Shown here one piece after another: positions 1-41,006 of a stretch of 41,006 bases of DNA; positions within the stretch are counted from its first letter, which is position 1, and every line of letters begins with the position of its first letter. The stretch comes from Nitrospinota bacterium (GTDB taxonomy: Bacteria > Nitrospinota_A > UBA7883 > JADGGD01). The position numbers and the translations under genes are program-made. The notes under the pieces are model-generated. The model saw nothing but the letters and a program-made list of their open reading frames with translations. It had not been told where the DNA came from and did not search any database. The DNA lies in NCBI GenBank assembly GCA_015229165.1, contig JADGCD010000003.1, forward strand, positions 1 to 41,006. Direction: 5' to 3'.

Positions 1-245
1 AAGAGCCAGGCGGCCACCGGCGCTCCCGAGACCCCCATCGCCACGAATATGAGAATGAAACCGAGCAGGGAGAGGAGGGCGACGAAAATCCCTTGTTTCG
101 CCGCTCCGGCGGCGCCCTTCCCGTCGGCGCCCAACGCGAAACCGACGATCAGCGCAAGGAAAAAGGGAATGATCTGCATCAGGCAGAATATCCAGACGGA
201 GAAATAGTTCCCCACGGCGCCGAAGAATGCGTCGCTGCCGGTCAT
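1..245 (-). CDS. CcdA/DsbD-transmembrane-like cytochrome c biogenesis membrane protein (3' end outside window)
   Basis: Not in the ORF track. Manual translation from ATG 245 (ATGA overlap with the upstream stop): MTGSDAFFGAVGNYFSVWIFCLMQIIPFFLALIVG...LLGFILIFVAMGVSG. The hydrophobic pattern resembles the CcdA N-terminus (C-x4-P-x-L, then LGF..F.A.G). Confidence 0.6.
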   Translation of the reverse strand, partial: MTGSDAFFGAVGNYFSVWIFCLMQIIPFFLALIVGFALGADGKGAAGAAKQGIFVALLSLLGFILIFVAMGVSGAPVAAWL

Positions 246-829
246 GCCCCCTCTCCCGCCGACGGAGCCCCGAAAATGGTGTCGAGCCCGCCGGTCATCT
301 GCCCCCACGTCTCGATCTTGCCGACATGAATGAACCGGACGATCCCCCCACCATCGACAAAGATCGTGGTGGGGGTCACCTGCACACCGGCGGACTTGGC
401 GATATCTTCGCCCGCCTCGCTGGTGATGACCGGGAAGGCCAACGTATGGAGCCGGACGAACTGCTCCAACCGTTCGGGCTGATCCTGTATCCCAACCCCG
501 ACGACTGAAAGACCCCGGTCCCGGTACTCTTCCTCCGCCCTTTTCACCCACCCGATCGACTCGTGGGAGCAGGGACACCAGTTGGCGAAGAAGAAGTAAA
601 GGAGGGGCTTGCCCGCAAACGACGATCCCGTCAAGGAAACGCCCCCCCTGCCGCTGGCCTCGAAGGGGGGGAAAGGATCGCCGACCTTTAATGTTTCATT
701 AATCGATGCATCATTTGAGACGACGTAGTTGAACAGAATATTCAGGATCAGCGCCAGGGCGAGCAATAGAATGATCTGGTTGCGTCTGCCAAGGAGAAAC
801 GTCTCTCCTCCGGCCTGTTCGTCGCTCAT
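242..829 (-). CDS. Membrane-anchored TlpA/ResA-like thioredoxin-fold (redoxin) protein with atypical WCPCS site
   Basis: N-terminal TM helix, LKVGDPFPPF, GKPLLYFFFANWCPCS, cis-Pro motif VTPTTIFVD..G.VRF. Confidence 0.85.
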   Translation of the reverse strand: MSDEQAGGETFLLGRRNQIILLLALALILNILFNYVVSNDASINETLKVGDPFPPFEASGRGGVSLTGSSFAGKPLLYFFFANWCPCSHESIGWVKRAEEEYRDRGLSVVGVGIQDQPERLEQFVRLHTLAFPVITSEAGEDIAKSAGVQVTPTTIFVDGGGIVRFIHVGKIETWGQMTGGLDTIFGAPSAGEGA

Positions 830-878
830 CCTGTTTCACCGCCAGAAGGTTGTCGATACCGGCTCGCCGCCCGACCGG

Positions 879-1487
879 TCACGGCGCGGAAGGGGTTCCC
901 GTATTCCCGTCGGACTTGCCGAGCTGCTTCTGGAGCTCTTCGGCTCCGGACATGTGCCCCATTTTCAGCTTGTCCATCTTCATGAGAACCGATTCGATGG
1001 GGCGTTCGGCGACCGGCGTCTTGTAGAGGGCAAACAGCGCAGGATAGTCGCCGATCAGCTTTTTCATGTCCTCCTCCCGGAAGTCGGACTCCCAGTTCCC
1101 AACTAGTGCATTCCAGACTTGGGCGATGACCACCGCCTGCGCCTCCGTCACCCCGCGAAACTCCAGATCGGGGCGGGTCTTCCGGTAGTTCTGGACGAAG
1201 CTTTGCATGTGGGGAACCACCGCCACGAACGGCGCGCCGCACCGGGAGCAGTACATCTTGATCCGCTCCTCGGAATGGCACTGGGTGCAGACCTTCTTCG
1301 CCAGCGCATAGGCCTCCGTCGGCTGGTACTCGACATACCCGGACGCCTTCAGCCAATCGAGGGCTTTCGCCCGGAGCGGATTGTCGACATTGGCGACCAC
1401 CCCTAGAGCCACCGCAAACACAAGGGCGACAGTGATCGGGATGATTTTCCGCTTTCGATCAGAGGATGACGTTTCGTTCAGTTTCAT
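879..1487 (-). CDS. Membrane-anchored monoheme c-type cytochrome with additional CxxC
   Basis: N-terminal hydrophobic helix, CTQCH heme-binding motif, then YCSRCG and a downstream HM. Co-oriented with the TlpA-like and CcdA-like genes. Confidence 0.7.
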   Translation of the reverse strand: MKLNETSSSDRKRKIIPITVALVFAVALGVVANVDNPLRAKALDWLKASGYVEYQPTEAYALAKKVCTQCHSEERIKMYCSRCGAPFVAVVPHMQSFVQNYRKTRPDLEFRGVTEAQAVVIAQVWNALVGNWESDFREEDMKKLIGDYPALFALYKTPVAERPIESVLMKMDKLKMGHMSGAEELQKQLGKSDGNTGTPSAP

Positions 1488-1498
1488 TCCGTTTGAAG

Positions 1499-1516
1499 AA
1501 GCAGATTGCGTGCCAG
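1499..1516 (-). promoter_or_regulatory. sigma54 (-24/-12) promoter for the cytochrome c-TlpA-CcdA unit
   Basis: Minus strand reads CTGGCACGCAATCTGCTT, a GG-N10-GC close to the consensus YTGGCACG-N4-TTGCW. Confidence 0.75.
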
Positions 1517-1574
1517 CATGCCCACCACCCGAACGATTTCCGGGCAGTGCCCGCTCAGATCGCTTCCAACGCGG

Positions 1575-1591
1575 TTGGTATATTCCTTGCT
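1575..1591 (+). promoter_or_regulatory. sigma54 (-24/-12) promoter for the USP-radical SAM operon
   Basis: TTGGTATATTCCTTGCT with GG(1577-78)-N10-GC(1589-90), 55 nt before ATG 1646. Confidence 0.65.
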
Positions 1592-1645
1592 CCCCCCTGT
1601 CGCCAGATGCAATGCGGGTTTTTCAGGAGAGGGGCATTACGACCT

Positions 1646-2830
1646 ATGTACCGAAACATTCTTGTGACCCTGGACAACTCCCGCTACTCGCTCTGGGGGC
1701 TGGAGCGGGCGCTGGAGCTGGCGACGAATTTCAAGGCGACACTCGTGGGGAACCATGTCTACGCCTCCCGGCTTCACGAGAAGCGCTTCGTCCAGATGGA
1801 GCCGGGACTGCCGGCCCAGTATCAGGAGCCTGCGGAGCTGCAGAAGCAGCGGGACATCCACGCCGAGCTTATCGAACGGGGATTGCAGGTCATCTCCGAT
1901 TCCTACCTCGACGTCTTCCAGAGCCGGTGCGACTCGAGCGGCGTCGCCTGCTCCCGCAAGATGATGGAGGGGAAGAACTATCTTGAACTGGTGAGAGACA
2001 TCGACCAGTCGTCCTACGACCTGGTCGCCATCGGGGCCAGGGGGCTGGGCGAGGTGGAGGACGCGGCCCTCGGATCGGTCTGCGAGCGGGTGACGCGGCG
2101 GATTTCCATCGACGCGCTGGTCATGAAAAACGACAAGCCGCTGCGCGGCGGGCATGTGGTGGTCGGTGTTGACGGCAGCGAACAGTCGTTCGCCGCCGTC
2201 GCCTCGGCCATCGCCATGTGCAAGCACATGGGGTGCCGCATGACACTCCTTGCGGTCTTCGATCCCTTCTTCCATTACAAGGCGTTCGACACCATCGCCG
2301 AAGTCCTCTCGGAGGAGGCGGGAAAGACCTTCCGGTTCGACGAGCAGGAGAAGCTCCACAAGGAGATCATCGACTCGGGGCTCGAGAAGATCTACCGGGA
2401 CCATCTGGATACCGCCGCGCTCATGGCGAAGAAGGAGGGGATCGAGGCCGCCTCCGAATTGCTGGCGGGCAAGCCGTACCACGCGATTCTTCAGTGGATC
2501 GGGGACCGGGAGGTTTCCCTGCTCGCCCTCGGCAAAGTGGGCGCCCACTGCGTGGACGAACAGGATATCGGCTCAAACACCGAAAAGCTGCTCCGCTACG
2601 CCCCCTGCAACGTCATGCTGGTCAGCCGGAAGGTCAAGCCCGATGACGACGCCGACATGCCGTTGGCCGAGCTGAACTGGACCGACGAGGCCCAGGAGAT
2701 GCTGATGCGGGTTCCGGGCTTCGTCCGGAACATGGTCCGGGGACACATGGAAAAGAACGCCCGCAACGCCGGGGCCGACACCATCACCGGGGCGATGATG
2801 CGGGAGGCCCGCGAAAAGATGGGAATGTGA
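1646..2830 (+). CDS. Tandem universal stress protein with C-terminal PCP_red (BchB C-terminal-like) domain
   Basis: Start moved to MYRNILVTLDNS (AGGAG upstream). Two USP domains (GSVCERVTR, VVVGVDGSEQS, GSNTEKLLRYAPCNV) and a C-terminal WTDEA..L.RVPGFVR..VR...E motif. Confidence 0.88.
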   Translation: MYRNILVTLDNSRYSLWGLERALELATNFKATLVGNHVYASRLHEKRFVQMEPGLPAQYQEPAELQKQRDIHAELIERGLQVISDSYLDVFQSRCDSSGVACSRKMMEGKNYLELVRDIDQSSYDLVAIGARGLGEVEDAALGSVCERVTRRISIDALVMKNDKPLRGGHVVVGVDGSEQSFAAVASAIAMCKHMGCRMTLLAVFDPFFHYKAFDTIAEVLSEEAGKTFRFDEQEKLHKEIIDSGLEKIYRDHLDTAALMAKKEGIEAASELLAGKPYHAILQWIGDREVSLLALGKVGAHCVDEQDIGSNTEKLLRYAPCNVMLVSRKVKPDDDADMPLAELNWTDEAQEMLMRVPGFVRNMVRGHMEKNARNAGADTITGAMMREAREKMGM

Positions 2831-2831
2831 C

Positions 2832-4691
2832 ATGACGTTCGTCCCCTACGCCGTCTCGTGGAACCTGACCGGCCGCTGCAATCTGGCGTGCGACCATTGC
2901 TACCTCGACGCCAACGCCCGCACCTGCGGCGACGACGGGGAGCTGACCACGGAGCAGGCGATCGACACGGTGGGCCAGATCGCCGCGCTAAACCCCGAAT
3001 CGGTCCTCATCCTGACCGGGGGGGAGCCGCTCTTGCGCCACGACCTCGACCGGATCGTCGGGGCGGCCGCGGCGGCCGGGTTGATGGTCGTTCTGGGAAC
3101 CAACGGCGTCCTGCTCGACCGGAGCGCCGCACGGCGGCTCAAAGAGGCGGGACTCGCCGGTGTCGGCGTCAGTATCGATTCGCTCGACCCCCTGATCCAC
3201 GACACCTTCCGGCGGAAGCGCGGAGCCCTTTCGGCGTCCATGCAGGGGCTCGCTTTCGCCCGCGAGGAGGGGTTAAGCGTCCAGGTGCAGACCACCGTCA
3301 TGCGGTCGAACATCCGGGACATCCCTCTCATCGCCCAGTGGGCCCACCATATCGGCGCGAAGGTCTTCAACCTCTTCTTCCTCGTCTGCGTCGGACGGGG
3401 GGAGCAGATGACCGACATTTCGCCGACGCAGTACGAAGAGACGCTGCGCTGGGCCGCCTCGGAGAAGGACCGCTTTCCCGGCATGATGGTCCGCCCCAAA
3501 TGCGCCCCCCACTTCAAGCGAATCCTCCACCAGAACAACCCGGACGACCCGCTCCTCTCCACCTATGTCGCCGCCTGCCGGGCCGGAACCCACTACCTGC
3601 GGATCACCCCGCACGGCGCGGTGACCCCCTGTCCCTACATGGAGACCCAGGCCGGCTCGCTGACGCGGACCTCGTTGTCCGCCATATGGGCCGACGCGCC
3701 GGAGTTGACCCGGTTCCGCCGCCCCGATTACGAAGGGAAATGCGGACGGTGCCGCTACCGGCTCCTCTGCGGCGGTTGCCGCGCGCGGGCGCTGGCGACG
3801 GTCGGCGACCCGATGGGGGAAGACCAGTGGTGCGTTTACGAGCCGGTCGGCGTCGAGGCGCCCATCACCACCGTCGATACCGACGCCAAATTCGGCGTAA
3901 AAGGTGAAAGCAGCCTGGCGTGGGACGCCGACGCCGAGGCGATACTCGGGAAGATTCCCTTTTTCGCCCGCCCGATGGTCCGGATGGGGGTCGAGCGCCG
4001 GGCGATGGCGGAGAAGGTCGAACGAATCACCCTCGAATACTTCCGGCGCGTCTCCCCCTCCCCCCGGATGTTCGGCGACGCGGCGCCCCCCTCCCCCGTC
4101 ACGGTCGAAACGGCGACGGACGCCGCCGAAATTCCGTGGACGCCGGACGCGAAGGAGCGGGTCTCCCATGCGCCCGAGTTCGTCCGCCCCGGCATCCCGA
4201 AGCTGATGCAGAAACGGGCGTGCGAACGGGGCAAAACGGTCATCGACAGCGCGTTCCTGAGCGAAATCCGGGACGAGTCAATGATGCTGGCCTCCCGGCG
4301 GATAAAGAAGCTCGGAATCGACGAGCTTTCCATGGACGCATGGGACGCGGCGCGGAAGAAGCTTTTCGCCAAATCCCCTGAGAAGATTCAGGTCATCGAT
4401 ACCATCACAGAGCTGCTCAACGGCCGCGAACAGAAGAACGGACCTATCGTCGAACGTTTTTCCGGCTACATGGCCGACTCCCTGGGGAAAAAGCTCGGGT
4501 GGTCGAAAGAAGCGCGCCTGCGCATGGAGCGTGCGCCCGCCTTCGTCCGGGAGAAGGCGGCCCGGGCGGTGGAAGGATTCGCCCGGGAGAACGGATACCG
4601 GATCGTGAACGAAGAAGCATTGGACAAAGCGCTGGCGCAGATGCCTTTTGGCGCCATGACCGGCGCGTCGCCGTCGCCCGACCGGACGTAA
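2832..4691 (+). CDS. Radical SAM/SPASM protein, AhbD/NirJ-like, with three C-terminal PCP_red domains
   Basis: CNLACDHC, GGEPLLR, GTNG, FFLVCVGRG, PKCAPH; SPASM cysteines CRAG..CPY..CGRC..CGGCRARA..DQWC; three W-x3-A-x6-P-x-F-x-R repeats. Confidence 0.88.
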   Translation: MTFVPYAVSWNLTGRCNLACDHCYLDANARTCGDDGELTTEQAIDTVGQIAALNPESVLILTGGEPLLRHDLDRIVGAAAAAGLMVVLGTNGVLLDRSAARRLKEAGLAGVGVSIDSLDPLIHDTFRRKRGALSASMQGLAFAREEGLSVQVQTTVMRSNIRDIPLIAQWAHHIGAKVFNLFFLVCVGRGEQMTDISPTQYEETLRWAASEKDRFPGMMVRPKCAPHFKRILHQNNPDDPLLSTYVAACRAGTHYLRITPHGAVTPCPYMETQAGSLTRTSLSAIWADAPELTRFRRPDYEGKCGRCRYRLLCGGCRARALATVGDPMGEDQWCVYEPVGVEAPITTVDTDAKFGVKGESSLAWDADAEAILGKIPFFARPMVRMGVERRAMAEKVERITLEYFRRVSPSPRMFGDAAPPSPVTVETATDAAEIPWTPDAKERVSHAPEFVRPGIPKLMQKRACERGKTVIDSAFLSEIRDESMMLASRRIKKLGIDELSMDAWDAARKKLFAKSPEKIQVIDTITELLNGREQKNGPIVERFSGYMADSLGKKLGWSKEARLRMERAPAFVREKAARAVEGFARENGYRIVNEEALDKALAQMPFGAMTGASPSPDRT

Positions 4692-4732
4692 TCACCGGCG
4701 CCTACCGACAAACGTACAACGAGGAACAGATC

Positions 4733-5326
4733 ATGACCATTCGCAGGACTTCTTCACGGCTTCAGCCGCACCCCTTGGCGACCCGTCTGCTGATCGGCGG
4801 TTTCGCATCGCTGATAACGCTTCTGCCGACAGCGGCGTCGGCGGAGCATCAGGTGGCCGACGAACATGAAGTCCATTTCGACAGCGCCACCGAAAAGCAG
4901 ATCGGCAAAGAAACGTTGCACGAGCTGTCGCAGTTCTTCCACGATGCGGAAATCGCATTGGAGACGGAAGACATGGACGCCATCATGGCCCTCTACTCGG
5001 ACGGTTACGCCAACGGCCCTCACAACAAGGCGTCGCTGATCCCGATCTGGAAGCGGATCTTCCGCGACTTTGACAACCTCTACACCAAACACAACATGCG
5101 CGTCGTCACCGAGTCGGGCGATAGTCCGGTGATGATCATCCGGTGCAGCGGCATCCTGATGGGGACCCCCAAGGGGGAGTCGAATGCGGTCGCCATTGCG
5201 CTCGACTACTGGATCAACAACGACCACATCCTCGTGAAGGAAAAAGGGACGTGGCGTCTCGTCGGCACCACCGGAAAAGAGCAGAAACGGTTCGGGTTCG
5301 ACACGCCGATCCATCCGCTTTTCTGA
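4733..5326 (+). CDS. Exported protein, probable NTF2/SnoaL-like fold
   Basis: GAGGA RBS before ATG 4733; signal-like segment ending ASA; ALETEDMDAIMALYSDGY and LVKEKGTWRLV are typical of NTF2-like proteins. Confidence 0.65.
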   Translation: MTIRRTSSRLQPHPLATRLLIGGFASLITLLPTAASAEHQVADEHEVHFDSATEKQIGKETLHELSQFFHDAEIALETEDMDAIMALYSDGYANGPHNKASLIPIWKRIFRDFDNLYTKHNMRVVTESGDSPVMIIRCSGILMGTPKGESNAVAIALDYWINNDHILVKEKGTWRLVGTTGKEQKRFGFDTPIHPLF

Positions 5327-5347
5327 ACCGAAACAAAGGGGGCCGCA

Positions 5348-6061
5348 ATGAACATCCGGTACACACCCGCTCTTGCGCTGATGGCGGTCATCGCAGCGGG
5401 CTCTTCCGACGTGGTCGCCGCCAAGGATCACGGACTGGCCACGTTCAGGGACAAGCTGAGCTACAGCATCGGCGCCCAGATCGGCGGCAACCTGAAGCGG
5501 GACAAGCTCGATCTGGAGATCGAAACGGTTCTGCGCGGCGTGAAAGACGCCTTCCTTGCCAAGGGATCCGTCCTGACGACGGAGGAGATGCAGGAGACGC
5601 TCGTCGCCTTCCAGCAGCGTCAGGAGAAGGATAAGGCGGCATGGCGCAAGTCCGAAGGGGAGAAGAACCGGCGCGCCGGGAAGGCGTTCCTCGAAAAGAA
5701 CCGCGCCGCCACGGGGGTAATCACCACCGCCAGCGGGTTGCAGTACAAGGAACTAAAGAAGGGAAAGGGGCCGCGTCCCGGCCTCGCCGACGAGGTGAAA
5801 GTCCATTACCGGGGTTCGCTCATCGACGGGACGGAATTCGACAGCTCCTATCCGGCGGGCGAACCGGCGGTCTTTGGGCTCAACGGGGTCATCCCCGGAT
5901 GGGTCGAAGGACTGCAATTGATGCCGCTGGGCTCCACCTACCGGTTCTTCATCCCCCCCCATCTCGCCTATGGCGACCGGGGGGCGGGGACTACCATAGG
6001 CCCAGACGCCACCCTGATATTCGACGTGGAGCTTCTGGACATCCGGACGGCCAGGAACTGA
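5348..6061 (+). CDS. fkpA: FKBP-type peptidyl-prolyl isomerase (FkpA/Mip-like)
   Basis: Signal peptide, KLSYSIG (FKBP_N), TTASGLQY, VHYRGSLIDGTEFDSS, VIPGWVEGL, IPPHLAYG, LIFDVELL. Confidence 0.93.
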   Translation: MNIRYTPALALMAVIAAGSSDVVAAKDHGLATFRDKLSYSIGAQIGGNLKRDKLDLEIETVLRGVKDAFLAKGSVLTTEEMQETLVAFQQRQEKDKAAWRKSEGEKNRRAGKAFLEKNRAATGVITTASGLQYKELKKGKGPRPGLADEVKVHYRGSLIDGTEFDSSYPAGEPAVFGLNGVIPGWVEGLQLMPLGSTYRFFIPPHLAYGDRGAGTTIGPDATLIFDVELLDIRTARN

Positions 6062-6086
6062 TCGCGACCGACGCAAGGAGCCACGC

Positions 6087-6506
6087 ATGACCAGTACTCT
6101 CGCCCGGACCGTGACGTCGCTGGGTCTTTTCCTGCTCATCTGCGCCCCCCCGGCGGCGCGCGCCGCCCACGACGGACTCACGACCTACGTCTTCTACTAC
6201 CACGCAGACTGGTGAACCGCCTGCGGGAAGATGGGTCCCATCTTCGAACAGTTGAAAAGGGAAAGCGCCGACCCCGGGGTCGTGTACGTCAGGTTCGACC
6301 TGAGCGACGACCTCGGCGCGGCTATCGCCAAGGAGGTAGCCGCCGGATACGGCGTAGCGGATATTTTCGCCTACGCTCGGCGGACCGGTTTTATTGTGCT
6401 GGTGGACGCCAAGACGAAAAAGGCTGTCGAGACGCTGGACATCACCATGAGCGCCGACCGCATGCGGCAGGCGATCAGGGCCGCCGCCCGTCGGTCGGGC
6501 GCATGA
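6087..6506 (+). CDS. Exported thioredoxin-fold selenoprotein (UxxC; in-frame TGA at 6213-6215 read as Sec)
   Basis: AAGGAG RBS at 6075-6080, ATG 6087, signal peptide (..AARA), then FYYHADW-TGA-TAC-GKMGPIFEQL, in frame with the track ORF 6231..6506. The TGA sits at the first Cys of the Trx WCxxC motif. Confidence 0.85.
6227..6245 (+). promoter_or_regulatory. Bacterial SECIS-like stem-loop
   Basis: Perfect 8-bp stem GAAGATGG/CCATCTTC with apical GGUC. The stem starts 11 nt and the loop about 19 nt after the UGA, consistent with bacterial SECIS geometry. Confidence 0.75.
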
Positions 6507-6525
6507 CGAGAGGGGAGACCGGGGC

Positions 6526-7560
6526 ATGAGCGGGATGCGGCGCTGGCTGCCGGCTTTTGCGGCGGGGTTTGTCATTCTCGCAGCGACGCCCGCCGCCCGG
6601 GCCGAGACGCGCGAGTTCCGCATGACTATCGAGCAGACCACCATCACCGTGGCGCCCGACCTCGATTACGCGGTCTTCGGCTACAACGGCCAGACGCCAG
6701 GGCCGCTGATCCACGTCCGGCAGGGGGACGACGTGGTCGTCCATGTCACCAACAACACCCTGATGCCCCATACCATCCACTGGCACGGCGTCTACCAGAC
6801 CGACAACTGGCGTCTCGACGGGGTCCCCGGCGTCACCCAGGAGGAGATCCGCCCCGCCGGGGGAACCTTCACCTACCGGTGGAAGGCGGAGAAAAGCGGG
6901 TCGCTCTGGTACCACTGCCACGTCAACGTCAGCGAGCATGTCGCCATCCGCGGGATGTGGGGGCCTATCGTGGTCGATCCCCTCACGCCGACCCCCGAGG
7001 AGAAGCGGGTCACCAAAGAGGCGCTCTTTATGCTCTCGACGTGGGACAGCCACTTCGCCGGGATGTGGGGTCAGGGAGGCGCCCCCCACGACATGCCCGA
7101 TTACTTTTCGGTCAACGCCAAATGCTTTCCGATCACCCACCCCCTTCGGGTGAAGAAGGGGGATGTGGTCCGCTTCCGCTTCTTCGCCGTCGGCATGTCG
7201 ATTCACACACTCCACCTCCACGGCCACGACATGCTGGTCACCCACAAGGACGGGACGCCGCTTCCGCAACCGTACTGGGTTGACACCCTGATGATTGGTC
7301 CGGGGGAGCGGTACGACGCCATCGTCGAGATGAACAATCCCGGACTCTTCATCTTTCACGACCATGTGGACTCCCACATGACCAACAACGGCAAGGACCC
7401 GGGAGGTCCGATCACCATTATCGAGTACGACGGGGTTAAGCGCCCCGATTTCTATATCTGGAAAGACAAGGAATACGACGCCAACTTCTTCTATTCGGAA
7501 TCGATGCGCCGAGGCTACGGCCTGTTCGAATGGAGCGGTTTCAAAGGAAAGGGACGGTAA
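6526..7560 (+). CDS. Two-domain multicopper oxidase, type C (Nitrosomonas blue copper oxidase/NcgA-like)
   Basis: Signal peptide. Domain 1 has HTIHWHG and WYHCHVNVSEHVAIRGM (T1 Cys/His/Met); domain 2 has HTLHLHGH and FHDHVDSH (no Cys). Confidence 0.9.
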   Translation: MSGMRRWLPAFAAGFVILAATPAARAETREFRMTIEQTTITVAPDLDYAVFGYNGQTPGPLIHVRQGDDVVVHVTNNTLMPHTIHWHGVYQTDNWRLDGVPGVTQEEIRPAGGTFTYRWKAEKSGSLWYHCHVNVSEHVAIRGMWGPIVVDPLTPTPEEKRVTKEALFMLSTWDSHFAGMWGQGGAPHDMPDYFSVNAKCFPITHPLRVKKGDVVRFRFFAVGMSIHTLHLHGHDMLVTHKDGTPLPQPYWVDTLMIGPGERYDAIVEMNNPGLFIFHDHVDSHMTNNGKDPGGPITIIEYDGVKRPDFYIWKDKEYDANFFYSESMRRGYGLFEWSGFKGKGR

Positions 7561-8603
7561 TGTTCACGGAGTACATGAGCCCGGTCATCTTGCGACCGGA
7601 AGGATCGCGCACGACCCTGCTGACGGCGGCGCTCCTGGCGCTGGTTGGCCACGGATACGCCTCAAACGCTTCCGCCGCGGCGCCCGGCGTGCGGACCGTC
7701 GATCTGGTCTACGCCGTCGAGGTGACGGGCGCCCCGGTCGGCGCGGGGCCGGTCACCCTCTGGCTCCCCGTTCCCGGCGACGACGAGGACCAGACGACGC
7801 TCGACACCCGCATCGTCTCCCCCTACCCGGTGACGCTGACCAAAGAGACGGAGTACGGCAACCGGATGCTGGTGTTGACCACCGACCGTCTGGACAAAGA
7901 TTCGTTCGCCATCGAGGTCACCTACCGCATCCGCCGGACGGAACACCGGACCGATTTCGCCGCGACCGACGTCCGCGAATCCGTTAATCCCCGTTTCCGC
8001 GCCCCCAGCGCCCATGCGGTCATGAACGACGCGGTCCGCGGCATGGCCAAGGAGGCCGTCGGCGACCGGACTGACCCGCTGGATAAAGCCCGGGCGATCT
8101 ACGACTACGTTCTGGCCCACATGCGCTACGACAAAAGTGTGCCGGGGTGGGGCAAGGGGGACGTGAACCGCATCTGTCTCGCCATCGGCAAGGGGGAGAG
8201 CGGAGCGGGCAACTGCACCGACTTCCATTCGCTCTTCGCCTCGATGATGCAGGCGGAAGGGATTCCGGTGAAGTTCGAGATGGGCTATCCCCTGAAACCG
8301 GGGGAGGAGATGACCACGCCCAATCGGGGCGGCTACCACTGCTGGGCCCGCTTCTGGATCGAAGGAAAAGGGTGGATTCCCGTCGACATCTCCGAAGCGG
8401 CCAAAGATCCATCGAAGCGGGACTACTACTTTGGCGCGCTCTGCGAAAATCGTGTCCGGTTCAGCGTAGGCCGGGATATTGAACTGATTCCGCCGCAGAT
8501 CGGTGAACGGCTCAACTTCTTTGGACCCGACCCTTATATAGAGATCGGCGGCAAGCCGTTCGACGGTTTCTCCCGGACCGTCGCTTATAGAGACGTCGAG
8601 TGA
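7560..8603 (+). CDS. Exported transglutaminase-like (cysteine protease fold) protein
   Basis: ATG overlaps the upstream stop (TAATG); signal-like segment; triad GNCTDFHSLF / YHCWA / WIPVD. Start could be 7575. Confidence 0.85.
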   Translation: MFTEYMSPVILRPEGSRTTLLTAALLALVGHGYASNASAAAPGVRTVDLVYAVEVTGAPVGAGPVTLWLPVPGDDEDQTTLDTRIVSPYPVTLTKETEYGNRMLVLTTDRLDKDSFAIEVTYRIRRTEHRTDFAATDVRESVNPRFRAPSAHAVMNDAVRGMAKEAVGDRTDPLDKARAIYDYVLAHMRYDKSVPGWGKGDVNRICLAIGKGESGAGNCTDFHSLFASMMQAEGIPVKFEMGYPLKPGEEMTTPNRGGYHCWARFWIEGKGWIPVDISEAAKDPSKRDYYFGALCENRVRFSVGRDIELIPPQIGERLNFFGPDPYIEIGGKPFDGFSRTVAYRDVE

Positions 8604-8901
8604 TCCGGATCGTTCTTCATCGCGGCGTGCGGTTTGCGCCGCAACGGAAAGTCAACAACGCAGTCAAACAGGACGACCTTCACTCTCCCCGCCGCATTGG
8701 ACAGGTTAGCGGCGGCTCATCGAAGGTTTTCACCGTCCATTCAGTAAATACCTACCGTTTGCCCTATGGAGATTTTCCAAGGCGGAAGTGAGCTGAAACG
8801 AACAAAGCGCTTTATCGGATATTTTATACCCATCATTGACTGACAAGTCGACGCCAAAAGCTTTTCCACCCTGTTGTCGTCCACCCATTCCGAAGACACA
8901 C

Positions 8902-8937
8902 CTCCTGACATGTCAGCCCGCTCCTGACATGTCAGGA
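8902..8937. promoter_or_regulatory. Tandem palindromic operator (2x CTCCTGACATGTCAG), candidate bEBP enhancer
   Basis: 15-bp direct repeat at 8902-8916 and 8921-8935, each containing the palindrome CTGACATGTCAG. The second extends to the 16-bp TCCTGACATGTCAGGA. Confidence 0.65.
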
Positions 8938-9034
8938 AGATTCAGTCAATAAGCCTCGACATCTCTCCCCTCCTTTCAGTCGCAATCGACACCCTATCAG
9001 CCGCATGGGGCAATTCACCCTGACAGGCGACCAT

Positions 9035-9050
9035 CGGCGTACTAAATGCA
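9035..9050 (+). promoter_or_regulatory. sigma54 (-24/-12) promoter candidate
   Basis: CGGCGTACTAAATGCA with GG(9036-37)-N10-GC(9048-49), about 100 bp downstream of the tandem palindrome. Confidence 0.55.
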
Positions 9051-9203
9051 GTTACTCACGGTGTCGACTGTGTGACTGTCGAGCGTTTTCGCCAGCAGTC
9101 ACCAGGCGCAAATGAGAGGAGGAGAAGAGACCGTGACGGATTCCTTGGTCAATGCGTAGGTAAACAACGCAAATGTTTAGATGTCATCAGGCAGGAGGAC
9201 GCA

Positions 9204-9539
9204 GTGATACTAGCGACGTCGAAAATGATCGTAAAGGCGGAAAGACGGAGTGAGCTCCTGGAAGCGATGATGGGGATGCTGGAACCGGTCCGGGTCGAAA
9301 AAGGGTGTCTTGGCTATTCCCTCTGCGAAGACGTGGAAAACAAGAACGGGTTTCTTCTGCTGGAAGAATGGGAGACACAGGTTGATATCGAAAGACATAT
9401 TGCCCGTGAAAACCAGCGGCGTCTCCTTTCGCTCATGGACCTACTCAGCGAAGAACCGGTGATCCGGTATTACACCGTAACGAAAACGGCCGGAATGGAC
9501 CTCATAAAGCGGGTGTTCGAATCGCCCGATTCCCTTTAG
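9204..9539 (+). CDS. ABM-family (putative quinol) monooxygenase
   Basis: GGAGG RBS then GTG 9204; RVEKGCLGYSL..D.EN...LLEEWET....H is the ABM signature. Confidence 0.82.
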   Translation: MILATSKMIVKAERRSELLEAMMGMLEPVRVEKGCLGYSLCEDVENKNGFLLLEEWETQVDIERHIARENQRRLLSLMDLLSEEPVIRYYTVTKTAGMDLIKRVFESPDSL

Positions 9540-9594
9540 GAGAAACCCGATGACCATGACGGATATGCAATTACTCCGGAAAGGAGCATTCACG

Positions 9595-11508
9595 ATGAGA
9601 AGAATCAAAGCCTATACAGGTCTTGGCCTGTTCTTGACGCTCGCGCTCGCCATCGCGTCAGGTTGCGGCACAAATGGCGAGACCGGAAAGTGGCTGGACG
9701 GCTCCCGAGCCCCCGCGCCCACCGTGTCATTCACCCTGCCGCTCAACCTGGCGGTCAATGTGGCGACAAACACGCTGCTCACCGCCACCTTCAGCGAGGA
9801 GATGGACCCCGAGTCCATCAACACGACAACGTTTACCCTGATGAACGGCTCCGAAGTCATTTTGGGGACGGTCGGCTATGCGGGGGTGACTGCGGTCTTC
9901 ACCCCTGCGGTCGCGCTTTCGGACAGCACCACCTACACGGCGACGATCACGGTCGGCGCCAAATCGCGGGCCTATGGAACCAATCTCGATAACAACTACG
10001 TCTGGACCTTCACCACGGCGACTCCCGGCGGCGACATCCCGCCCGATATCACCCCGCCCATTCCCGGCCCCAATCCCGGTCCCTCGCCGGACCTGAGAGC
10101 CCCCCGGGTCACCTCCACGGTCCCCGCCAATCTGGCCACGGAGGTAGCGATCAATACGTCCATCATCGCGACGTTCAGCGAGGCGATGAACCCGCTGTCG
10201 CTTACCACCGCTAGCTTTACCGTGAAAAAGGGACTGGTCACGGTTCCGGGTACGGTTCTCCCCGTGGGGTTGACCGCGGTCTTTACTCCGAACGCCCCGC
10301 TTGACTCGAGCGCGGTCTATACCGCCACGATCACGACGGTCGCCGAGGATCTGGCCGGGAACAACCTAGCGGCCAACTATGTGTGGACCTTCACCACCGG
10401 CGCGCTGGTCGATATCATTCCCCCCACGGTGATCCTGACCGCCCCGCTGAACGGCGCCACCGGAGTGGCGATCAACACCAACGTCGTCGCGACCTTCAGC
10501 GAGGCGATGGCGCCCCTTTCCCTGACGCCCCTTACGTTTACGTTGCACAAGGGACTGGTTTCCATCGGGCATACGGTTCTTCCGCTGCTCGACGTGGCGA
10601 CCCTGAACCCCAGCGCCAACCTTGAGTACGACACGCTCTACACGGCCACCGTCACCGTCGGCGCAAAGGATCTGGCGAACAATGCGATGGTGGCGCCCTA
10701 TGTCTGGACGTTCAGGACCGCAGCGGCCCCGCCCGTCCTCTTCAACCTTGGGATTCTGGCGCCCTACGGCATCGCTTCGGCTGGTGGCGTCACCACCGGC
10801 GCGGCCCCGGTCAAGATCAACGGGAGCACGGTGCTGGATCCGCTCGACCAGTGCAACGCGGTAGCCGTCGGGGCCGCCGATGACTTCGGCCTCTGCGGTG
10901 GAAACCCGCCGCTGAACAACCTCCCGGGGGTCAGGGACTTTGTCATCACCCCCACTCACTCGGCGCCGGGGCCGGTCACTGCGGCTGCGGTGAAGGCTAC
11001 CTTGCTTACCAAGTGGGGAAACCTGTCTCCGGCCGGTCACCCGGGCGGGACGGTGCTGGGATGTGGAACCATCGGTAGCGCCGGAGGCGCGGGCGCCCTC
11101 ATCGGGTGCAACGGCAACTTCACGCTTCCCCCCGGAGTCTATATCTCCCAGACCTCATCGTCGATCGGTGTGGCGGGAAGCCTGGTTCTCGATGGCGGCG
11201 GCGATGCGAACGCCACCTTCATCTTCCAGGCGCCGTCATCGTTGACCACGGCGCCCAATACGACCATCACCTTGCAGAACGGGACCAAGGCCTCGAACGT
11301 CTGGTGGTACGTGGGGAGCTCGGCGACGCTCGGCTCGAATACCGCCTTTAAGGGAAACATCCTGGCTTCCGCCGCCATATCGATGGGAACCACCGCGACT
11401 TCGTGCGGGCGGCTCCTGTCGGGCGCGAGCGGAGCGGGGGCGTTCACCTTCCTGGGGAATACCGTGTCGGTGCCTGGCCATCCCAACGCGCCGGCCGGGT
11501 GCAACTAG
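9595..11508 (+). CDS. Lipoprotein with three Ig-like (Big_5) domains and a C-terminal DUF3494 ice-binding-like beta-solenoid
   Basis: AAGGAG before ATG 9595; lipobox ASGC; three repeats of P.V....P.N.A..VA.NT...ATFSE.M...YVWTF; C-terminal LPPGVY..LDGGGDANATFIFQ..ASNVWW.VGSSATLG..F.GNILA..GRLL. Confidence 0.88.
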   Translation: MRRIKAYTGLGLFLTLALAIASGCGTNGETGKWLDGSRAPAPTVSFTLPLNLAVNVATNTLLTATFSEEMDPESINTTTFTLMNGSEVILGTVGYAGVTAVFTPAVALSDSTTYTATITVGAKSRAYGTNLDNNYVWTFTTATPGGDIPPDITPPIPGPNPGPSPDLRAPRVTSTVPANLATEVAINTSIIATFSEAMNPLSLTTASFTVKKGLVTVPGTVLPVGLTAVFTPNAPLDSSAVYTATITTVAEDLAGNNLAANYVWTFTTGALVDIIPPTVILTAPLNGATGVAINTNVVATFSEAMAPLSLTPLTFTLHKGLVSIGHTVLPLLDVATLNPSANLEYDTLYTATVTVGAKDLANNAMVAPYVWTFRTAAAPPVLFNLGILAPYGIASAGGVTTGAAPVKINGSTVLDPLDQCNAVAVGAADDFGLCGGNPPLNNLPGVRDFVITPTHSAPGPVTAAAVKATLLTKWGNLSPAGHPGGTVLGCGTIGSAGGAGALIGCNGNFTLPPGVYISQTSSSIGVAGSLVLDGGGDANATFIFQAPSSLTTAPNTTITLQNGTKASNVWWYVGSSATLGSNTAFKGNILASAAISMGTTATSCGRLLSGASGAGAFTFLGNTVSVPGHPNAPAGCN

Positions 11509-11675
11509 AGGTTGAAGCGCCGTCGATGGAAGCTGGCGAAAGGAGCGGGTCGACAAAACGGTCGGCCCGCCCCCACCGCCCGAAGATGGCGGACTGAATG
11601 AAGACGCAAACGCCGGTTCCGGGCCGCTCGCCGGAAGAGTGAATGCATAACGCGGTTGTTGAAGGAGAAGAGATC

Positions 11676-12764
11676 ATGAAGAGAACTGAACGAATCGGGG
11701 CGCTGGCCATCGCGATGGCGCTGATGCTGCCCGGCGTATCCCAGGCGGAGATCAAGGCGAAATCGTGGGAGATCAGCCCCTTCGTCGGCTACAACTGGTT
11801 CGAGGCCGACCAGAATCTGAAGAACCAGGCCCTCGTCGGGGGGCGGCTCGGCTACAACTTCACCCGGCGCTTCGGGCTGGAGCTGGCGGTGGAGTATCTT
11901 GACACCACTCTTACGGACAAGGACAAAACCCGGTCGCAGAAGGGGCAGTTCGGAACACCCCATGAGTCGGTCAACATCACGTTTTACCATCTGGACGCGG
12001 TGTTTCATATCAGGCCGGACGGCGCTTTCAACCCGTTCCTGCTGGCCGGATTCGGCGGCGTCCATTACCGCCCCAGCATTTCGGTCGATGGGGTGGACAT
12101 GTCGGCGTTCAACTTCGGGCTCGGCGCCAAATGGGCCCTGACCGAAAACGTCGCTCTTCGCGGCGACCTGCGGGACAACATCGTCTCCGAAGTTATCCAG
12201 GAGGCGTATCACAACTATGGCGCGACGCTGGGTCTGACCTTCTCGTTCGGTGGTAACGATGACAAAGGCAAGCGCCAGGTGGCGGCTGCTCCGCTCAAGC
12301 CGGTCCCCGTCCGGCGAGCGCCGGTGATCATTCCGGTGGCGGAGCCGGAGGCGGAAAAGAAGGTGGTCGCCGTCGCAAAGCAGGCTGAGCCGGAAGAGGA
12401 AGTGGTCGTTCTCGCCTTTGAGGATATCCACTTCGACTTCGACAAAGCCACCCTTACCGAAGAGGCCCGCGCGATCCTGCGGCGCAACTTCCAGGTCCTC
12501 CGGGAAAACCCCAAGGCGCATGTGCGCGTCGCCGGATACACCTCCGCTTCGGGTACGGACGAGTACAACCAGAAGCTGAGCGAGCGGCGGGCCACCGCCG
12601 TGCGGACGTTCCTGGTGGAGGAAGGGATCGCCAAGCCCGACCGGCTGACCAAGATCGGCTATGGAGAGGACCACCCCGCCGAGTACGAATCGGCGCCCGG
12701 AAAGATTTACTCGAAAGCGGCCATGGCCAACATGCGGGTCCTTTTCGAGATCATCGTGGAGTGA
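11676..12764 (+). CDS. OmpA-family outer membrane protein (beta-barrel plus peptidoglycan-binding domain)
   Basis: Signal peptide, barrel strands (GGRLGYNF, FNFGLGAK), DIHFDFDKATL, YNQKLSERRATAV, IGYGE. Confidence 0.92.
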   Translation: MKRTERIGALAIAMALMLPGVSQAEIKAKSWEISPFVGYNWFEADQNLKNQALVGGRLGYNFTRRFGLELAVEYLDTTLTDKDKTRSQKGQFGTPHESVNITFYHLDAVFHIRPDGAFNPFLLAGFGGVHYRPSISVDGVDMSAFNFGLGAKWALTENVALRGDLRDNIVSEVIQEAYHNYGATLGLTFSFGGNDDKGKRQVAAAPLKPVPVRRAPVIIPVAEPEAEKKVVAVAKQAEPEEEVVVLAFEDIHFDFDKATLTEEARAILRRNFQVLRENPKAHVRVAGYTSASGTDEYNQKLSERRATAVRTFLVEEGIAKPDRLTKIGYGEDHPAEYESAPGKIYSKAAMANMRVLFEIIVE

Positions 12765-12842
12765 CACAGCGAGCGAACGCTCGACAGGGCGCCTGCGTGG
12801 GCGTTCTGCAACGACCTTAACCGCATTTATGGAGTATCCGAA

Positions 12843-13601
12843 ATGAACATGACGAAATGGCTTTGTGGCTCGGTGACGGCGGCGGCCGTCCTGCTGATGA
12901 CCGGCGGCGTCGCCAACGCCGGCGATATGGACAGCCGCATCGAGTCGTCCGCCAAACAGTCGTATGTCTTCAAGACCTACCTGAAGGACGACAACATCGT
13001 GGTCCAGTCGAAGGAAGGCGCCGTGACGCTGAACGGGGTGGTGGAGGAGGAGTTCCACAAGTCCCTGGCCGAGGAGACCGTCGCCGGATTGCCGGGAGTG
13101 ACCGGCGTGACCAACAACCTCCAGCTCAAGCAGTCCCCCCCGACCGCCAGCTCGGACGCCTGGATCAAAAACAAGGTGCGGGTGGCGCTTCTGTTCCACA
13201 GCAACGTGAACGCGTCGGCGACGGATGTCGAAGTGAAAGGGGGCGTCGTGACCCTGCGGGGCAAGGCCAACAGCCAGGCCCAGAAGGAGTTGACCGCCGA
13301 ATACGCCAATGACGTCGACGGCGTCAAGCGGGTCAGCAACGAAATGTCGGTGGTGACCGAGGCTCCGTCGAAGAAAACCGTGGGAGAGATCATCGATGAC
13401 GCCTCCATCAAGGCCCAGGTGAAGATGACGCTCCTTTTCCACCGCTCCACCAGCGCCCTGCACACGACCGTTTCGGTCATGCGCGGCGTGGTCACGGTCA
13501 GCGGAGAGGCCAAGAACGGCGCGGAAGTCGACCTGGTGACCAAGCTGGTGACCGATGTCTACGGCGTGACCGGTGTCGTCAACAAGATGTCAATCAAGTA
13601 A
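12843..13601 (+). CDS. BON-domain (OsmY-like) periplasmic protein with three BON domains
   Basis: Signal peptide; three repeats of D..I...V...G.VTL.G...GV..V.N. Confidence 0.9.
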   Translation: MNMTKWLCGSVTAAAVLLMTGGVANAGDMDSRIESSAKQSYVFKTYLKDDNIVVQSKEGAVTLNGVVEEEFHKSLAEETVAGLPGVTGVTNNLQLKQSPPTASSDAWIKNKVRVALLFHSNVNASATDVEVKGGVVTLRGKANSQAQKELTAEYANDVDGVKRVSNEMSVVTEAPSKKTVGEIIDDASIKAQVKMTLLFHRSTSALHTTVSVMRGVVTVSGEAKNGAEVDLVTKLVTDVYGVTGVVNKMSIK

Positions 13602-13675
13602 CGAACGCCACAGGTTCGTCTGCAAAAACGTGAGCGCCTCCCTCCTTCGGGAGGGGGGGCCACAAGGAGAAAACG

Positions 13676-13900
13676 ATGAGAGCAATGAGTCTTGCGGGAA
13701 TCCTGCTTCTGCTGATCGCCTTCGCCGCCTTTGCGTATCAGGGATTCACCTACACCACCAGCGAAGAGGTGATCGATGTCGGTCCGCTGCAGGTTTCGAA
13801 AGAGACCGACCACAGCGTTTCGCTGCCCCCCGTGGTGGGAGGGATCGCCCTCGTGGGGGGGGTGTTGCTGCTAGCCCTTGGCTACAAAAAGTCGGCGTGA
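13676..13900 (+). CDS. Small membrane protein (DUF3185-like)
   Basis: AAGGAG RBS; two TM helices flanking YTT.EEVIDVGPLQVSKE...LPPVVG. Confidence 0.75.
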   Translation: MRAMSLAGILLLLIAFAAFAYQGFTYTTSEEVIDVGPLQVSKETDHSVSLPPVVGGIALVGGVLLLALGYKKSA

Positions 13901-13956
13901 CGAAACGAATCAACACCTGACGACGACGATGTCGCAACTGCATTACGGAGGTCTTT

Positions 13957-14250
13957 ATGGCAAGTAACCGGGAAGCATACGAGAAGAAGTTCAACGCCCA
14001 GCTCAAAGAGTGGAGCGCCCAGATCGCGCTGCTCAAGGCCAAGGCGGTCAACGCCACGGCGGACGCGAACCTCGACTACCATCAGGCGGTCGAGTCGCTC
14101 CAGAAAAAGCGTGACGAGGCGTCCGCCAAGTATCACGAGCTCAAGTCCGCCAGCGACGACGCCTGGGACGACGTCAAAGGCGGCGCGGAACGGGCGTGGG
14201 AAGAGGTGAAAACCGCCTATCACGACGCGGTGTCCAAGTTCAAATCCTGA
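13957..14250 (+). CDS. Small coiled-coil stress-response protein (sll1863-like)
   Basis: GGAGG RBS; REAYEKK..AQLKEW.A.I..L.AKA...ELK.AS..AW..VK.G.E.AW pattern. Confidence 0.75.
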   Translation: MASNREAYEKKFNAQLKEWSAQIALLKAKAVNATADANLDYHQAVESLQKKRDEASAKYHELKSASDDAWDDVKGGAERAWEEVKTAYHDAVSKFKS

Positions 14251-14315
14251 CGGTCAGGCGTCTGAAAGGAGCGTGACACATGCGGTCATTGTTCAAACGA
14301 CGGGAGGGACAAGAC

Positions 14316-14465
14316 ATGCTCTGGACAATTTTTGTGGTGCTGGTGGCGCTCTGGGCTTTGGGCCTGGTGAGCAGCTACACCGTGGGAGGATTCATTCATA
14401 TCCTTCTCGTCATAGCGGGGATCATCCTTGTGATAAACCTGCTTCAGGGACGCGGGGGACTCTGA
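14316..14465 (+). CDS. lmo0937-family (DUF5670) small membrane protein
   Basis: GGAGG RBS; MLWTIFVVLVALWALGLVSSYTVGGFIHILLVIA matches the family signature. Confidence 0.85.
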   Translation: MLWTIFVVLVALWALGLVSSYTVGGFIHILLVIAGIILVINLLQGRGGL

Positions 14466-14665
14466 GAGCGGGCTGTTTCGGCGTCGGCCCCACCAGGGCA
14501 GACGCCGACGGCCCCCCGCGAGAGGGGCAAAGCGTTCAGTTTGCAGCGTATCAGCGCGATGAACGTTTCGCCGCTTTCGCCCCCCTTTGACGGATATAAA
14601 CAAACTGAAACTATTGGACGTCGATAGTTCGCGTTAAAACGAATGGCGCTTTAAATACTATACAT

Positions 14666-16393
14666 ATGACTTGTACTAACAATGACATACCCGGTAATTA
14701 CCCATTTGTCGAAATGATAAATATGCTACACTCGGAGTGTGGCGAACGCTCGCAGAAACTCTTGGGCGGCAGAAAGCGCGGGGATATGGCCAGACGAGGG
14801 GGCGACGAACTTGACACGATCGCCCAACATTACGACCGAAACGTTGCGACCGATCACGACGACATCGGCGCCGCGCCACGCCCGTTGCTGTCGGATATCT
14901 TTATGACGGATCGGATGGGAGAGTCCCGCCACGAGTTGGTGACCCGCTTGTCAGACGCAGGCGAGCGGGAGCGCCAGTTGCGCGACGCCGTCGCCGTCGC
15001 CGACGCGTCACGCGACAAATATCTCGCCTTCTACAATCATGCCCCGGTCGGATTTCTGACCCTCGACGACGCGGGGGTCGTTCAGGACGCCAACCCGGCG
15101 GCGGCGCGCCTCTGCGGCATGCCGACCCAGCGCCTCGCCAGACGGCCCTTCGTCCAACTCCTCTCTCCGGACGAACGCCCCCTTTTCGAATCGAAGTTCG
15201 ATCAACTCCGCGCCGACCGCACATCGGCCACGCTCGATGTTCACCTGACCGGCGGCGACAACGCGGCGCTTTTGGTCCATCTGGAGATCGACGCCACCTA
15301 TCGATCCGGCGGGGAATCGCCCGACTTCCACATGGTGATGCAAGACGTCACCCCGGCGCGGGACGCCGACGAACTGATACGCAAGACCTTTGCGGAAGTG
15401 AGCCTGCTTGAAAGCAAGTTGAAACAGGAGGGCCGCTCCCTGCCACGCGATATCGGCCAGGAGCATTCGCACAAAGACATCGTCGGCAACAGCGAGGCCC
15501 TGCGCGCCGTTTTGGAAATGGTGGAGCAGGTCGCCCCCACCGACAGCCGGGCCCTGATCCTGGGGGAGACCGGCAGCGGCAAGGAGCTGCTGGCGCAGGC
15601 GATCCACAATCTCAGCGCCCGCCGCGACCGGCCGATGATCACGGTCAACTGCGCCGCCCTTCCGCCGACGCTCATCGAAGGCGAACTGTTCGGCAGGGAG
15701 AAGGGGGCCTACACCGGCGCCCTTTCAAAACAGTTGGGACGGTTCGAGCTGGCGCACCGTTCGACCATTTTTCTGGATGAAATCGACAGCGTCCCCCTCG
15801 ATTTGCAGGCGAAATTCCTGCGGGTTCTGGAGTGCGGCCAGTTCGAGCGGCTGGGAAGCCCCCATGCGGTCAAGGTGGATGTCCGGGTCATCGCCGCCTC
15901 CAACCGAGACCTTGCGTTGGCGGTTCAGGAAGGGACGTTCCGCGAAGACCTTTACTACCGGCTGAACGTTTTCCAGATACAGGTTCCCCCGCTTCGGGAG
16001 CGGCGTGAAGACATCATGCCGCTGGTCTGGTCTTTCATCGACTATTTCGGCAAGCGGATGGGAAAGCGTATCGAGTCGATCCCGAAACAGACGGCGCTGG
16101 CGATGCAAACCTATCCGTGGCCCGGGAACATCCGCGAGTTGAAGAACATGGTGGAGCGGGCAATGATCATCTCCACCGGGCCGCAACTGCACCTGGATGT
16201 CCCGCTGGTCGTCCGGGCGGCGTCCGGTTCGCGGACGCTGGACGAAATGGAGCGGGATCATATCATCGACGCCCTCGCCACCTGCGGAGGGCGCGTCAGC
16301 GGAACGGGGGGCGCCGCCGAGATATTGGGAATCAATCCGAAGACGCTCGGCTCCCGGATGGTCAAACACGGGATCAAGCGGAACAATACGTAA
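14666..16393 (+). CDS. PAS-domain sigma54-dependent transcriptional activator (bEBP)
   Basis: PAS (YNHAPVGFLTLD), Walker A GETGSGKE, ELFG..KGAYTGA, FLDEI, DLYYRLNVF, WPGNIREL, Fis-type HTH. True start is probably downstream of 14666. Confidence 0.92.
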   Translation: MTCTNNDIPGNYPFVEMINMLHSECGERSQKLLGGRKRGDMARRGGDELDTIAQHYDRNVATDHDDIGAAPRPLLSDIFMTDRMGESRHELVTRLSDAGERERQLRDAVAVADASRDKYLAFYNHAPVGFLTLDDAGVVQDANPAAARLCGMPTQRLARRPFVQLLSPDERPLFESKFDQLRADRTSATLDVHLTGGDNAALLVHLEIDATYRSGGESPDFHMVMQDVTPARDADELIRKTFAEVSLLESKLKQEGRSLPRDIGQEHSHKDIVGNSEALRAVLEMVEQVAPTDSRALILGETGSGKELLAQAIHNLSARRDRPMITVNCAALPPTLIEGELFGREKGAYTGALSKQLGRFELAHRSTIFLDEIDSVPLDLQAKFLRVLECGQFERLGSPHAVKVDVRVIAASNRDLALAVQEGTFREDLYYRLNVFQIQVPPLRERREDIMPLVWSFIDYFGKRMGKRIESIPKQTALAMQTYPWPGNIRELKNMVERAMIISTGPQLHLDVPLVVRAASGSRTLDEMERDHIIDALATCGGRVSGTGGAAEILGINPKTLGSRMVKHGIKRNNT

Positions 16394-16435
16394 GTAGCTC
16401 CCCGCCCATCTCCGATCGCCCGGCGCCGTTTCACC

Positions 16436-16981
16436 TTAGCGGGCGCCGCACAACACTTCGGGCTCGACGCACACGTTGTTCGCCGCGTCCCCCATCCATA
16501 TCTGTCCGTCCTGGATGGTGCATTGCAGGGTCATGGTCTTGCCGACCAGCTTCTCCAGCGAGCGGGTGGCGGTCAGGGGAATGTCCACCACGGTGAGGTT
16601 CTGATGGCCCGCCAGTTTCTCCGCCATCGGGCGCCACCAGAGGGGAACCGACCGGCCGCCATAGGCGTAGACATACACCCGTTGGGCCCGGTTGCAGGCC
16701 TTCCTGATCCGCCGCTCGTCGGGGAGCCCCACCTCGATCCACTTCTCGATCTCGCCCGACAGGCTCCTGCTCCACATGTCCGGTTCGTCCTTGGCGGCGA
16801 TCCCTTCGGTGAACGTCAGCCCGTCGGCGGCGTTCAGGGCGAAGGCGAGCAGGCGGACCACCGTCCGCTCGTCCGTTTCGGAGGGGTGCTGGGCGATGGT
16901 CAGCTTGTGGTCGTCGTAATACCCCCGGTCGATGTCGGCGACATGGAGGGTGGCTTTGAGTATGGTCGGCTTGAGGGCCAT
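16436..16981 (-). CDS. yaeQ: YaeQ family protein
   Basis: MALKPTILKA.L..ADIDR.YY....LT.AQHPSETDER..RLLAF, DEPD.W, WIEVGLPDE.RIRKAC. Start corrected to 16981. Confidence 0.92.
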   Translation of the reverse strand: MALKPTILKATLHVADIDRGYYDDHKLTIAQHPSETDERTVVRLLAFALNAADGLTFTEGIAAKDEPDMWSRSLSGEIEKWIEVGLPDERRIRKACNRAQRVYVYAYGGRSVPLWWRPMAEKLAGHQNLTVVDIPLTATRSLEKLVGKTMTLQCTIQDGQIWMGDAANNVCVEPEVLCGAR

Positions 16982-17063
16982 GGATTTCCTTTGCATTCCC
17001 GGAACGCCCCCGGCCACAGGGCTTTCGTCAAAAAGCCGAACCGCCCGTTGCGCCCGGCGGCGC

Positions 17064-17648
17064 CTATCTGATGACGAACGGCAGGCTCGCCTCGGCCACG
17101 GCGTCGGAGAGTTCGTCGTTGACGACGATCTTGTAGACATACTCTCCCGGCGCAAGGCCGGTGATGTCGATCTTGTTGAAGCCATAGATGTCCAGCGCCG
17201 GCTTGTTCCCCTTGTGGGTGAAGCTGCGGGCCTTGCTCTCCCGGTAGAGGATCTCCCCGGCGGCGGAAAGGAGGAGCATGTCCTGCGAGAAAGAGACGGC
17301 GTACCCCTCCGGCGTGACGCTGGTGAAGAGATTCGTCGGCTCGTAATAGAACTGGATCTCCCGGGCGTTGGTGACGACGTTCCCCGGGAAGGGGACAAAG
17401 GAGCCGTACCCTTCCACCGAGCGACAGAGGGTGAAGTCGACGATCATCAGGGGGGAGCGGTTCTGGATCTCGATGATCCGGTCCTTGAGCGCCCGGATCG
17501 ACGACGGCATGGGGCTCCCCTTGTCGGGGGCCGACCGTTCGGAGGTCTTCTCCTTCATTCCCTCCTTCTTCGGGCTCTCCACTCCGTTGGCGAAGGCGGA
17601 CGACGAAAGGGACAGGATCAGGGCGACGACGACGGGCGACAGGCGCAT
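17064..17648 (-). CDS. Exported hypothetical protein
   Basis: AGGAG RBS, signal peptide (..SAFA), beta-rich C-terminus (LAPGEYVYKIVVND). Confidence 0.7.
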   Translation of the reverse strand: MRLSPVVVALILSLSSSAFANGVESPKKEGMKEKTSERSAPDKGSPMPSSIRALKDRIIEIQNRSPLMIVDFTLCRSVEGYGSFVPFPGNVVTNAREIQFYYEPTNLFTSVTPEGYAVSFSQDMLLLSAAGEILYRESKARSFTHKGNKPALDIYGFNKIDITGLAPGEYVYKIVVNDELSDAVAEASLPFVIR

Positions 17649-17677
17649 GGGGCTCTCCTTGCGTAACGGGTCTTCGG

Positions 17678-19255
17678 CTATTCTACGGGAAGGACGATGA
17701 CACCGCTATCCCGGACCATTCCGGGAACCGTCAGGACGAAGCCGACGGCGTCGGTCCGGGCATGGGCGCCCCGGTTCATCGGGATCAGGTCGACCACCGC
17801 CCCCTCGGCCTCCCGGTAGGCGTCCTCCACCACATACCCTTCCGGGGTGGGGCGGACGAACCAGACCGTTCCCCGGGTCAGGGTGGGGGTGGAGAACAGT
17901 CCCCGCTCGGCGTAGGTGGCCCCGGCCACGACCACCAGCGGCCCCAGCGTGGGGTCGATCACCCGTTGCGGAACCGGCGGCACGGCGTAGGAACGGTCGG
18001 GCGCTCCCCGTTTGCGGGCCACCACCACCCGGGGGGAGGCGCCGAACTCCCCCCCCCGCCAGGTGACGACGCCGCCGAAGGTGAAGAGGAGCAGATCCCC
18101 CCGGCTCCCCGACCCGGCCAGCTCGAAGGCGCCGTCGCCATCCAGGTCGAACCGGTTGACCCCCACCGGGATTTCGTTGCCGGTCATGGTCACCGCCGCC
18201 ACGAGCCTGAGGCTCCCCTCCTCCGCCGTGACCCGGCTGACCTTCATGGTCGGCGCAGGGAAATCCTCCATCCCCTCCTGCGCCAGCAGCGCCCCGTCGA
18301 CGGTCAGGGAAAAGTAGTGGGGCAGCCCCTGCTGCAGGGGGACAAGGCGCCGGTCGGCCAGCCGCAGGACGAAGGAGGCGAGCCCCTCTTCGCGGTAGGC
18401 GTTGACCAGCAGTTCGTCCGTCCCGTCGCCGTCCAGATCGTAGGGAACCAGACTGACCGGGGTGACCTCTCCCGCCCCGGCCTCCGCCAGCGTCACGAGC
18501 CGCTCCCCGTCAACCCCCACAACCTTGACGCCGCTCTTGGTGGCGTAGGCGAGGGTCAGGGAGGGATGGGCCGGGTTGGCCATGACCGTGGCCGACTGGA
18601 CCACCTCGTCCACCGGATAGCGGCGGATCGGCACCCGGTCGCGCAGGGTCATGTTCTGGCTCCGGTCGGCCACCAGCGGGGCGAACTGTCCGTTCCAGGG
18701 GCGTCCGAACACGCCGCCTCCCTCGGTGGCGATGGAGGTGGCGCCGCTGGTCGCCCCCGGCGCGGCGGCCACGGGGAGGGACGGCGCCCGCCACGGGTCG
18801 TCATACGCCGCCACCGCGATCCCCGCCGGATCGAGCAGGACCAGCTTCGTCCCCCCCCCTTCGCTCCAGGCCACGACCACCCGGACCGCGCCGATCCGCC
18901 GGGCCAGCAGGGCGAGGGCGTCTTTCTGCTCATCCCCCAACGGCGGCCCCGTCAGCGGCGTGCGACGGTCGGCCAGCCGTTTCAGGAAGAAGCGGGCGGT
19001 GTCGGCCGGGGCGACATCCAGCGAAGGGCGTTGCCGGGCCGCCTCCTCCAGCGACCGGAGCCGCCGGTCGGTGGCCGGGTCGCCCGCGGGGAGGGTCAGC
19101 CAGAGAACCCGCCGGGGGAAGGGGGGGGGAACGATCCCCTCGGCGGCGAAGAGCCGGTCGACCGTATGTTCCGGCGACGGGGCGGCGAGGGAGGGCGCCG
19201 CGTAAAGCAACAGAGCGGCGACCAGTGTCGAAAGAAGGCGGGACAGGAGAACCAT
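17678..19255 (-). CDS. Exported FG-GAP/VCBS-repeat beta-propeller protein
   Basis: Signal peptide from ATG 19255; DLDGDGTDELLV and DLDGDGAFELA motifs. Confidence 0.7.
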   Translation of the reverse strand: MVLLSRLLSTLVAALLLYAAPSLAAPSPEHTVDRLFAAEGIVPPPFPRRVLWLTLPAGDPATDRRLRSLEEAARQRPSLDVAPADTARFFLKRLADRRTPLTGPPLGDEQKDALALLARRIGAVRVVVAWSEGGGTKLVLLDPAGIAVAAYDDPWRAPSLPVAAAPGATSGATSIATEGGGVFGRPWNGQFAPLVADRSQNMTLRDRVPIRRYPVDEVVQSATVMANPAHPSLTLAYATKSGVKVVGVDGERLVTLAEAGAGEVTPVSLVPYDLDGDGTDELLVNAYREEGLASFVLRLADRRLVPLQQGLPHYFSLTVDGALLAQEGMEDFPAPTMKVSRVTAEEGSLRLVAAVTMTGNEIPVGVNRFDLDGDGAFELAGSGSRGDLLLFTFGGVVTWRGGEFGASPRVVVARKRGAPDRSYAVPPVPQRVIDPTLGPLVVVAGATYAERGLFSTPTLTRGTVWFVRPTPEGYVVEDAYREAEGAVVDLIPMNRGAHARTDAVGFVLTVPGMVRDSGVIVLPVE

Positions 19256-19263
19256 GAGACCTC

Positions 19264-20724
19264 TCAAGGGGCGATAAGGGTCAAACATTCGAGGGTGGAG
19301 CTCCCCGCGCCGAAGGGGGCGAACCGGTGACGGGCGGCCAGAAGCCTTCCGTCGGGGAGGAGGGTCAATGCCGTCACCGGCCCCTCCAGCGCCGGGCTCT
19401 CCCGGACGACGTTCCACGCATCCCCCCGGCGGGCCAGCAGGGCGACCCGCCCGGTGGCGTATCCGGCGGAGGGGATGAAGGCCGACGAGCGGATATTGCG
19501 CGCCACCGCGAGCCGAATGGGATCGGCCATAACCACGGGCGCGGCGGAGAGTTCGAAAAGGTCCGTCCCCTCCCCCCCGTGGCGCAGGGGAACCGACAGG
19601 GGGGAGCCGCCGTAGCTCTCCCCGATTTTCCCGAAGGAAAGGTCGGCGCCGATCGGGCCGACAAGGCTTTGCCGGTCGTCGATGGCCACCGGGTCGGGGA
19701 GTCCGTCGCCGGTCAGATCAACGAGCGCCACCCCCGAGAGGGACGCCCCTTCCGCTAGCGCGACGAAAGGGGTCGCAGTGACTCTCCCCTCATGCCGCTC
19801 GAGCCGGACGATCCGGGGGGCCAGCGACCGGTCGGGAAGCTGCTCCCGCCCGTAGAGGAGTCCATCCCCCCCCGCGATGAGAAGCCACTCGATCCCCTCC
19901 GCCAGCGGGGCCAGTCCCCCGTCGTCGGCCACCCGGTAGATCCGGGAGCGGACCAGGGCGCCGACCAGGGAGGAGACGAACAGCTCCCCCTCCCGATAGA
20001 AAAGCCCCACCACCTCTTCCGGCTCGTCGAGCGGCGTCTCCCCCAGCGGCGACAACGTCGCGCCGTCGAAACGGTAGAGCGCCAGCCGGTTCCCGACACC
20101 GACGAAGAGCCGCACGGCGCCGTCGCCCGCACGATACGAAGCGAGCCCCCCCACCAGCCCGTCGACGGTCAGCGACGGTCCCATCGCCTCCCCCTCCGCC
20201 GGAGAAACGGGGGCGCCGATCCCGACCACAATCCGGGGGGCGGCAAGGAGCGGGGCGTCGAGACGGGTCAACGTCTGGTACAGCCGGAGCCGTTCGCCGG
20301 TGGGGGCGTAGAGGGAGAAGTCGGCCAGCGTCTCCTGCCGTTCGAGGGTCAGCTTGATCACCACCAGCCGGTCGACGCCGAGGGACGCCATAAAGCGGGC
20401 GGTCGTGTCGGGGGAGCCCCCCAACCGGTCGGCGTCGATACCGGCGTCCCGGGCGGCGCGGCTGAGGGCGAAGGGGGAGACCCACGCGACGCCGGGCCAG
20501 CGGGCGGCGGCGCGGGAGAGGGAGTCGGCGACGGAGGTCTCGTCGGCCAACGTGGAAGGGGCGTCGAGCAGGAGCGCTCCCATTGAGCCGACGGGGGGGG
20601 GGGACGCCTTATGCAACGCCTCCATCCCGTCGTCCAGCAGGGCCGCCAGAGGGGTGGCGCGGGCCGAACCGCTCCCGCCAATCAGCAGGGCGAAGAGGGC
20701 GAGGGGAAGGAGGATCGGCTTCAT
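19264..20724 (-). CDS. Exported FG-GAP/VCBS-like beta-propeller protein
   Basis: Signal peptide (..SARA); DLTGDGLPDPV; same overall layout as the downstream gene. Confidence 0.65.
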   Translation of the reverse strand: MKPILLPLALFALLIGGSGSARATPLAALLDDGMEALHKASPPPVGSMGALLLDAPSTLADETSVADSLSRAAARWPGVAWVSPFALSRAARDAGIDADRLGGSPDTTARFMASLGVDRLVVIKLTLERQETLADFSLYAPTGERLRLYQTLTRLDAPLLAAPRIVVGIGAPVSPAEGEAMGPSLTVDGLVGGLASYRAGDGAVRLFVGVGNRLALYRFDGATLSPLGETPLDEPEEVVGLFYREGELFVSSLVGALVRSRIYRVADDGGLAPLAEGIEWLLIAGGDGLLYGREQLPDRSLAPRIVRLERHEGRVTATPFVALAEGASLSGVALVDLTGDGLPDPVAIDDRQSLVGPIGADLSFGKIGESYGGSPLSVPLRHGGEGTDLFELSAAPVVMADPIRLAVARNIRSSAFIPSAGYATGRVALLARRGDAWNVVRESPALEGPVTALTLLPDGRLLAARHRFAPFGAGSSTLECLTLIAP

Positions 20725-21013
20725 CGGCTCACATGGCGGTTCAGGGGCTTATGATAGCACCGAAACAAAAGCCGGGGCCGCCGAAGCGCAGCCTTGCGGC
20801 CGTTCTCTTCCCCACCCGTCGATGAAGAGCCGCGTCTTCGCACCCCCGGTAGTTGAATTGATTTCCGTTCCGGGGGTACTTTGCCGCTCATCCTGGATGG
20901 GTGAAGCCCCCCTTCACCGAAACCCAAGAAGCGGGCGTAGACCGCGGCGCTACACGCTACCGGTAAGGCGTCGAGCCGTTGGCGAGACCCTCGCGCCGCC
21001 CCCGCGCAGGGGG

Positions 21014-22138
21014 CTAGAACTTGATCTGGAACTGGGTCCGGATCGCGTTGTACGACGACTCCCCCTCGGGCGAGAAGGTGGCGTACTCCATCTGAACCTT
21101 AAACGCTTCCCCCAGATAGTAGTTGAGCGTCACCTCGGTCTCGTCGGTCGTCCGCTCGTGGTCGGGGGCGCCGTGGACGATCCCTTTGTCGGCCTCCTTG
21201 GCCATCCGCCCCACCAACTCCAGCTTCGTCGGGATCAGGAAAATGCCGGCCCGGACGAACCATGCGGTCATTTCGGCGTCGGGGAAATCGAAATCGTTCG
21301 AACCGGCCTTGATGTGGGCGTACTCGCCGTCGAGCCAGAGAAACTGCGGCACGATGGCGTACTCGGCGCCGACGGAATAGACCGTCCGGTCGATGTCGAT
21401 GGCGGTCAGCTCGGTCCCCGCGAGCGTGGCGCCGTTATGTTTGTTCATGGCGTAGGAGGCGGTGAACTGGCCATGCCCCCCCATGTGGGCCACCAGCCCG
21501 ACGGCGTAGGCGGCGTCACCGACGGCGTTGGAATAGACCGCCCCGCCGGAGACGTCCCCCCCTACCGCCATGTTGGCCCCGGAGCCGTTGGTGACGGAGA
21601 AGAGCAGGGAGAGGGGGTCTTTGGCCGGATCGCCAAAACCGAACTTGAGCCCGAGGTCCCGCGACGAGGCGTTCTGGGCGAAGAAGGCGGCGGTGAGGGC
21701 CGTCAGCCCGGCGTCACGGTCGATGTTCTTGAGCCCGGAGGCGCTGGTCATCGACTCTTCCCAGGTGATGAACGGGCGGAACCGGCCGAACTGGGCGTAC
21801 ATCGCCCCCCCCCGGACGCCGAACCAGTAATCGACCAGCTTCACCGAACCGCCGGCGCTTTCCATCATGACGTTGTAATAGACGGCCCCACCCAGCAGGT
21901 CCCCCTTCATGCCGGAGCGGAACCGCCGGTCCTTGAAGCCGAAGGCGGTGGTTTTTCCGTTTTCCCCCCCGGCGGTCTGCACGGTGTCCCCTTCCGTGGC
22001 GTCCTCCGAAAGGAGGAGCAACACCTGCCCGTAACCGTAGATCTGGTGGGCGTCGTTGACCATGTAGGCCCCCGCCTCCGACGGCGCAAACGCCAGCAGG
22101 GCCGCGACGGCGACCAGACCGGTGACAAAATTTCGCAT
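21014..22138 (-). CDS. Outer membrane porin (OprO/OprP-like beta-barrel)
   Basis: AGGAG RBS, signal peptide, RRFRSGMKG, GRFRPF..EE, SRDLG, amphipathic strands, C-terminal Phe (TQFQIKF). Confidence 0.75.
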   Translation of the reverse strand: MRNFVTGLVAVAALLAFAPSEAGAYMVNDAHQIYGYGQVLLLLSEDATEGDTVQTAGGENGKTTAFGFKDRRFRSGMKGDLLGGAVYYNVMMESAGGSVKLVDYWFGVRGGAMYAQFGRFRPFITWEESMTSASGLKNIDRDAGLTALTAAFFAQNASSRDLGLKFGFGDPAKDPLSLLFSVTNGSGANMAVGGDVSGGAVYSNAVGDAAYAVGLVAHMGGHGQFTASYAMNKHNGATLAGTELTAIDIDRTVYSVGAEYAIVPQFLWLDGEYAHIKAGSNDFDFPDAEMTAWFVRAGIFLIPTKLELVGRMAKEADKGIVHGAPDHERTTDETEVTLNYYLGEAFKVQMEYATFSPEGESSYNAIRTQFQIKF

Positions 22139-22277
22139 TGGCCCTCTCCTCATTGTGTGTGCCGCGCCTCCGATGGGGACGCCTCGTGCCGATAGGGTCA
22201 ATTCTCTCCCGTTCCGCAAGGATGTCAACGGAATACGGATACCGTTGTCCCCTTCCCCCCGGCGGGTATAATGCCCC

Positions 22278-23624
22278 ATGTGCCATCTGTTCCTCCCCCT
22301 CGTCCTCGTTGCGGCTGCGCTTCTTGCGCCGGGCCTCTGCCGGGGCGCCGACGGGGTCGTCGAAGTGGGGGCTCTCCTTCCCCTCACCGGTGGCTACGCC
22401 CCCCACGGACTGACCGGGCAGCAGGCTCTGACCCTAGCGGAGGAGGCGATCAACGCCCACGGGGGGATCAAGGGGCGCCCCGTCCGGTTCGTGGTGGCCG
22501 ACACCGCCTCCGACCCGGCCATCGGGCTGGTCGCCGCCCGCCAGTTGGTCGAGGAACGAAGGGTGGCCGCCCTCATGGGGGGCCACTCCTCGGCGGTGGC
22601 CGAAGAGGTGGGGGAGATGATGGTGACCCGCCGATTCCCCTTCCTGATCACCTCCGCTACCGCCGACCGGCTCACCGACCCGGCCACCTATACCCCCCCG
22701 GGACGGCGTCTGGCCTCCCTGCGTCGGGAGATCGTTTCGGCCAAAGGGGGGGAGCGGACTCGGCTGGCGGCCCAAATCTCCCTTGTGGCCCAACAGGCCG
22801 ACCACGAGGGGAACGCCCTCGCCCCCCACTTCACCCTCTTCCGGATCGCCCCCTTGGCTTCCGACGGTGACGAAGGGGTGGCCTCTTTCCTGACGGCGGT
22901 GGCCCATCCCCGCTCGGCGATGATTGTCTACGAACGCTCCCTGGCGGGGGGCGCCCGGGCGGCCCAGTTCGCCCTGACCCTCAAGCGGCTCGGCATCCCC
23001 CTCCTCACGTCCCTCCCCTACAACCCGGCGGGCGCCGACTTTCGTCCCCTGCTCCACCATATCCGCAAAGAGACCCCCGACCTCCTCTATGTGGTCGCGC
23101 AGGGGATCGACGCCCCCCTGTTCATGCGGCAGGGGGCCGAACTGGGGATCGCCCCCCGGCTGATCGTCGGCGCGGGGGAAGGGTTCGCCGACGACACCTA
23201 CGGCGAACGGGCCGCCGGGGCGGGAGACGCGGTTTTCGTCAGCCCCCCCTGGACCCCCCGTTTCCCCTGGCCCGGGGCGAAGGAATTCGCCGACGACTAC
23301 CGGCGCCGCTTCGGAAACATCCCCGACCATCACGGGGCCCAAGTCTATGCAGGCGCCCTGGTGATGGCCGACGCCCTGAATCGGGCGACAGGACTCGAGC
23401 CCCGACAGGTGACCGAAGCCCTTCGGGCGACCGACCTGATGACCCCCTTCGGGCCGATCATGTTCGAACGGCGGGGAAAGGGGCTCCAGCAGAACCGCCC
23501 GGTCCCGCTCCTCCTCCAGTGGCTGGCAGGCAAGCCGAAAATCGTCTGGCCCCAGAGTTACGCCGAGGCGCCCTACGTCTATCCCATCGATTGGCTCAGA
23601 GGGAGAGAAGGAGACAACTGGTGA
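22278..23624 (+). CDS. Type 1 periplasmic substrate-binding protein (LivJ/LivK-like)
   Basis: Signal peptide; VGALLPLTG, INAHGGIKGRPV...DTASDP, MGGHSS, DFRPLL, TPFGPI.F. Confidence 0.88.
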   Translation: MCHLFLPLVLVAAALLAPGLCRGADGVVEVGALLPLTGGYAPHGLTGQQALTLAEEAINAHGGIKGRPVRFVVADTASDPAIGLVAARQLVEERRVAALMGGHSSAVAEEVGEMMVTRRFPFLITSATADRLTDPATYTPPGRRLASLRREIVSAKGGERTRLAAQISLVAQQADHEGNALAPHFTLFRIAPLASDGDEGVASFLTAVAHPRSAMIVYERSLAGGARAAQFALTLKRLGIPLLTSLPYNPAGADFRPLLHHIRKETPDLLYVVAQGIDAPLFMRQGAELGIAPRLIVGAGEGFADDTYGERAAGAGDAVFVSPPWTPRFPWPGAKEFADDYRRRFGNIPDHHGAQVYAGALVMADALNRATGLEPRQVTEALRATDLMTPFGPIMFERRGKGLQQNRPVPLLLQWLAGKPKIVWPQSYAEAPYVYPIDWLRGREGDNW

Positions 23625-23710
23625 TGAATCATATATTTGGCTGCATCGACCGGCTACATTGACCGCACGCTGTCAATTATTTTCCCATTCTTGGAATCCA
23701 TCAGCCCCAC

Positions 23711-24003
23711 CTGTCATCAAATCCCCCGTAGAAGGCGAACAGAAGGCCAGCAGTAGCGGTCTTCGCAAAGGACCATCCCGCTGTTTGGGAATGGGACGCC
23801 CGGTCCGTCGACACGACGGACCGCGGCCTTCGCCGACACCGACAGTTTTCATCGCCCCTGAAGGGAGGGTGAATCCCCCTATTCACCCCCTTATGGAGCC
23901 GGTTCGGGACGCCCGTCCCGGACCGTCTCCGCCAAAGAAGAAAAGGGCCGGTCCGCGCCGTCTCCCCCGACGTCGAACAACGGATCGGCCCTTTCTCTTT
24001 TTC
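23711..24003 (+). ncRNA. Candidate structured RNA / hairpin cluster (unassigned; strand uncertain)
   Basis: Five or more consecutive stems with G-U pairs in an intergenic region lacking a convincing ORF, ending in a U-rich tract. Confidence 0.3.
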
Positions 24004-24161
24004 GTCCCCGACAACGACGCAGGAGGACAGCGCCACGGCAGGTCGAGTTTCCGTGACAAGTCGGCGCACATCCATTAAAATGACCGCTTGTTCTTCTCCC
24101 CCTGCCGCAGGCCGGCCCGAAACCGGAAACGCGGCGACGAATTCGATTTGAGCGAGGAAAT

Positions 24162-25877
24162 ATGTACTCACACGACGTAGTCATCGTCGGCTCCGGTCTG
24201 GCGGGCTTGCGCGCCGCCATGGAGCTGGCCGGACACCTGGACGTGGCCGTGGTCACCAAGGTCTACCCCTCCCGCAGCCACTCCGGCGCCGCGCAGGGGG
24301 GAGTGGCCGCCGCCTTGGGGAACATGGACGGCGACACCCCGGAAGCCCACCTCTACGACACCGTCAAGGGTTCCGACTTTCTGGCCGACCAGGACGCCGC
24401 CGAAATCCTGACCTCCGACGCCATTCGCACGATCTACGAGATGGAGCACTTCGGATGCCCTTTCTCACGGACCCCGGAGAACAAGATCGCCCAGCGGGCG
24501 TTCGGCGGCCACTCCTACCAGCGGGCCTGCTACTCCGCCGACCGGACCGGCCACGCCCTCCTGCACACCCTGTTCGAGCAGACCTACCGGCAGGGGGGGA
24601 ACATCCAGATCTATTCCGAATGGTACATGCTGCGCCTCATTGTGGAGGAGGGAATCGCCCGCGGCATCGTGGCCATGGACATCCAGACTGGGCGGATCGA
24701 AGTCTTCCGGGCCAAGACGGTCCTCTTCGCCACCGGCGGCTACGGCCGGGCCTACAAGATCACCAGCAACGCCTTCGCCAACACCGGCGACGGCATCTCC
24801 GCCGCCTATCGGGCCGGCATTCCCCTGATGGACATGGAGTTCGTCCAATTCCATCCCACCGGTCTCTACCAGCACGGCATCCTCCTCTCCGAGGCCGCCC
24901 GGGGCGAGGGGGGCTATCTCCTCAACGGTAACGGCGAGCGGTTTATGCAGAAATACGCTCCCAGCAAGATGGAGCTGGGGCCGCGCGACATCGTCTCCCG
25001 CTCGGAGCAGACCGAGATTAACGAAGGACGGGGCGCCGGGCCGAACAAGGATTACGTCTACCTCGACCTTCGGCATCTGGGGCGCGAGAAAATCATGGAG
25101 CGGCTGCCGCAGGTCTACCATCTGGCGAAAGACTTCATCGGCGTCGACGCCGCCGAAGCGCCGGTGCCGATCCAGCCGACGGCCCACTACTCGATGGGGG
25201 GCATCCCCGCCGACAAGGACTGCCAGGTATTGCTCGACGAGAAGGGGAACAAGGTCACCGGCTTCTACGCCGCCGGGGAATGCTCCTGCATCTCGGTCCA
25301 CGGCGCCAACCGGCTGGGCACCAACTCGTTGCTGGACGCGCTGGTCTTCGGCCGCCGGGCGGGCAAATCGATCCTGGCCGCCACCGAGGGCGCCTCGTTC
25401 GCCCCGGTGGACGAGAAAAAGGAACTGGCCGCCGCCCGCCGGGAGATCGATTCCCTGCTGCACAACGGCGCCACCGAAGATCTCCACGCCATCCGCGAAG
25501 AGCTCAAAGAGACCATGACCCTCAAGGTCGGCGTCTACCGCAACGGCGAGCAGATGAAAGAAGCCCACGGCACGATCAAGGAATTGCAGGCGCGGTTCGT
25601 CAACGTCCGGGTGGACGACCGCCGGAAGAACTTCAACACCAACCTGCTGGAAGCCCTCGAACTGGGGCATATGCTGGAATACTCCGAGCTGATCGTGGCC
25701 GGGGCCGAGGTCCGCACCGAATCGCGCGGCGCCCACGCCCGGGACGACTACCCCACCCGCGACGACGAGAATTGGCTCGCCCACACGCTGGCGTTCAGGA
25801 AAGACGACGGCGGCTACGAGCTGAAGTACAAACCGGTGACCATCACCCGCTTCAAGCCTGTCGAGAGGACGTACTGA
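24162..25877 (+). CDS. sdhA: Succinate dehydrogenase/fumarate reductase flavoprotein subunit
   Basis: GSGLAGLRAA, RSHSGAAQGG (covalent FAD His), QFHPT, EAARGEGG, HYSMGG, HGANRLGTNSL, RTESRGAH. Confidence 0.96.
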   Translation: MYSHDVVIVGSGLAGLRAAMELAGHLDVAVVTKVYPSRSHSGAAQGGVAAALGNMDGDTPEAHLYDTVKGSDFLADQDAAEILTSDAIRTIYEMEHFGCPFSRTPENKIAQRAFGGHSYQRACYSADRTGHALLHTLFEQTYRQGGNIQIYSEWYMLRLIVEEGIARGIVAMDIQTGRIEVFRAKTVLFATGGYGRAYKITSNAFANTGDGISAAYRAGIPLMDMEFVQFHPTGLYQHGILLSEAARGEGGYLLNGNGERFMQKYAPSKMELGPRDIVSRSEQTEINEGRGAGPNKDYVYLDLRHLGREKIMERLPQVYHLAKDFIGVDAAEAPVPIQPTAHYSMGGIPADKDCQVLLDEKGNKVTGFYAAGECSCISVHGANRLGTNSLLDALVFGRRAGKSILAATEGASFAPVDEKKELAAARREIDSLLHNGATEDLHAIREELKETMTLKVGVYRNGEQMKEAHGTIKELQARFVNVRVDDRRKNFNTNLLEALELGHMLEYSELIVAGAEVRTESRGAHARDDYPTRDDENWLAHTLAFRKDDGGYELKYKPVTITRFKPVERTY

Positions 25878-26839
25878 TGACCGCCACCAACGTCACCTTC
25901 AAAGTCTTCCGGTTCGACCCGGAGAAAGATACCGAAGGCCGCTATCAGGACTACACCCTGGCCGTCGCGCCGGGCGAGACCATCCTGAACTGCGTCAACC
26001 GGATCAAATGGGAGCAGGACCAGACCCTGGCCCACCGCTTCTCCTGCGGCTCGGCCATCTGCGGCTCCTGCGCCATGAAGATCAACGGCCACGCCACCCT
26101 GGTGTGCAAGACCCAGGCGATGGACAAGGTCAAGGACGGCGTCATCCGGATCGACCCCATCGGCAACCTCAAACCGCTGCGCGATCTGGTGGTCGACCTG
26201 ACCCCCTTCTGGAAATCGTTCGAGAAAGTCGAGCCGTGGCTGGCGCCGGACGCCCACAGCGCGCCGGAGAAAGAACGGCTCCAGACGCCGGAGCAGTTCG
26301 CCAAGATCGACAACTCGACGACCTGCATCATGTGCGCCGCCTGCTTCTCCGACTGCAACGTGCTGGAGGTCGACAAGCGCTACTACGGCCCGGCCACCCT
26401 GGCCAAGGCCCACCGGTTCATCTTCGACAGCCGCGACGCCCGCACCGAAGCGCGGCTTCGCAAAGTCACGGAGGAGACCGGCGTGTGGGACTGCACCCAC
26501 TGCGGCGAATGCTCCACCCGCTGCCCGACCGAAACCAAGCCGCTGGCCCGGATCAACGAAATCCGGCAGGCGGCCATGAAGGCCGGCATGCACGATACCT
26601 CCGGCGCCCGCCACGTCCTCGGTTTCCGCGAGACCGTGGGCAAACGGGGGCTGCTGGACGAAAATTACGTCCCGATCCGCTCCGTCGGCTTCTTCAATCT
26701 GGCCGGACTCCTCTCGCTGGCCCCGGTCGGATTGCGGATGCTGGCGCGCGGCAAGAACCCGCCGTTCATCCCCCACTCCATCGAAAAGGCCGGGGAAGTC
26801 CGCGCCATCTTCGCCAAGCGAGAGGAGCTCAACAAATGA
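25877..26839 (+). CDS. sdhB: Succinate dehydrogenase/fumarate reductase Fe-S subunit (type E)
   Basis: TGATG coupling; SCGSAICGSC..C, CIMCAACFSDC, CTHCGECSTRCP (extra Cys, second 4Fe-4S), C-terminal extension. Confidence 0.95.
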   Translation: MTATNVTFKVFRFDPEKDTEGRYQDYTLAVAPGETILNCVNRIKWEQDQTLAHRFSCGSAICGSCAMKINGHATLVCKTQAMDKVKDGVIRIDPIGNLKPLRDLVVDLTPFWKSFEKVEPWLAPDAHSAPEKERLQTPEQFAKIDNSTTCIMCAACFSDCNVLEVDKRYYGPATLAKAHRFIFDSRDARTEARLRKVTEETGVWDCTHCGECSTRCPTETKPLARINEIRQAAMKAGMHDTSGARHVLGFRETVGKRGLLDENYVPIRSVGFFNLAGLLSLAPVGLRMLARGKNPPFIPHSIEKAGEVRAIFAKREELNK

Positions 26840-27711
26840 AGTACGCTCTCTTTACCGGATGCGTCGCAAAAGGGGCCGGCCGGGAACTGCTGACCGCCAC
26901 CATGAAGGCGCTGGCCAAGCTCGGCATCGAAGCCGAAGAGATGAAAGACGCCGCCTGCTGCGGCGCCGGGGTCGTGCAGGAGGACAGCCACACCATGGCC
27001 GCTGTCCTGAACGCCCGGACCTACGCCCTGGCCGAAGAGCGGGGGCAGGACATCATGAACATCTGCACCACCTGCCAGGGGGTGCATCGCCAGACCCAGC
27101 GGGAGCTGGACGACAATCCCGCCTTCAAGGCGCTGGTCAACAAGGAGTTGGACGCCACCTGCGGCCGCCGCTACGAGGGGAAGGTGAAAATCCGCCACTT
27201 CTACGAAGTGCTGCTGCAAGAGTTCGGCATCGAGAAGCTCAAAGAGAAAGTCGTCCGCCCCCTGACCGGGGTCAAAGTGGCGCCTTTCTATGGTTGCTAC
27301 GCCGTCCGGCCCCCGGCGGAAGTCTCCGACTGTTCCGACCCGGACGATCCCGACGAGTTGGAGACGCTGATCCGCGCCCTCGGGGCCGAGCCGGTGTCGT
27401 ACGACGAGCGGCTGAAATGTTGCGGCTTCCCGGTCCTGATGATGAACAAGGACAACTCCATGAAGATGTCGGCCAACGCCGTCGCCGGGGCGCAGAAAGC
27501 CGGGGCCGACGCCATGGTCACCCCCTGCCCCTTGTGCCACCTGAACATGGACGCCTACCAGCCGGAGTTCGGCGCGGTGATGGACGAAGAGCCCCACCTC
27601 CCCGTCCTCCACTTCCCGCAGCTCGTCGCGCTGGCGCTGGGCGTGCCGGGAAAAGAGCTGGGGCTGGACAAACATATCGTCCGGATGGAAGGGACGATAG
27701 CCTCGATGTGA
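26836..27711 (+). CDS. sdhE: CCG-domain (HdrB-like) anchor subunit of type E succinate:quinone oxidoreductase
   Basis: ATGA coupling; YALFTGC, ACCGAG, CTTC, PFYGC, KCCG, TPCPLCHLNMD. Confidence 0.88.
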   Translation: MKYALFTGCVAKGAGRELLTATMKALAKLGIEAEEMKDAACCGAGVVQEDSHTMAAVLNARTYALAEERGQDIMNICTTCQGVHRQTQRELDDNPAFKALVNKELDATCGRRYEGKVKIRHFYEVLLQEFGIEKLKEKVVRPLTGVKVAPFYGCYAVRPPAEVSDCSDPDDPDELETLIRALGAEPVSYDERLKCCGFPVLMMNKDNSMKMSANAVAGAQKAGADAMVTPCPLCHLNMDAYQPEFGAVMDEEPHLPVLHFPQLVALALGVPGKELGLDKHIVRMEGTIASM

Positions 27712-27727
27712 TTTTCGTTTCTAGCAG

Positions 27728-27758
27728 AACGGGCCGTCCGAAAGGGCGGCCTGTTTTT
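27728..27758 (+). terminator. Intrinsic terminator after sdhABE
   Basis: AACGGGCCGTCC-GAAA-GGGCGGCCTGTT followed by TTT. Confidence 0.8.
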
Positions 27759-28875
27759 ATTCGTCTAGCCACCTGTTCAGATTTGGCGCTCTAAGACTAT
27801 CGAAGATTGGGAAACATGAGATATCGGGATTTTCATCCCGAAGTGTTTCAATAAGCCGGTTTCGGAGTGAGTAATCCCCCCCATATGAACTACACGCTAT
27901 TCGTGTTTCCTTCGACACGCAATGCCGGAACAGAAGTTCAAGATAATCATCCCCCGACGCCATGGAGAATCCGACGAAGACCCACCGCTTCGAATCCCGT
28001 AGGGCGCGCTCGAAGGCGATCCACTGTTTACGCAAGACCTGATTGCCCAATCCCGGAACGGTGCTGTTGCCGATGACCTCTTCCTTGCCGGGAGGTTGGG
28101 GGACGATCATGGCTTGTCTGAAATCAAAAGGACCGGTAGTTCCCTTTCGTTGAAACCCCAGTTCATCGAACTCGGTCTTCTCGTAAGTGTTCTCCCAATG
28201 CCAATCATCGTAAGAGCCACACCCTTTTGAAAGGCTCGTCCATCCAAGCGAACCATGAGGACGGATGATTTCCATAGCTCCGTCTACCGGCACACCGTCA
28301 CCGGGATAGTACCAATGTGCCCCGAAACCATGATCAAACGTCGTGTCGAAGTTCATGTTCACGACGGCGGAGATATGACGTTCGATCCCTTTCCAAAAGG
28401 TTGGGTACTTAGACCCATACAACTTCAAATGATGAGGATCATACACGTCATGGAAAAGCACCCGCAGTTCCCAGATGGCGCATTCGACAATGTAGTAATC
28501 ATGCAGTGTATGGGGAATGGAGTAATGTCCCTGCTGGAAGATATACCTTTGGGGCCACTCGTGGTTTCCCAGCTTATGAAACGTATCTACGATCTTCTGG
28601 TCAAGCCGAACAACACCCGCTCTCACCAACCCCCTCAAGTTGAACAGGGCGTTCCATGTCTTGCAAAGACTGCAGTGCTCAGTGGCTGGGATAAACTCGC
28701 GAAAAATATTCAGTAACGGGTATCCTTGTTCGCCCAACAGCCCGTAGACAATCGGCGATTCAAAGAACCCGGAATCGGTCGGCAACCGTTCCCCATCCCT
28801 CGTTACCCCCGACCCGACTGTCGCGCCGGAGCCAATGACAAGTACCGTATCTTTTTCCATTTCAATATTTTCCAT
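27757..28875 (-). CDS. Standalone SIR2-like (SIR2_2) domain protein
   Basis: VLVIGSGATV.SG..LP, VVNMNFD, RPHGSLGW, IVPQPPGK, W..F..AL....WVFVGFS....D. Lower GC than its neighbours. Start may be 28860. Confidence 0.72.
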   Translation of the reverse strand: MENIEMEKDTVLVIGSGATVGSGVTRDGERLPTDSGFFESPIVYGLLGEQGYPLLNIFREFIPATEHCSLCKTWNALFNLRGLVRAGVVRLDQKIVDTFHKLGNHEWPQRYIFQQGHYSIPHTLHDYYIVECAIWELRVLFHDVYDPHHLKLYGSKYPTFWKGIERHISAVVNMNFDTTFDHGFGAHWYYPGDGVPVDGAMEIIRPHGSLGWTSLSKGCGSYDDWHWENTYEKTEFDELGFQRKGTTGPFDFRQAMIVPQPPGKEEVIGNSTVPGLGNQVLRKQWIAFERALRDSKRWVFVGFSMASGDDYLELLFRHCVSKETRIACSSYGGDYSLRNRLIETLRDENPDISCFPIFDSLRAPNLNRWLDE

Positions 28876-29064
28876 ACCTGTTTCATCCTACTTTACCACT
28901 TTCGAGCGACGCTCTTTTTGCGTCGCCCATCGCTTGACACCCGATTCCCCCCGTTTTATCTCGAAAGCGAAGAGAGCCAACGACGGCTCGGGGGCTGTGG
29001 GAGCCGACAAAAACGGACAGACCGCCCGACCCCCAGGGTGGACGATTGAATGATGGAGGTCACC

Positions 29065-29502
29065 ATGACACTGATTCGCAGAAGGGAACAGGGACTGGCG
29101 CGGCCTGCGGACTTTGATCCGTTCGGCGCCCTCTCGCTCCTCGACGAGTTCTGGCCCATGGCCCGGATGAACGAGGAGACCGGCTATCTCCCCACCATGG
29201 AGGTCAAAGAGACCGACGACGCCTACGCGATCCGGCTGGAACTCCCCGGCGTCGCCAAGGAGGACGTGAGGGTCCAGTTTGAAAACGGCATCCTGACCGT
29301 CTCCGGCGAAAAGAGGGACACCACCGAGGAGAAGTCCGAGCGGGTCTATCGCTCCGAAATCCGGTACGGCGCCTTCACCCGGTCGCTCCGGTTCAAGGAG
29401 GTCGACGGCGAGAAAATCAGCGCGAAACACGAGAACGGCGTCCTGACGGTCACCGTGCCGAAGAGCGCCAAGGTCCAGCCGAGGGCCATCGAAATCGCCT
29501 GA
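29065..29502 (+). CDS. Hsp20/alpha-crystallin small heat-shock protein
   Basis: GGAGG RBS; ELPGV.KEDV, LTVSGEK, YGAFTRS, A..ENGVLTVTVPK, I.I C-terminal motif. Confidence 0.95.
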   Translation: MTLIRRREQGLARPADFDPFGALSLLDEFWPMARMNEETGYLPTMEVKETDDAYAIRLELPGVAKEDVRVQFENGILTVSGEKRDTTEEKSERVYRSEIRYGAFTRSLRFKEVDGEKISAKHENGVLTVTVPKSAKVQPRAIEIA

Positions 29503-29522
29503 GCGGCCATGGCGCCCCGCGT

Positions 29523-29552
29523 CGCGGGGAGACACCAGTCGGTCTCCCCGCG
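29523..29552. terminator. Hairpin between convergent genes (possible terminator)
   Basis: Perfect 11-bp stem CGCGGGGAGAC-N8-GTCTCCCCGCG; no clear U tract. Confidence 0.45.
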
Positions 29553-29557
29553 CGCGC

Positions 29558-30583
29558 CTAGAACGTCAGCCGCACCCGCCACGTCGTATTGTTCTCGCCG
29601 CGATAGTAGAGGTAAAGCCGGTCTCCCTCCACCAGAAGTTCCGGCCCGTCGTAGCCGAAGCCGAGGGTGGGGTTTTCCAGTAATGGATTGCCGCTCCACC
29701 GTTTCCAACCCCGGTCGATATAGGCCGACCGGAGGATCGACGTCCCCCACCAACTCGACTCAAACCGGGGCGAACGCTCCGGCGTCACCGGCAACGCCGT
29801 CGCCCATTCATACGCCATGTAGTACCAGTTCCCCACCTTCACCACCGACGACCGGGCGCCGACGGTCCCGCTCTCCCATGCCTCGATCAGATCGAGAAAC
29901 GGTGTCGGCTGGCAGGTGAGCGCATCGAGCCGCTGCCCTGTGGCGTAGCCGATCCTGACGCTCCACGGTTCCCGCTTCGTCATGTGATACCAGACATGCC
30001 ACCGGCTCCCGTCGTGATACAGGGTCGGCGTGCCGACGTCGACGTCGGCGTAGTCAGCGCCGGGGGTGGGGACGCCCGGCATCAGCAGGCGCGACGGATC
30101 GTCGTCGGGGCGAATCGCCGGCCCCCGTTTCTCCCATGTCGTCCCGTCGCTCGACGTGGCCCAGCAGACGCTGTTAATGTCTTCGACGGCGGCTTTCCCT
30201 TCATAGAGCATGTGCCACGTTCCATCGACCTGCGCCACCGCCGGGAAGCTGGCCTGAAGCCGGTCGTACCACTCCCCTTTAAGCAAGACTTTGCCGCAAA
30301 AGGCGAAGGTCACTCCGTCTGACGAGGTGACATACCCGACGTCGTTCTCGGAGCCGTCGGTGTGGTCGATGAACCAGCCGCGCAGGAGGGGGCCGTCCCA
30401 TGCGAAGTGGGGGAAGTGGAAGCCGTCGATGGCCGCGCCGACCCGTTCGGCGGGGCCGACGGCGATGGAATGATCGAAGGGGGCGTCGGGGTTGAAGGAG
30501 TCGCCGGACGAGCCGCCGCACCGGGGGAGGGCCAGCCCCGCCGTCAGCAGGGCGGCCCCGCGCAAAAGCTGGCGCCGGTTCAT
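29558..30583 (-). CDS. Tat-exported lipoprotein, five-bladed beta-propeller glycoside hydrolase-like (GH43/32/130-type fold)
   Basis: MNRRQLL twin-Arg, Cys lipobox; repeated blades (SSDGVTF, P.V....G.WHMLYEG, ATSSDGTTWEK, GTP..WHVWY, GNPLL, DGP..LYLYY). Confidence 0.7.
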   Translation of the reverse strand: MNRRQLLRGAALLTAGLALPRCGGSSGDSFNPDAPFDHSIAVGPAERVGAAIDGFHFPHFAWDGPLLRGWFIDHTDGSENDVGYVTSSDGVTFAFCGKVLLKGEWYDRLQASFPAVAQVDGTWHMLYEGKAAVEDINSVCWATSSDGTTWEKRGPAIRPDDDPSRLLMPGVPTPGADYADVDVGTPTLYHDGSRWHVWYHMTKREPWSVRIGYATGQRLDALTCQPTPFLDLIEAWESGTVGARSSVVKVGNWYYMAYEWATALPVTPERSPRFESSWWGTSILRSAYIDRGWKRWSGNPLLENPTLGFGYDGPELLVEGDRLYLYYRGENNTTWRVRLTF

Positions 30584-31965
30584 TTCACCGCGACGACGGC
30601 GTAGTCCTGCGAACCGAAGAGCTGCATGTTAAGTATGGCGGCGGTCCGGTTGTACTCTTCTACCACCGGTTTCATCCACCCCGGCATGCCGCTGTCATGG
30701 GCCAGCCGCCCGAGCCGCATGTGGTCGGGGAAGGGATTGAGCCACTCGATGCGCACCTCCCGGAAGCCGCACCGTTGCAGGAGAAACTGGACCGCCATCG
30801 GGTGGACCGGCTTGTCGTGGCTGATGTCCAGATAGAAGGGGCCGGAGAGGGTGGCAAGGCTGGTGGGGTTCACCGTCTCGCAGGCCAGCGTCCCCCCGTG
30901 GGCCAGCTTGTCGTAGGCGGCCCGGAAGAAATCGACCATCACGTTCGACGGCAGATGCTCGATCACCTGAATGGCGCTGATCCCCCCCAGCGAACCGTCG
31001 GCCTGCCTCCCCAGCCAGCCGAGCAGATCGGCGTGTTCGACGGCGAGTCCCCGCTGTTTACACTCTTCCACCATCTCGTCGTTCAGGTCGATGCCGGTGG
31101 CGCCGATCCCGGCTTCGCGGTAGAGCTCCAGCAGCTCGCCCCGTCCGCAGCCGACGTCCACCACCGGGCCGGGGGCGTTTTTGAACCAGCCGGGGTAGAC
31201 GGCCAGTTTCTGGCGGATATCGTCGCGGCTGCCTCGATGCCGGTTCTCAAACAGGAGATAATCGAGGCTCTCGAACTTTTGGGCCTCGGCGGTGGCGGAG
31301 GCCAACGTCTCGGGGGCGCTCGACAATTTGTTCAGCAGCTCCACCACCCGGCGGCGCATGAAGATCACCTCCCGGTCGGCTTCGGCCATAACGCTGGAAA
31401 GCGTCGCCGCCTGCCGTTCCAGCGCGTCGGTCCGTTTTTCCCCGGCCAGCATCCGCGACTCCAGCCGCTCGGCCCGGAGCATGGCGCCGGTCATCCGGGC
31501 GGAGAGGTTGTTGAACTGCCGCTCGGCCGATTCGACGGCGCCTTTCATCTTGTCCAGCGCACGCAGGGTGTTGGCGTTGAACTCGGCCTGACGGGCAAGC
31601 TGGATGTTCAGCGTCGGCTGGACGAATTTTTGGAAGAGCTTCTTGTAGAGCGACACCAGCGAGCCCACGGCGCCGCCGCGCGGGGAGCCGGTATCGACCG
31701 GGCGGGTTACGTCCCATCCCTGGTCGAGTGCGGCGAAGATCCGGTTGCGGGCGTCCACGTCGTCGAAGAGGAGGGTGAAGTCCCGCTGGCTCTCGGTGAC
31801 GGCCAGCGTCAGATCGCGCAGGTAGGCGACTTCCTGATCGTCGTAGAGGCCGCGCGCCATTTTCTCGTCGATCCGGGCCCGGATACGCTCGGAGAGGGCG
31901 ACGGCGTCGATGTCGCCGGTGGCGGTGACAAAGGTTTTTTGGTCAGCGCCGGTCTCTTTAGTCAC
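30580..31965 (-). CDS. Class I SAM methyltransferase with N-terminal coiled coil (glycan chain-terminator-like)
   Basis: FENRHRGSR..I, VVDVGCGRGE, GIDLN, QVIEHL, ETVNP..F.LD.SH..P, QDYAVVA; heptad-rich N-terminal half. Confidence 0.82.
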   Translation of the reverse strand: MTKETGADQKTFVTATGDIDAVALSERIRARIDEKMARGLYDDQEVAYLRDLTLAVTESQRDFTLLFDDVDARNRIFAALDQGWDVTRPVDTGSPRGGAVGSLVSLYKKLFQKFVQPTLNIQLARQAEFNANTLRALDKMKGAVESAERQFNNLSARMTGAMLRAERLESRMLAGEKRTDALERQAATLSSVMAEADREVIFMRRRVVELLNKLSSAPETLASATAEAQKFESLDYLLFENRHRGSRDDIRQKLAVYPGWFKNAPGPVVDVGCGRGELLELYREAGIGATGIDLNDEMVEECKQRGLAVEHADLLGWLGRQADGSLGGISAIQVIEHLPSNVMVDFFRAAYDKLAHGGTLACETVNPTSLATLSGPFYLDISHDKPVHPMAVQFLLQRCGFREVRIEWLNPFPDHMRLGRLAHDSGMPGWMKPVVEEYNRTAAILNMQLFGSQDYAVVAVK

Positions 31966-31974
31966 GCGTCTTCC

Positions 31975-32376
31975 TCAAGTTATCAGAGTCAGTATCTCGT
32001 CGGGTATCCGCCGGGGGCGCATGGTTTCGTTCAGGCAGGCCATGTCGGTCCGCCCGGTCACCAGCCGCTCGCCGTCGGCGGGACGTATGATGATATAGCC
32101 GAACGAAAGGCGCGTTCCCCGGGTCACGGTCAGGGTCGTCTCCACCTCGATCAGGTCGCCATAGACCGCCGGTCGGCGGTAGTCGGCCTCAGCGTGGGTG
32201 ACGGCGAAAGTGACCCCCTTCCTGACCCACTCCGCCGGATCGACGCCGCGCGATTTAAGAAGCTGCGTCCGGGCCCGCTCGAAGTATTTCAGGTAATTGG
32301 CGTAGTATACCACCCCGCCGGTGTCGGTGTCTTCGTAGTAGATTTCGACTGGCGTGACGTGCGGGCGCTCACTCAT
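31975..32376 (-). CDS. ybgC: YbgC/FadM-family acyl-CoA thioesterase
   Basis: IYYEDTDTGGVVYYANYLKYFERART hotdog-fold signature; start at 32376 overlaps the end of mazG. Confidence 0.88.
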   Translation of the reverse strand: MSERPHVTPVEIYYEDTDTGGVVYYANYLKYFERARTQLLKSRGVDPAEWVRKGVTFAVTHAEADYRRPAVYGDLIEVETTLTVTRGTRLSFGYIIIRPADGERLVTGRTDMACLNETMRPRRIPDEILTLIT

Positions 32377-33145
32377 TCTTTTTCGCCTCGTCCCAGAGGG
32401 CATCCATCTCTGCAAGCGTCGCCTCCCCCAGCTCCTTCCCGCTGGCTTCGATGCGGGCTTCGACGTGGGCGAAGCGGCGGATGAACTTGCCGATGGTTTT
32501 CCGCAGCGCCTCTTCGGGGTTGACCTCCATGAACCGGGCGACGTTGACGAGGGAGAAGAGAAGGTCGCCCAGCTCTTCTTCCATATGTTTCACGTCCCGC
32601 TCGGCGAAGGCGGCGCGGAACTCGGCCAACTCTTCCTCCACCTTCTCGAAGGCGCCGTCGACGTTGGCCCAGTCGAAACCGGCGCGGGCGGCTTTCTTGC
32701 CGATCTTGTAGGCCCGCGCGAGGCTCGGCATGGCGGCGGGGACGCCGTCGAGGGCCGAGGTGCGCTCTTTATGCCCTTCTTCGGTCTTCTTGATCTTCTC
32801 CCACTGGGTGACGACGGCGCCGGGGGTGGGGGCGTGGGCTGCGCCGAAAACATGGGGGTGTCGGCGGATCAATTTGTCGCTGATGGCGTGGCAGACGTCG
32901 GCGGCGGTGAAGTCGCCCCGCTCGTGGGCGAGTTGCGCATGGAAGACGACTTGCAAGATGAGGTCGCCCAGCTCGTCCCGCAGGGTGGGCATGGAGCCGC
33001 CGTCGATGGCTTCAAGAACTTCGTAGGTCTCTTCAAGAAGGTAGGGCTTCAGGCTCTCGTGGGTCTGTTCGGCGTCCCACGGACAACCACCGGGCGAACG
33101 CAACCGCGCCATCACCCCCACCAACCGGTCAAACGCTTCGGACAT
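32369..33145 (-). CDS. mazG: Nucleoside triphosphate pyrophosphohydrolase MazG
   Basis: LRSPGGCPWD.EQT, EETYE, ELGDL, KLIRRHPHVF, GFDW, EEELGDLLF. Confidence 0.96.
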   Translation of the reverse strand: MSEAFDRLVGVMARLRSPGGCPWDAEQTHESLKPYLLEETYEVLEAIDGGSMPTLRDELGDLILQVVFHAQLAHERGDFTAADVCHAISDKLIRRHPHVFGAAHAPTPGAVVTQWEKIKKTEEGHKERTSALDGVPAAMPSLARAYKIGKKAARAGFDWANVDGAFEKVEEELAEFRAAFAERDVKHMEEELGDLLFSLVNVARFMEVNPEEALRKTIGKFIRRFAHVEARIEASGKELGEATLAEMDALWDEAKKNE

Positions 33146-33155
33146 GGGATAGGAA

Positions 33156-33287
33156 CCTTCTTTTTCTTTGGAAAGAAAAAGAAGCAAAAAGAAACTCCCC
33201 CATTTGGCTCAGGGGGTGAATCCACCTCCTGAGCCAAATGAAAGGAAAGGCTCTTTCGCTTCGTTTCCGTTCAAACGAAAACGAGGG
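33156..33287. repeat. REPIN/MITE-like composite palindromic element
   Basis: Two inverted ~37-bp arms (33156-33192, 33251-33287), each itself a hairpin, flank an 18-bp hairpin CATTTGGCTCAGGGGGTG-AATC-CACCTCCTGAGCCAAATG (33201-33240). Confidence 0.65.
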
Positions 33288-33435
33288 CACTATACCATGC
33301 CGGAAGCGTTGGCCCGAGGGGGGGGGCGCCGGTCAGCCCTGCGTCGGCAGGGGATGGAAGATTTCCGCAGAAGCGCAGAAGTGCTACAATCACGGCCCAT
33401 TCGGGAATATTCTCTCCATTCGCCAAGGAGCGACC

Positions 33436-35139
33436 ATGCGATCCTTCGTCAGAGCTTTTGCCGTTCTCTCCCTTTCCTTCTCCCTCGGAGCTTGCGGCGG
33501 TTCTTCGACCAGCAGCGCTCCCCCCGCCCGGACGGCGGCCCAACTCGACAGCGGGACCTATTACGCCGGGATGCTCCTCTACGCCAAGGAGGTCTCCCAG
33601 CTCGCCGACGGGGCGGTGATCGGCTACCGTCTCACCGACAGCGACGGCACGCGGGTCGTCGAGCGGATCGGCGTCATGACCATCGACCATGTCGACGCCG
33701 ACGGCCTCACCTACACCTGGCATACCTACGGCACCGACATGAAGAGCAAGCGCGACGGCGGAACGGTCACCCTCACGACCGACGGCGACGGGGGCGACCT
33801 GGACAACGACGGGGAGCGGGACCTCCACTACGTCTCCCCCCCCGCCCCCCGCGACGGCCTCACCGACGAGCGGTATCTCAAACTCGCCTTCCACCGCGCC
33901 CCCAAGCGGGCCAAGCGGATCAGCTTCCGGATCATAGACAACGGCCAGAGCGCGCCCGTTGTCGCCGCCCGTCCCATACTCCAGTTTGGCCATGACGGAA
34001 AGATGCTCCTCTTCGACCGGGAGCTGACCGTCGTCAACGAATACGCCAATAAACGGGTCGAGTACGCCGCCCACCCGGCGGTCGATCTGCTCCGCAAGGA
34101 CGACCTCCTCATCGTCGACCGGCGGATCTCGCTGGAGCAGGCCCAGGCGGCCGCCAACGCGGCGAACCGCGCCTACCGAACGTCCCCTCGTCTCTCGAAG
34201 GACGGCCTCGGCGGCGTCTCCAACAGTTGGTGTTGCGGCATCGACGACATCATCAGTACCGTCACGACGGTCGTGAACACGGTGGGAGGGGTCGTCGTGA
34301 CCGCCGGAGATGACATCGCGGATGAAGCGACGCAAGTGTGGGACGGGCTGAGCGCCTTTTGGGGGGCGATCCAGAACATCAGCTACAGCGGAACCCCCAT
34401 TTCGCTGAGCGGCGTCACCTTCCGCCAGGGGCCGCCCCTTCTGGCCGGGCGCGCTGGGGGTGGCGGCGCCGCCGCCTTCTCCGACGGAGCTATCGACGTG
34501 GCGATCTCCCTGGGCCTGGAGATGGACCTCGATGTCAACATCTCCCTGGACCCGATCACCTTCGCCACCGATCTCATCAACAGCAGTCCGTCGTTTAACG
34601 CCTTTGGCATCTCCACGACCTGGTCCCCCAGCGTGGCCACGACGATCACGTTCAACAACCTCACCCAGGAATACAGCAAAGAGTTCCACCTCCCCGCCTC
34701 CGCGTCGATCCCGATCGGCGACACCCCGCTCTCCCTCACGCCGGTCATCGTCGGCTTCCAAGTCGATTGCACCCCGACGTCCGGCCCGATGAACGGCTCC
34801 CTCCAGTTCAGCAACTCCGCCTCCCTCACCGCCGGCTTCGAGTCGGGCTCGTTCACGGCGTCGGGGAACACGCCCCCCACACAGGCCTCGCAGGACGCGC
34901 TCACCGATGCCAATGGCGCCACGTGCAGCGTCTCCATAGGTCCGGGAACGGAGCTTACGGCGGCGCAGATCGTCCACTTCCCGCTCACCAACTGGTTTAG
35001 CACCGCGTTCACCTCCGGCCTCTACTGGACGGAGGTGGAGCTCCAGGCGGGGATGTCGGTCGGCTACAAGGGGGTCACGGTGTGGGACATCGATCTGGGG
35101 ACCATTTACAGTGAGCTTCTGAACATGAGCAGCTACTGA
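33436..35139 (+). CDS. Large lipoprotein of unknown function
   Basis: Extended -10 TGCTACAAT (33382-33390), AAGGAG RBS, lipobox LGAC followed by GGSS, strong GC3 bias; no family recognised. Confidence 0.8.
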   Translation: MRSFVRAFAVLSLSFSLGACGGSSTSSAPPARTAAQLDSGTYYAGMLLYAKEVSQLADGAVIGYRLTDSDGTRVVERIGVMTIDHVDADGLTYTWHTYGTDMKSKRDGGTVTLTTDGDGGDLDNDGERDLHYVSPPAPRDGLTDERYLKLAFHRAPKRAKRISFRIIDNGQSAPVVAARPILQFGHDGKMLLFDRELTVVNEYANKRVEYAAHPAVDLLRKDDLLIVDRRISLEQAQAAANAANRAYRTSPRLSKDGLGGVSNSWCCGIDDIISTVTTVVNTVGGVVVTAGDDIADEATQVWDGLSAFWGAIQNISYSGTPISLSGVTFRQGPPLLAGRAGGGGAAAFSDGAIDVAISLGLEMDLDVNISLDPITFATDLINSSPSFNAFGISTTWSPSVATTITFNNLTQEYSKEFHLPASASIPIGDTPLSLTPVIVGFQVDCTPTSGPMNGSLQFSNSASLTAGFESGSFTASGNTPPTQASQDALTDANGATCSVSIGPGTELTAAQIVHFPLTNWFSTAFTSGLYWTEVELQAGMSVGYKGVTVWDIDLGTIYSELLNMSSY

Positions 35140-35152
35140 GGAACCCGCACGG

Positions 35153-35186
35153 CGCGCCCCCCGGTCCGCAGGGGCCGGGGGGCGCG
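35153..35186. terminator. Terminator hairpin between convergent genes
   Basis: CGCGCCCCCCGGTCC-GCAG-GGGCCGGGGGGCGCG followed by TTTCGTTT. Confidence 0.7.
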
Positions 35187-35192
35187 TTTCGT

Positions 35193-35615
35193 TTACGACG
35201 AGGCGGAGCAGCTGACGGAGCCGCGGCGGACGTGGATGGTGAGGCGCCAGGTGTCGGCGGGGACGGGGTTCTCCTCCCACGCCCGGACATATTCCAGCCG
35301 GATCGTGGTCGTCCCCTGCCCCACCGCCCGGAAGACCCAGGTCTCGGTCCCTCCGGCGCCGACGGCGTCGCTGTCGCTCTCCTGATAGTCGCTGCCGACG
35401 AGGGTGACGAATTCCTCCTCCAGCGGTTCGGCCAGGCGCCACTGGTAGCCGGTGGAGGGGTTTGACGGCAGCTCCACGCCGAACCGCTCCCGCGTGAGGA
35501 CTTCCGCGCCGCTTACGTCCCGGTCGTACATGCGGGTGTCTTCGCTGCGGACCGACGAGCCGCAGGCGACGAACAACAGGGCCAGCAACGCCCATCCGCT
35601 CCAGCGCATTCTCAT
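35193..35615 (-). CDS. Chagasin-family (I42) cysteine protease inhibitor lipoprotein
   Basis: GGAGG RBS, lipobox [25 protein letters not shown]. Confidence 0.9.
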
Positions 35616-35711
35616 GGCGGCGAACCTCCTGACTCCAGTCTACTACCGAATCGCCCCCCCATCGGGTACAATGACCCTTTTCACCGACACCTGCGAAAGG
35701 CGCCCAGACCC

Positions 35712-37403
35712 ATGCGAAGCGACCGCGTCAAAAAGGGGATCGAGAAAGCCCCCGCCCGCTCCCTCCTCTACGCCACCGGCGTCACCGAAGCGGGGATGAA
35801 GAGCCCCTTCGTGGCCGTCATCTCCTCCTTCACCGACATCATCCCCGGCCACATCGGTTTCCGCGACCTGGAGCGGGCCATCGAGCGGGGGATCCACACC
35901 GGCGGCGGGCAGGCGTTCCTGTCGTCCGTCCCCGGCGTCTGCGACGGCATCGCCATGGGGCATGTGGGAATGCACTATTCGCTCCCCACCCGGGATCTGA
36001 TCGCCGACATGATCGAGTGCGTCGTCACGGCGCACGCATTCGACGGCATGGTGATGCTGACCAACTGCGACAAGATCACCCCCGGCATGCTGATGGCCGC
36101 CGCCCGGCTGAACATCCCCACGGTCATCGTCACCGCCGGGCCGATGATGGCAGGGGTTCACCGGCAACAGCGTCGCTCGCTGGTGCGCGACACGTTCGAG
36201 GCCATCGGCCAGGTGCAGGCGGGGACCATGAGCGTCGAAGAGATGGTCGCGCTGGAAAAGGAAGCCTGCCCCGGACCCGGCTCCTGCTCCGGCATGTACA
36301 CCGCCAACACCATGGCCTGCGTCACCGAGTCGATCGGCATGTCGATCACCGGTTGCGCCACGGCGCTGGCGGTCTCGGGCAAGAAACGGCGCATGGCCTT
36401 CGACTCGGGGGTCATGGTGATGGACCTGATCAAGCGGGACATCAAGCCGCGCGACATCATGACCAAAGCCGCCTTCGAGAACGCCATCCGGCTCGATCTG
36501 GCGCTGGGAGGCTCCACCAACACAGCCTTGCACATTCCGGCCATCGCGCACGAGGTGGGGGTGAACGTCGGCATGGGCGACTTCGACCGGCTGGGGCGGA
36601 CCACGCCGCAGATCTGCTCCATCCGCCCCGGCGGCGAGGATTTCATCGAGGACATCGAATACGCAGGGGGGCTGCCTGCGGTCATGAAGGAGCTGAAAAC
36701 GATCCTGAACGACGAGGCGACCATCAACGGGACGTCGATCCACCAGATCTGCGACGCCGCCCGCAACGACAACCGGGCGGTCATCCACCCCATGGCCGAC
36801 GCCTTCAAGCCGGAGGGGGGGATCGCCTGTCTGAAGGGGAATCTTGCCCCCGACGGATGCGTGGTCAAGCAGTCGGCGGTGGCGCCGGAGATGATGAAGT
36901 TCACCGGCAAGGCCATCTGTTTCGACAGCGAAGAGAAAGCCTACGAGGCGGCGCTGGCCGGGAAAGTGAAGCCGGGGCATGCCGTCATCGTCCGCTACGA
37001 AGGGCCCAAGGGGGGGCCTGGCATGCGGGAGATGCTGGCCACCACGGCGGCGATCACCGGCATGGGGCTGTCGAAATCGGTGGCGCTCATCACCGACGGC
37101 CGCTTCTCCGGCGGCACGCGCGGCCCCTGCATCGGCCATGTCTCGCCGGAGGCGATGGCGGGGGGCCCGCTGGCGCTGGTGAAAAACGGCGACCTGATCG
37201 AGATCGACATCCCGAAGCGAAAGATCGAGCTGAAAGTCTCCGCCGCCGAGCTGGCCAAACGGCGAGCGGCGTGGAAGGCGCCCAAGCCGAAGATCACCAG
37301 CGGCTATCTGGTCCGCTACGCCGACTCGGTGACCAGCGCCGCCACCGGCGGCGTTCACCTGCCGCAGGCCCAGTTGGTCAAGAAGAGCGGAAAGAAAAAA
37401 TAG
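35712..37403 (+). CDS. ilvD: Dihydroxy-acid dehydratase
   Basis: [57 protein letters not shown]. Confidence 0.97.
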
Positions 37404-37423
37404 CCGCCCCCTGCGCATGTTCG

Positions 37424-37456
37424 AAGGCCCGGCCGGTTTCCCGGTCGGGCCTTTTT
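37424..37456 (+). terminator. Intrinsic terminator after ilvD
   Basis: AAGGCCCGGCCGG-TTTC-CCGGTCGGGCCTT followed by TTT. Confidence 0.8.
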
Positions 37457-37594
37457 GTGGACGGCGCCTCTACGAGTGCGTCCGTCGTCTTCGCCGACTC
37501 CGTCTCGACCGATCAATATCTCCCCTCAGAGGCGGTTCCCCCCTTCCTCCAATTGCGCTACCATGAGGCCATCGTCAACACCGGACCGAAACCG

Positions 37595-39244
37595 ATGAGC
37601 GCGAATCCCTACGCCGACCTCCCCACCACCGTGGAGATCCCCGACCGCCCCGTCACCGCGTTGCTGGACGACGCCGTGGCGCGGTTCCCGGAGCGGGTGG
37701 CGCTCTCCTTCTTCGGCGTCACCCTGACCTACCGCCAGCTCGACCGGGCCGTCGACCGGGCGGTCAACGTTATGCGCGAGCGCGGCCATCGCCCCGGCGA
37801 TCCGGTCGCCATTCTGACCCCCAACAGCCCGCATGCCGTCATCCTCTATCAGGCCGTTCTCCGGGCGGGCGGAATCGTCGTCATGCTCAACCCGTTGCTG
37901 GTGGAGCGGGAGCTTTTGACCATCCTGACCGACTGCCGGGCGAAGATCGCTTTCGTCTCGAACCTCTTCCTCGCCAAGATCGACGCCATCCAGCCGCAGA
38001 CCCCGCTCGCCTCCATTGTCGTCCTCGCGCTGGACGACTACATGCCGTGGCTCACCGGACGCCTTTTCAACGTAAAGATGCGCCTCGAAGGGAGGAAACC
38101 GCTCAACCGGCGCGACGCCACCCACACCCCGTGGAAGAGCGCCATGGCCGCCGTCCCCGACGTCGCCCTGCGCCCCCCCCTCACCTCCGCTGACACCGCC
38201 CTTTACCTCTATACCTCCGGCACCACCGGCGCCGCCAAGGCGGTGGAGCTGACCCACGCCAACGTGCTGGCCAACGCCTACCAGTGCGGCGCCTGGTTTG
38301 TGGACGCCACCCCGGGGGAGGAGGTCTTCCTGCTGGCGTTGCCCCTGTTCCACGCCTTCGGCATGACCGTCGGCATGAACACAGCGCTGCGTCTTGGCGC
38401 CACGATGGTCTTGACCCCCAAGTTCGACGCCGGACAGGTGATGAAGCTGGTGGCAAAGCATCGGGTCACCATGCTTCCCGGCGTCCCGGCCATGTACCAT
38501 GCCATCAACCACCACCCCGACGCGGCGCGACGCGACCTGTCGTCGGTTCGCTACTGCATCTCCGGCGCCGCCACCCTGCCGAAAGAGACCAAGGAGACCT
38601 TCGAGAAGCTGACCGGCGGAACGCTGGTGGAAGGATACGGCCTGTCGGAAGCGTCGCCTTGCACCCACTGCAACCCGCTGCGCGCCCCCAACAAGGAGGG
38701 CTCCATCGGCCTGCCGTTGCCCAACACCGCATACGCCATCGTCGCCGGGCCGGAAGGGGAAGAGGTTCCGGCGGGAGAGATCGGCGAACTGATCGTGAAG
38801 GGGCCGCAGGTAATGAAGGGGTATCACGGACGCCCCGCCGACAGCGACCTTGCGCTGAAGAACGGGTGGCTCTTCACCGGCGACATGGGCTACCGGGACG
38901 CCGACGGCTTCGTCTACCTGATGGACCGGAAGAAAGAGCTGGTCATCACCGGCGGTTGCAACGTTTATCCCCGTGAAGTTGAAGAGGCGTTGTACCGGAT
39001 CGACGGCGTCGTAGAGGCTGCGGTGGTCGGGATGCCCGACGACTATCTGGGAGAACAGGTCGTCGCCGCCGTCGTCGTCCGCCCCGACGCGGGGTTAACC
39101 GAAGCGTCAGTCATCGCCCGGCTGAAAGAGGATTTGGCCGGGTACAAGGTTCCGAAACGGGTCCGGTTCCTCGACACCCTGCCGAAGACGGTCATCGGCA
39201 AGGTGCTGAAGAGGCAGGTGAAGGAAGAGATGATGAAGGGGTGA
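37595..39244 (+). CDS. fadD: Long-chain-fatty-acid-CoA ligase (FadD/LcfA-like)
   Basis: YTSGTTG..K, LPLFHAFG, EGYGLSE, KGPQVMKGY, TGD, DRKKE, LPKT..GK. Start taken at MSANPY. Confidence 0.9.
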   Translation: MSANPYADLPTTVEIPDRPVTALLDDAVARFPERVALSFFGVTLTYRQLDRAVDRAVNVMRERGHRPGDPVAILTPNSPHAVILYQAVLRAGGIVVMLNPLLVERELLTILTDCRAKIAFVSNLFLAKIDAIQPQTPLASIVVLALDDYMPWLTGRLFNVKMRLEGRKPLNRRDATHTPWKSAMAAVPDVALRPPLTSADTALYLYTSGTTGAAKAVELTHANVLANAYQCGAWFVDATPGEEVFLLALPLFHAFGMTVGMNTALRLGATMVLTPKFDAGQVMKLVAKHRVTMLPGVPAMYHAINHHPDAARRDLSSVRYCISGAATLPKETKETFEKLTGGTLVEGYGLSEASPCTHCNPLRAPNKEGSIGLPLPNTAYAIVAGPEGEEVPAGEIGELIVKGPQVMKGYHGRPADSDLALKNGWLFTGDMGYRDADGFVYLMDRKKELVITGGCNVYPREVEEALYRIDGVVEAAVVGMPDDYLGEQVVAAVVVRPDAGLTEASVIARLKEDLAGYKVPKRVRFLDTLPKTVIGKVLKRQVKEEMMKG

Positions 39245-39334
39245 AGGTACCCTCCGCCTGCCATTCCGGCCAGAGGAGGGTTCAACACGTGACGCGCGTC
39301 AGAGAACCTCAATATAAGCGCCCCGACCGGTCCC

Positions 39335-40669
39335 CTATTTCTCTTCGACTTCCGGGGAGTCGGGTTGATTCGCCCCCTCGGCGGTCATGGGCAACCGGGT
39401 GGCCAACGCCTTGTCAATCCGGTAGCCGTCGAGGTCCATCACTTCAAGACGCCACCCCTCCCACTCGGTCACATCTCCGGTGCGCGGCATTCTGCCGAGA
39501 AGCCACATTATCATCCCGCTCAGCGTGTGGTAACGCCCCTTCTCCTCCTCGGGGACGCTTTTCAGGTGGAGACGGTCCTTGAGCTCGGCGATAGGAATAA
39601 GGCCGTCCAGAAGCCACGAACCGTCCTCGCGCTGGAACGCCCGCACGTCTTCCGGGTTTCGCGGCTTGAATTCGCCGGCCAACGCCTCCAGCAAATCCTG
39701 CAGGGTGACCAGCCCGAGAATCTCCCCATATTCGTCTACCACGAACACCATCTGCATCCCGGACTCCCGGAACCGTTCCAGCAACGTCAACCCGGTCATC
39801 GTTTCGGGTACATAGACGGCCGGATACAACGAATCGGTCAGGTCGACCGGCGCCCCTTTCAGATGCCGCTTCAAGAGCCTCTTGGCGGTGATGATTCCCA
39901 AGACATCGCGCATCCCCCCTCCCCTGACCACACGAAAACGGGAGTGGTCCGATTCGACCAGCCGGGCGAGCCCTTCTTCGAGAGGCCGGTCGATGTCCAG
40001 ACAGACGATCTCGCTGCGGGGGGTCATCAACGACGCGATCTGTCGGTCGTCGAGCCGGAACACGTTGCGGACCATTTCATGCTCATGCTTCTCAATCACG
40101 CCGCTCTGCGACCCCTCGACCAGCATGGCGTGGATGTCCTCCTCCGTCAGGTTGGCGGCGCCCAGCTCCTTTTTCCCCATCAGCCGCAGGATCGCGTTGG
40201 TCGAAAGCGACAGGAGGAGGACGAACGGACGCGACAACCGCGCAAGCAACGCGATCGGGCGGGCCATACGCCGTGCGATCCCCTCGGCGTTAAACTGGGC
40301 GATCCGCTTGGGAACCAACTCGCCGACGACGATGGAGACATACGTGACGCCCACCACCACCAGCGTCGTCGCCACGAGGAAGCTGCTCCCCTCCTCCATG
40401 CCCATCCGCCCGAGCAGTCCGGCAAGGGGGGCGGCAAGAACCGCTTCCCCCACGATGCCATTCAGAATGCCGATGGCGGTGATGCCGATCTGCACGGTGG
40501 ACAGAAACTGGGTCGGATCTTCGCCCAGACGTATGGCCACCGCAGCAGCCCGATCCCCCTCGTCGGCCAGCCGCTGGAGGCGGCTTTTACGGGCGGTGAC
40601 GAGCGCAAGCTCCGACATGGCGAAGAGGCCATTCAGCAAAATCAGGGCGATCAGCAGGACGATATCCAA
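39335..40669 (-). CDS. CNNM/TlyC-like (hemolysin family) DUF21-CBS-CorC protein
   Basis: LNGLFAMSELAL, LSTVQIGIT, GELVPK, MTPR, VVDEYG..GLVT..D, YHTLSG. TTG start at 40669 with GGAG upstream (ATG 40699 is an alternative). Confidence 0.92.
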   Translation of the reverse strand: MDIVLLIALILLNGLFAMSELALVTARKSRLQRLADEGDRAAAVAIRLGEDPTQFLSTVQIGITAIGILNGIVGEAVLAAPLAGLLGRMGMEEGSSFLVATTLVVVGVTYVSIVVGELVPKRIAQFNAEGIARRMARPIALLARLSRPFVLLLSLSTNAILRLMGKKELGAANLTEEDIHAMLVEGSQSGVIEKHEHEMVRNVFRLDDRQIASLMTPRSEIVCLDIDRPLEEGLARLVESDHSRFRVVRGGGMRDVLGIITAKRLLKRHLKGAPVDLTDSLYPAVYVPETMTGLTLLERFRESGMQMVFVVDEYGEILGLVTLQDLLEALAGEFKPRNPEDVRAFQREDGSWLLDGLIPIAELKDRLHLKSVPEEEKGRYHTLSGMIMWLLGRMPRTGDVTEWEGWRLEVMDLDGYRIDKALATRLPMTAEGANQPDSPEVEEK

Positions 40670-40818
40670 GCGGCTTTCTCCATAGCGGATTGTCGGCATC
40701 TGTATACCACGGCAGAAAGAGAACGACATGCCATTTTTCCCTTTGGCGGCATCCCGCAACCACCCGTTTGCGGAGTCCCCCTTCCCCCCTCCCCTTCATT
40801 CCGGCTAGAATGGTTGGA

Positions 40819-41006
40819 ATGAGTACAAAGCGAAAAAAGGTCATCCTGGCCACGACCGCCGGTTTCTGCTGGGGGGTCAAGCGGGCCATGGACATCACCA
40901 TCGACATCGCGAAAAACGCCGAATCGCCGGTCTATACCCACGGGCCGCTCATCCACAACCCGCAGGTGATCCAAACCCTCGAAGGCTCCAACGTCTTCGC
41001 CGTGAA
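40819..41006 (+). CDS. ispH: 4-hydroxy-3-methylbut-2-enyl diphosphate reductase (5' part only)
   Basis: Not in the ORF track. Manual translation: MSTKRKKVILATTAGFCWGVKRAMD...YTHGPLIHNPQV. Confidence 0.92.
   Translation, partial: MSTKRKKVILATTAGFCWGVKRAMDITIDIAKNAESPVYTHGPLIHNPQVIQTLEGSNVFAV

Follow-up and report, generated by a model that had tools for sequence, protein, structure and literature searches.

Do the ten genes at the left end of this Nitrospinota contig encode one dedicated pathway, or several units that have come to lie together? The window is the whole stretch of DNA analysed here (41,006 nucleotides), and a sequence-only reading of its first genes had proposed that seven plus-strand genes and three divergent ones form a single periplasmic system for building or using a modified haem/copper centre. 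ORF calls together with Pfam and NCBIfam searches placed the ten genes and a sigma-54 promoter where that reading had put them, with the domains it had named, and its AhbD/NirJ-type enzyme, haem context, selenoprotein and promoter all stood; the single dedicated system did not. The ten genes are three separate modules and not one conserved system. Their conserved core, an unstudied enzyme pair of haem-synthase-like type, accompanies a bd-like respiratory oxidase that is itself enigmatic. G numbers denote genomes of the Nitrospinota phylum (n=33), L numbers the loci compared and C numbers contigs of the window's own genome.

The core, its promoter and a candidate regulator are:

1576..1591, plus strand: sigma-54 -24/-12 promoter of the USP/radical SAM operon, TGGTATATTCCTTGCT, a motif match 55 nt before the USP start.
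1646..2830, plus strand: tandem USP protein with a C-terminal PCP_red domain (USP-USP-PCP_red; Pfam Usp 121.8 bits in two stretches, PCP_red 55 bits).
2832..4691, plus strand: AhbD/NirJ2-like radical SAM/SPASM enzyme with three C-terminal PCP_red repeats (Pfam Radical_SAM 87, SPASM 39.1, PCP_red 105.2 bits in three stretches).
14666..16393, plus strand: PAS/sigma-54 activator/HTH enhancer-binding protein, a putative regulator (Pfam Sigma54_activat 222.5 bits, plus PAS and HTH_8).

AhbD and NirJ2, both radical SAM/SPASM enzymes, belong to the sirohaem-dependent pathway of haem synthesis. The window enzyme aligns with both families (TIGR04545, haem b synthase, and TIGR04055) over the full 339 positions, and its radical SAM and SPASM cysteines are all retained. 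It differs from them in scoring below their cut-offs of 500 bits (NirJ2 294.5, AhbD 277.4), in carrying about 280 extra residues with the three PCP_red repeats, in being partnered with a USP-PCP_red protein and in being a second copy besides a true AhbC/AhbD pair. That pair lies on C77, where an AhbD of 498 bits, 34% identical to the window enzyme, adjoins an AhbC-like gene; the presence of a true AhbD on another contig rules out that the window gene is simply the housekeeping AhbD. AhbD matches of at least 417 bits occur besides the paralogue in 26 of the 33 phylum genomes. In protochlorophyllide reductase, PCP_red forms the C-terminal module of subunit B, and the C-terminal helix of that subunit lies over the bound tetrapyrrole. 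All four copies in the pair match the Pfam model of this region of DPOR subunit B (BchB/ChlB; PF08369) and the final ~57 positions of the BchB models in NCBIfam, and the Pfam region would correspond to the same stretch as the BchB lid helix. Unlike DPOR, the pair has neither a nitrogenase-like catalytic body nor BchL/N, and in these non-phototrophs the PCP_red domains are fused to a USP and a radical SAM enzyme instead.

The pair is the conserved core of the locus. The radical SAM gene is present in 29 and the USP gene in 30 of the 33 phylum genomes; both are also found in anammox bacteria, with USP orthologues in five of five genomes, and the USP gene lies immediately upstream of the radical SAM gene at 23 of 80 loci. 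A conserved, haem-themed neighbourhood had been proposed for the radical SAM gene and was borne out, other neighbours including DUF420, HmuY-like, CcmH and Mrp/NUBPL genes, the last with a small PCP_red protein. The sigma-54 promoter also proved genuine, being the sole match to its motif in the 41 kb where 0.02 would be expected, and a similar motif precedes the USP gene at 7 of 23 related loci.

The haem respiratory enzyme to which gene neighbourhoods and phylum co-occurrence link the module is a bd-like (OR-N type) oxidase, found in 29 of the 33 phylum genomes. Three genomes from three genera (G028, G007 and G014) lack the oxidase, the USP gene and the radical SAM gene, and in G009 the oxidase is absent and the USP and radical SAM genes carry in-frame stops. 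Nearly all phylum genomes have both genes, and the co-occurrence therefore rests on these three joint absences and one decaying copy, in counts where related genomes are non-independent samples. A bd-like gene (43% identity) and the USP gene are present in G031, and no radical SAM gene was found in this genome, which is 89% complete and in 490 contigs. In all three anammox neighbourhoods examined (Brocadia, Kuenenia and Scalindua) the oxidase operon ends with USP-PCP_red, which comes after the bd-like oxidase, cytochromes c and cytochrome c-EB_dh, and in Brocadia this operon adjoins NxrC/B-like genes. In G024, from the window's genus, one contig carries both the oxidase operon and the radical SAM gene, 15.5 kb apart, and C346, C180 and C280 are colinear with it. 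The corresponding distance is 9.2 kb in G018. In G021 and G022 the bd-like gene is more distantly related (35-37% identity), and the separation is 5.4 and 6.6 kb, respectively. A sigma-54 response regulator and a kinase adjoin the oxidase operon. Across the 80 loci the oxidase is within 10 kb of the radical SAM gene at only five, all from Scalindua, and no bd-type oxidase was seen among the 88 neighbouring ORFs scanned at 15 Nitrospinota/Nitrospirota loci.

A conserved region of NXR, cytochrome bd-like oxidase and cytochrome c genes, in which a multicopper oxidase is also reported, has been described for Nitrospina, Nitrospira and Kuenenia (Lucker et al. 2013, PMC3578206), and the OR-N family has been recognized within the cytochrome bd superfamily (bioRxiv 10.1101/2021.01.16.426971; PMC10839748). 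The same combination of oxidase, cytochrome c and cytochrome c-EB_dh occurs on C346, in G024 and in anammox bacteria. The phrase 'radical SAM' is absent from all three sources, the sections of them consulted do not name the USP-PCP_red/radical SAM pair as belonging to the region, and literature text searches found no paper describing the module. We propose, at about even odds, that the pair is a cytoplasmic haem-tailoring or haem-delivery module for the bd-like oxidase.

Another explanation, which we hold to be unlikely though the best of the alternatives, is that the enzyme is a second AhbD isoenzyme, expressed conditionally (at low oxygen, for example) and supplying the whole cell with ordinary haem b; the USP would be a stress switch, and there would be no special client. 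That NirJ2 and AhbD are the nearest families, that the cysteines are intact and that the gene is near-universal in the phylum, as a housekeeping gene would be, all agree with this. A study of Nitrospira marina (PMC8115632) reports increased levels at low O2 of USP proteins located beside electron-transport clusters, proteins not mapped to the USP-PCP_red family. However, the four genomes with joint loss or decay of the pair and the oxidase all keep a strong AhbD match (468 bits or more), the USP gene sits inside the oxidase operon of anammox bacteria, and the three added PCP_red domains are kept across phyla.

SPASM enzymes modify peptides more commonly than tetrapyrroles, and peptide maturases make up most of the NCBIfam SPASM families. 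It is conceivable, but we think improbable, that the window enzyme is a maturase of a peptide or protein of the island and that PCP_red binds protein and not tetrapyrrole. PqqE is its top PDB sequence match (E 1.2e-20), and its weaker NCBIfam matches include PqqE, the mycofactocin maturase and sactipeptide maturases; these reach 110 bits or less, against 294 and 277 bits for the tetrapyrrole-type families. PCP_red is otherwise known from a tetrapyrrole enzyme, and a small precursor ORF has no room beside the radical SAM gene in the window because the gaps there are 1 and 41 nt.

The remaining genes bear on the single pathway first proposed. Five follow the core on the same strand:

4733..5326, plus strand: exported NTF2-like (SnoaL/DUF4440-like) protein of 197 aa (ESM Atlas score 0.97; TM 0.70-0.76 to SnoaL_2/DUF4440 clusters).
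5348..6061, plus strand: periplasmic FkpA-type peptidyl-prolyl isomerase (FKBP; Pfam FKBP_N 91.5, FKBP_C 95.3 bits).
6087..6506, plus strand: exported thioredoxin-like selenoprotein with the active site W-U-T-A-C, read through one TGA at 6213-6215.
6227..6245, plus strand: SECIS-like hairpin with an 8-bp stem and GUC loop, beginning 14 nt past the UGA.
6526..7560, plus strand: two-domain laccase-like multicopper oxidase (MCO), aligned over its full length to PDB 2zwn and 3g5w.
7560..8603 (alternative start 7530), plus strand: exported transglutaminase-like protein (Pfam Transglut_core 83.5 bits).

The tight spacing attributed to the seven plus-strand genes was confirmed (gaps of 1, 41, 21, 25 and 19 nt, then an overlap), and the translations of the last five give the putative export signals expected of them, a hydrophobic N-terminus followed by Ala-rich cleavage-like motifs. 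The NTF2-like protein had no Pfam match, and only L008 and L024 have a homologue of it close to the radical SAM gene; the FKBP scores 177.2 bits against NF008602, under the cut-off of 198. Homologues of the thioredoxin occur in seven of the 33 phylum genomes, all with the same in-frame TGA, L096 and L007 show the motif ADW*xxC, and SelB is matched at 346 bits in the window's own genome; the UxxC protein is a genuine selenoprotein, as had been claimed. The SECIS-like hairpin is common to the window and L096 at equal offset, with z-scores of only -0.97 and -2.2. The MCO is, from its full-length alignments to 2zwn ('two-domain type laccase', E 1.9e-155) and 3g5w ('Multicopper oxidase type 1', E 4.6e-116), an enzyme of the known two-domain laccase type. 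In G021, the one annotated neighbourhood, its orthologue lies in a cytochrome c/NirK-like/Cus cluster, ahead of two cytochrome c genes and a NirK-like gene, a set that resembles the ncgABC-nirK operon of Nitrosomonas europaea. In the window's genus, in contrast, it has moved behind the selenoprotein in the radical SAM operon.

The divergent module comprises:

3..245, minus strand: CcdA-like membrane thiol-reductant transporter, only an N-terminal fragment because it is cut by the contig start (58% identity to the CcdA-like gene of L008).
242..829, minus strand: TlpA/ResA-like membrane-anchored thiol:disulfide oxidoreductase with a WCPC motif (Pfam Redoxin 61.9, AhpC-TSA 56.1 bits).
879..1487, minus strand: candidate membrane-anchored monohaem c-type cytochrome of 202 aa, with one CTQCH and an extra invariant CxxC, first gene of the leftward cluster.
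1500..1515, minus strand: second sigma-54-like motif, TGGCACGCAATCTGCT, facing the leftward genes (relaxed pattern, three matches in the whole window).

The second motif is a weak candidate promoter for the leftward genes, its type being absent from the matching intergenic region of L008 and L015. Neither the cytochrome candidate nor the CcdA-like fragment had a Pfam match; a full-length CcdA-like orthologue (L022:12387-13214) reaches 26.1 bits against DsbD_TM (E 6.4e-6), just below the cut-off of 27.1, and the TlpA-like protein scores 65.3 bits against the NCBIfam ResA subfamily, under its cut-off of 170. C67, C70, H71, C80, C83 and M94 of the cytochrome candidate are invariant across 48 homologues, and its model (pLDDT 85.2) has class I cytochromes c as top structural matches (Z 5.4 to 3a9f_B, 5.1 to 2blf_B). 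These three genes open an eight-gene cluster, found to date in Nitrospinota alone, whose members include cytochrome c, TlpA, CcdA, an unknown beta-sandwich protein (c18, Nitrospinota-only) and CcmH-like, FGE-like and CX3CH cytochrome proteins. With its redoxin, DsbD_TM-type and CcmH-like proteins beside c-type cytochrome candidates the cluster resembles the ResA/TlpA-CcdA branch of cytochrome c System II and copper-centre maturation; it differs in adding c18, the FGE-like protein and the CX3CH protein, and CcsA/CcsB were not found in it.

That all ten genes serve one periplasmic pathway has some points in its favour, namely the tight spacing of the seven genes under one sigma-54 promoter, with their order kept in a same-genus genome, the selenoprotein gene beside USP/radical SAM in a second arrangement (L007), the recurrence of the transglutaminase-like gene in the oxidase island (in G016, G029 and G018 an orthologue of at least 53% identity is separated from the bd-like oxidase gene by 0.8-5 kb) and His/Met-rich tails on some orthologues of the leftward cluster. 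The gene distribution has already weakened this idea, and we consider it a poor prospect. The full set is confined to the window's genus (2 of 33 genomes), as is the five-gene tail in the window's order. The MCO, present in five of the 33, is on another contig than the radical SAM gene in G021 and G022 and occurs without any such gene in G014, with no FKBP, selenoprotein thioredoxin, NTF2-like or transglutaminase homologue near it in these three genomes; the thioredoxin and the transglutaminase-like gene reach only seven and 13 of the 33. The cytochrome/TlpA/CcdA cluster adjoins the core in 8 of the 22 genomes having both, and it is absent, c18 included, from seven genomes that keep the radical SAM gene. 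Finally, that USP and radical SAM have an unrelated role and lie close to the oxidase island by historical accident would suit the housekeeping genes that flank most Nitrospinota loci, but there is little chance of this given that the genes are jointly absent and that the link is found again, differently arranged, in anammox bacteria and in three of the phylum's families.

To return to a haem module for the bd-like oxidase, the window holds the right-hand end of a respiratory island of ~36 kb around this enzyme, in or near which the core, the thiol/cytochrome cluster and the transglutaminase-like gene are all found. The core would act as a two-gene cytoplasmic unit under its sigma-54 promoter, in which the tandem USP protein probably binds nucleotide and the radical SAM enzyme may act on an iron tetrapyrrole of the sirohaem-dependent (Ahb) pathway, such as coprohaem, haem b or a relative. 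The PCP_red domains could hold substrate or product and then hand it over, with the USP as partner or gate, and the bd-like oxidase, together with its cytochromes, would receive the haem. The leftward genes and the rightward tail would supply periplasmic folding and redox helpers and electron carriers, which different lineages have joined to the same island; they do not make up a single fixed pathway.

Positions 1-8603 carry the genes that the sequence-only reading had listed, as borne out by ORF listing and by Pfam and NCBIfam matches:

3-245, minus strand: CcdA-like fragment, the gene being cut by the contig start
242-829, minus strand: TlpA/ResA-like redoxin
879-1487, minus strand: membrane-anchored 202-aa protein with a single CTQCH
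1646-2830, plus strand: USP-USP-PCP_red protein (USP-PCP_red)
2832-4691, plus strand: radical SAM/SPASM enzyme with three PCP_red repeats
4733-5326, plus strand: exported 197-aa protein, no Pfam match
5348-6061, plus strand: FkpA-type FKBP
6087-6506, plus strand: thioredoxin-like ORF with a TGA read through inside W-U-T-A-C
6526-7560, plus strand: two-domain multicopper oxidase
7530/7560-8603, plus strand: transglutaminase-like protein, two candidate starts

According to the ORF listing, the plus-strand genes are separated by gaps of 1 to 41 nt. The exported 197-aa protein fell with SnoaL/DUF4440 NTF2-like clusters (ESM Atlas, score 0.97, TM 0.70-0.76). All ten genes had been read as one periplasmic redox and metalloprotein maturation system, a proposal that the neighbourhood conservation check goes against. 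A scan of one genome per species gave 355 confirmed places, the best 80 of which were analysed by tblastn, clustering and Pfam. USP-PCP_red was directly upstream of the enzyme gene at 23 among these best 80 of 355 loci, all from Nitrospinota apart from a few records titled Nitrospirae or Nitrospirota. Cytochrome and TlpA genes stood beside the enzyme at six of the best 80 (L008, L015 and L021-L024), with a CcdA-like gene in five of the six (L024 being without it), and L019 had the cytochrome alone, at a contig end. FkpA, the Sec-thioredoxin, the copper oxidase and the transglutaminase-like gene followed the enzyme gene on its 3' side only at L008, from a same-genus genome, among the best 80 loci; an NTF2-like gene was near the enzyme in L024 as well. 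We rate the larger system as a composite. A transglutaminase-like gene two genes 3' of the anammox radical SAM gene was considered as a shared partner and dropped (BLASTP E 0.87 against the window's protein). At L008 (10001-11805) the radical SAM gene matches as two overlapping pieces in different frames and its ORF is only 452 aa long, so that a frameshift or an assembly error is probable there.

The enzyme has Radical_SAM and SPASM Pfam matches, and its CX3CX2C radical SAM cysteines (C16, C20 and C23) and SPASM cysteines (C249, C267, C304, C307, C313, C316 and C334) are invariant among 16 homologues. Its placement near AhbD and NirJ rests on HMM scores: NirJ2 (TIGR04055) was the best family match at 294.5 bits and AhbD (TIGR04545) gave 277.4 and 279.5 bits in two scans, all below the cut-off of 500, which for AhbD is an equivalog cut-off. 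One possibility raised at the outset as damaging to the proposal was that the enzyme is simply the housekeeping AhbD of the genome. This does not apply, because a separate AhbD of 498.1 bits is encoded on another contig of the same genome (C77:10572-11597), where an AhbC-like radical SAM gene immediately precedes it, and because the same pattern of paralogues extends across the phylum, where AhbD of at least 417 bits was found in 26 of 33 species genomes and the PCP_red-bearing paralogue in 29 of 33. The window enzyme and this AhbD share 34% identity, in a metagenome-assembled genome of 346 contigs that is 73.5% complete. On sequence grounds, the enzyme is a paralogue of AhbD and not the AhbD of this genome. 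In the C77 region (L091, 6000-14000) the housekeeping haem genes stand side by side and encode a chlorite-dismutase-family protein, the AhbC-like radical SAM enzyme and AhbD. Elsewhere in the genome, a PCP_red-like stretch lies on the minus strand just 3' of a MoaA gene (L088, contig C319, about 5313-5543).

The combination of radical SAM, SPASM and PCP_red domains was present in 118 of the 120 best homologues listed. Those with a named source came from Nitrospinota and from anammox Planctomycetota (Brocadia, Kuenenia, Scalindua, Jettenia and Loosdrechtia), and homologues are annotated only as 'radical SAM protein' or carry an automatic haem-synthase or PqqE label. PCP_red (PF08369, cut-off 32.5) scored 105.2 bits over three stretches of the enzyme and 55 bits in the USP protein; by Pfam and NCBIfam models, all four copies match the C-terminal part of DPOR subunit B. 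The USP protein matched USP (PF00582) at 121.8 bits over two stretches. In USP proteins of the ATP-binding type the nucleotide motif is G-x2-G-x9-G-[ST], and both of its occurrences here (G130, G133, G143, S144 and G296, G299, G309, S310) are invariant in 24 sequences. From the family match and the kept glycine motifs, the protein is predicted to be of the ATP-binding type. A complex prediction for enzyme residues 1-600 with USP-PCP_red, run without controls, scored 0.00 against a mark of 0.32 and counts neither way. At L016, L017, L023 and L112 (13863-15128), a Mrp/NUBPL-type P-loop ATPase gene followed by a gene for a small PCP_red protein (134-149 aa) was seen beside or near the USP-PCP_red and enzyme genes.

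A link between this gene pair and the bd-like oxidase, the OR-N type of the cytochrome bd superfamily, comes from several lines of gene context. All five anammox genomes tested encode a USP-PCP_red orthologue (45-49% identity) at a site apart from the radical SAM gene. In each of the three neighbourhoods annotated (Brocadia, Kuenenia and Scalindua), this orthologue closes a syntenic operon that encodes subunit I of the bd-like oxidase, a number of cytochromes c and a cytochrome c-EB_dh protein; NxrC-like, NxrB-like and NarJ-like genes come after the operon in Brocadia. In the genome studied here, contig C346 carries the same oxidase and cytochrome genes, with those for a histidine kinase and a sigma-54 response regulator next to them. 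In a genome of the same genus (G024), a single contig runs from the oxidase operon through regulators and the leftward thiol/cytochrome cluster to the USP/radical SAM operon and the genes on its 3' side, with 15.5 kb between the oxidase and enzyme genes; the stretch between operon and cluster holds genes for the kinase and the sigma-54 regulator, then B12-binding and URO-D/RACo genes and one for a PAS kinase. Our contigs C346, C180 and C280 are colinear with that contig. The B12-binding-domain and URO-D/RACo fusion genes (L111, 15393-18560; L089, 1-3167), of the corrinoid methyltransferase-activation type, have the sigma-54 two-component system on one side and the thiol/cytochrome cluster on the other.

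The association extends to other families of the phylum than that of the window. In G018 the pair is 9.2 kb from the oxidase operon, with DUF420, HmuY-like, CcmH and transglutaminase-like (51% identity) genes around or between them, and in G021 it is 5.4 kb upstream of an operon for a molybdoenzyme, an FeS protein, a bd-like protein and cytochrome c, and divergent from a Mrp/NUBPL ATPase and a small PCP_red protein. The transglutaminase-like orthologue is 0.8-5 kb from a bd-like gene in G016, G029 and G018. Across the phylum, the oxidase was found in 29, the enzyme in 29 and USP in 30 of 33 genomes, and three genomes from three genera (G028, G007 and G014; 91, 91 and 82% complete) were without all three; there are few such joint absences, and genomes that are related do not count as independent. 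In G009 the oxidase was not found and the pair (G009:C46:10445-12912) carries in-frame stops, with one TAG in USP-PCP_red and one TGA and one TAA in the radical SAM gene, which is also truncated; this could be gene decay following loss of the oxidase. In G031, USP is close to the end of a contig and the bd-like gene is a distant one; the enzyme was not found there. Against the link, only five of the best 80 loci, all from Scalindua, had the oxidase at most 10 kb from the enzyme, and no bd-type oxidase was present among 88 flanking ORFs scanned at 15 loci. A HemY-type oxidase was seen at none of the annotated loci.

An account of how the pair probably acts can be built on the AhbD-type core, the four PCP_red copies, the tandem USP with intact glycine motifs, the predicted sigma-54 promoter and the gene-context link with the oxidase region. 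We propose that the enzyme may remodel propionate-type side chains of an iron tetrapyrrole of the Ahb pathway, or may simply make haem b; the PCP_red domains would shield the reactive cofactor and hand it on and the USP would tie the step to the nucleotide or energy state. The client would be the bd-like oxidase complex, for whose exported parts the periplasmic genes of the window could play an auxiliary part, helping with folding, with disulfide or selenosulfide chemistry and with electron transfer. The distribution of these periplasmic genes is patchy, which shows them to be lineage-specific additions. A stronger proposal, which we consider unlikely, is that the pair acts as a haem maturase dedicated to OR-N bd-like oxidases and that the periplasmic genes here are the other half of the same assembly line. 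The pair would then serve the active site of the oxidase by turning an intermediate of the haem pathway into a haem that is not plain haem b, or by inserting it. The periplasmic half in this lineage would consist of the Sec-thioredoxin, a TlpA/CcdA/CcmH-like chain, the transglutaminase-like protein and unusual cytochromes (CXXCH plus CXXC, and CX3CH).

In relatives, the leftward cluster reads cytochrome c, TlpA-like, CcdA-like, c18 (a Nitrospinota beta-sandwich protein), CcmH-like, FGE-sulfatase-family, CX3CH protein and a second redoxin. The cytochrome c has a CXXCH and a second invariant CXXC, c18 and the CX3CH-motif protein are membrane-anchored, and the CcmH-like protein has a Cys-rich motif. 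A 2.8-kb contig of the genome (C180) encodes c18, CcmH-like, FGE-like and CX3CH proteins in the order expected if it abuts the left end of the window. The c18 and cytochrome families (69 and 64 clusters) lack any Pfam domain and are annotated as hypothetical, and their members with a named source are almost all from Nitrospinota. In the protein of 879-1487, which had no Pfam match, the CXXCH residues (C67, C70 and H71) and M94 are invariant in 48 sequences, and M94 may be the distal haem ligand. Its model (pLDDT 85.2) gave no Foldseek match at E <= 0.001, and the top VIA-align rows were class I cytochromes c with modest Z scores of 5.4 (rmsd 3.1, 68 aligned) and 5.1 (rmsd 2.9, 64 aligned). Invariant residues, a confident model and these modest structural matches make the protein a candidate cytochrome c. 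The cluster differs from System II cytochrome c maturation (CcsBA, ResA and CcdA) in that the haem-handling synthase, CcsA/CcsB, was absent from the cluster members scanned in one relative (L022).

c18 was found in 23 of 33 genomes of the phylum and together with the enzyme in 22; the two are at most 4 kb apart in seven (G024, G023, G008 and G010-G013), 23 kb apart in one and on different contigs in 13, and in the genome studied here their closeness is inferred across a contig break. Seven genomes have the enzyme without c18. From these counts, the c18-enzyme link recurs, in divergent and co-directional layouts, yet is not obligatory. On the same contig, c18 is 10-13 kb from a bd-like gene in nine genomes. 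A role for c18 as a copper chaperone was considered and found no support: its model (pLDDT 86.5) matched only generic beta-sandwich domains, those of M1 aminopeptidases and OST subunits, at a TM by query of 0.50 or less, and such matches support no function. The cytochrome, the CcdA-like protein and c18 of L021-L023 have His/Met-rich tails or linkers, for example HDHSMHDHS; copper binding is often associated with motifs like these.

Sigma-54 control had also been suggested, and here the window does hold a predicted promoter: the -24/-12 motif TGGTATATTCCTTGCT at 1576-1591 is the single match in the window against 0.02 expected, with GG at -24, GC at -12, appropriate spacing, closeness to the gene and an available activator. 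Sigma-54 activators are encoded in the window (14666-16393) and on contig C346, and a similar motif occurs upstream of USP in 7 of 23 loci. A second, left-facing sigma-54-like motif at 1500-1515 required a relaxed pattern and was not kept in two relatives with the same divergent layout. The exact pattern was not found on contig C346, and a relaxed scan of its intergenic region between the histidine kinase and bd-like genes and of the matching stretch of G024 returned none. Over positions 1-9600, scans gave nine terminators against 8.1 by chance and one sigma-70 promoter against 2.0 by chance. The transglutaminase-like gene is separated from the next gene by 470 nt, within which lie two tandem copies of the palindrome CCTGACATGTCAGG (8901-8939) that look like an operator site. 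Further on, 9072-11508 encodes an ABM-domain protein (antibiotic biosynthesis monooxygenase fold) and then an exported 652-aa protein with three Big_5 Ig-like domains and an ice-binding-like domain, and the minus strand of 17678-22387 has three long, very GC-rich ORFs (579, 486 and 457 aa) with no Pfam match.

Among the genes on the 3' side of the enzyme, the thioredoxin-like ORF fits the earlier call of a selenoprotein, of the UxxC thioredoxin type. The TGA at 6213-6215 takes the place of the first Cys of the thioredoxin CxxC, is kept among orthologues and has conserved coding sequence on both flanks: a same-genus orthologue (L096) reads ADW*PAC and a third homologue (L007), on the opposite strand just upstream of USP, reads ADW*PPC. 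Exactly one in-frame TGA was present in all seven genomes of the phylum with a homologue. Both close orthologues have a candidate SECIS hairpin starting 14 nt past the UGA (8-bp stem, GUC loop), the stem lying in conserved codons; its folding energy is not exceptional (z-scores -0.97 and -2.2). SelB was above its cut-off in this genome (346.2 bits), SelD did not reach its cut-off and no tRNA-Sec was among the 39 tRNAs of the 73.5% complete assembly. A family of periplasmic UxxC thioredoxin selenoproteins is thereby documented in the phylum.

The multicopper oxidase has Cu-oxidase_3 and Cu-oxidase_2 Pfam matches and matched 2zwn (E 1.9e-155) and 3g5w (E 4.6e-116) over residues 27-342; by these matches it is a typical representative of the two-domain laccase type with solved structures. 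Assignment as NirK (TIGR02376) was rejected at 79.7 bits, below the cut-off of 296.3. The oxidase occurs in 5 of 33 genomes of the phylum; in G021 and G022 its gene and the radical SAM gene are on separate contigs, and G014 has it but lacks the radical SAM gene; no other gene of the 3' group was near it outside the genus of the window within the stretches examined. In G021 (L100, contig C4, 9663-17468), two cytochrome c genes come after the orthologue, together with a gene for a NirK-like two-domain copper protein and efflux genes of the CusB/CusA type, a cluster that resembles the ncgABC-nirK operon of Nitrosomonas.

The accessible portions of earlier papers describe the bd-like oxidase region (PMC3578206), define the OR-N family (bioRxiv 10.1101/2021.01.16.426971), report OR-N in Nitrospinota and its conservation across the phylum (PMC10839748), call its function, cofactors and assembly enigmatic or unconfirmed (PMC3578206; PMC10839748) and note that USP proteins rise at low O2 (PMC8115632, section 16). 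The phrase 'radical SAM' is absent from the accessible text of these four sources. A search of openly available full-text literature returned no match for PCP_red-type radical SAM enzymes, for AhbD in anammox bacteria, for proteins named as PCP reductase family members or for radical SAM enzymes with bd-like oxidases, and PF08369 appeared in the literature searched only in three unrelated surveys. We rate the pair as having an unstudied, testable role. OR-N bd-like oxidases are found also in Nitrospira and in anammox bacteria, the drivers of nitrite oxidation and anammox, and a pair of genes lost together with the oxidase provides a concrete handle on its haems and their making. The enzyme adds a new domain architecture to the AhbD/NirJ group and suggests that the PCP_red module has a wider role outside chlorophyll synthesis.

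What the first reader, a model, noticed from the sequence alone, without database searches (positions are those of the whole stretch)
6087..6506. Hidden exported selenoprotein: UxxC thioredoxin with SECIS hairpin
Seen: RBS and ATG at 6087, a Sec-pathway signal peptide, then H-A-D-W-[TGA]-T-A-C continuing in frame into a thioredoxin body. A perfect hairpin (GAAGATGG-GTC-CCATCTTC, 6227-6245) follows the UGA, and its GGUC apex resembles the E. coli fdhF SECIS. Established: Sec replaces the nucleophilic Cys in redox motifs, and the bacterial SECIS lies just 3' of the UGA. Inference: a 139-aa periplasmic selenoprotein that ordinary gene callers truncate or call a pseudogene. It also lacks the usual cis-Pro loop (RRTG instead).
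Basis: partly seen in the sequence, partly recalled or inferred. Interest (0 to 1): 0.85.

Follow-up and report, generated by a model that had tools for sequence, protein, structure and literature searches.

The report
Exported thioredoxin-like selenoprotein gene, confirmed
A small gene that annotation cuts short at an internal TGA very probably encodes a secreted thioredoxin-like protein with selenocysteine in its active site, a new example of a familiar kind of bacterial selenoprotein.

Summary
There is an ATG at 6087 behind an AAGGAG, an in-frame TGA at 6213-6215 inside W-U-T-A-C, a perfect 8-bp hairpin at 6227-6245, and a 139-codon frame ending at 6506.

The single sequence proves little. 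Comparison with other genomes does:
- Six other genomes of the same order, whose record titles read Nitrospinota, Nitrospinaceae or Nitrospirae, carry the homologue at 28-58% identity. Two metagenome contigs carry it too. All have the TGA at the same codon.
- The hairpin is the same in all, except that one (G016) has one mismatched stem pair after a 3-nt insertion. Its K-[M/V]-G-P-I codons are identical in 81 of 81 same-residue comparisons, against 374 of 825 elsewhere in the gene.
- All 25 full-length homologues without the TGA have Cys at that position.
- The window's genome has selB and a second TGA-bearing gene (SelW-like). Relatives have selA, selD and tRNA-Sec.

The AlphaFold model is a thioredoxin fold. 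The whole family, Cys and Sec forms alike, has Thr-Gly where the cis-proline normally sits.

Public gene calls truncate the gene to 74 and 86 aa.

Verdict: a real selenoprotein gene, a new member of a known kind. Its biochemical role is not settled. Interest is moderate.

The parts
6075..6080 (+). Shine-Dalgarno-like AAGGAG, 6 nt before the start codon
   Evidence: Read directly from the sequence.
6087..6506 (+). Whole coding sequence of the selenoprotein: 139 codons plus the terminal TGA at 6504-6506
   Evidence: Translation with TGA=U. Homologues cover both sides of the TGA in one frame.
6087..6164 (+). Probable Sec-type signal peptide, residues 1-26, with cleavage probably after A-R-A
   Evidence: By eye only: a basic n-region, the hydrophobic run LGLFLLICAPP, then ARA|A. 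All 7 Sec forms and the 25 Cys forms have an N-terminal hydrophobic segment. In the model it is a low-confidence helix at 5-18. No signal-peptide predictor was available.
6213..6215 (+). Sec codon (UGA, codon 43)
   Evidence: In-frame TGA. It aligns with TGA in 6 related genomes and 2 metagenome contigs and with Cys in 25 of 25 full-length Cys homologues.
6213..6224 (+). Redox motif U43-T-A-C46, preceded by H-A-D-W
   Evidence: It lies at the N-terminus of helix 44-59 in the model.
6227..6245 (+). SECIS-like hairpin: 8-bp stem and a GUC loop at 6235-6237. The loop begins 19 nt after the UGA, so loop G and U are nt 23 and 24 counted from the U of UGA.
   Evidence: The hairpin alone has an MFE of -8.9 kcal/mol. 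55 of 56 cells are paired across 7 genomes. Pair 30-48 is GC in 5 and AU in 2; pair 34-44 is AU in 4 and GU in 3. Its K-[MV]-G-P-I codons are identical in 81 of 81 same-residue comparisons, against 374 of 825 elsewhere.
6384..6389 (+). T100-G101 at the N-terminus of strand beta-3, the place of the usual Thr/Val-cis-Pro
   Evidence: Beta-3 is residues 102-107 in the AF2 model. T100 and G101 are conserved in at least 90% of 34 rows. The position of the cis-Pro is as described in PMC2757866 (passages).
5348..6061 (+). Upstream neighbour: FkpA-type FKBP peptidyl-prolyl isomerase. Its stop is 25 nt before the start of the selenoprotein gene.
   Evidence: PF01346 plus PF00254; NF008602 at 177 bits, below its cut-off of 198. 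It is a neighbour only in the same-genus genome G001.
6526..7560 (+). Downstream neighbour: two-domain multicopper oxidase. It starts 19 nt after the selenoprotein stop and is probably co-transcribed.
   Evidence: PF07732, PF07731 and PF00394. No NCBIfam equivalog above its cut-off. It is a neighbour only in G001.

Best explanation
Window 6087-6506 (+) is one gene for a 139-residue exported thioredoxin-fold selenoprotein.

Shown by comparison:
- The UGA at codon 43 is a conserved sense position. It is Cys in the wider family and TGA in every member found in this order.
- An 8-bp hairpin with a GUC loop, starting 19 nt downstream of the UGA, is conserved at the RNA level.

Inferred from the established bacterial mechanism:
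- SelB, carrying GTP and Sec-tRNA(Sec), binds this hairpin and delivers selenocysteine to the UGA, so the ribosome reads through to the TGA at 6504.
- The hairpin is built from the codons of a protein motif, K-M-G-P-I-F, that is itself conserved. The SECIS was therefore fitted into existing coding sequence.

Inferred from the sequence:
- An N-terminal signal peptide, cleaved around A26, sends the protein to the periplasm. This leaves a domain of about 113 residues with the order beta-alpha-beta-alpha-beta-beta-alpha and W-U-T-A-C at the start of helix 1.

Most likely chemistry, at about 55%: a periplasmic selenol/thiol-disulfide oxidoreductase. The selenolate of U43 attacks a substrate disulfide or another oxidised sulfur or selenium species, and C46 resolves the selenenylsulfide.

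The family replaces the otherwise near-universal cis-proline with Thr-Gly and has no buried acidic residue six positions before the nucleophile. Its substrate handling must therefore differ from that of thioredoxin, DsbA or PDI.
For: Gene and recoding:
- The frame, TGA and hairpin are as described.
- Six other genomes have the homologue with exactly one in-frame TGA, out of 60 relatives searched. Counting the window's genome, that is 7 of the 18 genomes of its order. The TGA falls at the same codon in Y[YF][HY]A[DN]W-U-x-x-C.
- Two further members, from a metagenome scan whose pattern did not require the hairpin, carry the same hairpin.
- All 25 full-length Cys-form homologues have Cys at that column. 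The exhaustive search gave 630 representatives at E<=1e-3 and 54 at E<=1e-10.
- A tree puts the 8 Sec forms and one Cys form (P0006) in one clade with SH-aLRT 95.

Hairpin:
- 55 of 56 cells are paired, with one compensatory pair (GC in 5, AU in 2) and one A-U to G-U pair.
- The K-[MV]-G-P-I codons are identical in 81 of 81 comparisons, against 374 of 825 (45%) elsewhere and 79 of 147 in other columns with an invariant residue.
- It meets all four published bSECIS constraints: loop 3-9 nt, stem 4-16 bp, G in the first two loop positions, spacing 16-37 nt, and MFE <= -7.5 kcal/mol (PMC13188914 Fig. 2 legend). Here the loop is GUC, the stem is 8 bp, the spacing is 19 nt and the MFE is -8.9 kcal/mol.

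Sec machinery:
- selB is in the window's genome at 346 bits (cut-off 242) with a 630-aa open frame.
- A SelW-like gene in the same genome has a TGA at its C-x-x-U site, followed by a hairpin that also has a GUC loop.
- Among relatives that carry the gene, selA is present in 4 of 5, selD in 5 of 5 (each with one TGA) and tRNA-Sec in 4 of 4.
- TGA is an ordinary stop for 3 of 7 neighbouring genes with Pfam support, and for this gene itself.

Fold:
- AF2 gives mean pLDDT 89.4 and the thioredoxin topology.
- Foldseek's top hits are thioredoxins at E = 3e-5.
- VIA-align gives thioredoxins at Z 10-10.9, rmsd 2.4-3.3 A, with 88-98 residues aligned.
- A profile of the family hits PDI a-type domains and thioredoxins in the PDB, over the N-terminal half only.
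Against: - selA was not found in the window's genome.
- selD gave only weak matches there, 42.6 bits against a cut-off of 125.
- No tRNA-Sec was found there: aragorn listed 39 tRNAs, none of them Sec; the best RF01852 match scored 42.6 bits, under the gathering score of 47; nothing was found on the selB contig. The genome is only 73.5% complete and lies in 346 contigs, so this does not decide the matter.
- There is no expression, read or selenium evidence.
- Single-sequence folding is unremarkable (z = -0.46).
- Covariation is thin because the hairpin hardly varies. There is one compensatory pair, and 29 of 500 shuffles reach the observed score.
- No Rfam family matches.
- The window protein scores 22.3 bits on PF00085, under the cut-off of 23.5.

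For the proposed chemistry in particular:
- The cis-Pro is missing, and the abstract of PMC13269488 reports that substituting the cis-proline abolishes turnover in DsbA.
- Gene neighbourhood is not conserved beyond the genus, so context gives no support for any particular substrate.
Confidence: 0.85

Rival explanations
1. It is a selenoprotein, but not a disulfide-exchange enzyme. Without the cis-proline, the U-x-x-C pair (perhaps with H39) binds a metal, Cu or an Fe-S cluster, or handles an inorganic substrate. In this genus it might serve the multicopper oxidase encoded 19 nt downstream.
For: - T-G replaces the cis-Pro across the whole family.
[quoted passage not shown] 2007.
- The abstract of PMC13269488 says that substituting the cis-proline abolishes turnover in DsbA.
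- A multicopper oxidase is the next gene in G000 and G001.
Against: - The multicopper oxidase is a neighbour in only 2 of 7 genomes, both of one genus. The others have unrelated neighbours: a CdhD-like gene upstream in 3, and a sensor kinase, RecG or IspD downstream.
- H39 is not invariant. It is Y in G003, and E or Y in some Cys forms.
- The N-terminal half is most like the catalytic a-type domains of PDI.
Confidence: 0.2
2. The TGA is a true stop. On this reading the locus is a decayed gene, or a 42-codon leader followed by a separate ORF starting at ATG 6231, as automatic annotation implies.
For: - Public gene calls start after the TGA: P0002 is 74 aa, P0181 is 86 aa, and P0003 and P0126 start at M-G-P-I.
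- TGA is a normal stop in this genome.
- selA, selD and tRNA-Sec were not found in the window's genome.
Against: - The same TGA is kept in 9 assemblies whose proteins are only 28-58% identical, and residues are conserved on both sides of it.
- Cys homologues are continuous across the site.
- A product starting at M49 would lack the signal peptide, strand beta-1 and the first redox residue.
- The frozen synonymous sites point to an RNA element.
- selB is present.
Confidence: 0.03
3. The UGA is read through, but not as selenocysteine. The cause would be near-cognate Trp or Cys insertion, or a changed genetic code.
For: The frame is open and conserved across the TGA. tRNA-Sec was not found in the window's genome.
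Against: - TGA ends this very gene in 3 of the 7 genomes (G000, G001, G015) and ends 3 of 7 neighbouring genes. The code is therefore not changed.
- The position is the nucleophilic Cys of a CxxC motif, the classic Sec/Cys pair.
- A SECIS-type hairpin sits at the canonical distance.
- selB is present in the window's genome, and the full machinery is present in relatives.
Confidence: 0.03

Closest known systems
Sec-containing thioredoxin (listed as 'Thioredoxin (Trx), PF00085, UxxC' in the table of PMC13188914, passages seen)
   Same: - U-x-x-C replaces C-x-x-C at the N-terminus of helix 1 of a thioredoxin fold.
- The best structural matches are thioredoxins.
- A SECIS hairpin lies inside the coding sequence just after the UGA.
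   Different: - This protein has an N-terminal signal peptide.
- It has Thr-Gly instead of the cis-Pro.
- It has H-A-D-W rather than W-A-x-W before the nucleophile, and no acidic residue at position -6. The thioredoxin motifs used in this comparison are recalled, not tested.
- It scores below the PF00085 cut-off (22.3 against 23.5 bits) and far below TIGR01068 (23.8 against 96.8).
Exported UxxC selenoproteins of the thiol:disulfide interchange, DsbA-like, DsbG-like and TlpA-like groups (PF13098, PF01323, NF041057, cd02966 in the table of PMC13188914)
   Same: They are secreted thioredoxin-fold proteins with U-x-x-C, predicted by the same Sec/Cys-pair logic, and their function is likewise uncharacterised.
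   Different: - Different sequence families. Only 8 of 34 alignment members touch PF13098, and weakly.
- No NCBIfam selenoprotein model is matched above its cut-off.
- This protein has the minimal fold, with no inserted helical domain.
Catalytic a-type domains of protein disulfide isomerase, ERp46 and TXNDC5
   Same: These are the best profile matches in the PDB (E = 8.6e-18 to 1e-16). They share (F/Y)-x-A-x-W-C-x-x-C-K-x-L/M-x-P and a later D-x-T.
   Different: - The match covers only profile positions 24-83.
- The C-terminal half, including the cis-Pro loop, does not match.
- These are eukaryotic multidomain proteins with Cys, not Sec.
E. coli fdhF SECIS (recalled, not tested here) and the consensus bSECIS model (PMC13188914 Fig. 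2 legend)
   Same: A hairpin directly 3' of the UGA, with G then U in the apical loop at nt 23-24 counted from the U of UGA. All four model constraints are met.
   Different: - Here the stem is a perfect 8 bp with a 3-nt loop, or a 5-nt GGUCC loop if the closing G-C pair opens.
- There is no bulged U.
- The sequence is invariant across an order instead of varying from gene to gene.
A second TGA-bearing thioredoxin-like family met in the metagenome scan (Y-A-D-W-U-x-x-C-R-R-x-G-P; loci L056, L057, L061-L063, L065, L067-L073, L075-L077)
   Same: The same [HY]-A-D-W-U-x-x-C start of the motif, an N-terminal hydrophobic segment, and hairpins after the UGA.
   Different: It keeps a proline in the expected loop (V/I/L-P-x-F), has different hairpin sequences and positions, and lacks the T-G signature.

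Membership tests
Bacterial selenoprotein gene (SelB/SECIS-dependent UGA recoding) | The in-frame UGA aligns with Cys in homologues (a Sec/Cys pair) | tested here: met
   All 25 full-length Cys-form rows of alignment A1 have C at the column of U43. Two further rows (P0003, P0126) begin after it.
Bacterial selenoprotein gene (SelB/SECIS-dependent UGA recoding) | The UGA is conserved at the same codon in orthologues, with the protein conserved on both sides | tested here: met
   7 of 7 genomes of the order that have the gene, plus 2 metagenome contigs.
Bacterial selenoprotein gene (SelB/SECIS-dependent UGA recoding) | bSECIS hairpin: loop 3-9 nt with G in its first two positions, stem 4-16 bp, 16-37 nt after the UGA, MFE <= -7.5 kcal/mol (PMC13188914 Fig. 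2 legend) | tested here: met
   Loop GUC, 8-bp stem, 19 nt spacing, -8.9 kcal/mol. It is conserved and its synonymous sites are frozen, 81 of 81.
Bacterial selenoprotein gene (SelB/SECIS-dependent UGA recoding) | Sec machinery (selA, selB, selC, selD) in the same genome | tested here: inconclusive
   selB is present (346 bits). selA, selD and tRNA-Sec were not found in the 73.5%-complete genome. In relatives that carry the gene, selA is present in 4 of 5, selD in 5 of 5 and tRNA-Sec in 4 of 4. A second TGA-bearing gene (SelW-like) is in the same genome.
Bacterial selenoprotein gene (SelB/SECIS-dependent UGA recoding) | Selenium is actually incorporated into the protein | not testable with these tools
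   This needs 75Se labelling or mass spectrometry.
Thioredoxin family (PF00085 / TIGR01068) | Score at or above the curated cut-off | tested here: not met
   PF00085 scores 22.3 bits against 23.5. TIGR01068 scores 23.8 against 96.8. 32 of 34 alignment members match PF00085 at E<=0.01.
Thioredoxin family (PF00085 / TIGR01068) | Thioredoxin fold with W-C-x-x-C at the N-terminus of helix 1 | tested here: met
   AF2 model with pLDDT 89.4 and the order b-a-b-a-b-b-a. Thioredoxins match at Foldseek E = 3e-5 and VIA-align Z 10-10.9. The motif is W-U-T-A-C.
Thioredoxin family (PF00085 / TIGR01068) | [quoted passage not shown] | tested here: not met
   G101 precedes beta-3 (residues 102-107). There is no Pro in residues 64-139. 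T-G is conserved in at least 90% of 34 rows.
Curated thioredoxin-like selenoprotein families in NCBIfam (SaoT NF040730, HUIPC NF047660, VPGUxxT NF041383, TUGYCR NF053656, TsoB NF045694) | Match above the model's cut-off | tested here: not met
   None of these is listed for the window protein at E<=1. Among the 34 alignment members there are only weak matches to NF045694 (12 members, best E = 2.3e-5) and NF053656 (2 members).

The most novel reading that the evidence does not exclude
The exported H-A-D-W-[C/U]-x-x-C family is a branch of the thioredoxin fold that has given up the cis-proline 'lock'. It uses its selenolate/thiolate pair to bind or transfer a metal (Cu or Fe-S) or an inorganic chalcogen species in the periplasm, not to exchange protein disulfides. 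The Nitrospinota forms would then be the first selenium-based version of such a site, in one genus coupled to a multicopper oxidase.
Probability: 0.15. Interest if true: 0.65.

Novelty: new member of a known kind. Interest (0 to 1): 0.4.

Why it matters
- It corrects an annotation. Public records call this gene as 74-aa and 86-aa fragments, and no curated model recognises it.
- It adds a secreted member to the selenoproteome of a Nitrospinota lineage. The only paper in the held library that contains both 'Nitrospin*' and 'selenoprotein' is the BSepDB database paper. That paper ranks genomes labelled Nitrospinota or Nitrospinaceae among the ten richest in selenoprotein genes (passages).
- The locus is a clean example of a SECIS hairpin written into the codons of an already conserved peptide motif (K-M-G-P-I-F) and then frozen across an order.
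- The family is a natural case of a CxxC/UxxC thioredoxin fold without the cis-proline. Recent work calls that residue a universal catalytic lock (PMC13269488, abstract), so the family gives a direct test of that claim.

Tried and rejected
- Word-index protein search with the read-through protein: no hit at E<=1e-3. The exhaustive HMMER search and a profile search then found the family.
- Rfam: no match at gathering level in the whole window. A loose search of 6190-6290 gave only a spurious miRNA hit (E = 1.4). No curated bacterial SECIS model fits.
- tRNA-Sec nested in or beside selB, an arrangement mentioned in PMC13188914: nothing was found on the 2.4-kb selB contig.
- Function from gene context: FKBP, the selenoprotein gene and the multicopper oxidase sit together only in the same-genus genome G001. 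A CdhD-like gene lies upstream in G014, G005 and G015, and a Usp/radical-SAM pair lies nearby in G003. I rejected context as a basis for naming a substrate.
- The other TGA-plus-hairpin coincidence in the window (TGA 29500, hairpin 29526) is an ordinary gene end followed by a hairpin, not a second recoding site.
- Exact-hairpin scan of 185,579 species genomes: 11 hits. Six are the homologues already found and five are chance matches without an open frame. No further lineage carries this exact element.
- Metagenome scan without the hairpin in the pattern: 22 hits. Two belong to this family, 16 (15 distinct) to a second family, and four are chance matches.
- Sequencing runs: none was listed and no RNA holder was listed. 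The TGA could not be checked in reads. Its presence in 9 independent assemblies stands in for that check.
- DNA of a Cys-form homologue, especially P0006, was wanted to see whether the hairpin is absent there.
- I could not see whether BSepDB or the supplementary tables of PMC13326102 and PMC13188914 already list this family. Supplements are closed, and only passages of the main texts were read. That the family is unlisted is therefore not established.
- Complex prediction and the protein-atlas search were not used. Neighbouring genes alone did not justify a complex job.
Full report
**1. The observation**

- AAGGAG lies at 6075-6080 and the ATG at 6087.
- The N-terminus is hydrophobic (MTSTLARTVTSLGLFLLICAPPAARA|A).
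- Then comes Y-Y-H-A-D-W, a TGA at 6213-6215, and T-A-C-G-K-M-G-P-I-F, all in one frame down to a terminal TGA at 6504-6506. That is 139 codons.
- The hairpin GAAGATGG-GTC-CCATCTTC occupies 6227-6245.

Table-11 ORF listing splits the frame into a 42-aa piece and pieces starting at 6212 or 6231.

On its own this is weak evidence.
- The 61-nt stretch folds no better than shuffles (z = -0.46).
- The window's + strand contains 15 perfect 8-bp hairpins. Two of them follow some TGA triplet at 16-37 nt. The second follows an ordinary gene end at 29500.

**2. Comparative evidence for recoding**

I searched 60 relatives with the read-through protein, reading through stops. Six other genomes, all of the same order, have a homologue at E = 1.7e-38 to 2.8e-13 and 28-58% identity, and each has exactly one in-frame TGA.

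A profile search of all 18 genomes of the order gave the same seven, the window's genome included, and no Cys form.

In all seven the TGA is the same codon within Y[YF][HY]A[DN]W-U-x-x-C...K[MV]GPIF. Each has an ATG with a purine-rich stretch before it and a hydrophobic N-terminus 42-57 codons upstream of the TGA.

The exhaustive HMMER search found 630 representatives at E<=1e-3 and 54 at E<=1e-10. I aligned 34 sequences: 7 Sec forms, 25 full-length Cys forms and 2 fragments. All 25 Cys forms have Cys at the column of U43, inside H-A-D-W-C-x-x-C.

Public gene calls for the Sec forms are fragments.
- P0002 is 74 aa and covers residues 66-139 of the window's protein.
- P0181 is 86 aa, on an 8761-nt contig, the same length as G003's contig C77, which carries the homologue.
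- P0003 and P0126 start at M-G-P-I.

The Cys forms that carry a name in their source are called 'thioredoxin family' or 'thioredoxin domain-containing' proteins of Acidobacteriota or Thermoanaerobaculia MAGs.

**3. The hairpin**

Across the seven genomes the stretch AAGRTGGGTCCCATCTTY is invariant.
- 55 of 56 stem cells pair.
- The outermost pair is G-C in five genomes and A-U in two. Both changes fall at third-codon positions.
- One inner pair is A-U in four and G-U in three.
- Because so little varies, the covariation statistic is modest: 29 of 500 shuffles reach the observed score.

The stronger signal is at synonymous sites. The codons for K-[M/V]-G-P-I are identical in 81 of 81 same-residue comparisons. 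The figure is 374 of 825 (45%) elsewhere in the gene and 79 of 147 in other columns with an invariant residue.

The element meets all four constraints of the published bacterial SECIS model, which I read in the Fig. 2 legend of PMC13188914.
- The loop is 3 nt, GUC, with G first and U second.
- The stem is 8 bp.
- The loop starts 19 nt after the UGA.
- The MFE of the hairpin alone is -8.9 kcal/mol.

Counting from the U of UGA, the loop G and U are nt 23 and 24. From memory these are the same positions as in E. coli fdhF; I did not test this.

A scan of 185,579 species genomes for the motif plus the exact hairpin returned 11 places. Six were these same homologues, in records titled Nitrospinota (3), Nitrospinaceae (1) and Nitrospirae (2) MAGs. 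Five were chance matches with no open frame.

A metagenome scan with a pattern that did not include the hairpin returned two more members of the family (L060, L064). Both carry the same hairpin.

**4. Sec machinery**

In the window's genome (73.5% complete, 346 contigs):
- selB is present at 346 bits against a cut-off of 242.
- selA was not found.
- selD gave only weak matches.
- tRNA-Sec was not found.

In relatives that carry the gene, selA is present in 4 of 5, selD in 5 of 5 (each with one in-frame TGA) and tRNA-Sec in 4 of 4.

The window's genome also holds a SelW-like gene (PF10262, 63.9 bits) with a TGA at its C-x-x-U site. It is followed by a hairpin whose loop is again GUC, at nt 26-28.

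TGA is an ordinary stop in this genome. It ends 3 of 7 neighbouring genes and this gene itself. A changed genetic code is therefore excluded.

**5. The protein**

Pfam and NCBIfam give only sub-threshold thioredoxin matches: PF00085 at 22.3 bits against 23.5, and TIGR01068 at 23.8 against 96.8. No curated selenoprotein family is matched.

AlphaFold2 with the 34-row alignment gives mean pLDDT 89.4. The elements are beta-1 33-39, alpha-1 44-59, beta-2 65-71, alpha-2 75-87, beta-3 102-107, beta-4 113-117 and alpha-3 123-138. This is the minimal thioredoxin fold, with U43 at the start of helix 1.

Structural and profile matches:
- Foldseek ranks thioredoxins first (E = 3e-5, TM 0.46-0.63).
- VIA-align gives thioredoxins at Z 10-10.9, rmsd 2.4-3.3 A, with 88-98 residues aligned.
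- A profile of the family matches PDI a-type domains best, but only over its N-terminal half.

G101 sits at the N-terminus of beta-3, where the cis-proline belongs (position as described in PMC2757866). It is preceded by T100. Both are conserved in at least 90% of the 34 rows, and the window protein has no proline after residue 63.

A tree of 8 Sec forms and 77 Cys forms places all Sec forms, plus one Cys form (P0006), in one clade with SH-aLRT 95. The order inside the clade is unresolved. One origin of the Sec state is therefore not excluded, but it is not shown either.

**6. Mechanism and function**

The recoding mechanism, in which SelB bound to the hairpin delivers Sec-tRNA(Sec) to the UGA, is inferred from the established bacterial pathway and fits every test I could make.

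Export is inferred from the signal peptide by eye.

For the chemistry, I commit to a periplasmic selenol/thiol-disulfide oxidoreductase in which U43 attacks and C46 resolves, at about 55%.

The main rival, at about 20%, is that without the cis-proline the U-x-x-C pair binds a metal. PMC2757866 notes that this residue may prevent metal binding to CxxC. The abstract of PMC13269488 reports that substituting it abolishes turnover in DsbA.

Context does not decide between the two. The arrangement of FKBP isomerase, selenoprotein gene, two-domain multicopper oxidase and transglutaminase-like gene is shared only with the same-genus genome. The other genomes have different neighbours.

**7. Novelty**

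UxxC thioredoxin-fold proteins are the commonest type of bacterial selenoprotein. The review table lists Trx, thiol:disulfide interchange, DsbA-like, DsbG-like, TlpA-like and several motif-named thioredoxin-like families (PMC13188914, passages).

This gene is a new member of that kind. It is not recognised by the curated models available here, and public annotation truncates it.

Whether BSepDB already lists it I could not check. Supplements are closed, and only passages of PMC13326102 were read. A search for 'Nitrospin*' together with 'selenoprotein' found only that paper.

Two features go beyond the routine: the SECIS written into a conserved peptide motif and frozen across an order, and the family-wide loss of the cis-proline.

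- No sequencing run was listed.

Noticed in passing
Own genome, contig C188:274-480 (-), locus L083: A SelW-like (Rdx, PF10262, 63.9 bits) gene with an in-frame TGA at its C-x-x-U site. It is followed by a 7-bp hairpin whose loop is also GUC, at nt 26-28 after the U of UGA. This is a second probable selenoprotein gene in the same genome and hints at a lineage-typical SECIS loop.
   Followed up: partly
Metagenome loci L056, L057, L061-L063, L065, L067-L073, L075-L077: A second family of TGA-bearing thioredoxin-like ORFs (Y-A-D-W-U-x-x-C-R-R-x-G-P). It has an N-terminal hydrophobic segment, keeps a proline in the expected loop, and has its own hairpins after the UGA. There are 16 loci, 15 of them distinct. 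I did not identify them further.
   Followed up: partly
Relatives G001, G003, G005, G014, G016 (selD places listed): selD carries one in-frame TGA in 5 of 5 relatives, so SelD is probably itself a selenoprotein in this order.
   Followed up: no
window 1466-4691 (+): A pair of unusual fusions. One is a universal-stress-protein domain plus a PCP_red domain (454 aa). The other is a radical SAM/SPASM protein with two PCP_red domains (619 aa). Its best NCBIfam matches are NirJ2 and AhbD, at 294 and 277 bits, below their cut-offs of 500. The pair recurs in G001, and in G003 it lies next to the selenoprotein homologue.
   Followed up: partly
Loci L052:4699-5688, L053:3234-4271, L055:2632-3735: In G014, G005 and G015 the gene directly upstream of the selenoprotein homologue, on the same strand, encodes a protein of 329-367 aa. 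Its only Pfam match is the C-terminal part of CdhD (PF03599, 51-58 bits). No counterpart was found beside the gene in the window.
   Followed up: partly
window 29500-29560 (+): A TGA followed 23 nt later by a perfect 8-bp hairpin. The TGA ends an ORF that by eye looks like a small heat-shock protein (no family search was run), and the downstream frame shows no coding-like continuation. This is an ordinary stop with a hairpin, not a recoding site.
   Followed up: yes
window 9550-11508 (+): A 652-aa protein with three Big_5 Ig-like domains and an ice-binding-like domain (PF13205, PF11999).
   Followed up: no
window 8901-8939 (-): A long inverted repeat (16 pairs, 7-nt loop), flagged as terminator-like, in the gap after the transglutaminase-like gene.
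   Followed up: no
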